A stretch of 64,000 bases of DNA from Amoebophrya sp. A120 (taxonomy: Eukaryota > Protista > Dinoflagellata), in NCBI GenBank assembly GCA_905178155.1, contig CAJINV010000015.1:1045969-1109968 (forward strand), given 5' to 3'. The position numbers and the translations under genes were made by a program. Under the pieces are notes generated by a model. The model ran no database searches. It was not told where the DNA came from and saw only the letters and a program-made list of their open reading frames with translations. Positions 1 through 64,000 of this stretch are shown piece after piece; positions within the stretch are counted from its first letter, which is position 1, and every line of letters starts with the position of its first letter.

Positions 1-3000
1 ACCCAGAGCGGGCGATGGAACAAGCGGCTCCTGGTGAAAGCGCCAAAGAGCGGCTGCGCCAATGTTTTTTGTTGCACCTGCAGGTCCAGAGGTGATGACC
101 GCATGATGATGCTGGTGGTGATCGACGTCTTTTTCTGATCCTACTGCTTTCATACTGTTGTGGTCGTAGAGGTAGTGGACCGGTAAACCCGTCAAAACCA
201 GAACCGCTGTGATTAGCCAAGACACATCATGTACTACTTCATCTTGATCTCCGAAACCGATAGAGGACTCCAGTGCGGCTTGCGCCATACTTTCTGTTCG
301 TGCTCTTGCGGGAGGTGGTCCTCCATCTTCTTCTCCTTCCACGCTCGCTTTGGAACTTCCGGTTCCGGTTACTACTGCGGTTCCACGATCAGTTGCTGTT
401 CCTAACACAAACAGTGCCGCTGTGACGAAGGATCGACGGGGTAAAATGATTTTATTCGCAGGAGCAGCGGAGGAGATAGATGTTGCTTTTGCCTCCGATG
501 CAGATTTGAAATTGAATCCCTCTTCAATGAAGTCGGCAATCGGTTGCGATAAATCATTATCCGCCACAACTTGTCTAAAACGCCCTTCCCGGCTACACGC
601 AATCACGTGCCCGGGTCGCAGATTAGCGGCGCGGAACATCAGGTCTTGTGTGCACCACAAGACATCCTTTTTCCCGTGCGCATCTTCATCTCCTGCGCTG
701 GTGTCCGCCATCCCTTCAACTCCATCGGCCTCTTTACGCTCGTTCTCGTCGTTGCCGACCTGCAGCATGACAAACTCAGCTCTTTCATCCATCGAAGCTA
801 ACTGGCGTTTCAGTCGATTCATTCCACGACCCTGATTTTTATCGATGATTTCATTTTGTTCAGCCGCTCTTGCAGTGACATCGATGACCGCCATTCTTGT
901 CCCCATGTCCGCAAAAAGCACCGGCTCGTAGAAATCCTTCGCAACCAGGTGGAGCAGCGTCGCGTCCGTACAGCTTGTTTTCGGGTAGAAATCTACGCCA
1001 AAATGCTGCTCAAACTCATTCAACACCCGCGGCTTTCTCTGGCCGTCGGTCGTCGAAATGGTCCATTCGCGGTACCAAGAAGCGACGTCTGTTGGTACGC
1101 CGGTGAAGTGCTCCGGGACTGGGAGCGGGTTTTCCACGATACGGATGCCACTCGCTGTTAGTTTTGATGTACTGGTCGCACCATCGGTCGTAGAAGTGTC
1201 TTCGTTTGTTGCTTTTTTGTCCGTCCTAAATTTAGGAAAAACGAACTCGTCCGCGGGGACCTGCGGCCCGGAGACCGTTCTCGGATCCTGCGCGAACACT
1301 GGGCGCAGAAGCTCCCTGCGGGGGAGGGGCGATGCAGCAGCTGGGGTATGATCAATTTCGGTGGTTGAAGATGAATTATCGTCGCCGTAGAAATCTTCAT
1401 CGACATGTACATGTTCTTCCCGCGCCCCACCTCGATGATTATGAAAAATTAGTTGACTCTGCACCGCAAACCGGCGGTAGCTCGCGAGATTTCCGTACTG
1501 GCAAACGCCGATAGAAGTTGAGGAAAAACCGGCATTTGTCATGCTAGAGCCGCTTATGTGCGACGTCTGCCGCACTTCGTCCAAGTACTGCTTGCTGCGC
1601 ATGCGCGTGTGGCAACACAAATGCTGGTCGAGGAGGGATAGTGATGATCTTCTACCTGATCCTGGGGGGTTGTCTGGAGAATCTGCGTCAACATCTTGGG
1701 CAGCAGCAAGTCCACCTCCGCTTCCTTCTGCACGACATTGAGGTGGCATAAAGAAGCCACTAGAAGTCCCCGCGGTCCTTCGGCTTGCTTGTAGGTCCTG
1801 CACGCCGGCGCTCTCCTGCTCCTGTCCAGTAGGTGTGGCCGACGGAGGTTCATCTTGGGCGGGCTTGGCACTCAGTTGCGAATATGCGTACTGCACAACC
1901 CACTCTAGATTCGGAAACACAAACAGGATTGTCTCCGGGTCTTGCTCCACTTTCGCTATCGCTCTCTTCACCAGAAGTTGCCTGCTCAAATTAGTACCTG
2001 CTGTATCTTGTTGTTCCGGATCAGAAATTCTAAACAGGTGCAGATGGACCTCGAGTTTCTGGTTGAAATCGTCTTCCGCCCGGATTTCTATCAGGCGCCA
2101 GAGGTAGGACATAGTAGTTGCACCGTCGGTTCTTGATTTTAGCGCAGCAGGGATCATTTCTCTTCTCGACGACACAGGGATCACCAGGTGCAGGGCTTGT
2201 AGGCCCAGCCGCGTCAGCAAAGATCCCCTGACGTCGGCCTTTTGCGCCGTTTCCGCCAGCCCTTCAAACAGCTTCTCCAAGATAAGCTCGCGGAGGTTGT
2301 GAATCCTTGTTAGCTCCGCCTCGATGGAGAGGTCTTCTTGAGGACTTGGCGTCTGACTTTTAGCGTCCCCTTCTGAAGAGCAACAATCCAACTATCAAGC
2401 GCAAAAGTGTCTGGGTCTGGAAGGTTGCCAGGTTTGTCATGCATATTTTGCATGACCCAGGATGTCTGTAATGCATGATCTAGCATCACATGTTTTTAGA
2501 GGCCTTCTTGATGCCAACCCCGCATGACAAACTGGGCTCCTCTTGCTGGTCATGCAATACATATTTTTTAGAATGCAAAGTGAGCATCACAAGTTCCAAC
2601 CTTCCAGACCCAGACGTATTTGCAATGCATACCAACACAGCCTGAGCGAAATTTTCATCGTCCACTAACACAAATCCGGCACTGCGGTCTTCAAACGCGC
2701 CCTCAATCCAGATGTTCGATTTGGTTCTTTCGGCAGCCTTAGTTTGTTTGCCGGCGTAGTTAAAATTCGTGCTGCTGTCTCCATCGAAACTGACTTCATG
2801 TTCATTTTCTCGCGGTGGTCCTCCTCCTCCTTCTGGGAGAGCTCTTGAAGTAGACGTGGTAGACCCAATAGCAGCTGACAGCCCATGTAAGCACTGAAAC
2901 AAATTTTCGTTGTTATCGCCACTCCCCGCACCACCGAGATACAGGGCATCAGGTTCGAAGCCGAAGCCGATGTGCTCCGTCCGCAAGCGGTGGCCGAGTA

Positions 3001-4240
3001 GTTCGCGTTTGATCCGCTTTTTCGCCAGATGCGCGGACAGCCACAGGTCGTCGTGAAGGGTGCAGGCTCGAGCCTGCAAAAAATGTTCATGATCTTCTGT
3101 AGAAGTAGGAGTTCTTGCCAAATCAAAACGACCCTTTGATGTTCCGTAAGCACCACCAGGAGCAAGCACTTTCTCCTTCCGTACCAAAGATTCCAGGTCG
3201 AAAAAGTACCGTGACCACAAGACCCCGTGCACGCCCTCCAAAATCGTCGACCCCACGTAGGCGTAGACGTGCTGGCTCGCAGTGCCGGTGGCCCGGCCCG
3301 GGGTCACCTTGGTCATTGCGGTGGAAAGGAGATTTACCAACTCAGGATCGTATGTTTGATCGTCGTCTACCTGAAGAATCAGTGTGTCCGGGTCGTTTTT
3401 CTCGATCGTGAGAATCTGCAGCATGTGCGTGCTCGGGCCTCGGTCGCGGCAACGGACCAGGTAAAACTTTGTTCTTGGTGCGGAAGACAAACCGTGACCA
3501 ACAACATCTTCCAGAGGAGCGTCAGCTTCTTCATCAAGTGTGTTTCCCGTTCCACTTCCGTCGCCGGATGTAGCTGCGTCCCGTGTAGAAGAAGTACCCT
3601 CCTGCGCGATAATTTCAAAAATTTTGACAGCATTCCGGTCGTGCAGAGCACGCGAACTCTGATCCTGCTGCAGCTCGTTGAGCAAATCAAAATCAGGTCC
3701 GCCTCTTGTGTCTACTTCTGCCTCCCGATTTTTATATTTCCGATCTATTCTGGTCGTCGTGGTCCCTGCCACCGGAAAAATACTAAACCTGTATCCACCA
3801 TCGTCGTTATTCCAGAAGGAAGTTTTCCCATCCTTCGTTTTTTCGAAGTCATATTCCTCGTTATTCCTCAGAAACACCCAGGGGACGAAGAGGTAGACCG
3901 CGTCGAGCGGAACGGTTTGTTTGTGGAGGAGGGAATCCAAGCATGGTTTTAGCAAATGTAGTCTCTTCGGAGTGGTCGTCAGGGCCGCGACGATACGCGG
4001 CGATCGTGGTAATGATCTTCGGGTTAGTACAACTTGCGATGCAGTGCTTGTCTGTGATGCGGTCCTTACAGCATTTTCTTTGTCCTCCGTGTCAGCGTGT
4101 CGTATCGCCTCGCGCAAGAGGATGCCGTCTCTCGTACCGGGAAGGTTATGGACGTCGATCCAGTCGGAGATTCGCTCTGCGTTTGAAGAGGAGCTAAAAA
4201 CGGCGCCAAGGACGAGGAACGTCAAGAAAACAGAAATCAT
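1..4240 (-). CDS. Large secreted/membrane glycosyltransferase-like protein (GT-A-like), 3' end outside the window
   Basis: ORF 2486..4393 has a signal-peptide-like MISVFLTFLVLGAVF (ATG 4240) and motifs ALTTTPKRL, DRGPSTH, LQVDDDQTY (DxD-like) and DDLWLSAHL. Removing introner 2393-2631 plus one TSD continues the frame (AQAVL-DCCSSEG) toward position 1. Start codon uncertain. Confidence 0.6.
2393..2631. mobile_element. Introner, TIR family A (TAT-N5-GCAAAAATGTCTGGGTCTGGAA)
   Basis: TIRs; 5-bp TSD CCAAC; removal restores frame. Confidence 0.85.
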
Positions 4241-4940
4241 GAAGTCGCGTGTAGTAGTTCTGAGCAGTACTAGGGCTACTGGGGACAAGAACATCCTGTT
4301 GTATTTACAATGGACATGGAGGCACTGAGGCATGCTCGTAGTTTCAACAACACCAAGAAAACATGATACTGATATTCGCGATCTGTTTACCAAGAGTAAT
4401 GATCTTGCTCGTGATCAAGTTCGAGACCATATCCAGCAAAATATTAGAATGGTCTGAAGAAAAAGCACTGATATCGCTGCGCTTGCTCGGACACCAGACG
4501 GACGGGGCGCACATACGTCTCAGATCTTTTCGTGACGACGACGCGCCTTTCTTGATCTACCATGCAAAAAAAAATGGCCCACAATGTAATGGCTCCTGGT
4601 GTACAGAGCCTCATCCAGAGGCATTGTCTCATCGATCCGGAACCGGATGGTCGAGATCGACGAACAAAACACGGTCTCAACTACACACTTACCGGACTTT
4701 TGCCAACAAGACACGCACCTTCTTTTTTTTTCAGGCTCCCGCACCCCCTCGGGCTAGTAGGTACGTGGTCCCAAAAGCATATAACGTGTCCCCAGGCGAC
4801 TCCGCGCCAGAGGCGACTTTCCGATTTTGCATGCAAAACAGAGTGAGCTCCATATCGGAAAGCCAGGGCACACATACAAACTACCTTCGGATCGGCTGAA
4901 GAAACTAGAGATAGGAGGGATGCGGGCCTCCGAAACAAAT

Positions 4941-5003
4941 AAGAGCAAAGGCGAGAAGCTGGATCGGCGGTCCAAAAGAGCAAAGGCGAGAAGCTGGATC
5001 GGC
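4941..5003. repeat. 28-bp direct repeat, two copies
   Basis: AAGAGCAAAGGCGAGAAGCTGGATCGGC at 4941 and 4976. Confidence 0.8.
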
Positions 5004-7620
5004 AACACCACTTGACGCTGATCGACCCATCGATCCCCGTGCCGGATGGCACGGATTGCGAAGCAAATGCACTGAAGACAGATCATTAGGGCGTACCGGG
5101 GGGCGGCGCCCCGGTGAAGTGGGCGCGCGGAGGTAGCGGCATGCAGGGCAGCGCCACGAAATAATTGAAGCAGGGGCGCGGATGCCCCGCCCGAGGCGTT
5201 GCGACCGCAACCGAAGTAGCGGGCGGGGCCCGTCTGTCTCCCTCGCTCCCACCCGGGGAAGCAGCGAAGCGGGTGGCGCTGTGGCTGCCATCGCGAATAG
5301 TGCAACGGCAACGCGATACTAAGAGGGCCGGGGCGCGCGGGCCTGCCCCAGCCGGGCCGGGCTTCTCCCTGACGGCGCTACGTACGCACGCGGCCCGCCC
5401 GCCCCGGGCAAGCAACCCGGCGGGGCTGACCACGCGCAACCAAGCGAGTTCCTTGCTGCGGGCGCCGCGTTGATGGGGTCTCCGGTCTCGTCCACCATCG
5501 CCACGTCATCTGCATCGGATTCCCTTCTGCCGCTTTTTCCTTCGCCAAATAATGGAACCAGGCAGATCGCTTCGCTGCGGCACCGGCTTCGGTAATCCCG
5601 TCACCCCCGGCTGGTCGTGCTTCATCCTGCGCGGAAAAGCGTGCGGCCCACCAGCGGGCGGGGTGCGTGGGTACCGGCGGGCCGGATTTTACTTCTCGCA
5701 GAGGCCGATCTGGGAGGAACACCGGGCCCGGGCCTTCATTGCCAAGGCAGGCCGATGGGGGGCCGGCAGCAGGGCCGGCGCGGGAAACAAACGGGGCGCG
5801 CCACAAAACTCGGCGCGCTCCCCGGGCGCCCGGCACAAACGCGAAGGCGACTGACAAAAACCAACACGGCGCACCGGACCGACACAAACGGCCGCGCCTG
5901 GGGCTCCCGCCCCGCGGAGCACTTTCCCCGCCCCCCTTTGAAGGGGCAACAAGGCCCCCGGGCCGCCGGCCTCTGCGCCGCGCACGGTGTGCGCACCCAA
6001 AGCAATGCGCGCAACGCCGGGAGGCTCGCGCCATTCTGGGCAAGGGCGGTCGGCACAACAAGCAATGCCCGGCCGCTAGGCGCCCCGCCGCGGATCACAC
6101 ACCGCGACGGGCCCCGCGCGGTCCACCCCAAACTCCCTCCCCCGGGCCGGCCTTAGAGACACCCATCTCCTGAAACACCTGCGCCCGCCACCCTGCACGG
6201 CGGCCAACGCGCCACCCTTGCGCCCGGCGTGGCCACTCAAAGAATTCGCGGCGGCGCGCCCGCGCGCCCGCGCGCCCGCCCTTGGTCGGCCCGTCTTGTA
6301 AAAACCAGCCGCCTCCAGCAGGGTGGTGGGAATGATCGGAGCAGCAATACTCGCCGCGGCCGCGGGGGAGGCGCCTGGGGTAATGTGGCGGCGCAGCTAG
6401 GCGGCAAACTTTATCAGCTTCCGTGCCTGCGCCCGCGCATGCGCGTCGGGCAGGTTCTTGCAGGCCCCACTATCGAACTCCCCAAGGGCCTCGGGGGTTC
6501 GCGCTCCACCTTTGAGCCCGCCCGCATCCGGGGCGAAAAGCGTCAGGGCCCCAATCCGCAAACGCCTGCCATTCGGCCCGCTGCAAGCTGCAACACCTGG
6601 GCGCCCGGGGGCTTTCGCAGGCAATGTTTGGACACTGGCAAAAAACGCCAACAATACCCGAACACGCAACGCCCAATCTGGAAATCTGGGTCGACGGTTG
6701 CGCCCGGCGACGCGGACGCCGCTGCGCGCGCCTCGATTTCCGCCACGGGCCCAATCTTGCACAGGGCGGCGGGCGTGCGGTTGCCGCTGCCAATCTTGCG
6801 CCATTTTTCCGCCGATAAATTCGGCGGACGCCCTTCGCCGACCACATAGGGGGCCGCTGCGCGGGGTTGAAAAAATGCGCGACAAAACCACGAGCCGGAA
6901 GCGCCGCGCTTCCGTTTTTCTCGTGCTGCACCTGTTCCAGGAAATGAAGAGAATCCCACGAGGGGTTCATCTTCGTCAACACAAACTGGCGCGTCGGCGT
7001 GTAGAACAATTTCCACGCAATTCTGAAGGTTGCGCTGGTTCACAAGCTGTACTCAGCAGCTTGATCGCACCTCTGCCTGGCGCCATTTGCTCCCGAAAAT
7101 ATTTCACAATTTTTTTCGCAGCTGCTTCATCTCATACATGGGGTGTACACAATTGTTGCTCCGTTGTTGACCACAATTCCATCAAAGAACTAAGAGTCAA
7201 AGACGTCCACCACAGACAAATTCATCCAAATTCAAGTTCAAGTTTCGCTCGCCATAGGAGTTTGTTCGTCGTGTGAAAGGTACAGGTACATAAAAAAGAA
7301 CAGTAGTTTCATCTCGCCCCCTAAAATAGTGTTAAACACATGATCGTGACTGACTACAATCCAATCACGTCTGATCTAGTGATTTTCATCGTCCAATAAA
7401 CAGTTAGGAACTTCTGGAAGTAGAGAAGTTCTAATACCATTTTCACCTAAAAAATTCGTAAAAGTACAGTTGACACAGGGACAGCAGACGCAAACGCATT
7501 TGGCTTGCCGTTGCCGAGACCGCTAGGTGTACAGGAAATGTTGCTCCTGGAAGATGAAAAAAACACGTCGCAGTGATATGATTCTTGTCTATTCACACCT
7601 GCATTCATTTACTTACTTTC

Positions 7621-10600
7621 CTACTGTCCTTCCCCCTCTTTCTCCAATTTGATTAAGTCGTCGATTCGCAAAATGGTAATCGCCGCTTCCGTCGCAAATT
7701 TCAAAGATTTCAACTTTGATACCATCGGCTCGACGACTCCGTTGTTGATGCTATGGTGGATCTGTTTTCATGTTTGATGTGGAACTCATATTTGTCGTTC
7801 TTGCGTTTCTGCATTGCAGATTTGTTGACATTATCCTCGTTCTGATCCAAAAATCTTCATGTCATGCGTGCTTGCAACAGTACGAAAGTCAGTTTCTCAT
7901 GCAGTCGTGCAAAGTGTAAAAAGAACTCCTAGCAGTACCTTGTTTCCAATCAAATCGAGGCCGAAAAACTTCTGGTCGGCCTTCGCCTTGTCACTCCTGC
8001 TTGCGTGGTGGGCTACTCGCAGTTTTGAGGTCAGGTCGATCGCATCGAGCGCCGCGTTGCAGGTCAGAGTTGTGGGGATCACCATCAAAGCGTCGGCAAA
8101 TTGGGCGACGGCAAGCTGCTCCCGGGAATCCAGTGTTCTTGCGTAATCGTCCAAGTGGAGGGAGAGTTGGGTCTCCACCGCGCCACCACCTGGTCAAATT
8201 GAAATTCGTTTAAAGTTAGTGTATATTTTGCATGACAGTCGCGATTCCTGTAGCCATGACAAGTACCATAAAACAGAAATCATGTTCATCCGGCACTCTG
8301 CCACCGCCGTTTTTAGTACTTGCTTCTTACGCATGACAAAAACAAGAACCTCACAGTGCCTACTAAGATCACTTGTATAACTATACCTGGCACGACCGTG
8401 GCGCTTTCCGCGGTTTTTCCCACAGCCATCAGAGCGTCGTGGATACTCCGGTCGGTCTCTTCCAGCATGTAGTCGTTGGCGCCGCGCAACAACAAGGTCG
8501 ACGCCCTGCTGTCCTTCGCGCCCGTGATGAAGATGAAATCGTTATCTCCCACCCGCTGCTCCTCCACCAGAGCGCATTCCCCGAGGGATTCCTTGTCAAA
8601 TTCCTCCCCACCGTCGAGAGAGGACAAGGTCAGTTGGATTTTTGCCCCAGTGACGCGGGCCAGTCGCTTCATGTATTACAGTGAAAAGCGCCCCCCACCC
8701 CTGAAATTGCAAAAATTTGTGATGCGAAGTTTCCAAATGCAAACTTTTTGTCATGCATGAAAGGATTATGAATTTCAATTTTCCTGATGCAGAGCCTAGG
8801 TGTATATAGCATCGCTTGCATGACAAGCGCCGCTCTTGCTGGGGTCTTTTGCAATACAAATCTTTGCTGTTCACGATTGAAATAAACCTGTGCTGCTGAT
8901 AGATGCAAGAGGGCGAATGTTTCATTTGGAAAGGTTTGCAATACAAATGCTCCCAAGTTCGGGGGTGGGGGCATTTTTCATTGAAATATCATGTCCGCCT
9001 TGTCCACACGACGGATGCCCATGGCGCCGGCGTCGACCAGGTACTTGATCGACATGTCGTCCATACCGCGGGTTGTCATAATCACGTTGGCGCCGGTGTC
9101 CAGGATCTGATAAAATTTTGGGTTTCGATAGGAACTTCTTGCAACACAGATCAAGTTTTTCATCTGCATTTCGCAACACAAATCTAAGTAAGTGGAGCAT
9201 GTCAGCACACTTGTCATGCACCACAGCAAGCGCACGCTACACGTCTTCAACATTAAATCTATTTCTGTACCTTGTTAATCCTCTCCTTCGTGATATCCAT
9301 CTCCTTTTGCCTGATCTTTTCCAATTCCGCCGGGTCCGAAACCAAAATCTCCGCCTGTCGCATGCAGTACTTTTTCAGGTCAAAATCCAGCAGCGCCAGC
9401 TTCGCGTTCTCGACCCGGGTCGGGCAGCCCTGCGCCACTCGTGCCAGTTGCAACGCGTACCCGTTTTCCACCAACATGGTTTCGCGCGACGATTTCCCGT
9501 GGGACTTCAACACGCTGATCTGGTTAATCGGGTACTTCCACTTGCCCTCGACGTTCTTAATCTTCACCGAGTTGACCGCGTCCACGATCAATTTGCTGAA
9601 AAACTCGGAATCCCCGCCGACAAACTTGGAGGAAAGGGTGGTCTTCGCGACTTGGGTCAATAACTCGTTGCTATTCAACTGTTCGAGTTTGATTCCCATG
9701 TTCTCCTTGATGAATTTCACGGATTCCCGCATGGCCAGGCGAAAACCGGAAATCACGCTCGTCGGGTGGATCTGCTGTTTCACGAGCTCGTTGCCGCGTT
9801 TTAACAGTTCCGCGGCGAAGAGCACGACGGAAGTGGTGCCGTCACCGACCTCGCGGTCCTGCAGGTCGGCGAGCTCGACGAGAACCTGGAGTTTGTCATG
9901 CGGGATCAGCTTGATAAAATTACACGACGTAATTGCACGTCGGCATGCCAAATACAAATCAAAGCTTCAATCACGTATGTTTATGCAAACCTCGCATCAC
10001 AAATGAGAATAAGGTTTGTTCTTCGACTATCTATCTATACCTTAGCCGCCGGGTGTTGAATTTCCAACTTTTTCAGAATGGTCGCGCCGTCGTTGGTAAT
10101 CACGACGTCACCGACGTCGTCGACGATCATTTTGTCGAGTCCCTGCGGCCCGAGCGACGTTTTCAGAATGTTGGAGAGTGTCGCGACTGCGGTGACGTTG
10201 GCGGATCGGATATCAACTGTAATAATGTCTGGGTCTGGAAGAGTGTCAGACTTGTCATGCAGGTTTTCCATGATCCATGAGGTCTGGCATGAAGGACATA
10301 GCATGACAGAATTTGTGAGAGTTCTAGCATGCCTATCCTGCATGAGAAACTGCCTCGCGATTAGGTGAAAAGTGGACAGCTTTTGGTAATCGTGCAACAC
10401 AGATTTTCACATGGGCATGCACATGGTTCAGATTTGGCATGACAAGTTGCTTTGTTCCAGACCCAGACACTTTTGCATTGCATATCGGACATCCTGCCCG
10501 GATTCCCGGGATCCGGCGATGGAAAGACCACTGTATCCTGTGCAAAAGTATCGCACTCGTACAAATGCAATTCTTGCATTACAAATCTTGTTTCCAAGGC

Positions 10601-10877
10601 AAATCTGCATTACAAATTTTATTTCTCATGCTGAGCACATACATGGATCTGAGTTCGTTTTCTCTCAGTTTTTGCGTAATTTTTCTCACAACTCTATTTT
10701 TCAAGCGCGAACAAGAAGAAAGCAAAGTTGCTAGGTTCTGTTTTTTCAAGTGCGTTGTGAAACTTCGGTCACTGCTTCACCTACTATTTTCAATCGGTCA
10801 TGGATGCTGAGAAAATTTGTAATGCATTTGTACGAATACGATACTTTTGCACCGGATACACTGTCGTGAGCGCCCAT
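7621..10877 (-). CDS. TCP1: T-complex protein 1 subunit alpha (CCT1), 8 exons
   Basis: Reconstructed [25 protein letters not shown]..., [54 protein letters not shown]; TAG at 7621-7623. Three introner introns and four GT-AG introns. Confidence 0.93.
8674..8988. mobile_element. Introner, family C (…AAAA(A/G)CG(T/C)CCCCACCCC)
   Basis: TSD TCATG; restores TCP1 KADMKR. Confidence 0.85.
10211..10484. mobile_element. Introner, family A
   Basis: TSD TCGGA; restores GQDVRSANV. Confidence 0.9.
10534..10858. mobile_element. Introner, family B (TAT-N5-GCAAAAGTATCGYACTCGTA)
   Basis: TSD CACTG; restores MGAHDSGLS. Confidence 0.9.
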
Positions 10878-12458
10878 TTTTTCTTAAACTTCTGGCGTCG
10901 TGGGTGGAGCAAGAAAGGAAACTGATTTGTCGCTTGTTGTGTGAATATACTTTCTTTCTACTACCTAGCAAAGAATCTTTGTGCGTTTTTATTCCTCTTG
11001 TCGCCGAATTTAGGTACTACACCTTTTTGCCGTACAACCGTTTCAGAACCAGGCAGCTCTAGTGTGCGTGCATTTCTCTTCGCTTCTGCCTGATGGTTTT
11101 ATTTCGACACACAGGACAAGATAAAAGGAATTGAAAAAGTATGATGCGGATGTGCGCTTCTAGTTCTACTTGTTCTGAGCGGATCTTCTTCATTATTTTT
11201 GATGGGAATTTTGGATTTTGGGATCTTCATCGTGTTCATCTTGCCTGTTCATATTCGGAGGAACTCATGTCGTGGGGATTTGCGAGAAGTTGTCTTTTCG
11301 TGAACATCGTCTGCGCCGTGCTGCCAGAGGACAACACAACTACAAACTGTCATGCCCTCGCTGCGAGCGGAGCCGTTTCGCAACCGAACCAGGTGAAAGA
11401 GATTTTTGAGCTGAACTTAGAATCGCAACGAGAGTTTCTTGTTTCACGACCTGATATTCTTTGCGCCTCTGCACAGGGGTACTGGTAGACTAGTAGTCGC
11501 ATTCTTGTGCTATCATGTGAATAACAGTGTGCAGCAGCTTCTTTAATAGCTGTCTCTAATTTTAGTTTTCTACAGGTGTGAGGAAATCTTTCGTTTATGC
11601 ATGACTGAGATCAGTCATCGTTGCTCTTGCCGCGGAAATTGTAGCGCGATTTCGAAGAACGTCGTGCGATCCAGTTGTATACAAAATTTATTGAAATTGA
11701 GTTAGATGTTGATTTTAGATTCATAACCTTGCACAGTCCTCTCAGCGTCCTCGTCTCATTATTTACTTCAATGTGCGTGTGCTAGGCGAATCATACAGAA
11801 AACTGCAAAATTTTACATTCTGACTTTGTCATCGAGCAGTCGTAGAGGTTACCGGGACGAACCCTACGTACTAGTTGCCTTGGTAGCTGCGTTTGTAAAA
11901 GTTCTGGCAAAAGACGAGCTACTACTGCTGATTTGGTCGTGTGTTTGCAAAGCGTCCTGGTAGTTCTAGTTGTAAACCCGACGTAATACTTTGGTGATAG
12001 CGATTTGTCGGTTGGTACATTGAGTTTTTTGAAAATTCATAGAACTGCGTCGTAGTGGTCAATCGGAAAATTTTTATGTGACGAATAGTGATTTAGATTT
12101 GCTACTGTTACAGTTACTATTGGGTGAAATGTCAAAATAAGTAAGTCGTGGTCGGTTGAAAAAGCTATAAATTGGTTGGTACAAGTGTAAATGTAATCAA
12201 ACAAATGGAGTAGACATTGACATACGTACTGGTACATAGTGTTAGTTTTACTAGAAAAGGAAAACTGCCTCCCGTGATATAATTTGCTGCTTCTTCTGCT
12301 CCTTTGCCCCCGGATTGATGTGATCGAAGAAGCTAGCAAACGAATTTCTCCCGAATTTGAGGTCGTAGTTGGCGGTTTTGCGTTATTAAGTGGCGTTGTT
12401 TGAGTGTGTTCACCGCCAACTACCGACTACATCAAGAAGCTGCAAATGCCAGCTTCTC

Positions 12459-15400
12459 TTACGTGCGCAGCCCCTTCGCGATGGAGACCACCCCGAGGGA
12501 GTGGCAGACCATGCAGATCATGACGAAGACGACGAAGGAGTAGGACTGGTAGCCCGATTTTTCCAAACCGAACACGTTGTAGCGGTCCAACACGCGGAGC
12601 TTGTTCAAATCGCCGTTTTCCGTCTCCCGGACGATGGTGGACTCGTCCGCCGGCTTGGGGGGTGCGACGGTTTGCGAGGCAGCGGCTTGTTGGCCTTTGG
12701 CAACACCTCCTCCTTGGACGTTGCCAGATTGTTGCACATTAGCTGCTCCTGGTGCAGCGGGTGAACGAGCGTCGAAATCTGGAGGGGCAACCACGGGCTC
12801 GGTGTCGCCTGCAGGTTCCGGCGGTCTCGCTGGTGCGTCTGCATGCATACGTATTCCACGCTGCAATGCTTCCTCCTCCAAGAAGGAGGCCGCGGATGAA
12901 GCGGCCGCAACCATCATGTCGAGGGGTACCCCAAATGCTGCGGTTTGTCCGGGCTGTGACCCGCCCATCTGCATTTGCGCGTGATTTCCCTTCGAAGCTG
13001 CCTGCGGGGCAGGAGTAGCTGCCTGGGCCGCCCCTTGCGTATTCGGCATACCTGTTGGAGGAGAACGTTTTCTAATTATCACGATCAGATGATACATTCC
13101 AATTTGAATGGACCGAATCAAGAAAAACCGATTTGCAGATGCAAGTACGACATTGTGAGTGTTTGAAAGAAAAACGGATCGCGTTCACTTCATAGACAGA
13201 AAGCAATTTTGTATCTGAGAGTGATGCATTCTTTCGCAGCATCGCAAATTTCAGCACAACATGAGCAGTATGATATAATCCGTAGGTAAGTACCTGGCAC
13301 ATGCAGAAACTGGTCGACGTTTCCCTGGAACAGATAGCAGTTCTTGTCGTCCCCGGTGTAGGAGAATTTGCAGGTGAAGGACAACCGATCCGTATCAAGA
13401 AGAGAAATCCCCTCTCCCCGTATCGACAGCGGAAATCTGTGATGCAGATTTGTGGCAACAAATCAGCTTTGTCATGCTAGAAGGGAAGAGATGCGGACTG
13501 TAGTGCTGGTTGGCGTGGGAAAGCCTTGATGCGTCTTCAGCATGACAGAAGGCAGCTGGAAGTGGGAAGCAGCATGACAAATCGCCTGCAAACGAGGCCA
13601 CAACTGCGGCGCTTGGCCTTCTAGCATTACAGGCCGACTTGTGTACTCAAATACAGCATCACAAGTTTCGTTTTCAATATGGGGAGGGGGGATTTTTTCT
13701 TTTGATAGTCCGCCCGGTAGGGCCAGGAATTCATGCACAGGTACTCGCACCAACGCTTCTGCTCCGTCGAGTCCGTGTGCGGCTGGGATTTCCCGAACCA
13801 ACCGAGATCCTGGAAAAAGTTGTGCGCCTGCTCTTCCCCCACCGCATTGCCCGAGTCCGTGATGGTCGCTTCGACTCTGTCCGCGTTCTGCCCGTTCTGC
13901 GGGTTCGACCCGGACGCGGCGTGTAATACAGAATCCTTGATGCGCACGTGGATCGCGCACGTCCCCTCCTGGTAGCCCGCAAAGGGCGAGGCGGTGGAAA
14001 CTTGCGCCAAACCAATGTCGTGCGGGATGAAAGACTGTGCGAACTCCACGTTCGACGTTTTCGCGTTGCTGTCCATGATCATCTGGGTGTAAAACTGGCA
14101 GGACTGGTGCTGATCGGTGGTTGGAGTCGCGGACCCCTGCCCCTTGGCCTGCATTTGCCGCTCCTTCTGCTTGTTCTCGGCCGCAATTTCCTCCGTCTTC
14201 TCGTTGATGCGCGCATTGCGCTCTTTGTCGGTCTCTCCCGCCTCGATTTGCATGGTCGGACCAGCAGGTGTCTTCGCCGCCGCTTGTTGTAGCTGGCTTT
14301 TCGGGAGGGCAAGGACCTGCTTCCCATCCCCTTTCGTGATCTCGTCGACCTCGCCGTGCGCCAGGTCCCGCATGGTCCGCATGGCGCCGTGGTAGGCCGA
14401 AAAGTAATATCCTGTGCAAAAGTATCGCACTCGTATAAATGCAAGTCTTGCATTACAAATTTTTTCTTCATCAAGGCAAATCAGCACTACAAATTTTATT
14501 ATTATTTCTCATGCTGAGATAATTTGTAATGCATTTATACGAGTACGCTACTTTTGCAGTGCATAAGTAGTCCTTCAACGGGACCCCGGACTGGTGCGCG
14601 AAGGAATTGACGTCCCAGAAGTAGTTGATCCCCGTGTCCTTCGTGAAGAGCAACACCGTGACGAACACCCAGGCGGTCAAGGCCACGCAGACAAATGGCA
14701 TATGGATTGCAAATAAGTCTGGGTCTGGAAGGATGTAACTTGTCATGCTGAATCCAAATCATGCAAAAACCTGTGTTGCATGAGCGCCAAAAGCTGTCCA
14801 CTTTGGACCAAGTCGGGTGGCAGTTTCTCATGCAGGATAGGCATGACAGAGACCCCACAGTGTCTGTCATGCTAGGTCCCGCATTCCAGACCTCAGTCAT
14901 GGGTCATGGAAAACCTGCATGACAAGTTTACGCTCTTCCAGACCCAGACATTTTTACATTTGATACGGCACGTTGGTCAGCATGTTCGTCTTATACGGGT
15001 GGTTAAAAAACCGGAACCAGAAGCTTTCCTCGTACCGGGCCCGCTCCGCCTCGGGGGAGCGGTCTTCCAACTCCTCCAACAACCCACCGACGTTCTGCTC
15101 GCCGCGCATCGCGGCGGAAGTCCTTGCCCCGCGCCGGATTTGCGGGTTCACCAGGGAGACTTCGCGGGATAAGACCCCCGGTGCTTCTCCCGATCGGTAC
15201 CGGTTGATTACCGCTTCTTCCTCCGCCGAGGAAATTGCGGAAGAACTGCTGGCGGACGAAAACATCAACGGCCGTCCCTCTTCCAAATCCCGGCCTGCAT
15301 GAGAATGGTGGCGCTTGTTATTCCCACCAGCCGGCATCGGGGACTGCGGCTCATCCACTCCCTCGACATTCACACCCAGCTTCCGCACCTTCGGCCGCAT

Positions 15401-18400
15401 GGGCCCACTCGCGCAGGCGATGCAGACGTTGGCGATGGCCATGATTTGGAAGGAAAAGATCATCGCCATGTCGGCGTTATTGGATCGACCGGTAATGTCC
15501 CCAATGTACCAAAATCCGTCCTTCCAGAGGGACATCGGGGAGTACCTGATAATTTTTTTTTTCCCGATGGAGAACTTGCTTGAGAAAAAGGATCGTCCTA
15601 ATGATCACAGGAAAAAAAGGCATCTACAGATTTTCATTTTCTGGATTTGCATCACGAGTTATCTCTAAATTTATTTTGCAAGATCATACATCAAGACAAG
15701 AACTTCTTCTACAGCTTCTATTCCAAAATTCTATACCATGCGGGCATCGGGTCTTCAACCTTCCGCACATCCAAGTCCGGCTTTTCCGCCTCCCGGCACG
15801 GGACCGTCAACGCAATCACCAGGATGAAAAACGTCACCGCGTTTGCGCCCCAAAACGCGGCCAGATAGATCAGCGAGTCCCGCTGCGCAATCGCGGAGTT
15901 CGGGGTGGTCGTCCCCAGTTTGTTCCGGGCCCCTTGGAAGGACAATGTCAATGGCAACGTCAGTGCAAACGCGAAATCCAGGGTAGCGAATTGCGCGAAG
16001 GAGCCGAACGCGAGCTTGGTCTGCATGTAAATTTTCCCGCAGAAGATCCAGGTCAGGCCGTACACCGTGAAGAGGTAAAATGACGCAATGTAGGTGTCGA
16101 GACACGCGCGACCCTCCTTCAAGATCGTCACGGTTTTCGAAATGTCGTCCTGGTTCGCGACGAACGGTGCCACGACGTTGCTCGTCGAGCCGTCATCGTC
16201 TTCGTTCTGCGCGGAGGACTGTCCGCCGTGCACCAACGCGACCCCCACCTGCGCCTGCTTCAAAGCCCCGGTGTCGTTGCCGCCGTCGCCGCACATGGCG
16301 ATCACGTAACGGGAAGACCGGTCCTGGAAGAACCGGATAACCTTCCGTTTCCCATCCGGCTTGATCCGACCGTACACTTGGATGTATGGTTGCAACTTGT
16401 GCCACAAGGTCGCGTACCCCGGTTCCGTCGTCATTTTGTTAAACGCGTCCGCGGAGATCGCACAAGAGACAAAATCGACACCCCGATGCGTTCCGTGGTT
16501 GTTATGCATTGCAAAAGTATGGTACTAGTACAAATCGCATGACAAATTTTGCCAAGAGCAAAAATGGGACTTGTCATGCTGAAAAAGGTAGACACAGATA
16601 TCTGTTATGCATGAACGCAATTAGTACGAGTACGATGCTTTTGCAAAGGATAGTTGTTCGCTTTCAGCAAGTGGTGGAGTTGGTCCAAATCGCGGTTGTT
16701 TTTGATTTTCGGCTGCACTTTCCCGTCCGGGCCCTGGATGTCGTCCAGCTCTTCCCAAACGGGTAAGTTTTCTTCCGGATTCACGGAAATGCAGAAAGGA
16801 CAGTGCTCGACCAAACCGACCTGCTTCGAGATCGCCACGCCGGTGTAGACACTGTCCCCCGTGATCATCACTGTGTGCACGTTTGCGGCCTTCAGCTCCT
16901 TGATCACGAGAAACGATTCCGGCCGCAATTCGTTCCGGAACAGCGGCATGCCGAGGTACTCGAACATGGACTGGGTCAACACATCGTCGAGCGAAACGCT
17001 ATCCAATTGCGACCAGTCGAGGGCTATGCACTGCAAAAGTATCGCACTCGTAGTAATTGCAGTCATGCATTACAAACCCAACTTTCTACCCAAAGTAGCA
17101 TGACAAATTGCATTTTTGTACTTGAGAGAATTTGTGATGCAATTTATACTAGTACGATAACTTTGCAATGCATAAGGTCCATCTGGGCCTGGCAAAGTCC
17201 CAAAACGTAAAACCCCTTCGAGGAATACGTCTGCGACAAATCCGTCAGTCGCTTTTCAATCGCCTGCTGCTTTTTCTTGCTGTTCGGCGACTGCGTCATC
17301 GCCTCCCCGGAGCAGAGCTTCGTCACTGCCTCCATGGACCCCTTCGCAAACACCGTGACCTTTTTCTTATCCGGGTTCTGCACGTCATGCGTGCAGGTCA
17401 AAGTGACCTGCAACTGCCGACTTTGGTCGAACTTCCACTTGCGGAGGATCAGCGCCTGCTGGTGCGCGGCATCGGGGCCAACCACCATCAACGCAGATCT
17501 CGTGTCCTGCTCCCCGCGGGGCCCGGTCATCGGGATGCTGTAGCGGGTCAGGTTCCAGCCGACGGAGGACAAAGCCTCCTTTTCCAACGGATTCCCGACA
17601 ATCGACAGATCCGGGCCGACGGACAAAGAGTGACAGCAGGCGAGCGCGAACAAAGCCGCGTCGTTCCCGGTTTTGGTCAGTTGCTTGTTGAATCCCACCT
17701 GGTCTCCCTGTTCGAACATGACTTCCGCAAACGCCTCCTTGATGTGTATGGGGTTCTCAAGCGTTACACTCTCAGGTGTTTCATAAATTTGTGATGCAAG
17801 AATGGAAAAAGTGAAAGGGGGTAGGTTGCACCTGTAGCATTACAAATTTCGAACAGATTTAGGTGCTGTTTAGTCCGTCGCAAATTTGTCATGCCAAGCA
17901 GCTTGATCGTGTGGATGATGATGGTGTTTTTGCATGACAAATCCATGTAACAGTTGAGAATGTAACGTTTGAGAACTCCATAATGTGCGGCGCAACGTTC
18001 GAACCCTCAACGATCGACCCGCGCTTTCGCATCTGGGTGACCACCTGCGCCAGTTCCTCCTTCGGCACCGCCGACGCGGAATGACCACTGCTGGTTGTTT
18101 TTTCGCTCTGCTGGGGACTCGTCGGGGAAGACAAGGTCGGACCGGTTGGACTCGCAACGGCGACAATTCCAGTGACCCGATCCGCGTAGGCCGCCTCCGC
18201 ATCCATCGGAGCCCGCAGAATGCCGGACACCTGGGGAATCCGGGCCTCCGAAATGCCCTCGCCCTCGGGACCGTAATATCCCGCCGCCTCCCCCTCGGAA
18301 AACACCCCTCCCGCAACTTCGCCCTCTGCAGCAGCTCCACGTTGCGTATTCTTGTTTCCGCTTGCCTTCTTGCTGGTGGACCGTTTTTTCGGGGTTTTTG

Positions 18401-21400
18401 GCCCACCGCCTGCGATGTGCGTGCCAATGGTTTTCCGCGCGTCGTTATGAACTGCAAAAGTATCGCACTCGTATAAATGCATGACAAATTCCCTCAGCAT
18501 GAAAAATAAAATTTGTAATGCGGATTTACCTTGAGAAAGAAATTTGCAATGCATGATTGCCATACGAGTACGATACTTTTGCACAGGATAGTCGTCGTCG
18601 GAGGGGTCCGTCGTGACTCCCCGATCGGAATTGTTTTCCGCGAGTGGGTATGCATTGCAAATATGTCTGGCTCTGGAAAGTTGTCATGCCAATGTCCGAA
18701 TCATACGCAAACTGTATTGCGGAGCCACGCATGACAAGTTGTTTCCGAGCGACTATATCTAGCGTTAACCGCATGACGAATTGCCTTTTTGCATCATGAC
18801 AAACAAGTGGCACTGTACTAGCGCAACGAACATGACAGACTTGTCTGTGTGGTCGACCAAGCATGACAAACTTGCATTCTTCCAGACCCAGACATATTTG
18901 CATTTGATAGTGGGATGTTCTGCGGGCGGGAAAACTCGTCAATTTTCGGCATCATCAACACCGACCCTTTGACCGCCCGGGTGCCCTGCTTTTTCAAAGC
19001 GAAGTCCCCGGCTAACGACCCCCGCGCCGGGCCTTTCCGGTCAATGGTAATTCCGAAGAAGTCCATACCCTCCTTTGTTAATGTACCCGTCTTGTCGAAG
19101 CAGAAGAGGTTCACCTTCCCCGCCTGCGCGATTTTTTGCGGTTCCATGCAGAGGATACCGCCGTTGTCGGATTTTTCCAGACGTCGCGCGGACATGTCGG
19201 ACGCGCGGGCCATCATGGTCGGAATCAACGGGTTGACCAATTGCGCGAAAGAGGTAAAAGCGGTGACTAGAACACCAATAATGATCTCGAAGTGCTCGTC
19301 GTCTTTAAAGGGGTTCGTGCAGATCAAGAGCAGAATCAGCACCATCGGCTGCAGGCAGGAGAGGTAGAACCAGACGGTGCGGAGTTCGAAGTCAAACTCG
19401 AAGAACAACGCCAGGGGGTAGAACATGGTCCGGATCAAATCTCCCTTCAGCGTTCCGGTCCCGATCGCCGTCACCACTGCGTAGACCGCGTGCTTCGAAA
19501 ATTCGTTCGCCGGGCCAGAATTCCGCGTTACCACATCCCCGGTCACCCCGCGCACCGGGGACAGATCCGGCGACTGCGGGACCGATTGGCCGCCATCACC
19601 CGGTTTCGAACTTGTCAACACCGCGATCACCTCGGTACCGTTGAATAACATGTGGGTTTTGTCCTTCACTGTGTCCAACGGTCTCTTCGGCCCCTTGTCT
19701 TCCGCCGGTTCCTTTTCCATCGGGGTGGACTCCCCGGTTAAGGTGGACTCGTCCATAAGAACTGACCCCCGCACCAGCATCGCCTCACACGGCAACACCA
19801 TGCCGTCCGTGATTTCGATGATATCGCCCGGGAGCAACTCTTCGGAATTCACCTCGTAAAATTGCGCTTTCGAGTTGAACTCAAATCCATTCCGCCAGCA
19901 CCTCACCCGGGTGAGGGATTTGCTCATCGCCAGAATCCGGTTCCAGCCTCGGTAATCGTAGAACGCGTTGAGAACGCCGGAAGTGATGAAGATCACCTCG
20001 TAAATAATCGTGACGTACCACGCGTCTAAGAAGATGAATAGAAACGCGGCGAGCACTTGGAAAACGTACATGAAACTCCCGGTGAATTCCTGGTAGAGGC
20101 ACATGAAAAACGTCTTGTCCTCGTGCGGTTCGATCACGTTTTTTCCGAAGTACCCCTGCAAGTTCTCAATCCGGTCGTAGGTGACCTTCCCGAGCCCGAG
20201 CTTCACCTGCGTGCCCGCCGTGTCCTGCTGGGAGGATAAATGGTCGTTTTTGAAGAACTGTCCCTTCAACTGGGAGGTTGACAAGTGCTCCAGCCGCTCC
20301 TTGCGCGGGACGAATTTACCCTGGGCGGTGTCGTAGACGTACTTCAGGCATTTGAAATGGAAAATCTTCACTTCCACATCACCCCCGTGCGCCGCGTTCC
20401 CGTAGCTCATCCGGTTGCCCGAAATCGACTGTCGTTGGTGTTTATGCATTGCAGATATGTCTGGGTCTGGAAGGGTGCAAGGTTTGTCATGCTTGTCTGG
20501 CATGAGTAAAGAGTTTGTGATGCGTGTTCAAGAAGAGACCCTTTTGCTTGTCATCATGCAAAAAAGCAGCTTGTCATGCGAAAACTGCAATACTGAGCAG
20601 CGCAGATACTTCTCATGCTTGGCTGTGCATTACAGAGGATTCACTGTTCCCAACCCAGCATTACAAGTTTCCAGACCCAGAGGACATATTTGCTTTGCAT
20701 AGTGTCGCTGCACCGAGTAATCGTCTTCCAACCGGACAAAGGCTCCGGTCTCGCCGGGGCCGGCGGCGGAGGGCCCGGAAATTGCCTCGTCGTCCACCGC
20801 CATATCCATATCATAGATCGTTTGCAACTCCCGGTCCGTGTCGGCTTTGGTCAGTTCCGTGGAGATCCACACGTACTGGATCGGCTGCAAGTTCCTGGAC
20901 GTCATCGCCTTCTGGATGTTTCTTCGCCCCTGCGGTTGCTCGGTTTGCCCCGCCTGGCCCGTGAAATACGCCGACTCGTCCAGCTCCCAGACGTCCTATG
21001 GATTGCAAAAATGTCTGGGTCTGGAAGATTCGAACTTGTCATGCTGCTTTCGAACTGTAAGAAAGTTTGTATTGCATGACCAGCAAGAAGAGCGCAGTTT
21101 TTGCTACACGGCCAGGGCATTTCTCATGCGGAAGGTGCATCAGGAAGCCCTCTAAAAGTCTGCGATGCTAGGTCAAGCATTACAGGCCTCATGGGTCATG
21201 AGAAATATGCATGACAAATCTTGCATTCTTCCAGACCCAGACATATTTGCATTTGATACGTCCTCCGAAAACCCGATAATGTTGGCGTCGACCAACTCGG
21301 CCACTTCCGCCAGGGTGAGAGCGTTGTACAGGTCCGCGAAGTAGAAGAAACCCATCAAAATGGTGAGCAAAATCCAGGTGTAAATGAAGACGAACCCGAA

Positions 21401-22024
21401 CTGGAGTTTCGCATTCACCGCGTCTGGTTTCTGGTTGCCCCACCCGACGCACTGAAACATGTAAAAATTCCCACCCGCGTGCGCGTCCTTTCCGTCGGCA
21501 CAGGGAAGCAGCATTTTTTGCAAAGCTAAAACCGCCGTGCCCTCTTCCGCGCCGTCTTTGTCGACGTAGACCGCGATGACGGAGGAAATGGTGAACAGCA
21601 TGAAGGTCACGAAAAGGATCCACACGCAGTACAAAGCCGCGCCGGCCTTGGAGTAGCGGAACGCGAGCTGGGTGTCCGTCCGGGATTGGCTTATCACCTG
21701 CTTCACGTTGAACATTCTCGGGCGGATCAGCTTCCTCCAGATCCCGAACAGTCCCGTGATAAAGAGTAACACGAAAAACCCCGCGGTCATGCCCTGGATG
21801 TATTTGGAACTCGCCAGCTGCCCGAAGTGCCCGGAAATCCGGCCCCAGGCGGTGAACTCATCCCCGTGCACCGTGGCGGGCGCTGGGTTGTCGTTGGTGG
21901 ACACACCGGGCTGCGACTCGAGGAAGGAAAAGCGGTCGGAATTTGGAGCAGTTTTGTGGGTCCCATAATGCTCCATGTGGTACCACGCATACGTGTGCGC
22001 GCCAAGAATGGGAGGGTCCAACAT
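12459..22024 (-). CDS. P5-type (ATP13A-like) P-type ATPase with extended C-terminal region
   Basis: LLPGDI, LTGES, FCFDKTGTLT, AKGSME, MITGDS, MCGDGGNDTGALKQA, EGRACL. Frame followed through 10 introners and 2 GT-AG introns (15546-15736, 13052-13293) from ATG 22024 to TAA 12459. The last exon could instead splice on via GTAAG. Confidence 0.85.
13393..13707. mobile_element. Introner, family D (TATCAA…AAATCCCC…CCCCATAT)
   Basis: TSD ATCCG/GTCCG. Confidence 0.8.
14408..14565. mobile_element. Introner, family B
   Basis: TSD AGTAA/AGTAG. Confidence 0.85.
14701..14965. mobile_element. Introner, family A
   Basis: TSD TGGCA/CGGCA. Confidence 0.85.
16503..16652. mobile_element. Introner, family B
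   Basis: TSD GTTGT. Confidence 0.85.
17025..17174. mobile_element. Introner, family B
   Basis: TSD AGGGC/AGGTC. Confidence 0.85.
17747..17982. mobile_element. Introner, family E (TATGGAGTTCTCAAACGTTACATTCTCA)
   Basis: TSD ATGTG. Confidence 0.85.
18446..18590. mobile_element. Introner, family B
   Basis: TSD GTCGT. Confidence 0.85.
18649..18909. mobile_element. Introner, family A
   Basis: TSD GTGGG. Confidence 0.85.
20443..20701. mobile_element. Introner, family A
   Basis: TSD GTGTT/GTGTC. Confidence 0.85.
20997..21258. mobile_element. Introner, family A
   Basis: TSD CGTCC; restores FSEDVWEL. Confidence 0.85.
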
Positions 22025-23245
22025 TTTTTTCTTGATAATGTGTGGACCGTTTCTTCTTTATACTTATATACTCTGAACAGTTCACGTTGGCCGTTCGAAG
22101 GGGGAATGATGAATCGAATGGGGAGGAAAATTCAAATTTTTACTTTTAGTTTTAGGGGTGCTAAATTTAGGAAAAATAAATAGGTGTTGATGCGAATTAA
22201 AAACAAATTTAGGTCGTGAATTCAACAGAAGCCTTTCGCGAGACATCATGCATGCACCACTTTGATAAGAAGTGTTTAGCAGGATTATTTGGGGAAATGA
22301 AAATAAATGTGGGCGAAAAACTGTGAATGGGATTATGGCGGACTTCAAGCGATTTTTACATATTGTGAAGTGAGGCGATGAAAGACGACGATAGCGATTG
22401 TGCGATGACGAGAGGGCCGCGCCTCGACGGGAGAGCAATGTTGACTCCAAGGACGAACAAGAGTCTCACTTTTCGCTCCGAATGATTCATTGTAAAAACG
22501 AAAACGAACGACAGAGTTTGACTAATCATTGCGATGTAGGCCGTGTAGATGTACGATCCAAATTTTTCATCTTGTACGAAAGCTAGCAGGTGCACGAGGT
22601 AGGGGCCGATTCAAGCTTTGATTTTACTTTTGAGCTTACGACAAACCGATTTCTTTTTTTACTAGATGGCGATAGTAAGTCCAATAGGACTTCTTTTTAC
22701 TATCGAGCAACCGAGGCGGTGCGGAATGAATCAACCGTGAAGACCGAAATTATCTGTAATTTTTCTTCACCAATTCAGGTTGCACAACAAACTGGAACTC
22801 GGCAATATTTTCATACGAAACTCCTTCATTTTGGGGTTGCCTAGAAGTCATAATATTTATATTCAAGCTGTTGTGCTACTACAACATCATAAGCTACATA
22901 GAGGAAAGCGAATTCGTTTGTGCGATCATCGTACAGTTTCATTTTTCTGTATGGAATTCAAGATTTTCTGATACTGGTTTGAAAGAAAGTAAAAATTAAA
23001 ATGGTTGTTCAGACTACTTGTCACTGCGTGGTACTGACTGCATGTCAATTCTGCCTTCTCGAAGTTTTAGTTAATAATGCGATGGTACACATACATTCTA
23101 CATGACACAAATATTTGGAATCCGCACTAGCGCTCAATGTAAATGCATCGAAACATACAAACAGTTCTATACTAAAATATGGTCAGTAGCTCACAGATCA
23201 GCATCCGCTCTATCAATCTTTTAATCGTTCGTCATCGTGGTACTA

Positions 23246-26200
23246 CTAACTTAATCGCCGAAGCCGAACTTCGTCGTTGAAATCCTTCACAAAGCGACAC
23301 TCTTCCAAAGCCTCGGACTCCCGTATGAAGATGAAAACAAATCCGCCCTCCCCACACTCAAACGGAGACTTGTGTAGCAGGACCTGGTGTGGTCAGGGTC
23401 GCCAAAAATCAATGTGTCATGATAATAGAGGAAATGACACGCGGAGTGTAGTGCTGAAGCCTAGTGTGGTCTTCAGCATGACAGGGAGCCACTGCGCTGC
23501 CGGGAATTATAGCATGACAAGTAATTGCTATTGCCTGCAAAGCCATTACGAGGGGGCCGGATGTGCTTCTCGTTCTGGTGGCCTTGTAGCAATACAAGTT
23601 AAAAATCTGCGTACTTACGCAAATCGCGCATGAGAAATTTCCTTTTGAATATGGGGAGCGGGGATTTTTCGTCGCTGTATCACAACCTCTTTGTTTTTCC
23701 CTTCATCGTATACTTTTTTCCGCTATGCATTGCAAAAGTTACTACCGCACTCGCACAAATTTTTGCAGTCTACTAGCATGACAGATTGCATCTTCTCTGC
23801 ACCTTTACCTGGTCCTGCACGTTGACAACTTGCATCTTTCCTTGATGTGGAGGGGTTTGTCATGTTGGAAGGCTAAGGGCTGGGCGTCCCCTCGTAAATT
23901 ACTTCGACAAACAGTAGCCTCATACCCGGTAAACTCTAGAAGAAATTATTGGACAACGCGATTTCTATCGAAAGACAAGCACAACAGCATCTGGGACGGC
24001 CGCGACGACAGCTGTGTGGATATCTGGATAGAAATAGCCCTGTGCAAAAACTTTTCCTAGCACCGAGGGATTAAAAGAAAAGTAAAAAACGATGAAAAAC
24101 AACAACTAAGACACAGTCCCACCTATGTCGAGAAAATCACCCTAAAAGGTGGTAGCGCCAGTAGTATCAGTAAAGGTGTCCTGAACACGAGAGTGTGCGG
24201 GTGAAGACAAAACCCTAGGACAAGCATGCAAAAGGCCAACGAAACCGGACGGGGAGACAGTCCGAACAACAGCTCCAGGGCGGGCCTGGGCGGAAAATGC
24301 ATGACAAACACCGGAAGCCGAAACAGATCATGACAAGGAAAGGCCATAATGATACTAAAGGTGGCACCAGGGTGGAAAAATAAATGTTGGTCTTGTTCGT
24401 CTCCTTGGTCTCGTTCCCACAGCCCCAGTAAAAGCTAAAGTAATTTTTTAAAAAATTAATAATAAAGCTTTACTCTACGCGCGCATAAGTTACTTTGTCT
24501 AGACCGGTCGATCCACTTCTGCCTGTACCGTCTCTATTCCGTTTTCTCTACCACTCTAAGAAGTGGCGATCTTATGCATAGCATGCCTAGAACAAGGGCC
24601 CACTATGACGCGTCGTCAGGGCGCAAGCTAAGTTTTCATTCCCAGAGGGCAAGGGCCCCCGCATGCAAATGTGCCAGACACCCTAAACAAGATACAAAAC
24701 ACGACCGCGAGGTCGACACCAACATAGGGAACTGGCAACGGGAGGGGAAGAGGAAAACCTAGTGTCATAGAAGGTCGAGAAAAACGGAGTTAGAGTGCTC
24801 GCTATTTTCCGCGTCTTAGATGGTTGCTCAAGGGTACAGGCGCCGGCTCCACCATGAGCAACCACGCGAAAAATACGTGGATAATGATATTGTTATTGAT
24901 GTAGTAAGGCGCACGTTGTTTGTTCGCGTCGTGGTGTCTGGTTGGTTCTTCGTTGTTGTTGTAGCTCGTGTATTCTCTGTCTGGGACGGTGCTACGGTGG
25001 AAAAAGGGTTTTCACGGCATGAACAGCTCCAAACCGGCTACCGGTGCTGTAGTTCCTGCCTCGACCTCGTTTTGTCTTTGTTTTCGTTTCTCTCTCCTCC
25101 CCTTACCCCGTGTTAATCTTATCCATCTCCTCCGCCCTATTGCTAACCGCCAGAAAACAGCTAGCTCCAGTGCTCTCGCTGTTCTAAAAAACCGTTCGAA
25201 TGTCGACGACCGTTGGTTCTGAGCAGGTGCGTAACGATGCTAAAAATTGTACTGCATGTCCTGCGTTGTGTAGTTGGTAGGTGTGCACGAGGTTCGCGGA
25301 TCTTGGTATGTGGAGATGGTAGTTGATGTATTTTTCATACAAAAGGATTGAATTACACCTGAAGTTCGGCGGGCCAGCTACTAGGAGCCAAACCACAGCC
25401 TTCCTGCAACAGGGAAAGGTTTTTATTCAGCAGGCGTCCCCGGTACTCTAGGGGGAGGAAAGCGGTGCTGGGTACACCCCTATGGTTGTGCAACAAATGC
25501 AAATAAGACCACGCTACTGTGCATGAGCGCGCCGAGATAAAATGCAAGTAAGGACACGCATCAGTGTACGTACATGCCGTGGGAAACCACAGCAAGACAA
25601 AGATTTTTGGACAAAAATCTTAAGAAAAGCATCACAAGCCAACCAGAGCCAAAAATCGCACACCATCCCACATTCGTGGACAAGGGTCATGCTGACATCT
25701 TTCCTTGATGTGGAAGGGTTTGTCATGCGAAAAATTCCAATTCGACTAGTACGATAGTACTTTTGCACTTCATATCCGCCTGTAGTGCTTTTCCAGCGAA
25801 GTGGGCGAAATGTTTTTTAAACCCCGGGTTCCGGTACTCATGTTACCTCCACGAGGACTGTTGTTCGTCTCGAGTAACGTGCTTGCAAGCGTCATCTTAT
25901 CGTAAGAAAAAACTGTTCCACTGTAAGGATTTTGCAACTTTTGCATTACAAGTTCGCTACACACTACAAAGAAAACTTGCCACGCAAGGATCCTAAGGGA
26001 ATAAAACACCGCTAAAAATCTCTTGTCTTGCATGTGTAGCAAGACAAACACTTCAGTGATGCATTTTCTGCATCACAAGTTCACAGTGAAAAAGTGTTTT
26101 TCTTGGAATACATCTTGTCCCCTCGGTTTGTCGGAGACAGCGACACCAGGTCCTTTTGCGACAGAAGCAACTCCTCTATCATCGGCTTTGATAGCGTGAT

Positions 26201-29200
26201 TTTTGTCGCAAATTCGGAGAGGAAAGATTCTTTCTTGTAATTCCCCCTGACCAGCTGGTTCAGCCTTTCCTCCCTTTCCTTCGGTGACAACTGGAGTCTT
26301 TTTCCCTTTGATACTCCTTTCCGCGAACCAGACCCTACGCTTGTTCCTGGCGAGTATTTCATCTCGGAGTCCGAAGCGCCGTCCGAATCGGAATCATTTT
26401 CCTCGTGGTCTATTTCTCGTTCATTATGCGCATGAAGATCCTCTCTTTTCCACTTCGCCTTCACCTTTCTTTCCAGTTTTCGCAGCTGTTTGTTATTGAT
26501 TTCTAATTCCATGGTCCCGTCGCTGTTACTATTTCCAGCTGGTGCACAACCCGGGTGTAGAATCTCTTCCATAAATTCGATCAACAACTCCCGTCGCTCC
26601 TCCTCCTCGTCCTCCTCGTCTTCCTCTTTATCAAACTGTCCATTCGCAAATCGATCCCCGACGAGAAATTGCAAACCGCCGGGCCCCCGATTCACACAGC
26701 TCTCCTGCTGCGCAAGCAATTGCGACGCAGAGGCGGAGTTTAAACTCGAGTTACTCGCTGACTTCATCAAGTTCATCGGCATTTTGATCATTTTCTGAAA
26801 ATTCGCCCCGTTCGTCAGCCCATTGCTGCAGTTCCAGGTGAATTCCTTGTTTTTGTAGTAAACTTTTCCGCTAGTCGCGGTATTCGACATTAGTAGCCGC
26901 AGTTGGTGGGAAAGGGACTGCGCCGCCCGTTCCGACTCTAATTTTGAACTCGAAGTGTGGCTGGAATTTTTCCCGTACGGATTGTACTGCGATGCTGTGT
27001 GGGAAAACGCTTGGTAAGTCGAGGAAGTCCCGTGCGACTGCAGGCCGAAATTTTGCAACGACATAGAGCCGGCGGCAGACGCAGCTTCGTCGTGGTGCTC
27101 CCGGGTCGTGGCCTGATAGCATTGGGTTACTAATTTTCTATGTTGTTTTATACACAACACAAATGGATGATCTTGATCACCATGTTCAAGAAGCGAGGTG
27201 GATTCGATTGGCATTGTTTTTCGTGCATGACAACTTTGAACTTCAAACGCAAATGATTGAAGCGCCGGAGGAAAAAAAAATAAAAATGAGATCATCGCCG
27301 CTAGTAATTATACCAGCTGCTGCGCCACCGGGTTCATGCTTGCCTGCAGTGCCGAAATCGGCCCCATGATGCTGTTTCGCGCTGTGCTGCGGGGAAACGA
27401 TGGCACTAGAAACTGCTCTCGCACGACGGATCCGCGACAGCTGTTGGACTTTATGCATTGCAAAAATTAAAATATCGCACTGGTATAAATTGCATCACAA
27501 ATTTTTGCAAGAAGAAAAAATGAAATTTGTCACGCTGACTAAGGTAGAGAATTAGATTTGTCAAGCATGACCACTGCAACCGATACGATTACGAGTGCGA
27601 TACTTTTGCAATGCATAGACTTCTGTACTGGCTGATTCGGGTATGAGACTGCACAACTCCCCCTCCCCGTCATTTGTAATGCAAAACCCCAAGTCCAAGT
27701 GCTAAGCTACCTTGTGGCGCTCTTTGCATGACAGATTCCGGAAGCCCAAACAGTACTGCACTAGGCGTATGAATTTGCCATGCACAGGCTCCACGTGTGC
27801 TGGGGTTTGTCTTGCTGCACATGCCATTCAAATGAGGGGGAGGGGGACGAGTTGTGCACTGTCATATCGGGATCAAAAGGCTCGACGGGACGTTTAAGCG
27901 GAACGAAGCCCTCGGGTTCACGGCACTTCCACCCGTGAAAATCGAGTTATGACGAGAGGGCACAAGAACTTTCATTTTTCCCCCGTCATTTGCGATTTTT
28001 TGCCATGCAAAATTAGACCCAGTCACCCTTTGCTGCCTTAATAGCCTTGTGCGGTCACTGTTCGCATGGCCAGAACTTCCGGAAGCAGCCCAAACACTAT
28101 GTGCATTTGGCGCGGCGTGAACTTCTTGTTATGCTGATGTGGTGGTGATGATGATGTGGTGGTGTTTGTATTTTTGCTGCTCATGTCGTACAAATGACAG
28201 AGGAAGTAGGGCAGTAGTTCTTGTGCACTCTCATACGAGTTTATCAAATGTAAAAATGTCTGGGTCTGGAAGAGTCATGCTGTTTTTGCATGACACAGAA
28301 GGTCTGGCATGAAAGCTCTAGCATCACAGGTTTCGAGAAGCTTCCGCAATGCCGAATCCGCATGACAAATCTCCTACTTTGCTGACAGAAAGTGGGCAGC
28401 TTTTGCTACGTATGCATGAGAGACTTTTCTGTGTTCTGAAATACGCATTACAAGTTGCCTTCTTCCAGACCCAGACATTTTTACATTTGATAGAGTTCCG
28501 ACTTGTCCCAAAGGTCGTGGTGTTCCGCGGCGCTTTCAAACTACTTTGCCCTGCTCCAGGCGTCTATAACAGGGCACAACTCCCCCTCCCTCTCATTTGT
28601 CATGCAAAATACCGAATCCAGTCGCTGCCTTGTGGCACTGTTTGCATGACAAATTCTGGAATCCCAAACAGTACTACACGAGGCACATAAATTTGTCATG
28701 CACAGGATCCACGTGTGGCGGTGTTTGTATTGCTCTTCGTGCAACACAAATGAGGGGGAGGGGGAGTTGTGCACTCTCATACCGTCTCTCCCAGATATGC
28801 TTCGTCGCCATCTGCTCCTCCTTCGTGCTGACCCCCCACGCGGCCGTGTGCTAGGTGCATGTCAAAAGCCGCTGGTGCTGCACCGGATTTATTTCCTAGG
28901 TTGCTGCTCCCACTGGTGTTATTACCGCTTGCTGTACTATTTGCTGAGGTTGCCAGGATAGAAAACCGCTGTTGGTTCTGGCTTGGCGAGGACATAAAAC
29001 CGTTGACGCCGAGAGTGATTCGACGAGAATTTCGGTTATTTCTGAGGTCATTTGCGGTTGTACTGTTGCCCCCCAGGATCCTGCTACCTGGGGACGTCGC
29101 TGTGCCTTCTTCATCGTCATCAAAACTTAACTCCTCGATGTCTTCTGGTAGCAACGCCAAAGCATTGTACTCTGATTTTCGTCTAGCCGAGAGCGTTTTC

Positions 29201-32200
29201 CGCCGCTGCGCGCTGAAACCACCGGATGTTGATCCATTCGCGGTTGCACTACCGCCAGAACAACTCCCGTCGTCTTCTGCGGCAGCCTCGGTCAACACCT
29301 TCGTCTCCAAAATCGCCCCCAAATCGCTGATGCTATTGCGTTTCTGCGTCATCATCACGGAATTGCGCCGGGGCTGGAGATTCAGGGTTTGAACTTCCGG
29401 CTCGTAGTGATCAATTGCTGGTGGAGGTGCTGGTGGTGGAGCAGAGGTTGTTGTAGCTGCTGCACTTCCACCTTCGTGTGTTGTAGTTGTAGTTCCACCG
29501 ACGCCAGATGATATCAAACCAAACGCCAGCAGTTCCGATTCCGCGGCGGACTGACGGGAGGATTGCGGCTCGTCGGAGATCGATTCTCATGCATTGCAAA
29601 AACGTCTGGGTGTGGAAACTTGTGATGCTGAACTATGGATGACTGAAACATTTGCCAATGCAGCCAATCATGACAATTTTGCAGAACGCTACCTTTGTCC
29701 AGTCCGCATGAGTAGAAACTGCGCTTTTGTACGAACAAAGAGGGCGTCTGTTTTTTGTTAGTCATGCAATACAGATTTTACAGGAACGTAGGGCTAGCAT
29801 CACAAGTTCCATGTTTCCAGACCCAGACATATTATTTGCAATCCATAATTCTGCTGAGTTTACGACGACCGCTGGCGCGTTTTTAGAGGAACTCTTGTTA
29901 ATATTTGTTCCTAAAGCGTTAGAAGCGGTTGCGTTTGTGGTCCCCACACCGAGCAATTTGTTGATGTTCAACATTGTCAACGGCGCAATCTGGCTGTTCA
30001 CGTCCCTCAATGATTTCCTGCTATTCACGGATCTTCTTGCCATCGAATGCCGGATGTTTCGCTGGGAAGCAGTGGGCTGGGGTCCTTTGTTCGTACTATG
30101 ATTGTTGCCATACGAGCTCAGGTGATCATTCTGGTGCTGCAAGTGATGAAACAGCTGGGCCGTTGTCCCCCCGCCGGGCACTTCGGATTTCCGCGGGCTG
30201 TGGTGGTGATTGCCGGAGGACGTTGTCGCGTGATGCGAAGATATGCATTGCAAAAGCATCGTACTAGTGGGAATTGCATTACAAATTAGCCCAGCATGAC
30301 AAATTGAATTTGTAATGGTGATTTACCTTAACAAAGAGGTTTGTAATGCATAAACGCAATTACTACGAGTACGATACTTTTGCACAGGATAGAAGAATTT
30401 GATGACCAATAATTCCCCCGCTCCGAAAAATTCATGCTGCCGTTCAAGGTCACTGAAGTCACAGACGTGCGCTCGGAATTGATGCTATGAAATGCAAAAA
30501 TGTCTGGGTCTGGAAACTTGTGATGCAAGTCAGTCAATAACAAACGCACTGTAATGCGCCGCCAAGCATGACAAGTTGCTTCGTGCTTCTGCGCTGCGTA
30601 TTCCGCATGAGAAACCGCGTTTTTGCATGACAGGCGAGAGAGGCTGTTTGTGGCCACGCAATACAGATTTAAGGGCCATGCCAGATCAGCATGACAAATC
30701 TCGCAATCTCCAGACCCAGACATTTTTGCATTTGATAGATGCTATTCTCATGCATGTTGGAGGCCGTAGAGCTGCGGTCGCTGTTTTAGTTTTAGATTTA
30801 GTCGATTTTGTTTTGATGTCAATTAAATCGCCATAGAAATAACCGCCCATGCGCATGCTGTGCGTAGTTGCTTGTAGTAGGCAGTAGCAGCGCGTCGAGA
30901 GCACAAAAATAAAAGCACTTCTAGTCTAGTTCTAGTATAAATACCCGCCAATCCCCATTGCCGTTCTCGTACTGGAAGTCGAGGCTCGGTGCAATTGCCC
31001 CCTCCCGCCCCTCGGAGACGATGCAGCTGACATCGACGTCCCGTGATTGTTCCCATATCCATGATTTATTCCCGCCTTGATGTGCGTATTATGCGGCTTT
31101 TTTCTACTCTTATTCTGACCACCAAGAGCTGGTCCTCCCGATGCTCCTGCTTGGGAGGATGAAAAGTTCTGATTCATTCCATTGTTTTGCCCGTTGTGCA
31201 ATTGCTGGCGCAACTGCTCGTGGTAGGTGGAAACCAAATCTTTTGAGCTGGTCGCGGAAGTTGTAGACGACGATGAAAAGCCGAATAAAGGACCTGGTGA
31301 AGTCGCCGACGCTGCATCTTTACCATTCAAATTTCCACCTCCGAACTGCTGGTGCAATTGAGAAAAAGTGCTGTCATAGCTGCTCGGGCTCAACCGCTGG
31401 GACGGATCTCGACTCGTCGTGTAGGATCGGGGGGAGGGGGGTTTCAGGATTATTTGGTTACCACTGCTCTTGCTATTCGCGGCCCCGGGCCCGCTTTGCG
31501 TGCCATGATTTCCCACGATCACACCATTGCCACCATTTCTCTGATCCAGTAATGACGTGCTCGTCCCGTGATGATCATAATTCTGGTTCGAAGTGTATCG
31601 CATGAAAAAACTGTCTCAATCTCATACAAAAATCTCTTGGAGATGACTCAGCAATGAATGCAAATTGGAATTCTCGTCTCAGCATGACACGGAAATAAAG
31701 AACCTGTGATGCGTTAGACACAACATCGAGGGAAAACACACAGGAGGAAGGACGACTTTCTATTGATTCTTCTTCTTGCATGCCGAGCATGACAAAAAAC
31801 TATCTCAAGGAAGTTGCGCAATACACGTTGAAACTGAGACATCTTTTTCTCGCGATAAGATAACCGGCTTCACGCCACTGACAATCCCTTGCACGGTCAG
31901 CGCAATTTTTTCCAGATCTCGCGGGAAATGGAGTAAGCAGTTGAAAAACGCGTCGCGGTTTAAGCACTTCAGACTCGCGGGCTTCTCCCCGATCACCACG
32001 GCGGTGTTGACTCTTTTTTCCAATAACCCGAGAAAGCCAAACTCGCCGAAAAAAGCATCCTTCGTCACCTCGATCTCTTGCTCTTCGTAGGTGGAAATGA
32101 GACGAATGATGCCGGATTTCAGGAGGTACAGACACGGCTCGCTGGCTCTGCTTGCCGTGGTGGTAGCAGCACTTGATACAACATTTTCCGGCGCTGCCCC

Positions 32201-33233
32201 CGTCGTGGCAGAAAATGATGTTGAACAAGCTCCTGAAGTACTATTTCCCGCATGCGGCCCGGTTTCTTCGCCCTCGAAGTAGATGACTGATCCCGGTTTC
32301 ACGTCTTTCACGGTGACAAACCGTTTTGCCAGGAAATGTAGGAACTGGGCCGAGACGTGCTCTAAGAAACCTAGACTATGCAATGCAAAAGCATCCCATC
32401 GTACTAGTACAAATTGCATTAGCCCAGCATTACAAATCAAATTTGTAATGCTGATTTATCTTGAGAGTAAAGAGATTTGTCATGCATAAACGCAATTACT
32501 ACGAGTACAATACCTTTGCACAGGATATAGATTCCGCAGCAGCAATTCGTCCCCCTTCAGTTTCTTCGGCGGGTGAAACCCAGAAATCCCCGTGTTGCTG
32601 ATGTTGCTTGTATCAACCCTAAAAGTATCGCGTAGTAATTCTAATTGCAACTTCGCATGACAAATCTGGCTCCTTTGGTCGTAATTTAGCACGACAAATT
32701 GCACCTGTCTACATGCTGAGCAAATTTATATGATCATGCTGGTTACTACTAGCACGATACTTTAACTTCTTTTGCGATGCCTAGTTTGACTTGTGGAACA
32801 AGTTTTTTCCCTGCCAGTCAATCTTGTATCAACTGTAAAAATGTCTGGGTCTGGAAGATTCTGACACTTGTCATGCACGTTTTGCATGAGCCATGATGTC
32901 TGTGATGCATACCCTAGCAATACAATTTTTTTGAGGGCTTCTTGATGCGTAATCCGCATGACAAATGCCTTCTCAGTGTAGCAAAAATTGCAGTTCCTTT
33001 GGTACTCATGCAATGCAGATTTTTTTGGAATCCAAACGCAGCATCACAAGTTGCATTCTTCCAGACCCAGACATTTTTACATTTGATATCTTGTTGATGA
33101 TGACATTGTGCTGGGCCACCGTCGCGGTCTGGTGGTTCTGGAGTGGATGTTTGTGCGGCGGGGAAGGTGAGGCAGTCGTGCTGGGAAAGGAACTCTGCAC
33201 GTGGATGAGCAAAGGATCTTCCATGGACGTCAT
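23246..33233 (-). CDS. Large low-complexity protein with N-terminal cyclic-nucleotide-binding domain
   Basis: ORF 31805..32440 has PGSVIYFEGE, LYLLKSGII, FFGEFGFL, RVNTAV (cNMP-binding signature). Downstream S/N/G-rich exons join in frame after introner removal (e.g. SLEKHYRR-KKVYDEG) to TAG 23246-23248. Some internal junctions (about 31600-31860) are unresolved. Confidence 0.65.
23324..23680. mobile_element. Degenerate introner, family D
   Basis: D-like TIR remnants; joining at the shared GTAT restores VVIRESEALE; ends imprecise. Confidence 0.55.
23724..25774. mobile_element. Oversize family B introner (2051 bp) with internal insert
   Basis: B TIRs, TSD TCCGC; removal restores HYRRKKVY; 32-bp direct repeats at 23833-23864 and 25696-25727. 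Confidence 0.8.
27452..27617. mobile_element. Introner, family B
   Basis: TSD GACTT. Confidence 0.85.
27642..27866. mobile_element. Introner, family F (TATGAGAGTGCACAACTCCCCCTCCCC)
   Basis: TSD TCGGG. Confidence 0.85.
27948..28235. mobile_element. Introner, diverged family F
   Basis: TSD CGAGT. Confidence 0.75.
28242..28492. mobile_element. Introner, family A
   Basis: TSD GAGTT. Confidence 0.85.
28565..28781. mobile_element. Introner, family F
   Basis: TSD GCGTC/CCGTC. Confidence 0.85.
29588..29847. mobile_element. Introner, family A
   Basis: TSD ATTCT; left end CAT. Confidence 0.8.
30242..30391. mobile_element. Introner, family B
   Basis: TSD GAAGA. Confidence 0.85.
30486..30737. mobile_element. 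Introner, family A
   Basis: TSD GATGC. Confidence 0.85.
32377..32527. mobile_element. Introner, family B
   Basis: TSD TAGAC/TAGAT. Confidence 0.85.
32827..33088. mobile_element. Introner, family A
   Basis: TSD TCTTG. Confidence 0.85.
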
Positions 33234-34211
33234 GGTTTTGATATTAAAGTGTGTCTACTTTAAAATCTTTCCGAGCGTACAATCTTCGCAATGCTCCACC
33301 TTGTGGTCGCGAGAAGGACGAGACTCAGCAACTCACACAACGCAATAACCTCTTCCATGATAGATCTACACGCGTAATGTCGAATGACACAAGGAGAAGT
33401 CGAAGTGTCGTAAGTATGAAAAATAAACCTGAACCGTGCGATTCAGTGCAGTAGCCTCTCTTGCTGTAGTTGAGCTCCCACAGCTCCGTGTCTGTTCCCC
33501 TTCCCTCCATGTGCCGTGTCTTGCTATTAATAAACACGCGTCGTGCACGACCTCTCCAGCTCTTTACTACAGAACGAAAAACATAAGTCCAGAATCAGAC
33601 ACGAACGGTTCCCGGCAGGGCGCTTTCACGAACCAAGCGTGGGGGAAAAGATACGAGCCTCCTCCTGGAGGCGTCTCGTCTACTTGCTTTTTTTGTGTTT
33701 TCAAGTTGTAGAAATGCATCGCAAATTTAGCGATTGTTCGGCTCAATAATCTACTTCCAAGCCAATGTTTGAGCAAGACAGGAAGTCGAGCGTGGTGGTT
33801 TTTTGAAAATTCTTGTACTGCACCTTTCACGTGGTGGCCCACGGCGAAGCTGAGAAAGCTTACTTTTGTATCAACTAGCTCGGTATCAGTGTTCCTCGTT
33901 TATTTGATGAAGTATTGTTCCTTGTTCATTTGATATACTTGTCTACGAACTATCATTGTCTGCTGGGACGGAGAGCGGCCTTTTTATCTTTATCATCAAT
34001 GCCTTTTGATAACTAGAAGCACGCGACGCATCTGAGTGGATCATTTGTAGCCTGGTGCTGTTCTTACTTGGTATCATCCAGAATAGTGCGCGACTTGCCT
34101 CCCCATTTCTACCATTAGCTCCGCGCGCTACTTTTTTCTCCTAGTCTATCCTCGTCGTTATATTTCGGTTTGCCCGAAGATGAAAATCGGCTGCGATCGA
34201 AGACGCCGAAG

Positions 34212-35173
34212 CTACTTCTTCTGCTTGCCCGCGCGACCCAAGTCCTGCAGGTCGCTCGGCACCGCGTAGCTGCGCCGCAAAGCCGCCGCCGGGGGCCTGG
34301 CGTCGGCGTAGGTCATCCCTGGTGGGGGTCGCACACTGTACAGGTGTTTCTCGGCCGGCGAGAGGGTAGGCGTCGTGCGGAAAATAAATGTAGTACCAGC
34401 GCCACACGTGACAACACTAACACTTCGCGTTTTCTACGAAAATAGAGGCCCTCGCCTTTTGCAAAACGAAAACCAAAATAACAACGCAGTCAGATTCAGA
34501 TAAATAAACACGGGTGGGGCGAGGGGCCGACTATAGGCAGCGCAGTTTTTATATATGAAAAGCGCGCCGGCGCCCAGGCATGACGCTGGTGCCTCAACAT
34601 TACGCATGATACGCGTCAGCCGGATGAACTGGCCACCGTCACCGCTGCTGCAGTGGTATGCAATGCAAAAGCATCGCACAACTAGTATAAATTGCATTAC
34701 AAATTCCCCCAGCATTACAAATTCAATTTGTAGTGCTGAGTGACCTCGAGAAATGCATAAATGCAATTACTACTACGGGTACGATACTTTTACACAGGAT
34801 AAGTGGGCCCGGTACGCCGGCGCGTTGGCGACGAAGGAAAGTATGCAATGCAAAAGTATCGTACTCGTAGTAATCGCAGTTGTGCACTACAAATCTCCAT
34901 CCAAAGGTAAAACAGCATGACAAATCTTATTTCTCATGATGAGCAAATTTGTAATGCAATTCATACTAGTACGCTGCTTCTGCAATGCATAGAAAAGCAT
35001 CGTGGCCCGTTCCATTGGATCGGGGGGCCAATACGAATTTCGTATTGGCCCGCCGATGCAGCAGTGGAAACCAACCCTGGCGCGACCGCCGGCGTCTTCA
35101 TCAGGCCAGCGCGGGTCATGAACGTCATCCGGTCGGCGCGCGGCTGCACGACGAATGTGTCTTGAGCGGCCAT
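34212..35173 (-). CDS. Small hypothetical protein
   Basis: ATG 35173 (MAAQDTFVVQ...). Frame is restored across introners 34842-34991 and 34657-34801 (RCFSFVANAPAYRAHCSSG). The last exon ending GKQKK* is inferred across a GACGC direct-repeat intron. Confidence 0.5.
34657..34801. mobile_element. Introner, family B
   Basis: TSD AGTGG. Confidence 0.85.
34842..34991. mobile_element. Introner, family B
   Basis: TSD GAAAG/GAAAA. Confidence 0.85.
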
Positions 35174-38100
35174 TTTAATATCGTTGTGGCAACAACTAGA
35201 ATTTTTGAGGTGGCAGAGAAAAAATAGAACTAGAGCTCTACTACGACGAAGAAGAACCACCGGTATGACAAGTACGGGAGAGGCGCTCCCTTTACAACCC
35301 GAGCGAAAACAAAAACAAAAAAGTCAGGACCACTAAGTACGGAGAAACAGATCCTCAACCTTGACCACACAGGGAACCAAAAAAAGATGATCTTTCACTG
35401 GGTGAGGAACAAAGAATGAAAGGCTAAGGATCCACAAAGTCAAAGACGGCGATACTCCATAATCTTAATTTTCAGGTGAGACAAACAAGAACCGATCCAT
35501 TGGAACGGAGAGAAGGGTGAAACGGTACACGAGCGAAAGTCATCTTTGAACTGACCGAGGAGGGATCATGATCAACATTTTCATTTGCATCTGCAATCGC
35601 ACCACGAAAAGTAGAAGCCGATCACTTCCGGAACAACATAAGTAGAAGATACATCCCAAGCTCCATCTTGTCATTACGTTGTATGTTTGATGTTTATTTT
35701 GGAGTTCTGTATTCTCAAAAGTTGTTTTTCAGAGTCAGTATAGAAGAAATCAGGAATCAAAATCCGGCCTGGGCCTGCTTCATCTTGGTTCTAGAAAAAT
35801 CGGCATAGCTGTAGTCATCAAAAACTTTTTCAACTAGATTATAGTTTCTTCGAATTTTATTTAATCTTTGAGGTCGAGCTAGGCTCACATTTCCTGCAGA
35901 ACCCTGGTTACGAATACCTAGTGGTATTGAGATTGCAATACAAATACTACCTTGTCATCATCTTTTGTTCGTTTATGTTTTTGTTGTTGACCAATGGGTG
36001 CTACAATGAATCCGAATTCGGATCGCGTAAAGCTCCCAACCAGTCGCGGTCTGCTTAGTTGCTTCAATCATCGTCCTCTTTGAGTATTGTTATCTGTACG
36101 AAAAAAAGTTTGGAAAATCTAGCTTCATCGCTATCTGTAGCTTCGATGTCCAGAGCAAAGAAAAAAACTTCAGTGTTGAGCATCAACATTCGCAACCCTT
36201 GTTGGCGAAAAAAATTCAAATTGAAAAATCAATATCAAAGCTTGATCTGCTTGGCCTACTGATGTAAGCTCTATTGCCAAAAAAAAAAATGGAAATCAAA
36301 AATCAGAGTTGGTACGCAAAAAAAAAGGAAATCTCCAAAAAAGCCTCAAAAGATCAAAAAGCGAGAAGAACCCCAGGTAAAGAACTTCCCCGGTCTAGTG
36401 TCGTGGACCGGCCTATAAATCTTCTTGCCTCCCATCCTGTAAGTCGACACCACCACGCGCTACTAGTACATGATCCTAGTACATGCTCCTCAGCGATGAA
36501 ACGAAGCGGAAGTGCCGTCTTTCCGGGGGCCCACTAGCGGTTCATTCGCAGGCCGTGTCATCTGTCGTAGTGGCGCCGCTTCCTCGCCTGCTTCCTCTTC
36601 TTCCTCACTGTCAGAGCAGTCCATCAGCCCGGGCGGTGGGACTTTCTTCACCGATTGCAAATTTTGCAGCACAGCGTTTTCCGGTATGGTGGGCAGTAAT
36701 TGCAGGAATCCAGACGATCGCCGACGCAGTGGCAAGCCATAGCCACCCACTGTTTGATGTTGGCTGGAGTAGAAGGAATAAACGCACCAGAATGCAAAGC
36801 AAAATCACCACTGCTCGCCTTTTTATATCTCATCGCGACTTATTGTTCGCTATATCGAATACGAGTAGACCGTGTAAGTATGTGTGTCCAGGAATAGATG
36901 ATCTTATGCAGCTGCAGAAGACGATGAGATAGCTCGTCATCACGCAATCATGGAGATTGTGCTTTCCATACTTCGATCTGCAGCATCCTCAGTTTGTTTG
37001 CGAAGGGACGATGAAGCGGCGGTCGAATCTTCAAATGTTGCGCTTCGAGTAACCAGAATGCCTAAACTTAGAGTTCTGCAGATTTGATTCTTGAAATTAG
37101 AATTTCTGAATCAATAAGTCTCACACCAACATCAAGTCGGCTGTACATGAGATCTGAAGAAGGAGGGTTAAACCAGCATCTTAATTATCAGACGAGTATA
37201 CGAAGAAATAGAAAAACGACACGAATACGAAATGGGATACACACGTGATCGTCTCGACAACGGAACAAAAAAGGAACAGGAAGCAAATGAGATCAAGAAA
37301 TGCAGCAAGTTGTGAATCACGGGATCTACTACAAAAGAAAGCAAATCAAATGCGAAAGCAAAACAAAAACTGCGTCTGTCGTAGGAGCATAGAGAAAAAC
37401 GAAACGAGAAACGGAAGTAGATCTTCTGGGGATTCGTCTTGAAAAGGCGAACTTCCTATTCTATTTTGCAACAGCGACCACAAAAAAACGCTAGCAGCCC
37501 GTTGTTCCTTTGTGCTCTAGAATCACCGTACTACGTGTGAGACTCCCGATGTTCGTCTCGTCGAGCGAGTGCGAGATCCATGTCCAAAGAAATGCTGTAC
37601 CGAACGAGCCACAGAAAGGCTTCATAATCAAAGTGATCACTTGAAGAGGTAGGTGCAAAAAAAGAACGGAAATCAACATGTCTTGTTGCGCTGGAACAAC
37701 CATTCCGCGCCTGTGGTCCTCGCGACGAGCTAGGTGCGCGTCTTTTTTCTTTTTCGCTCATGTATTGTTCATGTTCAATTATCGGTTTTGTCAGAAAAAT
37801 TCGAGTCCCTGCCGCGGGGCTTCAGTATTGAGCAAAATGTATTGAATGTGGTTGAATTCACGTGAATCGATGACACAATTTTTGTTCCACGACTCGTGTG
37901 ACACTATCACGTGAGCAGCGCGACACGTCGTGCCGCAGTCGAGATTTCGGGGCTCCGTCCGCCAGAATCGGAGAAGCGTGCAGCACGAAGACCGTTTTTC
38001 CAAAGGTCCACTCCCCGTAGTCTACTTCACAGAGAGTTGTACAACGATGTATCGCCGACGCTGACCTGTTTCGGTTTCGAATTTATGCAGTTAATTGTGT

Positions 38101-38239
38101 CCTCTGTCGCGCATGTTCTTACATGACTGAATGGACGTGATACAATTATAAAGCAATCCATCGTGTGGTTTTTCATTGGTCGCGCACAAAAAAAATCTCC
38201 GTACACAACACATCTTCTACAAGTAGTGGGTAAATTGTA

Positions 38240-41200
38240 CCTTTCACGGTCGACGGAATTTTGACTGTTCTTCGCGTAGTGGTAGGTGAATCAGTGTTGT
38301 TTTCCTGCAGCAGATGAAGAAGTTCTTCTTGTTGTGTCGAGGTTTTTTGTTTGTTGTTGTCAAACGCGCCGTCTGTGCCTACGGCAGAATCGAAAACACC
38401 TTGAAAAAGTCCTCGTCCTGGGCAATGATCTCTGCACGGATTTTCTCAGCCTTTGCCATCGCCTCGTCCGCCTCCCTCAGAAGTCGCATCCTGTGTAAAA
38501 ACGCCCCCACCCCAGAGCTGTCATGCAGATTTGCCGTGACAGAAACATTTGTGATGCGCATCCCCATGACAAGCGTTTTCGATCGTGTTTGGGAATTTGT
38601 AATGCTGTACAGAGGACAAGCAGATCGATTTGTAATGCGGCTGTCCTTCCTAACTTGCACTACCTTACGCACTGCAACTTGTCATGCGTCACTTCGAAAA
38701 CTCCTAGGTTTGTGTTGCAAAATGCCCATCGTGACTCTGGGGTGGGGACGTTTTTACCTAGGATAAATCGCTTGTTGTAGGTATCCTTCCTGTCGACCTT
38801 GTACGTCCACTGCAGTTGTATGCTCTGCAAAAGTATCGCACTCGTACAAATTGCGGTCATGCATGACAAATGTGATTTCTAAGCTAAATCAGCATGACCA
38901 ATACCGCTTCTGCTATTGCCAAAATTTGTGATGCGAATTATAAATATTGCTAGTACGATACTTTTGCAATGCATAAGTTGTTTTTTGTGTTTATTTGTTC
39001 CCCCTTTCATGCTCCCGTGCTTCAACTCGTCGAGCAGCTCCTCGTGTTTCGACGGATCCCTGATCTTCTCTAGCATCGCAAAGTCCACTGTGTCATTATG
39101 ACATTCCTTCTGGTCACAGATGAGACAGTGAACGACAATATGGATTGCAAAAATGTCTGGGTCTGGAAGGATGCAACTTGTGATGCTGCATTTGGGTATG
39201 GATTCATCTACAAAAATCTGTATTGCATGAACAGCAAAAGAGGTCCAGTTTTTGCGACGGCGAGAGGGTATTTCTCATGCGGTATAGGCATCAGGAAGCC
39301 CTCATAAAATCTGTGATGCTAGGGGATGCATCACAGACATCAGGGGTCATGCCAAAGCTGCATCACAAATCTCTGCATCCTTCCAGACCCAGACATTTTC
39401 GCATTTGATAGACAACCGTTTTGGCCTGCATGTACACTTCGTCATATATTCTGCGGAGCATCTATGAGAGCGCACAGCTCCCCCTCCCCCTCATTTGCTT
39501 TTGCATTGCATGAACAGCAATACAAACACCAGCACACGTGGAGCCTGTGCATGACAAACCCATGCGCCTAGTGCAGTACTGTTTGGGCTTCCCCAGGAAT
39601 GTGTCATGCAAACAGTGCCACGAGGGACAGGGAGCGACTGGATTTGCGGTTTTGCATGACAAATGAGGGGGAGGGGGAGTTCTTCACTGTCATAGCATCA
39701 ACCAGGGCGCAGTGGGAAAGGGTCGGGCACAGGAGATGTACTTTTCTGGGGGAAATTGCTTGCCTGTTTTATGTATCCTGTGCAAAAGCATCGTACTCGT
39801 AGTAATCGCAGTTATGCATTACAAATCTAGTTGGTTAGGTAAATCCGCATTACAAATTTAATTTGCAATGCTGAGCCAATTTGTATTGCGATTACTATAT
39901 ATTATATTCATGCGAAAAAAGAGGTAGACAGAGGGTAAACAAGAGGTGGCCGAGAGGTCAAAAAGAGGTCAAAAGAGGTAAAAAAGAGGTCGACAGAGGT
40001 GGAGAGGTGGCGCGGGACCCCTTTCGAGAGGGCCGGCGAGAGGGTGCGCGAGTATAGCCCGCCGAAGGACCCACCCTAAGGCGGCGCCTAAGTGCCTCAG
40101 AGGGTGCAGAGAGGTCAAAAAGAGGGGGCGCGAGAGTTCGACAGAGGTGGCGAGAGGTGGCGCGAATAAGGGGCGACCTCTCGCGGACCCTCTTGGCCAC
40201 CTCTCGGCCACCTCTGTCGACCTCTACCCGCGAGTATAGCCGGATTATTAGCGGGGACCCCCAAAAGAGGCCAAAAAGAGGGTCTGCGAGAGGTCTGCGA
40301 GAGGGTAAAACACAAAGAAGCGGGCGCGAATCCGCATGGCACTACCCATATTTGGCACTGCAGGCCATTCGCGGAGCTGTTTTGTTCGGCGCCTTTCCGC
40401 GCCACCCTCTCGCGCCACCCTCTCGCGCACCCTCTCGCGCCACCCTCTCGCGCTACCCTCCCCCGCCGGGCGGTTTCTGTTCGCCCCCGGTGGTCTTTGC
40501 AGCTGCTCCCTGCGCAGAGCGCCCACAGGCGCGGGAAGCGCGCAAGTGGTCCTGCGGGTTGGCGCGGCGCAATGTGTTTCGTTGTGCATAGGCCCGCGGG
40601 GTTGTGGTCCTATCGGCAAACAGTCTTGCCCCGACCCAACAGCCTTGCGCTCCGGCGGCAGCCGGAGCATGGCTGGTTTGTACTAGTGCGATGCTTTTGC
40701 AGTGCATATTATGTGACACATTCAGCTTCAGTTCCTTCACGATATCGAAGACCTCCTGCCGCTTCTCGACCTGGGTTTTGTGCTTGGATTCCTTGTTGTG
40801 TTCGCAACTCCATTCCGTGGGTTTGTGTTTCGCGTTCCGGCACAACCGGCACTATCAACTGCAAAGCTGTCTGGGTCTGGAAACTTGTAATGCTGCGTTG
40901 GGAATATTGAATGCTCTGTAATGCACAGGCAAGCATGAGAAATATCTGCGCTTCTTTGTGTTGCGTTTTTCGCATGACAACCTGCGTTTTTGCATGATAG
41001 GCAAAAGGATCTCTTCTTGGACACGCATCACAAACTTTTTGGTCATGCCAGACAAGCATGACAAATCTCAAAATCTTCCAGAACCAGACATTTTTGCATT
41101 TGATAGGCACTTGAATTGGACGATGCCGGCGTTGTCCGAGGCACAGTAGCTGTTCATTTTCCCGTATCAAAAGTACAAAAAAGTTCGTCACGATCACTCA

Positions 41201-44200
41201 TTGGGATGGGCATTGTCGCAATACAAAAAATGCCTGTCATGCGTAAAAATGCATCACAGCCAAACTTCATACGGACTCTCTCTATAGAAGTGTTTCTGCA
41301 ATACAAGGAAAAGTTGTGATGCTAAGAAAATTTGTAATGCAAAACCTCCAAGCTAGTGACTGTGACAAACTTTTGTCTGTCCATATCTCGGGCCGCACAA
41401 CCGCACAGTATCCGATGAGGTCCTGGTTGAGAAACAGCCGATTTTTCGTATGGAAGCGTCAGGATCGAAATCGACAAAGTCGAAATAATCTGTCATGCAG
41501 AAAATGCGACACAAAAAGTGACTCTATTGCAGAGAACAACGCAAAGGAGGCAGATTGTAGTCCTGCTAAAAGTCAAGAATTGGGCTGGTGGCTAGCATGA
41601 CAGAGGGGAGCTCTTTTGCCCTAAACCGCATGACATTGGTGGTCTACGGGCAGGACGTCCCGGTGGCACGACGGCCGATAAGCTTACAAATTCATTCATT
41701 CATTCACGACCCTCGCGAGTCAACGCACTTCCGATGGTGCATGCAGAAACACAAATGACAGATTCGCTTCCAGGACGAGGGAAATGCGCCATGCGCCGAC
41801 TAAAAACTGTAGGTCTAACTGGCATCGATTTTGTGCATCGCAAGTTTCTCGATTTTGTCGATTTCGATCGTGACACTCCCATACTTCGCCGTGTTGAAGT
41901 AGAGGAGATGTTCGTAGTCTTGGTACTTGTAGTACTTCAAAAAATTGTCGAAGTTCAGCTTGTTCAGCGTTTTCTATGAACTGCAAAAGCATCGCACTAC
42001 GTATGAATTGCATGACAAATTTCCTCAGCATGAGAAAGAAAATTTGTAATGCGGATTTAACCTGAGAAAGAAATTTGTAATGCATGAATGCGATTAGTAC
42101 GTGTGCGATACTTTTGCACAGGATATTTTCCGCGGGTCCACGACTTGACCGGTGTCCTTGTTCGGTGCGGTTTGCTTGTTTAGGTCGAACATTTGGTACT
42201 GGAGCTGCTTGTTCTTCTTCACCTCTTCCTTATCCCTGTCGGCCTGAAAATGCCAGCCCCGTTTCTGGTCCCACAAGGGTATCAAATGTAAAAGTGTCTG
42301 GGTCTGGAAGAATTCATGTTTGTCATGCTTGTCTGGCATGACTCCTAAATCTGTCATGCACGTTACCCAAGAGCTCCGCTTTTCTGTGATGCAGAAGCGC
42401 AGTTTGTCATGCAGAATAGGCAACACCTAGGAGCTCAGAAACTTGTCATGCTGAGCCAGCATTTGTAGCCTCATCATGAGACGCCACCCAGCATCACAAG
42501 TTTCCAGACCCAGACACTTTTACATTTGATAAAGGGCTGACCGTGTCGATTCGTCCAGTAGTCCTTCATTCGGTTCTTGAACTTCCTCGCGCGGAGAAGC
42601 CGCGTGGTGCATGGGATTCTCAACTGTTACATTCTCAACTACTGCTACATGAATTTGTGATGCAAGAATAGGAAAAGTAAAAAGAAGGAAGCCTGCTGCA
42701 CCTCCCGCATTACAAATTTGGCACAGAGAAGTTTCATGCTTTTTAGTCCTTCAAAATAAATTTGTCATGCATACCCGACTGCGCCACATCGAAAACCTTT
42801 GCACCGTCGCCGCAAGCAGCTACGGCCGCAGGAGATCTAGGGTCAGAACCGCGAAAAACATCGCGAGTATTTCTTCATCCCCGGGCACTTATGTTATCTT
42901 TACCGTACTTCTCGCTAACACTGTATGAGCTGCTGCAGACACACTGTGACAGGGAAAAACACAGGCGCCACAATACTAGAACCCACTTTCTAAATAGTAT
43001 ACGGAAAACTGGCAGGCACCTGTCGCACAAAAGAAATAGCAACAGGCGCGGGTACAGAGTCCGAGAAAGTTTTGGCTAGCTTACGAGGAGATTGCTGATT
43101 GAAAACCAACAATGCTCGTAGAAGGTGTCACAACTGGCGTCGACAGTTGTGAGAAGAGCGCACCTGATTGGCAAGACAGCGAAAACGGATTTACAGGCCG
43201 CGAAGCGTTCTCATGTGTGAAAACCTGCCAAACCGTCCGTAGCTCACCTTCTTCAAGCGTTCGTGGCCGCGAAGTCGTGGGCGTAGCATGATGAAAGGTA
43301 GACGGCTGGGCTTTCTCATCGAAGGCAGATTTCCGTCTGCGAGCATCTTCTTCAACAGCGGCCAGAATTCAGCTCGCGGAGAGGGTCGCCGTCCTCTCTC
43401 CGGGTTTCCGCTGTATGTCCTCTCGTGCCACCAACTATCTCCGCCCCGGAATGGGGCTAGCCTAGCTCGCATCTATTGTGCGCCCTTAGCTCGCGATTGC
43501 GAGGCTAGGGAACAAGTCTCTATTGGACTTGTTGCTATTGTGGCTAGCCCTCCCCCTCTGCTCGTCGGGAGAGAAGATTCGCACCGCTTCGGTTCCACTT
43601 GTCACGCACGTGCTAAATACCGCTTGGAACTGCCATCCGTCTGCCCTGGCTCTGCGCACCGAGAAGCCCCGGCGCCATCTGCTCCGTGCTCTCTCCCCTG
43701 GCTCTGGCTCGGCGCAAATGCTTTGCGCGGAGGAGTTGGCAGCAACGCATCTTTATTGCGTGCCCCTACACATCTTTATTGCGTGCTTACGGGAGCGAGC
43801 CATCTGGATTGCGGCTCACTGCTGCAAACTCCTAGCGCGCCGCCGCATTTGCAACCTACCTCCCTCCAGCGGGGGCCGCCTTCCTCACAGGTCCGCCCGT
43901 GCCGACCTGATTTATCGCTGACACCCCGGGTAGCCCACCATCGCCGCGCCGTCGGCTGGTTAGTCCGGTACCATGGCGGTCGCTGCTGGGACGATCTCCG
44001 GCGCCGCCGTGTCTTGCTGACGATGTACAACTTGGGCGAATTCCCGTGGAAGAGTGCCCGCAGCCCCGCACAAAATCCAGTCGAGCCACCGTGCGCAGCG
44101 ACACGGACACCAGCCCGCACATAATCCGCAGGACATTTTTCCAAGAGGAGCAGGAGCACACAGACGTAAGGGTCGCAGCTCTACTGCAGATCAGGAGAAA

Positions 44201-44992
44201 AGAATGCGAATGCTGAATAGCGGAAGAGAGAAAATAAGCAAAAACGAAAAATGTCGAGGAAACCTATTGACTACGTCGGGCCTCTAAACTACTGCAATCT
44301 GTAAAGGCTAATGGTATGCATTTACTCACGCAGAGGGTCGCTGTCGGAAAAATTAACTGTGCTCAGCGGATCCCCCCCACCACCGGGGCAGGGGTTGGCA
44401 TATTAAGGATCTTGAGCCAAAATGGCTACGGAGTGGCTTTCTCGTGTGGATGCTCATGCTGATGTCGATCTCGATGTGGATTCTGCATTGCAAAACTTAT
44501 GCAACAGTATGAGAATGTAACGTTTGAGAACTCCATATGGTGGCTCTGCCGATCAGTAGGTCGGGGTGGATTTCAAAGCCGAAGTCATTCTTGCTGTTCT
44601 CTTTGTCCGCGAGGTACTCGGACGTGAACTCTGGGTCGATGGGTTTCTGCGCAGGAAAGAGCTGCTTCTGGACTTGCCGCAGCTGCTGTTGCGCAGACCG
44701 ACCTTTGGTTGTCAGGTCCAGCACCGAATATGCATTGCAAATGTATCGTCCTCGTAGTAATCCTAATGCTAATCCTAATCGCAGTCATGCAAAGTATACA
44801 AATCTCGTTTTCGTTCCCAAGGTATCCATTAAAGCAGCATGGCAAATTCCATTTCTCATGCTGGGGAAATTTGCCATGCGACTTCCACTAGTACGATAAC
44901 GAGACTTTTGCAATGCATACCGAGTCCGGTATGTCGATGTCCCGCTCGGCCGCTTTTGCGCGGGTAGTGGTGGAAGCGGACGAGGACGGCAT
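38240..44992 (-). CDS. Hypothetical protein with matrin/U1C-type C2H2 Zn-finger-like motif; 3' end unresolved
   Basis: ATG 44992 (MPSSSASTTT...). In-frame joins across 10 introners; CRLC-x13-H-x5-H (CRLCRNAKHKPTEWSCEHNKESKH) and a second CLIC motif. Junctions around 41170-41880 are not resolved. Confidence 0.55.
38487..38765. mobile_element. Introner, family C
   Basis: TSD AGTCG/AATCG; left end CAT. Confidence 0.8.
38819..38975. mobile_element. Introner, family B
   Basis: TSD AGTTG. Confidence 0.85.
39139..39410. mobile_element. Introner, family A
   Basis: TSD GACAA. Confidence 0.85.
39463..39694. mobile_element. Introner, family F
   Basis: TSD GCATC. Confidence 0.85.
39774..40708. mobile_element. 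Family B introner carrying Helitron-like insert
   Basis: B TIRs, TSD TTATG. Confidence 0.85.
39892..40676 (+). mobile_element. Non-autonomous Helitron-like element, copy 1
   Basis: Inserted between A and T with no TSD; 5' TTACTATATATT; 3' hairpin GCTCCGGC-GGCA-GCCGGAGC then CTGG (CTRR); near-identical to 54405-55172. Confidence 0.7.
40853..41105. mobile_element. Introner, family A
   Basis: TSD GGCAC. Confidence 0.85.
41975..42125. mobile_element. Introner, family B
   Basis: TSD TTTTC. Confidence 0.85.
42280..42531. mobile_element. Introner, family A
   Basis: TSD AAGGG. Confidence 0.85.
42610..44537. mobile_element. Oversize family E introner (1928 bp) carrying an SL-headed insert
   Basis: E TIRs, TSD TGGTG; arms homologous to 17747-17982; removal restores GRATTRLLR. 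Confidence 0.85.
44411..44432 (-). other. Dinoflagellate spliced-leader sequence (genomic copy)
   Basis: Minus strand reads TCCGTAGCCATTTTGGCTCAAG, matching DCCGTAGCCATTTTGGCTCAAG at 22/22; followed by ATCC, not GT. Confidence 0.92.
44729..44919. mobile_element. Introner, family B
   Basis: TSD CCGAA/CCGAG. Confidence 0.8.
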
Positions 44993-47950
44993 TTTCTTCA
45001 CGACACGGATGGAGATACTAGTGCACCAGTTGCAGATGCTGAAGTTGAACTGCGACTGCGAGTGTGATATATTATACTTATTTCCTGGACTACAACTTCT
45101 TCTCGCACAGGTGTCGTCGTGGCAAGCACTGTTAGTACGTAGTAATGCTTGTGTCTGTCCCCAAAAGTTCTTGCTAGATCTCGTGGTTCGCAGGGGGGGG
45201 GTGTCGTCTTCGTGCTCGATGTCGATTTTTATGTGAGTCCCGTACTATTCTTTGGCTCTCCTTCAATACAACGCGCAGGCGAAGTGCTTCCAGAGTGCTG
45301 TAGTAGTCTTTGATCCTACCAGCACTGCTACTTAAGTACGCGACGGTCGTGTTGATCAATACGCGCAGGTCGTGATCGATGATGTTTCCTTGAAGATACT
45401 AGTGCCACTGCTACTTCACGTTCAGGAAGGTTTGATGTGCTGGCCGTCCAACAAATGATCCACTTCTACTCCAGAAGATCAGGAACACGACCAGCGCCCT
45501 CGACCACGACACAAATTAATATCGGTCGTTATTCTAGTACTCCACCGGCGGGGATGAACCAGCCGCTGCACCTACATGAACTACAGGATGAAGAGGACGA
45601 TGTAAAGAAAACGCTGGCAGAGCAGCACGGGTATGCTGGTTGAAGATGCTTCGGACGAGTGGGTGTCCTTCGATGATCTCCTGCTCGTCGAGGTGCAAAA
45701 CTGAGCACTAAGGCTGGAGGAAGTCTGAGCACAGAGTCTGCTCCGTCTCGCTCCGGAAAATGTATGTGTATTCGCGCGGGAGAAAATGTATGTGTATTTG
45801 AATCGGAATCCAATCTGCTTGAAGAAAAACACGACGGCCGCGGGGGCAGACTCGTTTTCGCCAAATTATTGCCCTAGACGAGACAGGTGTAGGACAAGAA
45901 GGTCGTCGTGTCGCTTGTACTTACATTGTAGAAGTTCAGGATTCCGTTCTTCCAGAATAAAATTTGCCCGACTAAGAAGTCGAGTGGGTATTCTTTTTAG
46001 TACAACTCGCGACAACTTTGGCCGCTGCGTCGTTCCGGATCCGGTCGATGTGCTTGTTTGCGGATGAAGATATTAATTTGTTGAAGATGATTCTGGCAGC
46101 CGAGGAACCAACTACGATAATTGGTGGTCCGCCTCCTAGTCGTGGAGCTGGTTGTCCGGGCTTTCCTTACCGTTCGCGGCTAGTACAACGTCGAAACTAC
46201 AAAACTGGGCTCGGCAAACTGCGTGGAAATCTTCAGATTGCTTGGTAGTTGTACACTGTTTGGCTTGTTGCGAAGGAACTCTTCTTGGAAAATTTAGTTT
46301 TGTCGGTGTTCGAAAGTAGGTCGCATAGTACTATACTATCTTTAACCACTAGTGTTGACAGATGGGAATGGAACAAGTACGACTGTGCTCTTAGACCACG
46401 TAGAGTCTCTCTCAGTTGTCATCTGGTTCTGGTCGGATGTGACGCATACAAATTTTCAGAGTCTGCACTAGAGAGGGAGGAAAAATGGCTTTTCGAAATA
46501 ATATGAAGTGTAAGCAAGAAGCAGTCAACATCGGTTCTGTTTTTTCCTTGATTTTTCGGCCTTTCAATTGCTTCGCGGCGGAAAGGAGCAGGCGGATAGG
46601 TGTCACACAGTTGTGGCGAAATACGACGGGAAGCTCTACTTCTGCAGCTTTGAACCCGGTTTCATCTCTTTGCTTTGCTGTTGCAAAAAAGTAGATCCAG
46701 AAGATCATACCCTCAGATGAACATGAATCTTCAAACGTTGTAGCCAATCATATGACGCTGTGACAGTTTTGCATTCCTGTAGGAATTGTGGTGAGCCACG
46801 TACTAGGCAACATCGTATAATGTTTGCACTTTCTGTTTCATCTCTTTCATCCACTTGTACTTCTTGTTTCTGAACATGCCGCCGCGACAAGAACCGGAAC
46901 ACAGTACTACCACAACAAATCGACGTCCCCTGACTGCAGGTGCAGCACTACATTTTTATAGCTGCAAGAAGCAACTACACAATACTTCTAAACCGGATTT
47001 GCTTTTTCATCTCCTGAAAATACCTAGTCCTCTTGCGTAGGATTTTTCTGCGTTCGATTCTTCAAAAAATAAGTAGCATCTGTCGAGGCTCCTCGAAGAG
47101 CAGCGCCGCGCCGAGCTTGAAAAAATCCTTTGTGATAAATTTGTCGTGTCGCTGAAAACTAGTACGCACTTACACCGCTACGCGGACCACTGCGACTCGC
47201 TGCTATCAAAAGATACAGATGCAGCTGTCTATAGAGCAAAACTTTCGTACTCATCACAACTGGAACTTTTCATATCACGCCTGGATTCTTCGTCCAGCAT
47301 ATCATGGTCGAGCAAAATTTTTCTACTGCTCTCTATTCACACGCCTCGTCGCTTTTCAAAGTAGTAGCTGTCGTTGTCAGAAGTGGTCGTGTAAATCGAG
47401 CGTAATTATGGGCGGAAAATGTGACTACAATGACTCATAGTAGCCAGGAGGGGACGACCTCTCCACGGATTCAACATCCTCCGTTGGTCGTACAGAAAAG
47501 GGTGATACGTAAAAATGAAGAGTCGTCCAGAGATGACAGGTCGGGGAGGAAAGTAGAGTAGTAGACCTCCGCATTAAAGGAGGTCCTTCGAAAAGTAAAT
47601 AAAAGTAGCTTATATAAAAGTGTGTGCCAACAATACAGACAAGACAGCTACACACCAAATAATCCTTCGAGTGCGCCGTACCAATCAAGACTTGGCCTAC
47701 ACTTCTGAAAGAAAAGGTTTGTGGTGATGTTTGCAAGTCAAGCCCGCTCCTGCTCCCGTTGGAAAAGTTGAACTCGTATAAAAATTTGCGGTCGCCGAAA
47801 TTTTTACTCAGCCCGAGAATATGTTGTCAAATTTTAGACGTTGGTATTGGTTTTTGTTGGATGCGTCCCTCAGAGTAGTACAAATACTACTGACATCCAT
47901 AACTCAAAAGTAGAAGTGAAAGTGAGGAAACTGAAGCAGCAGAGTTCTTG

Positions 47951-48162
47951 TATCCAAGAAAAAAACACCATCACAATCACACTTAGGAGGTTTTGCATCA
48001 GAAATTTCTCTCGCATGACAAATTTTTCTTGTAATGCAAAAACCCAAAGGGAAATCACCAATAACTCTTTACTGTGATGCATTTTTGCGCATGACAAAAA
48101 TTTTAATTTTTGTATTGCAAAAATGCGCATAAGTGATTGTGATGGTGTTTTTTTCTTGAATA
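47951..48162. mobile_element. Introner-type element, family G (TATCCAAGAAAAAAACACCATCACAATCAC), in presumed AGXT 3' UTR
   Basis: About 30-bp TIR, TSD TCTTG, 15 nt past the stop codon. Confidence 0.8.
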
Positions 48163-48177
48163 TCTTGTTTTCTTCCT

Positions 48178-51119
48178 TTACAAACTCGAGCTGGGGTTTT
48201 TCACCGCTTCAATGCACTCCGCCAACGCGGCGGTCACCGTTTTCACGTTCATTTTGTTAGAGTTGTACCCCATGAGCCCGATCCGCCTATCAAAAGGAAA
48301 AATCCCCCCCCCCATATCGTAATGGAAATCTGTGATGCAGGATTTGTGTACACAAATCGGATTTGTCTTGCGGTAGAGGGCTGCAGACAGATACAAAGCC
48401 CGGAAAGGGGTGGCTTGGGGTAGGCACTTAGCATGGCAGACGTCTGCCCTAGTAGCGTAGCAGCATTACAAATCGCCTGCGAAATGCACCGGAGGCCCTG
48501 GCTTTGCTCTCTTGCAAGACAGACTGGTTGAGCTGGGCGACCTCAGATGGCACCCCCGTCCCGAATTTCTCTTGATTTTTTAAGATTTTTTTTTCAAAAA
48601 AAAAATTTGGCAGGCCACTCGTCGTCGGGTGCCAACGTTCGATGGCCAGCCGCGAAGCTAAGCTGCGCTATTCTACTAGACCTCTCTGGTTCTAGTGCTG
48701 CTTTTATTTGCAGCTTCTCCGCATTACAAATTGCTGCTTTCTTGTCTACTTCCAACGATCTTTTTCGGTATCCCTTAGAAGTGGCGACGTATCCTCACAA
48801 AAAGTGCTCACTTTTGATGGCCAAAAGTGAACTCCAAAAAAGTCATCTTTTCCCATTTTTACCTCAAAAAAGTCTCTCGATTTTCTAGAAGGTGAAACCG
48901 AAAAAGACCTGCAATAATTGAGAATATAAGTGGGAGAGGAGACTTTTTTCTAGACTTTTTTTTTGGGTATGCAAGGTCGGAAGACGAAACCGAGGAGGAA
49001 AAACAGGAGACTTTTTTGGGAGCTCAAAAGTGATCATTTTTGGCTTCCAAAAATGTGCACTTGTTGTGGGGAAAAGCTGATGCTTGCTTTGGTGAGTGTT
49101 TGATGAGTCCACCACACCAACTGGAATAGCATCGACGCAGCATGCCGTGCAGTTTCGACTCAGCAAACGAGTTAGGAATGCGTAGCCACCTTAGAAATTC
49201 ACCTGACGACGTGAGTCGCAACCTTTTTCCCAGTGCAAAGTAGGACGAAAAATCCCAAAATTTTTTTTGAAATGATGATATTGGCAGTGTGCCCTTTAGC
49301 GGACTGCTGCGTGCTACTCCCTCCTCCAGCCCGAGAGCAGCTGAACGCCGATCTTCTATGACGAACAGTTTTTTTGAAAAAAAAATCTTAAAAAATTGGA
49401 AGAAATTTGGAAGACTTTTTTCATCTGAGCCGCCCAGCTCAAGACTGGATGTGTGACCACAAATTAGCATCACAAATTTCGAAAAGCGCGCCTTTTCGAT
49501 ATGGGGAGGGGGGATTTTTCCTCACAATACCGCCAGCACTTTCCCTTCAAGCTCCCGAGCGCCGCCCCGATCTCGATGTCAAAGCGGTCCCGCATCAGCG
49601 CGATCACCTTCATGCCGTCGCCGCACCCGTCCGGGATTTTGATGGTTGTCAAAGACGGTAACCGGATCTTTTCATCCACGTACGGCTCGCACCCGATCTT
49701 TTTCAACTCCGCCCAAAAGTACTGCGCGTTGGCCAAATGGCGCGCGTGGGAATTCTCGAGACCCTCCTCCGCGACCAGCGTAAGGGCTTCCCGCATCGCG
49801 TAGGCCATGGTGATCGGGGCCGTGTGGTGGTAGACGCGCGGGGCGTTACCCTCCACAACCATATACTTTTTTATCATGCTCATGTCCAGGTACCAATTTT
49901 TCACCTTGTCTTTCCGACTGTCCAGCTTTTTGAGCGCGCGCTCGCCGAGCGTGAGTGGGGCGATACCCGGGGGACAACCCATACCTGTTGTAGGTAGAAG
50001 TTTTTTTTTCACACACTGTAAGTACTAAATCACTGACTTGGTTGATGTGTCGTATTTCATCTGCATAGAAAGAACGAGCACCTACTCGTTCACGTGAGGA
50101 ATCTGAATCTGAGGCGTGATCCACCGGTACCATATGAATTTCAACTTGAATTTTTGGAACGAGTGATTAATTATGATATGATAAAGTAGAAATACATTTC
50201 TGCCCGCCCGCGTAGCAAATGTCGACCTTCCAATCGTCCAGGTGGATCGGCACCCCGCAGATACTTGTTACCGTATCCAGCATGAGGAGGCAGTCGTGTT
50301 TTCGGCACAGTTCGCCGATCTCGCCCACGTTAGGTTGCAGTGTACCTGTATTTATTCATTAAGGAAATTTGTATTGCGTCATTTCAACATGATCCATGTC
50401 TATATATGGGGTTGCGTTCACAATCACATGCGACCTCCCATGCATGGCAGAAAACGATATTACCTGTGCTGGTTTCGGCATGGCAGATCCAGAGCAGCTG
50501 TGGTTTGTATTTTTCCAGCCCGGCCGCTACTTCTTCCACGGTAAAAACCTCGCCGTAGGGCTTGTCAATGCGCTCGATTTTGTCCGTATACCGTCCGTGC
50601 ATGTCCACCGCCCGCTCGCCGAAATAACCGTTCACACAGATTAAGTGCGTGTCCCCAAACTCGGTGCAGTTTGCCACGCCGGCCTCCCACGCGGCGCACC
50701 CAGTCCCAGAGACCGGAACAGTAAACAGGTTTTGCGTTTGCCACATATACCTTTCATTATATTTCAATCTTTTAATTTGAGGCATCCATGGCGTTTATTT
50801 GCATGACTGACAGAGAACTCGATACGTCTAGTACCTTCTTCATCAGCACCACAAATTCATAATATTTTTCGATTGCCCAATAAATTTGTTCCATGCATGT
50901 TGCTATTTTCTTCACGTTGTACCTGAGCATGTGCTTGATGTCTTCCACGATGCGCATAAAATCGGCGTCCAAGTGCCCCACCTGCTGCAGCGCCATGGCG
51001 GCGTGCACGCGTGGGTGCGCATTCTGCGGCCCCGGTCCGAGTAGCAGGCGTTTCACGGGAGCCAGCTGCGGCTTCACCAATTTGGTGTCCAGAAGCGGGT
51101 TTTTCACAAAAAGGCCCAT
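48178..51119 (-). CDS. AGXT: Alanine-glyoxylate / serine-pyruvate aminotransferase (class V PLP enzyme)
   Basis: LLLGPGP, VSGTGCAAWE, VNGYFGER, HAETSTG, PPGIAP, WYLD, YHHTAP, WRIGLMGYN; C-terminal SSL*. An upstream in-frame ATG lies at 51335. Confidence 0.9.
48288..49529. mobile_element. Oversize family D introner (1242 bp) in AGXT
   Basis: TSD CCGCC; restores KCWRIGLMGYN. Confidence 0.88.
48528..49442. mobile_element. Nested non-autonomous TIR element (Mutator-like MITE)
   Basis: About 75-bp imperfect TIRs (TTGAGCTGGGCG…CTCAGATG…TTTTTAAGATTTTTTTTTCAAAA); flanking AGACTGG direct repeat. Confidence 0.7.
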
Positions 51120-53452
51120 GGTTTGTTTTGCAAGGAGAATCTCACGGTTCTTTTTGTTCTTATGATTTTGTTGATCGGTGGTTTTAATATTGGTGTTCTT
51201 AGTCACATCAATTATCGGATTTTTGTAGGAGACGGACACATGAGCCGACGTAGCGCTAGCAGCCTGCCGCGTTTGGTATTGCGGAGGGACCTCAGTGGTC
51301 GGGGGTGCTTGCTTATTTTCGCTATCTGACTTCATGATTTATTTTGGACAGAAGTAAATGGAATGCAGTACTTATCAAGCACGACGAAAGAGAAAAGCAA
51401 GATGTGACAAAATCAAGATGTTCATGTTGCCATCAACACGAGGAGAAAAATCCTCACTATTAGGTGCTTGTTGTTTTCATGTGCCGTTTCAAGATGTTCA
51501 GATCGTGGCGTAGAAAAGGAAGGCGCAACTAGTAAGAAAGACCTGATAGATATGATTCGACACGGCTCGTGCTCGGTTGATGCTAATTTCGAGATCCTGA
51601 TGTAGGAGCCGGCAAGGAAGTTCTTTCTGCGCGTGTTCCTGCTGGCACTGCCGTCTTGTTGCTTTTCGCAAAAAAGAAAAATCCCAACACTATACGCGCT
51701 GAACTCAGCGGCAGGTTGAGGCTCATGAATACACGTTAAAGTTTATGTTTACACAAGTAACTACTAACTTAATGTGCGCCACAAGGTTAAAGACTGTTCC
51801 TTCTAGAGCTGCCGGCGTGCAAGCTCAACTTTTGCGCGATCTTAGTAGAGGTTGTAAATGGTGGGAGGTCCTGTGATTTGATTGATACGACAACGACGGA
51901 TCAAATACAATACAATTTGCTTGATACGACGGACCACAAAGTAGTAAAAGTGTGTCAATCGACGCAAGCACGAATGTTGAGATGAATCTGAGTAAAACAA
52001 GTTCTTTCGAGACAGTGAAGGTACAGAATTCATCTGCTGTCCGATGCAGTTCGTTGCACGAAAATGACGTACAACTGCAGGCTAGCATATTAGTATTACT
52101 TGAACGTAGTTTTTTATCTTGTGTGTACGTCTGGTGCTCTCAGAGTCGCGCGCCCGAGATGAACGAAGCTGCGTCATCTGTTTTTTTCGAATAAAAAACC
52201 ATACCGACCTGACCTCCTCATAACGGTTACGACGCAACTGACTGCCCTTTCACTACAGGCACAGAATGAGTTGAGGGATAATTCCCTGCAAGAATCGGAC
52301 GTTTTTGGTATAGGTACCACCCGATATGACGACCCACGCGGAACAGAAGATGAAGATCTTCATGGCAACGAGAAAAATAAAAGAAAGAGCAGTCAGTCAG
52401 TCGCTCTAGTACAGTGCGCTTCTCGCCTTCCTCGTGTAATCTAGTGCGCGGTCAGCCCATCGCTCGTATCTAGGGCGCGACGCGAGCAGGTTCTTCCGCG
52501 CCTCTGTCCACAGCGTTTTCCTTGTCAAGTCTTGTCAGAAGAGGGGGGCGCTTCAACCTCTAAAAGAAATCTGCAAGACAAAATATCGGGGTAAAAAGAA
52601 AGAAAAGGAAAATGACTACGCTATCTAATGGTGGTCAGCTTAATGCGACAAAAAAGGTTTTTTTGTTATAGCATTAACTGTACAGATGAAAAGAACCTTC
52701 CCGAGTCTTTTTTTAAACAAGCACGACGGACTGGAGGGGGGGCCTCAGGTTTTGTAGTCCAAAGACAAGATGGAAGTAGACCGACGACGACGATAGTGTG
52801 TGAATAAAAACCTGCGACGAAATACTGGATGGAAAACGTGAAAGTTCGAAGTTGTGACGAAAATCAATTGTGTGCTCGCTTCTTTAGGCGAGCGAGTGAC
52901 TGTTGTACGTGCTAATTGAGTTCCTGAGAGTAAGTGGCTAGCACACTGTGTCTCAACAATGTGCTACCAGTACTTGACCATTGTGACGAAAATCAAAATG
53001 AGTGCAAAAAAAGCAAGTGCTTAAAAATGATGGACTGGCATCGTCGGTGCCGCAGTTCCATGAAAAAATGAAGAGAAACGTAGAAAGTACAGGTGAAACA
53101 AAAAAAGGAAATTGCAAACAAATCGGAATGAAGAAACCGACCCACTACATCTGAAGCGCTTACTTTCACCCTACCCGCGGCGGCAGTGTAGGATCAGGTT
53201 GAGGACAAGGTAGGGCGACGGAACAAGGGAATAAAGAACGACAAAGAGGAAGGGCCCATACAAAGAAATAAAAGTTTCATTTTCAATAAAATTAAAAACA
53301 AGGACAACGACAAGCGCCTCGGTGTTATAGTATCTTCTTGTTAGCCGTACTATACCATTTTTCGGGATGATGAAAAAGCCAGTTGTACTTCCCACTACAT
53401 CGACCCGGTTGTAGCGTCGCAGCACGAGTTGATGTACTATAGTAGTACTCCT

Positions 53453-56400
53453 TCACGACTGCGACGACGTGCTCTCTTCACACTTCGCGGTCTCGCCCTC
53501 CGCCTCCGGCTTCCATTCGCACGATTGGGTCCCCGGGGTAGCAGCGCCTTCGCAGTCTTCCTGCGAAAGAAGTTTGTCGCAGGGAATCTTGCCATCGGGG
53601 AGGGTCACCCCTCCGCCCACATCGCCGCTGCATTTCGCAAGACCGGACCCAGCGTCCATGGGAATCGGTCCAGCGTCGCAACCGTAGTACTCGCACTCGA
53701 CCGCGTCGCCCCACAGTGTGTTATGCGAGTTTCAACGGTTACAGCTGCAGCTGTTGTGATGCCAGAATAGTAAAAGTGCAAGGGGGGCGCTCCTTGCACT
53801 TGCGCTTCTCGCATTACCAATACCGTTGCCCGGTGGATCATCTCCATGCTATTTGACCCTTCGAAGATTTGTCATGCGAAGTGGCTTATTCATCATGTCA
53901 ATGCAAATGCCGATGGTCATTTTGCATGCCAAACGATACAAAACAGCTGAGAACGCAACGCTTGAGAATCCCGTACGAGTCGCAGTTGAATTTTTGTTTC
54001 GGGAGATCGGGTATCAAATGCAAATATGTCTGGGTCGGGAAACTTCTAATGCTGAGTTGGACATAGTGAGTGCTCTACAGTAATGCACAGCCAAGCATGC
54101 GAAATATAATTTTCGTGCCTACAACAACGTGTTCGACGCGTAGGCGGTCTCTTCTTGGACACACACCACAGACTCTGCAGTCATGCCAGACAAGCATGAC
54201 AAACCCTGCATCCCTCCAGACCCAGACATATTTGCAGTCGGTATCGGGAAGGGTAGCGATGAATTATCCTGTGCAAAAGTATCGTACTCGTACTAATTGG
54301 ATTGCTAAAAATATGCATGGCAAATGTTATGTTCTGCCTAAGGCTAAGGTAATAAAACAGTATTACAAATTCCACTTCTCTTCTTGCCAACGTTGGTAAT
54401 GCAATTACTACATATTATATTCATGCGAAAAAAGAGGTAGACAGAGGGTAAACAAGAGGTGGCCGAGAGGTCAAAAAGAGGTCAAAAGAGGTAAAAAAGA
54501 GGTCGACAGAGGTGGAGAGGTGGAGCGGGACCCCTACCTTTCGAGAGGGTCGGCGAGAGGGTGCGCGAGTATAGCCCGCCGAAGGACCCACCTTAAGGCG
54601 GCGCCTAAGTGCCTCAGAGGGTGCAGAGAGGTCAAAAAGAGGGGGCGCGAGAGGTCGACAGAGGTGGCGAGAGGTGGCGCGAATAAGGGGCGACCTCTCG
54701 CGGACCCTCACTCTTGGCCACCTCTCGGCCACCTCTGTCGACCTCTACCCGCGAGTATAGCCGGATTATTAGCGGGGACCCCCAAAAGAGGTCGAAAAGA
54801 GGGTCTGCGAGAGGTCTGCGAGAGGGTAAAACACAAAGAAGCGGGCGCGAATCCGCATGGCACTACCCATATTTGGCACTGCAGGCCATTCGCGGAGCTG
54901 TTTTGTTCGGCGCCTTTCCGCGCCACCCTCTCGCGCCACCCTCTCGCGCTACCCTCTCCCGCCGGGCGGCTTCTGTTCGCCCCCGGTGGTCTTTGCAGCT
55001 GCTCCCTGCGCAGAGCGCCCACAGGCGCGGGAAGCGCGCAAGTGGTCCTGCGGGTTGGCGCGGCGCAATATGTTTCGTTGTGCATAGGCCCGCGGGGTTG
55101 TGGTCCTATCGGCAAACAGTCTTGCCCCGGCCCAACAGCCTTGCGCTCCGGCGGCAGCCGGAGCATGGCTGGTTTATACTAGTCCGAAACTTTTGCAATG
55201 CATATGAATTGCGGCACAACAAGAGGGGCGGGAGTAACGGTAGTACTCACCGTGCACCACCCCTCGCCGGCTTCCGAAGTGAGGAAATGTCCACCGGTCT
55301 GAAGGGCAATAGAGCTTTCCGCTTCCAGTTTCAAATAGAAAAGCTCCGCGGAGCTGGTGACGTTTGCTCTAGCTGCCGCCCATTTCGTTTTCTCCATCCA
55401 CATGCAGGTCGAGGCAGAGGCTCCCGCCCCCTTATGAGAGCGCACAACGAAGAACAAGAACCTGAACCCCCCCGCCCTCCCTCATTTCTTAATAATGTCC
55501 TGCATTTTGAAATACCAAATCCACAGCTACTTTCCTGTAGGTTTACGTTTACTTTAGGCTCTGTCGTGTGCATAAAAAATTTCGGAACCTGCAGGTGCAG
55601 CTCAAACAGTATTACAATCTGTGTGCGGAAAATGAGTCCTGCTCATGCGGAGGCCACGTTCTACTTTCATCTCGCGCTGCAGCTTGTGTAGTTCTCCTTG
55701 CTGCGCGTGCTGCCCTTCAAATCGGCGGGGAGGAGTAAAAAGTTCAAGAACGTCGTGCACTCTCATACTGATCGCAGGCTGGCCGTACCTTGTTGGCAAC
55801 ACCATCCAGAGGTCTTTCCGTCTTCTCGAGACGCCGACATCCCGCCCACGCATCATCCACCCAGCTTTTGCAGTCCCCCGGGTAAAAGCCCTCACCATGG
55901 TAAGGTTCGTCAAACCAGCACTCCTTGGGATCCGCTAGTATGCATTGCAAATATGTCTGGGTCTGGAACGATGCAAGGAGGTTTGTCGTGCTTGTCTGGC
56001 ATCATGGTACGGTATGGTTAGACTAGAAAGAGGGTCTGTGATGTTGCGTGAGCGTGATGTACAGGGGCGGACGCTTTTGCGTGTCATGCGGAAAACCAAT
56101 TGTGTGCTCGCTTCTTCAGGCGAGCGAGTTACTGTCAAAACCAAAACGCAACACTGAGTGGTCGCGCATATAAATATTTTATACTTATTTATTTCTCACA
56201 CGGCTTGGCCGTGCATTTTCTTCACTGACACTGTTCAGAAGCTGCAGAAGCAGAATTCAGTATTACAAGTTTCCAGACCCTCACTCGGACATATTTGCAG
56301 TGCATAGCGAGGCATGCCTTTCCAAGTGCTTCCTTCTCTTCCGAGCTTGACTCCGCTGTCAGGGGTGCCACGTGCTGGATCTTTTTCTGGCACGCGCATA

Positions 56401-57251
56401 TGCTTTGTAAATAAAACGGTCCCACCGCCCTAGCAGACTTGTCATGCCAATTTGCATCCTCATGATATTTCTCATGTAGCTCGACGCCATGAGTGGCATT
56501 TTCTACTTGTCCTTGTGTTTAAGAGTGATCTCCTGTTGTAAAAGTGCGGTAATCTTCCATATTTGCCGCCGCTTTGGCATAAAGGCATCGGATCTGTGTT
56601 GAGGCAGAGGCGTCTGGACTCACTACAACCAGCAACGCACGACTACACTGCAATGAATATCAAACCCAAGCTTTTTTTTATACATAAGTACGGTGTGCCA
56701 AAACTACTTGTTCTGGCCCTCCTGTCTTGCAGAATTATGTCCATCCTGACTTTGGGAAGCAGCCAGGTGGAGGTGGGAACGTTTTTACTCCAGATAGCAG
56801 TCGGTCCAGAATCTCCGAAAGAGCGATCCGGATGAATTTGACTTTCCGACGAGTCAACCGCTCCAGGGGAACACTCGAGGAGGGTAGTTGAGAACTCGCT
56901 GCCGTCAACAGAAGTAACTGCCGTGCTGTTCGTCCCCCCACAGCCGGCAGCATCTTTTTTGCCATCTTGCGCGCTTTTTGTCATCTTGTTGATCATGCCA
57001 CCTTCGAGTAGAACAGAACTAGTACGCCGAAGTTGCGCGTCTTCTGCCTCATCTGCCCCCGGAGGACCCCGACCCGCTGCTGCGCTCCTTTGCAGCTTGA
57101 ATAACGCTGTATTTTCATGGCCGCGATAGTTGGTTTTCTTTGCCGCCAGCGGCATCTTTCCCCCAACCGAAACGCCGACAGCACCAGAAATCTTCACGAT
57201 AGCCACAGCCGCCGAAATAGATTTTTGAGGAACACCAGGACCACGCCCCAT
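53453..57251 (-). CDS. Cysteine-rich hypothetical protein (gene model tentative)
   Basis: Cys-rich exons (KECWFDEPYHGEGFYPGDC, FNCDSYGILKRC, CDKLLSQEDCEG...CEWKP...C) separated by three introners; stop at 53453. Inclusion of ORF 56643..57251 is uncertain. Confidence 0.4.
54012..54243. mobile_element. Introner, family A
   Basis: TSD TCGGG; right end GTA. Confidence 0.8.
54265..55204. mobile_element. Family B introner carrying Helitron-like insert
   Basis: TSD TGAAT. Confidence 0.85.
54405..55172 (+). mobile_element. Non-autonomous Helitron-like element, copy 2
   Basis: Same termini, hairpin and CTGG end as 39892-40676; differs mainly in number of CACCCTCTCGCG(C) units. Confidence 0.7.
55939..56306. 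mobile_element. Introner, family A
   Basis: TSD GCTAG/GCGAG. Confidence 0.8.
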
Positions 57252-58674
57252 GTTTGCGTTCCTCCTGGTACTAGGTGATGATGTTGTTCTGCGTTTTGGA
57301 GAGGAAGGGTAGTGGTTCTATTCTTCGTTCCACTTTAGAGGTTGTGGAGAGTTAGTACTAGGGGACGGGGATGAAAAATTGCACCGCAGTAGTTTTCCCT
57401 TTCTACAACTTGTTCAGCAGGCTAAAAATCAAGGCATGGTCAGCTTCAGGTGCCGTAGAAGTAGAGGTGATAAACAAATTTGCGTGATGCTGCTTTCAGC
57501 AAGAACGACGTGGGGGCCTGTCTAGAAGTTGAGAAGAATCTATCATGGTGACAACTATCGTCTTGAGACGAAACTATCATGGCTCTACTGCATGATCTCC
57601 CACCGGACATTCACGGTCACGGTGTGACATCAAATTACGCGTGATCATAAGTTGTAGTGCTGCCTAGTACACCTAAAAATTTTTCAGTACGCAAGAACAA
57701 CGATGGACGATTTATATAAGTACTCATTTTGTTGTGATTTAGTACTTCTTTATTGGATTGTGTACGAGGACTCCTCACGATTTATTTCATGGCCGCGTTC
57801 ATGTCTCACTTCATTTCGTTTCTTTTCAACGTGCGAGCATCTACTTGTGGCGCACGAATTAAGTCATTAGTTCCCGGGACAGAGACAGAAATCTGTAAAA
57901 ACAACGACGACAACGAACTACGACACGTTTCTTTATGTTGATAGCATTTGAACGAAACCGAGACCACCCTAGGAAGCTTCCTTACTTTCATCCAGGATGA
58001 AAGATGACGATGAAATGTTGACGCAGTAAAACAGCTTTCTATTCATCAATTTCGCTGGAACAAATTACTAAAACTGCTCGACGTTTTTATTTTTGCGTAC
58101 TTGTATAATCATTCTTCAATACTTCTTTTTTGTAAGTACTTTTCCGAGGACTCAAGGTGCGGAGGGGGCGGGTACGAGTTGGAAACTGTAGTTTTTTCTT
58201 CTACTGCTTGATGCTATGGAAGCAGGCAGGTGGTCTATCATGTCCTCGTGAAGATGATCAACATCTTCGAAGAACCGGGGCGGTGGGGAAGCTAAGGTAA
58301 AGGAACCACTTCTACCGCAGGTCGTGTTATGTAGAAGTTGTCACAACATATTTTGCAGCTTTGCGGCAGTAGTTTTGGATAAGCTACTGCGTTTGTCGCG
58401 TTGTTGTGTAGAAAAAAGTAAAAGATGTAGTACATATGAAGGGGCGAATAAAGCGCGGGTGTAAGAGCGACCAGGACGTGTTCCTTTGTGATTTCCAGTT
58501 ATACTTCCAAGCGAATGGAGGAGTGCTCCGTGTACTGTGGTGCAAAACTTGCTAGTTGCTGTAAGAGAGTCTGAGTCTATCCGTGAATGAATATTTTCAG
58601 CGAATTTATGTTTATCATCCCAGTTCACCAGCCATTCACATTTTTATACTTTAACTTTTCACCTTATACAACCA

Positions 58675-58824
58675 TATCAACTGCAAAAGTATCGTACTCG
58701 TAGATATTGCAATACTGCATGACAAATCTTCTGTTTTACCTGAATCAGCATGACAAATTCCACTCTTTTTTCTGGGCAAATTTGTAATGCAATCCATACT
58801 AGTACGATACTTTTGCAATGCATA
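58675..58824. mobile_element. Family B element in presumed PGK 3' UTR
   Basis: TSD AACCA; 25 nt past the stop codon. Confidence 0.85.
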
Positions 58825-58849
58825 AACCAATACTAGGCCGCACAACTTT

Positions 58850-61800
58850 TTACTTCTCACTGAGCGCCACCACGCCCGGGAGCGCCTTGCCCTCCAAGAG
58901 CTCCAGACTCGCGCCGCCTCCAGTGCTCACGTGCGAGATCTATCCTGAGTAAAAACGTCCCCAAACCAGAGTCAAGAGGCGAAATCTGCTACACAAGTCC
59001 ACCAGTTTTGGTTGTTTCGCATGACAAGTTTGTCTTTGTAGTGTAGTCCTCGATTTAGCTAGTTCAGAAGCATCACAGATCCAGCATATCACGCTGATTC
59101 TAGCATCACAAATTGTTCCCAAATTTGAATAGAGAATGCTTCTCATGGGGCTCCGCATGAGAAACGTTTTTGGCATGCAGATTTGCAGGACAACTCTGGG
59201 GTGGAGACGTTTTTACTCAGAATAAGATCTCTGCGGCCTTCCCCGCGTTTTCCACCAGACTTGCGGTGTCTTATGCTGTGCAAAAGTCCTATCGCACTCG
59301 TAGTAAAAGTAATCACAATGATGCATGACAAAAGAGAAATCTCTTACCTGAGGTAGTGGTAATAAAAAAATCAGCAATACAACAAATTTCATTTTTCCAT
59401 TAGAAAATCTTTTTATGCGGCCTTTACTACTAGTACGAAGATATACTTTTGCAATGCATATGTCACCACCCCCAACGATGCTGATAGCGCCAGACTTGGT
59501 TGCTTCGATCACCGCATCCAGACAGGAGAGACTGCCCTTCGCAAACTTCTCGAACTCGAACACGCCTTTATCCTATGTAAAAACGTCCCCACGAGTTCCC
59601 CATAGCTGAAATGCAAATTATCTGCGTGCTGAAAATGTTTGTTCTCATGTGGAGCCGGCCCAAGAAAGGCGCTTACATTTTCTAGTCGTGTGACGGAATT
59701 TGTGATGCTCCAATCAGCGCGACGTGCTAGATCTGTGATGCCGCTGAGCTACTTGGACTTGGAAGGATCGAGTTTTGGGCGTCTATCTGCCCAAAAACTC
59801 GGACTCGAAACTGAAGCCACAGGAGTGGCAGCTGAACAGGACGACACTACGAGGTCGTTAGATTTGTCATGTGGAACAACCAAACCTTGTTGATTTGTCT
59901 AGCAGATTTCCCATCTTGACTATGGGGTAGGGACGTTTTTACCGAGGATAGCCTTGCGGGCCGTTCCACAGGATCGTCTTTGCCTCCATGATCAGCTCCT
60001 TGTTCTTCTTCATGGATATCCTGCGTAAAAGTATCGCACTCGTAGTGATTGCACTCATGCATTACAAATTTTTTTCTCAAGGTAAATCCGCATGACAAAT
60101 TTAATTATTATTTCTCACGCTGAGAGAATAATTATAATTTGTCATGCATTTATACGAGTACGATACTTTTGCAGTTCATAATGGACTCAGGGCCGCAATC
60201 CAGGCCCATGTAATTTTCCGGGATGCCGCTGCCGCCCAGGGTTTTCTATCAAGAAGAAAAATCGAAATCCCGCCTCCCCATATAATCAGAACGGAAAAAT
60301 CTGTGATGCGGATTCGAAGCGGAGGCGCATGCAAGGCCTGTGTAGGTTTCTAGAGGTATACCCTAGCTCTTCTTCAGCATGATACTAGATGTTGCTGCCG
60401 TACGTAGGCTAAAACGCATCACAGAATGCCTGCTCAGTGCGTCGCCTCGCTGTTCCTTCCCAAGTATGCAAAAATACAGCGGCATTTGCGTACTAGTACT
60501 ACACAAATTAGCAACGCAAATTCATCTCTTGTGGTGAATTTTCGATATAATGGAGAAGCGGTTTTTTTCACTTTGATACTTTCTCATCCTTGGCCTCCAC
60601 CGTCTCGGCGTCGGCCGCAAACTTGTCGGCTGTGGGAGAAAAAAACTGCGTATAGTGTAAGTCTGTCATCTCATGCAAATCATCTTGCAACACAATTACA
60701 AATGTCATGCTGGCCACCCATCATGTCCTGTCTTTGGGCGTGTTTTCAACACTCGTGCTAGCCGCGCACGAAACAATCAAATTTTCCCTATCATGCAGAA
60801 CAAATTTGTGATGCTGTTAGTACAACAACCCCAAGACGTTTACACTAACACAGCCTTTTTCTCGGATATCGGCGCAAAGGTAGTCGATGGGAATCTGGAT
60901 TTATCGCGAGAAAAAACTGTCGCAGTTTCAAGAACTTGTAAAAAATGTGCAAGAACTCCCATCAGACAGTTTTTTCATGTCACGCTGGAGATGCAAGGAA
61001 TGCGAGTCTTTCCTTATGTCATGTGGTTTGTTGTTGTCTGAACGCATCCCAGATTTTTTTTTGTCTAAATAACGCAATAAACTTGTCAGTATTGCTGAGT
61101 CTACTTCTGCAGGGGTTTGAGACTGAGACAGTTTTTTCTTGGGATAGGATTTTCACGTTTTTTGCCTTGGCCTTCTCCATAATCTCGGGGACAATCTTCG
61201 CGCCCTCCTCGTCATACAAAGAGGTGCCTGAGAAGTGCGGGTTTTTTTGTTCTTGTTTCCAGGTGGTAAACGGAAGAATCACTCTTCTGTATTATATATT
61301 TTCATATGCGTTGTCGGCAATGTCAAAAGAACGAGCTAAATTGTTGTTCCACGAGGGTTGGGCGCGTAATCAAGCATGTTTGCGTAATCTTCTATCAAAT
61401 CATTGCACCGATGCTCATGCCCTCCAGCACTTTTTTGAAGGTGTAGGCCATGCCGCCGCCAATGATCATCATGTCCACTTTGTCCAAGAGGTTCATGTAT
61501 CAAATGTAAAAATGTCTGGGTCAGGAAGATTGCGAGATTTGTCATGCATATTTCGGATCACGCAAATGGCGTCTGATGCAGGCAAAAGCATCACAGGTTT
61601 TGAGCACGCCTCATGATACCTCTCCCGCATGAGAAACTTCCTACTTGCGTGCCAAGAAATGGACAAGTTTTGGCGCTCATGCAACACAAATTTTTGCGTG
61701 TTCCAGAGTTTGCATCACAAGTTCCAACCCTTCCAGACCCAGACATTTTTACATTTGATATCATGATCAGCTGGATCTTGTCCTTCACCTTGGCGCCGCC

Positions 61801-62595
61801 CAAAATCGACAGAAAAGGCCGCTGCGGCTCCTCCAGGGCCTGCGGTAGAATTTTTTTAATTTTATGCCGTTCGATTACAATTTCATCTGAGAATCTTCCA
61901 GTACTCTAGCTCTTCTTCTTCAACAAGTCTGTACTAGTATTAATTAATATCACAGTTGTTTGCATTCGTTTTCGTACTATTTAAACGCATGACAGATCCA
62001 GTATAGCACCTACACTGAGGAATTCAGGTGTTCTTGCCACGGAAAAGTCAAAACCATCGGTCAGTGAGGTGTTCATGAGGTGCTGGTCGTGTACTAGTAT
62101 TGATGAATTTATTCTGCTCGGCGTATCGTGTACTAGTATCGTGTACTCGTATTAATTTATTGCTTAGTCTGCCTCGAAACATCATGAGAAATAATTTCGA
62201 TATTCATTGTGTAGAAGTACCTTTGCGAAGTAATCCAGCTCTTTCTTCATGAGTAGGCCCGCTGCTTTGATTTCGATCTATCAACTGCAAACGCGTATTG
62301 AGTCTGGGTCTAAATCTGCAAGAAAGCCGCACAAAGAGGCTGCTGTCGTCAACTTATTTCGCTGGTGCAACGTGCAAATAATTGCGGATTCTGGGCGGGA
62401 GCGAGTGCGAGCTTCTTAGCACTGAATTTATACAAGTCTAGTACTTCATTCTTGCAGTCGGCTGACGAGACTACAAAATCGTTTGCAATTGATACGCACT
62501 GCACGCCGACCATAGAGGAGTGCGCTCGGTGAGCGGTGCCAAATGCGTCGTTGATGTAGATGTCAGCGTAGGATGAGAGTCCGTTTCGGAACCGA
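58850..62595 (-). CDS. PGK: Phosphoglycerate kinase, C-terminal part (5' exons not found in window)
   Basis: [92 protein letters not shown]; TAA 58850-58852. Nine introners and two GT-AG introns. Confidence 0.93.
58941..59224. mobile_element. Introner, family C
   Basis: TSD AGATC. Confidence 0.88.
59272..59460. mobile_element. Introner, family B
   Basis: TSD TGTCT/TGTCA; restores GGGDTA. Confidence 0.85.
59569..59950. mobile_element. Introner, family C
   Basis: TSD GCCTT; restores WNGPQGVFE. Confidence 0.88.
60017..60180. mobile_element. Introner, family B
   Basis: TSD ATGGA. Confidence 0.88.
60247..60578. mobile_element. Introner, family D
   Basis: TSD TTTTC/CTTTC. Confidence 0.8.
60631..60868. 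mobile_element. Introner, family H (TAT…GAGAAAAAA(A)CTG…AGT)
   Basis: TSD TCGGC; left end TGT; restores YLCADKF. Confidence 0.75.
60902..61146. mobile_element. Introner, family H
   Basis: TSD GGATT; restores VKIQIPIDY. Confidence 0.8.
61498..61760. mobile_element. Introner, family A
   Basis: TSD TCATG; restores IQLIMNLLDK. Confidence 0.88.
62279..62494. mobile_element. Old A-like introner
   Basis: TIR TATCAA(C/T)TGCAAACG; diverged TSD CGATC/CGCAC. Confidence 0.7.
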
Positions 62596-63328
62596 ATCAC
62601 GGCAAAAAGTTCATCTTCTTCAACACCACCAAGCGCGAAAGACAGCTGGGCTTCTAGAAGAGGCCTATACTTCTACTGCCGGAACTTGTTGAAAACGGAG
62701 CTGTAAAAATTGTTCGCAGCAAAAGTAAATTGTAGAACATATTTTTCGCCCATTCTCCGAGAGGGCAGCTACGGATGAGCCGCGCGAAAATGAATCATGC
62801 ATAGTTGTTATAATTGACGGCCATGATACAACCACTTCGAGCAAGTACCACTTCCGTAGCGCAAGAACATCATATGATGCACAACTACATTCTGGACTGA
62901 TTTAGATTGCTAATATTTGTTTGAGTTCTTATTGCAAGAATTGTGTTCCGTTCTTTCTTGCGTTGGAGTTTTTCTGATGAGCTTTTCCGCCGGCGTAAAC
63001 TTTTCCACGTCCTCACTGGAAGCCTTGATTTTGTTCCCGTCCGCGTCGACCTGTTGTTCAGCATTGGGATTCTCTTGTATGTGATCATCTTCCTTACATG
63101 CGATTGTGTTCGTCCCCTTCTATCTTCACAACAACTTGTAGGGACCAAATGCAAGAACATGTCCGGCGCGTACAAGTGCAACGACCGTACGAAGAACTAA
63201 AGATAGATTACAGTTTCAAAGGTGCAACGCGAACATTATGTTAAGGGGAGTTGGAGTTAAGGTTAAGCTTAAGCAAGCATCCAAATCCATATTGATAGTC
63301 ATATCTACAATTTTATCGCAAGACTCAC

Positions 63329-63767
63329 GAATAGTTCAATTTCGTGAATAGTTCAAATTGAATAGCTCAACTTCGTGAATAGTTCAAATTGAATAGTTCA
63401 ATTTCGCGAATAGTTCAAATTGAATAGTTCAATTTCATGAATAATTCAAATTTAATAACTCAATTTCAACTCAATCTCAAATCTCAATCTGAGTCACAAT
63501 CTGAATCTTAAATCTTCCTACCTCGATCTCAAATCTTAAGAAATCTTAAATCGATCTAAGATGATCTATCAAATCTTATTCCAATCTCAAATCTTTTTTC
63601 AATCTCATATCTTAAAAAATCTTAACTATCAAATCTTATCTCAATCTCAAATTTTAAAAAAATCTTAAATCTTAAACTCATCGCAGGCCATCTATGAAAT
63701 CTTATTTCAGTCTCATAATCTCAAATCTTAAGTATCGGATCTCAATCTCAAATCTTAAAATACGGGT

Positions 63768-63794
<27 letters not shown>
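63329..63794. repeat. GAATAGTTCAA minisatellite, degenerate AATCTC/AAATCTT array and 27-nt poly-G
   Basis: Alternating 17/14-nt units 63329 to about 63465; AATCTY repeats to about 63760; G run 63768-63794. Confidence 0.8.
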
Positions 63795-63798
<4 letters not shown>

Positions 63799-64000
63799 CC
63801 CGCACTAAGAAAATCATAACGCGACAACCTGTTTGAAGACTGAATACTCCTGCCAAGAATTTTTTTTTTTTGATCTTTGTTGTTTTTCAATGAAGATGTT
63901 ACGAATGATCCTCTTGATGCAAGAAGTCCAAACCTGTATTTGTATACCGCCCAGGGAGGCGGAGACTTCACACAACAACAAAAGTAGATAAACCGCAGAC

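Follow-up and report, generated by a model that had tools for sequence, protein, structure and literature searches.

A probable Helitron-like element at a fixed position in family B introners of Amoebophrya sp. A120: a candidate hyperparasite

The window, i.e., the whole 64-kb stretch of Amoebophrya sp. A120 DNA that was analysed, contains two near-identical GC-rich elements, each inserted at the same nucleotide of a family B introner with terminal inverted repeats (TIR). We interpret them as copies of a non-autonomous Helitron-like element that inserts independently and site-specifically into introner ends, and assign this reading a probability of about 0.6.

Two copies of one element in diverged introners

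The elements, their internal features and their hosts are located in the window as follows.

39892..40676, plus strand: inserted element copy 1 (785 nt, 62% GC, non-coding, 5′ TT, 3′ CTGG)
54405..55172, plus strand: inserted element copy 2 (768 nt, 61% GC)
40649..40668, plus strand: hairpin near the 3′ end of copy 1 (8-bp stem and 4-nt loop); a 4-nt spacer and CTGG (40673-40676) complete the terminus
55145..55164, plus strand: corresponding hairpin of copy 2, with CTGG at 55169-55172
39915..40000, plus strand: purine-rich short tandem repeats of copy 1 (units of 10-21 nt), which pair with inverted copies deeper in the element
40398..40460, plus strand: 13-nt minisatellite of copy 1
39774..40708, no strand assigned: host 1, family B TIR introner with copy 1 (150 nt when empty; TTATG duplication at 39769-39773 and 40709-40713)
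54265..55204, no strand assigned: host 2, family B TIR introner with copy 2 (172 nt when empty; TGAAT duplication at 54260-54264 and 55205-55209)

The similarity of the two elements described in the sequence-only reading was borne out by the alignment, in which 749 of 760 columns were identical (98.6%). The difference in length is mostly explained by the varying copy number of the 13-nt minisatellite. The 64-kb window held no further full copies beyond these two; a third full copy (L001), retrieved from a metagenome, showed 94.5-94.7% identity to them, and the length across copies ranged from about 770 to 900 nt. The 3′ terminus consists of a perfect 8-bp stem, a 4-nt loop, a 4-nt spacer and CTGG, and both the hairpin, identical in sequence, and the CTGG terminus were present in all four aligned copies. 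Hairpin and CTRR occurred together at a single position among 1452 on both element strands, which is the 3′ end, and at none of 20,000 positions in the shuffled control. The 5′ terminus was TT in 3/3 complete copies, the only ones in which the 5′ junction was read.

The analysis of the three scanned ORFs overlapping copy 1 gave no Pfam matches, and nothing in Rfam reached the gathering level for the element; 13 weak Rfam matches, all far under that level, were dismissed as generic hairpins.

Family B has the terminal inverted repeats and the 3-5 nt direct repeats that serve as the criterion for Amoebophrya introner elements, and each of the three complete hosts (host 1, host 2 and the host of L001) carries its own 5-bp target duplication. 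Folding predictions for the two loaded introns still pair the outer host ends. The A120 introner elements, as presented in the available parts of PMC7789003 and PMC12130899, likewise match the hosts in their inverted repeats, 5-bp direct repeats, non-canonical ends and removal from mRNA.

The hosts are clearly diverged while their cargo is not, as had been noted from the sequence. The arms of hosts 1 and 2 are identical at 107 of 150 positions (71%, against 98.6% for the elements; Fisher P 1.7e-26), and the host of L001 is 77-79% identical to the window hosts. The loaded-host pair falls within the range of empty-empty B pairs (n = 78; mean 77.5%, sd 4.8, range 69.8-91.7). Moreover, the phylogeny of the host arms, proposed earlier as a check, showed no group of loaded hosts (0% of 200 bootstrap trees). 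In the AU test, such a grouping had p 0.012 when the two window hosts were considered, and a borderline 0.047 with three hosts. Only 1 of 13 inner branches in this tree was well supported; the B copy at 32377 was left out, and the B end at 27617 was excluded, its partner end being unmatched.

The insertion site, filled and empty

The junctions read GCGA, element, TTTGTACTAGT in copy 1 and GCAA, element, TTTATACTAGT in copy 2. In both, the insertion point is an A/T step (the slash marks the insertion point) 32 nt inside the right end of the host, which agrees with the claim of a shared nucleotide near the B TIR, and no target duplication is required at either copy. The lack of a duplication, the 8-bp hairpin and the CTGG end, all reported previously, were thus found in both window copies. 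Comparison with empty sites gave A/T insertion without duplication for 3/3 complete copies, with a 2-nt ambiguity: TT stands at both junctions in all three, and also after the end of the copy L002, and the element ends are therefore ambiguous by up to 2 nt. Alternative ends with a 5-bp TACTA duplication were rejected because the shorter form was present in 0 of 14 empty B ends, and an alternative end at a downstream CTAG was rejected on comparison with the empty sites.

The empty site expected near 17149 was located, together with three more exact ones.

17139..17153, plus strand: empty target site in the B copy 17025-17174
16524..16538, minus strand: empty target site of the GCGA/TTTG form, as in host 1, in the B copy 16503-16652
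32403..32417, minus strand: empty target site in the B copy 32377-32527
34681..34695, minus strand: empty target site in the B copy 34657-34801

The chance expectation for these four sites was 0.00. The exact downstream 11-mer was present at 4/4 filled sites and in 4/14 empty B copies (Fisher P 0.023). The empty form of the host-1 junction was also detected in two public runs (X1 and X2), at about 10x single-copy depth.

The flanks of copies beyond the window had been proposed as a further check. The metagenome scan used a pattern lying wholly inside the element, which leaves the flanks unbiased, and both of its matches were inserted at the same base, so that 4/4 copies read as sequence (two from the window and two from the metagenome) share it. 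Among the 18 pieces listed of 93 from public runs, 11 span the 3′ junction, and all 11 run into the B repeat; they include at least three single-copy loci distinct from those of the window and one estuary contig. The share of 3′ junctions running on into unlike sequence was 0.02 in both X1 and X2. Two non-standard 3′ flanks were found among the 13 listed of 14 loose-end rows; one of them starts with TT. A variant copy in X2 is followed by T and then A instead of TT. The claim of independent, target-specific insertion is thus supported by the common base and the ungrouped hosts, and is tempered by the two other 3′ flanks and by an 11-nt left flank common to copy 1 and L001.

No longer element that could be an autonomous partner was present among the matches of the sequence scans. 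The scans of viral sequences with the element 5′ end and with the B repeat gave no matches, nor did the scan of prokaryote genomes; six viral matches to a 16-mer lacked the hairpin and were dismissed as chance.

An ordinary Helitron could in principle insert at any A/T, with selection purging all but the intronic copies. Canonical Helitrons require only the AT step, and insertions into exons would be harmful; Helraiser uses AT with just a loose A + T-rich preference, according to the available text of PMC4778049. However, B elements make up 4.2% of the window, which has 3857 AT steps per strand, and while selection could enrich for intronic copies, it could not single out one nucleotide of a single family. 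Being contradicted by the same-base junctions, this is the least credible of the explanations considered.

According to a second alternative, one old insertion gave rise to a composite B element whose spread was due either to the transposase of family B or to copying driven by homology (through gene conversion or possibly RNA-guided homing), its arms being exchanged with other B copies. The host ends are intact, so such composites could move. The 11-nt left flank and position 7 of the element are common to copy 1 and L001, which keeps a homology-driven route alive, although copy 1 is internally nearer to copy 2 than to L001. Moreover, the first 7 nt of the element and its left flank match the other type of B repeat at its inner end, the B arms appear mosaic and their tree is poorly resolved, and Fanzor-driven homing is known in several transposon groups (PMC13565253). 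On the other hand, host mismatches between copies 1 and 2 come as close as 2 nt before the junction and the fourth nt after it; with elements 98.6% identical, both arms would have to have been replaced very recently to within 2-4 nt of the junctions, between sequences only 70-80% alike. The empty allele that matches host 1 on both sides and the two copies with other flanks also speak against this route, which does not predict a hairpin and CTRR exactly at the end. We consider it unlikely.

Comparison with known mobile elements

Insertion at A/T, no target duplication and a 3′ hairpin with CTRR are the marks of HLE1 elements in the sections consulted of PMC11417382 and PMC4778049. Based on the same sections, the element shares these marks with non-autonomous HLE1 elements (canonical Helitrons such as Helibat/Helraiser), along with the lack of terminal inverted repeats and the presence of internal minisatellites. 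It differs in its 5′ end, TT instead of TC, in its 20-nt hairpin, which is within the 16-20 nt size criterion but stops 8 nt short of the terminus where 10-15 nt are quoted for canonical Helitrons, and in its target, a single base within a 15-nt stretch of a different transposon and not, as described there, any AT. A RepHel partner with the same ends was not found in the element ORFs (Pfam) or among the scan matches. The Helitron identity suggested earlier is based on end structure; given the TT end and no mobilising enzyme found, the element is not classed as a Helitron.

Unlike HLE2 (Helitron2/Helentron), it lacks asymmetric terminal inverted repeats of 8-17 bp (no match longer than 5 bp links the first 60 nt to the last 100 nt) and a 5′ hairpin (folding energies of the first 60 nt were -0.7 and -2.2 kcal/mol). 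The T/T insertion characteristic of HLE2 would fit the four aligned copies if the ends were shifted by 1 nt; the one variant copy is followed by T and then A. Replitrons, described in the portions seen of PMC10288648 as protist HUH copy-and-paste elements, mostly without duplication and orientation-specific, also have a right-end hairpin; in contrast to that description, the empty sites leave no room for short direct repeats at the termini of the present element, which also shows neither an RG target nor fuzzy ends. A direct repeat of the Replitron type was rejected because the TACTA that follows the right end is already part of the empty site.

The TT at both ends could also be the 2-nt core of a recombinase (an IS607-type serine recombinase or a Crypton-like enzyme), one TT being supplied by the target and the other by a circular form of the element. 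Strict, duplication-free site choice is natural for recombinases (PMC13565253, PMC3627910), and the odd flank starting with TT would fit. Nevertheless, the variant copy of X2 departs from the TT core, no inverted symmetry around the core was seen by eye in the target or the joined ends, and the 3′ hairpin with CTRR is left unexplained; we regard this route as quite unlikely.

Transposons that use a fixed site of a multicopy target are known. Tx1L lies within another transposon, Tx1D of Xenopus, in this manner, but is a non-LTR retrotransposon whose target is not described as spliced out in the relevant part of PMC1950540. Dada belongs to the DDE elements and generates 6-7 bp duplications; its target in RNA genes is likewise not described as spliced out in the parts consulted of PMC3706591 and PMC8869645. 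The Tx1L/Tx1D pair offers a model for a target-specific SINE-like element on the minus strand, copied by a site-specific non-LTR retrotransposon. Transposon-targeting non-LTR elements exist (excerpts of PMC1950540 and PMC8869645), and the minus strand terminates in an A + T-rich stretch. However, every copy read has two sharply defined ends and lacks a duplication or a tail of varying length, no tRNA or B box was found in the element, its minus strand has 8 runs of at least four T and, as stated above, Rfam yielded no family, which makes such an origin very improbable.

A parallel in strategy is offered by the telomere-associated Helitrons of Paramecium, also an alveolate, which have a non-canonical end motif and internal satellites and for which integration specific for sequence and strand has been proposed, the target being repeated and harmless. 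According to the available text of PMC13085455, they differ in the telomeric-repeat target, the 3′ CCAA and the known autonomous copies; here, the target is an intron-forming MITE. The strategy thus has precedents in Tx1L and in Paramecium, as far as the sources cover them, while the literature search returned none for a Helitron-like element targeting introners. The available parts of PMC7789003 and PMC12130899 do not describe introners that carry another element at a constant position, the word "helitron" does not occur in the text and supplement of the former as available, and the 18 Helitron mentions in the accessible introner table of the latter include no A120 row.

Under the preferred reading of Helitron-like insertion, an HUH enzyme, such as a RepHel, that is encoded elsewhere would nick the left end of the element; one strand would be peeled off as far as the hairpin and joined into the target. 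The inner end of B, A/TTTRTACTAG, resembles the left junction of the element, A/TTACTAY, so that one nicking specificity would serve donor and target; that the site is chosen through this likeness is a more tentative proposal. The B hairpin may assist by exposing single-stranded DNA.

Predicted splicing of loaded introners and its implications

The exons around host 1 were recovered from a published protein model.

40711..40851, minus strand: upstream exon adjoining host 1, encoding residues 226-272 of a 416-aa A120 protein
39693..39773, minus strand: exon downstream of host 1 (published protein model)

The published protein CAD7968659.1, found by the full HMMER search, joins these exons, and the loaded host 1 is absent from it. 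Likewise, all four B copies in the ATPase gene are missing from the published protein, three of them removed with exactly one duplication. The evidence for removal from mRNA consists of published protein models and not of spliced reads; in two raw RNA runs, 1 and 5 reads, respectively, mapped to the region of host 1. One contig of a run that was only guessed to be RNA contains the 3′ junction, and was not counted as evidence of transcription. For host 2, excision with one duplication leaves one of the three minus-strand frames open across 97 codons, and the word-index protein search of nearby exons gave no record; this blank weighs little because the same search missed the host 1 protein later found by HMMER. 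A bee mucin match had no match back to the window and was dropped as chance. The suggestion that splicing makes introners a safe haven is thus supported for the loaded host 1 by the published gene model.

The element would leave the mRNA along with the host intron, and loaded hosts may additionally be transposed whole by the B transposase. At somewhat under even odds, we extend the preferred reading to a dedicated hyperparasite: a rolling-circle family whose HUH enzyme would read a 15-nt site in the introner inverted repeat and direct insertion to a single base, immediately internal to the region required for splicing and transposition. The element would thereby be spliced out of the mRNA and be able to ride on its host. 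Eukaryotic DNA transposons seldom choose their targets strictly, judging from the available portion of PMC8869645, and the hyperparasite reading, if true, would represent a sequence-specific, duplication-free eukaryotic DNA integrase system.

A structured insert of 770 nt, tolerated in a gene model 32 nt from the intron end, is a natural probe of the splicing route of these non-canonical introns, and suggests that the outer 32 nt carry the splicing signal. The element points to an undescribed site-specific enzyme in Amoebophrya, and its targeting of one base of another transposon indicates that introner bursts may open a niche for second-order parasites.

The inserted element and its host introners

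Short elements with terminal inverted repeats crowd the window, and a 569-aa open reading frame in it is matched at 98% by an Amoebophrya sp. A120 protein that aligns onto the window exon by exon. Copies of family B, about 150 nt long and mostly flanked by 5-bp direct repeats, fit the introner elements of PMC7789003. All four B copies of the ATPase gene are missing from the published protein, three being excised with exactly one duplication. The B copy at 38819-38975 is longer by about 7 nt close to the target site (38934-38950), possibly the trace of an excision or repair event; that at 10534-10858 carries a different mid-element insert of about 175 nt (10640-10815), with no second copy in the window.

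Two B introners, host 1 (39774-40708) and host 2 (54265-55204), carry the element under study (forward-strand coordinates):

39892-40676, inserted element, copy 1
54405-55172, inserted element, copy 2

The two copies proposed by the sequence-only reading were confirmed; they are identical in 749 of 760 columns, and a 13-nt minisatellite is the main source of their length difference. Copy 2 has two 4-nt insertions (about 54533-54540 and 54707-54714), each following GGACC and absent from copy 1 and from the metagenome locus L001, which resemble short duplication footprints. The 3' end consists of an 8-bp stem, a 4-nt loop, 4 nt and CTGG. The hairpin with a CTRR-type end was unique among 1452 element positions and occurred at 0 of 20000 shuffled positions; outside the element, three A+T-rich sites of the window also passed this filter. 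As single-stranded DNA, the whole element has a strong predicted fold (z -7.4, 0 of 20 shuffles), largely because short repeats occur in both orientations. A Pfam scan of the ORFs, Rfam and a tRNA search revealed nothing recognisable encoded in the element, and the inverted repeats of HLE2 (Helitron2/Helentron) and the direct repeats of Replitrons were absent from it. That it is a site-specific SINE is very improbable. Elsewhere, a block of 70% GC (about 5085-6900), single copy in the window and the loci, is possibly a second Helitron-like family: its minus strand ends in CTAA, placed 5 nt after a 7-bp stem and preceding a T.

Target site and further copies

Each copy lies inside a B copy with its own 5-bp duplication (TTATG in host 1, TGAAT in host 2), 32 nt inside the right end of both hosts. 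With the element removed, the site reads GC(G/A)A|TTT(G/A)TACTAGT. This site stands empty four times in the window, each time in a B inner end, with 0.00 expected by chance. The exact downstream 11-mer was present at 4/4 filled sites versus 4/14 empty copies (P 0.023), which hints that the target may be recognised by sequence, not by position alone; with the upstream part added, the counts were 3/3 and 4/14 (P 0.051). Selection alone as the source of this placement is hardly credible.

Scanning metagenome contigs with a 30-nt pattern lying wholly inside the element yielded two loci, in both of which the element occupies the same base within a B end. The L001 element is complete (894 nt, 94.5-94.7% identical to the window copies) and lies in B arms of a third kind, which carry a duplication of their own; L002 holds the 3' end only. 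Public contigs aligned on the 3' end numbered 42 and 49 in sequencing runs X1 and X2 and one each in X7 and X9. Among the 18 of 93 pieces listed, 11 cross the 3' junction, and all 11 continue into the B repeat; one came from an estuary metagenome, and three, single-copy contigs 765-1216 nt long, occur in both X1 and X2 and differ in letters from both window copies. Contig depth relative to single-copy depth, which is not itself a copy number, would put the main type at very roughly 26-31 copies and the variants at some 15. Among the 13 of 14 loose ends listed, at least two had a different 3' flank. The first 11 nt of one match positions 33-43 of the L001 left arm before diverging, and would be a mirror site in the other B repeat; the second, found after a variant element, is similar to a motif common to introner families. 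The element thus favours its target strongly, though with exceptions. The 5' junction was tabulated in three copies.

Probable independent insertion and proposed mode of transposition

As the sequence-only reading had it, the hosts have diverged and the cargo has not: identities of 71, 77 and 79% between the three complete hosts are in line with those of empty copies paired at random (mean 77.5, n = 78). In a weak 16-row tree (1 of 13 branches starred), the loaded label needs three changes and 0% of the 200 bootstrap trees place the hosts together; the AU test against grouping gave p 0.047 for the three hosts and 0.012 for the window's two. Mismatches between the flanks of copies 1 and 2 lie as close as 2 nt before the junction and at the fourth nt after it, and therefore no flank was co-copied between them. 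The empty host-1-type junction is present in X1 and X2 at depths of 433 and 313, about 10 times the single-copy depth. Counted against independent insertion are 11 nt of left flank common to copy 1 and L001; these two also share one position within the element at which copy 2 deviates. Homology-driven or composite spread is unlikely. The 14.5 kb spacing of the window copies may reflect local hopping or the manner of window choice.

A|T insertion without duplication, a hairpin and a CTRR end describe HLE1, the canonical Helitrons, in PMC11417382 and PMC4778049, according to which the left end of Helraiser is essential and its hairpin functions in termination. Because the element agrees in these features, we favour rolling-circle copy-and-paste, presumably by an enzyme encoded elsewhere. 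It behaves like a non-autonomous HLE1, yet is not classed as a member because the 5' TC is absent and no partner is known. For target choice we favour mimicry: A|TT and ACTA are common to the left junction of the element and the target, and the sequence of that junction is identical to the inner end found in the other type of B repeat. This hypothesis leaves unexplained why the other repeat type is not seen as a target. A recombinase acting on a TT core is quite unlikely.

Precedents include a transposon inside a transposon (Tx1L in Tx1D, PMC1950540), RNA genes as the target of Dada (PMC3706591, PMC8869645) and telomeric repeats as that of Paramecium Helitrons (PMC13085455). Other literature covered comprised PMC4588551, PMC13565253 and PMC13286980. 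The literature searched, most subscription journals and Repbase lying outside it, listed no paper in which a Helitron-like element occupies one set base of an introner or of a different transposon. 'Amoebophrya' and 'Helitron' occurred together only in PMC12130899, in whose family table, covered for 23 of 58 A120 rows, none of the 18 Helitron mentions falls in an A120 row. The Helitron-like element at one base of introners is real, and the pairing may be without precedent.

Loaded introners as probable introns

On the minus strand, every frame through loaded hosts 1 and 2 is broken by 7-11 stops; once the host is taken out together with one duplication, exactly one frame is open at each of the two loci (73 and 97 codons), and likewise one at L001. 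In all three testable cases (39892-40676, 54405-55172 and L001 5137-6030), too few to judge, the element is oriented opposite to the open frame of the gene around it. In predicted RNA folds, pairing between the outer repeats of the host is preserved in both loaded introns.

The host 1 protein (416 aa, gene 38663-44992) has about 10 introns of several introner families and very short exons; it has no Pfam match, and a search of 1.84 billion representatives with one exon brought up no credible relative. The 20 nt that separate host 2 from a family A element (54245-54264) appear to form a micro-exon, the frame continuing a Cys-rich protein.

The sequence-only reading had regarded introners as safe havens, spliced out together with their cargo. 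A word-index protein search with exons near host 2 found no protein record there, and raw RNA runs gave almost no cover of the host 1 region and 0 spliced reads. The published A120 protein CAD7968659.1 runs uninterrupted across host 1, which makes the 935-nt loaded element an intron in that gene model; the model was probably built on RNA reads at this junction, given the non-canonical intron ends. In this model, host 1 would serve the element as a safe haven.
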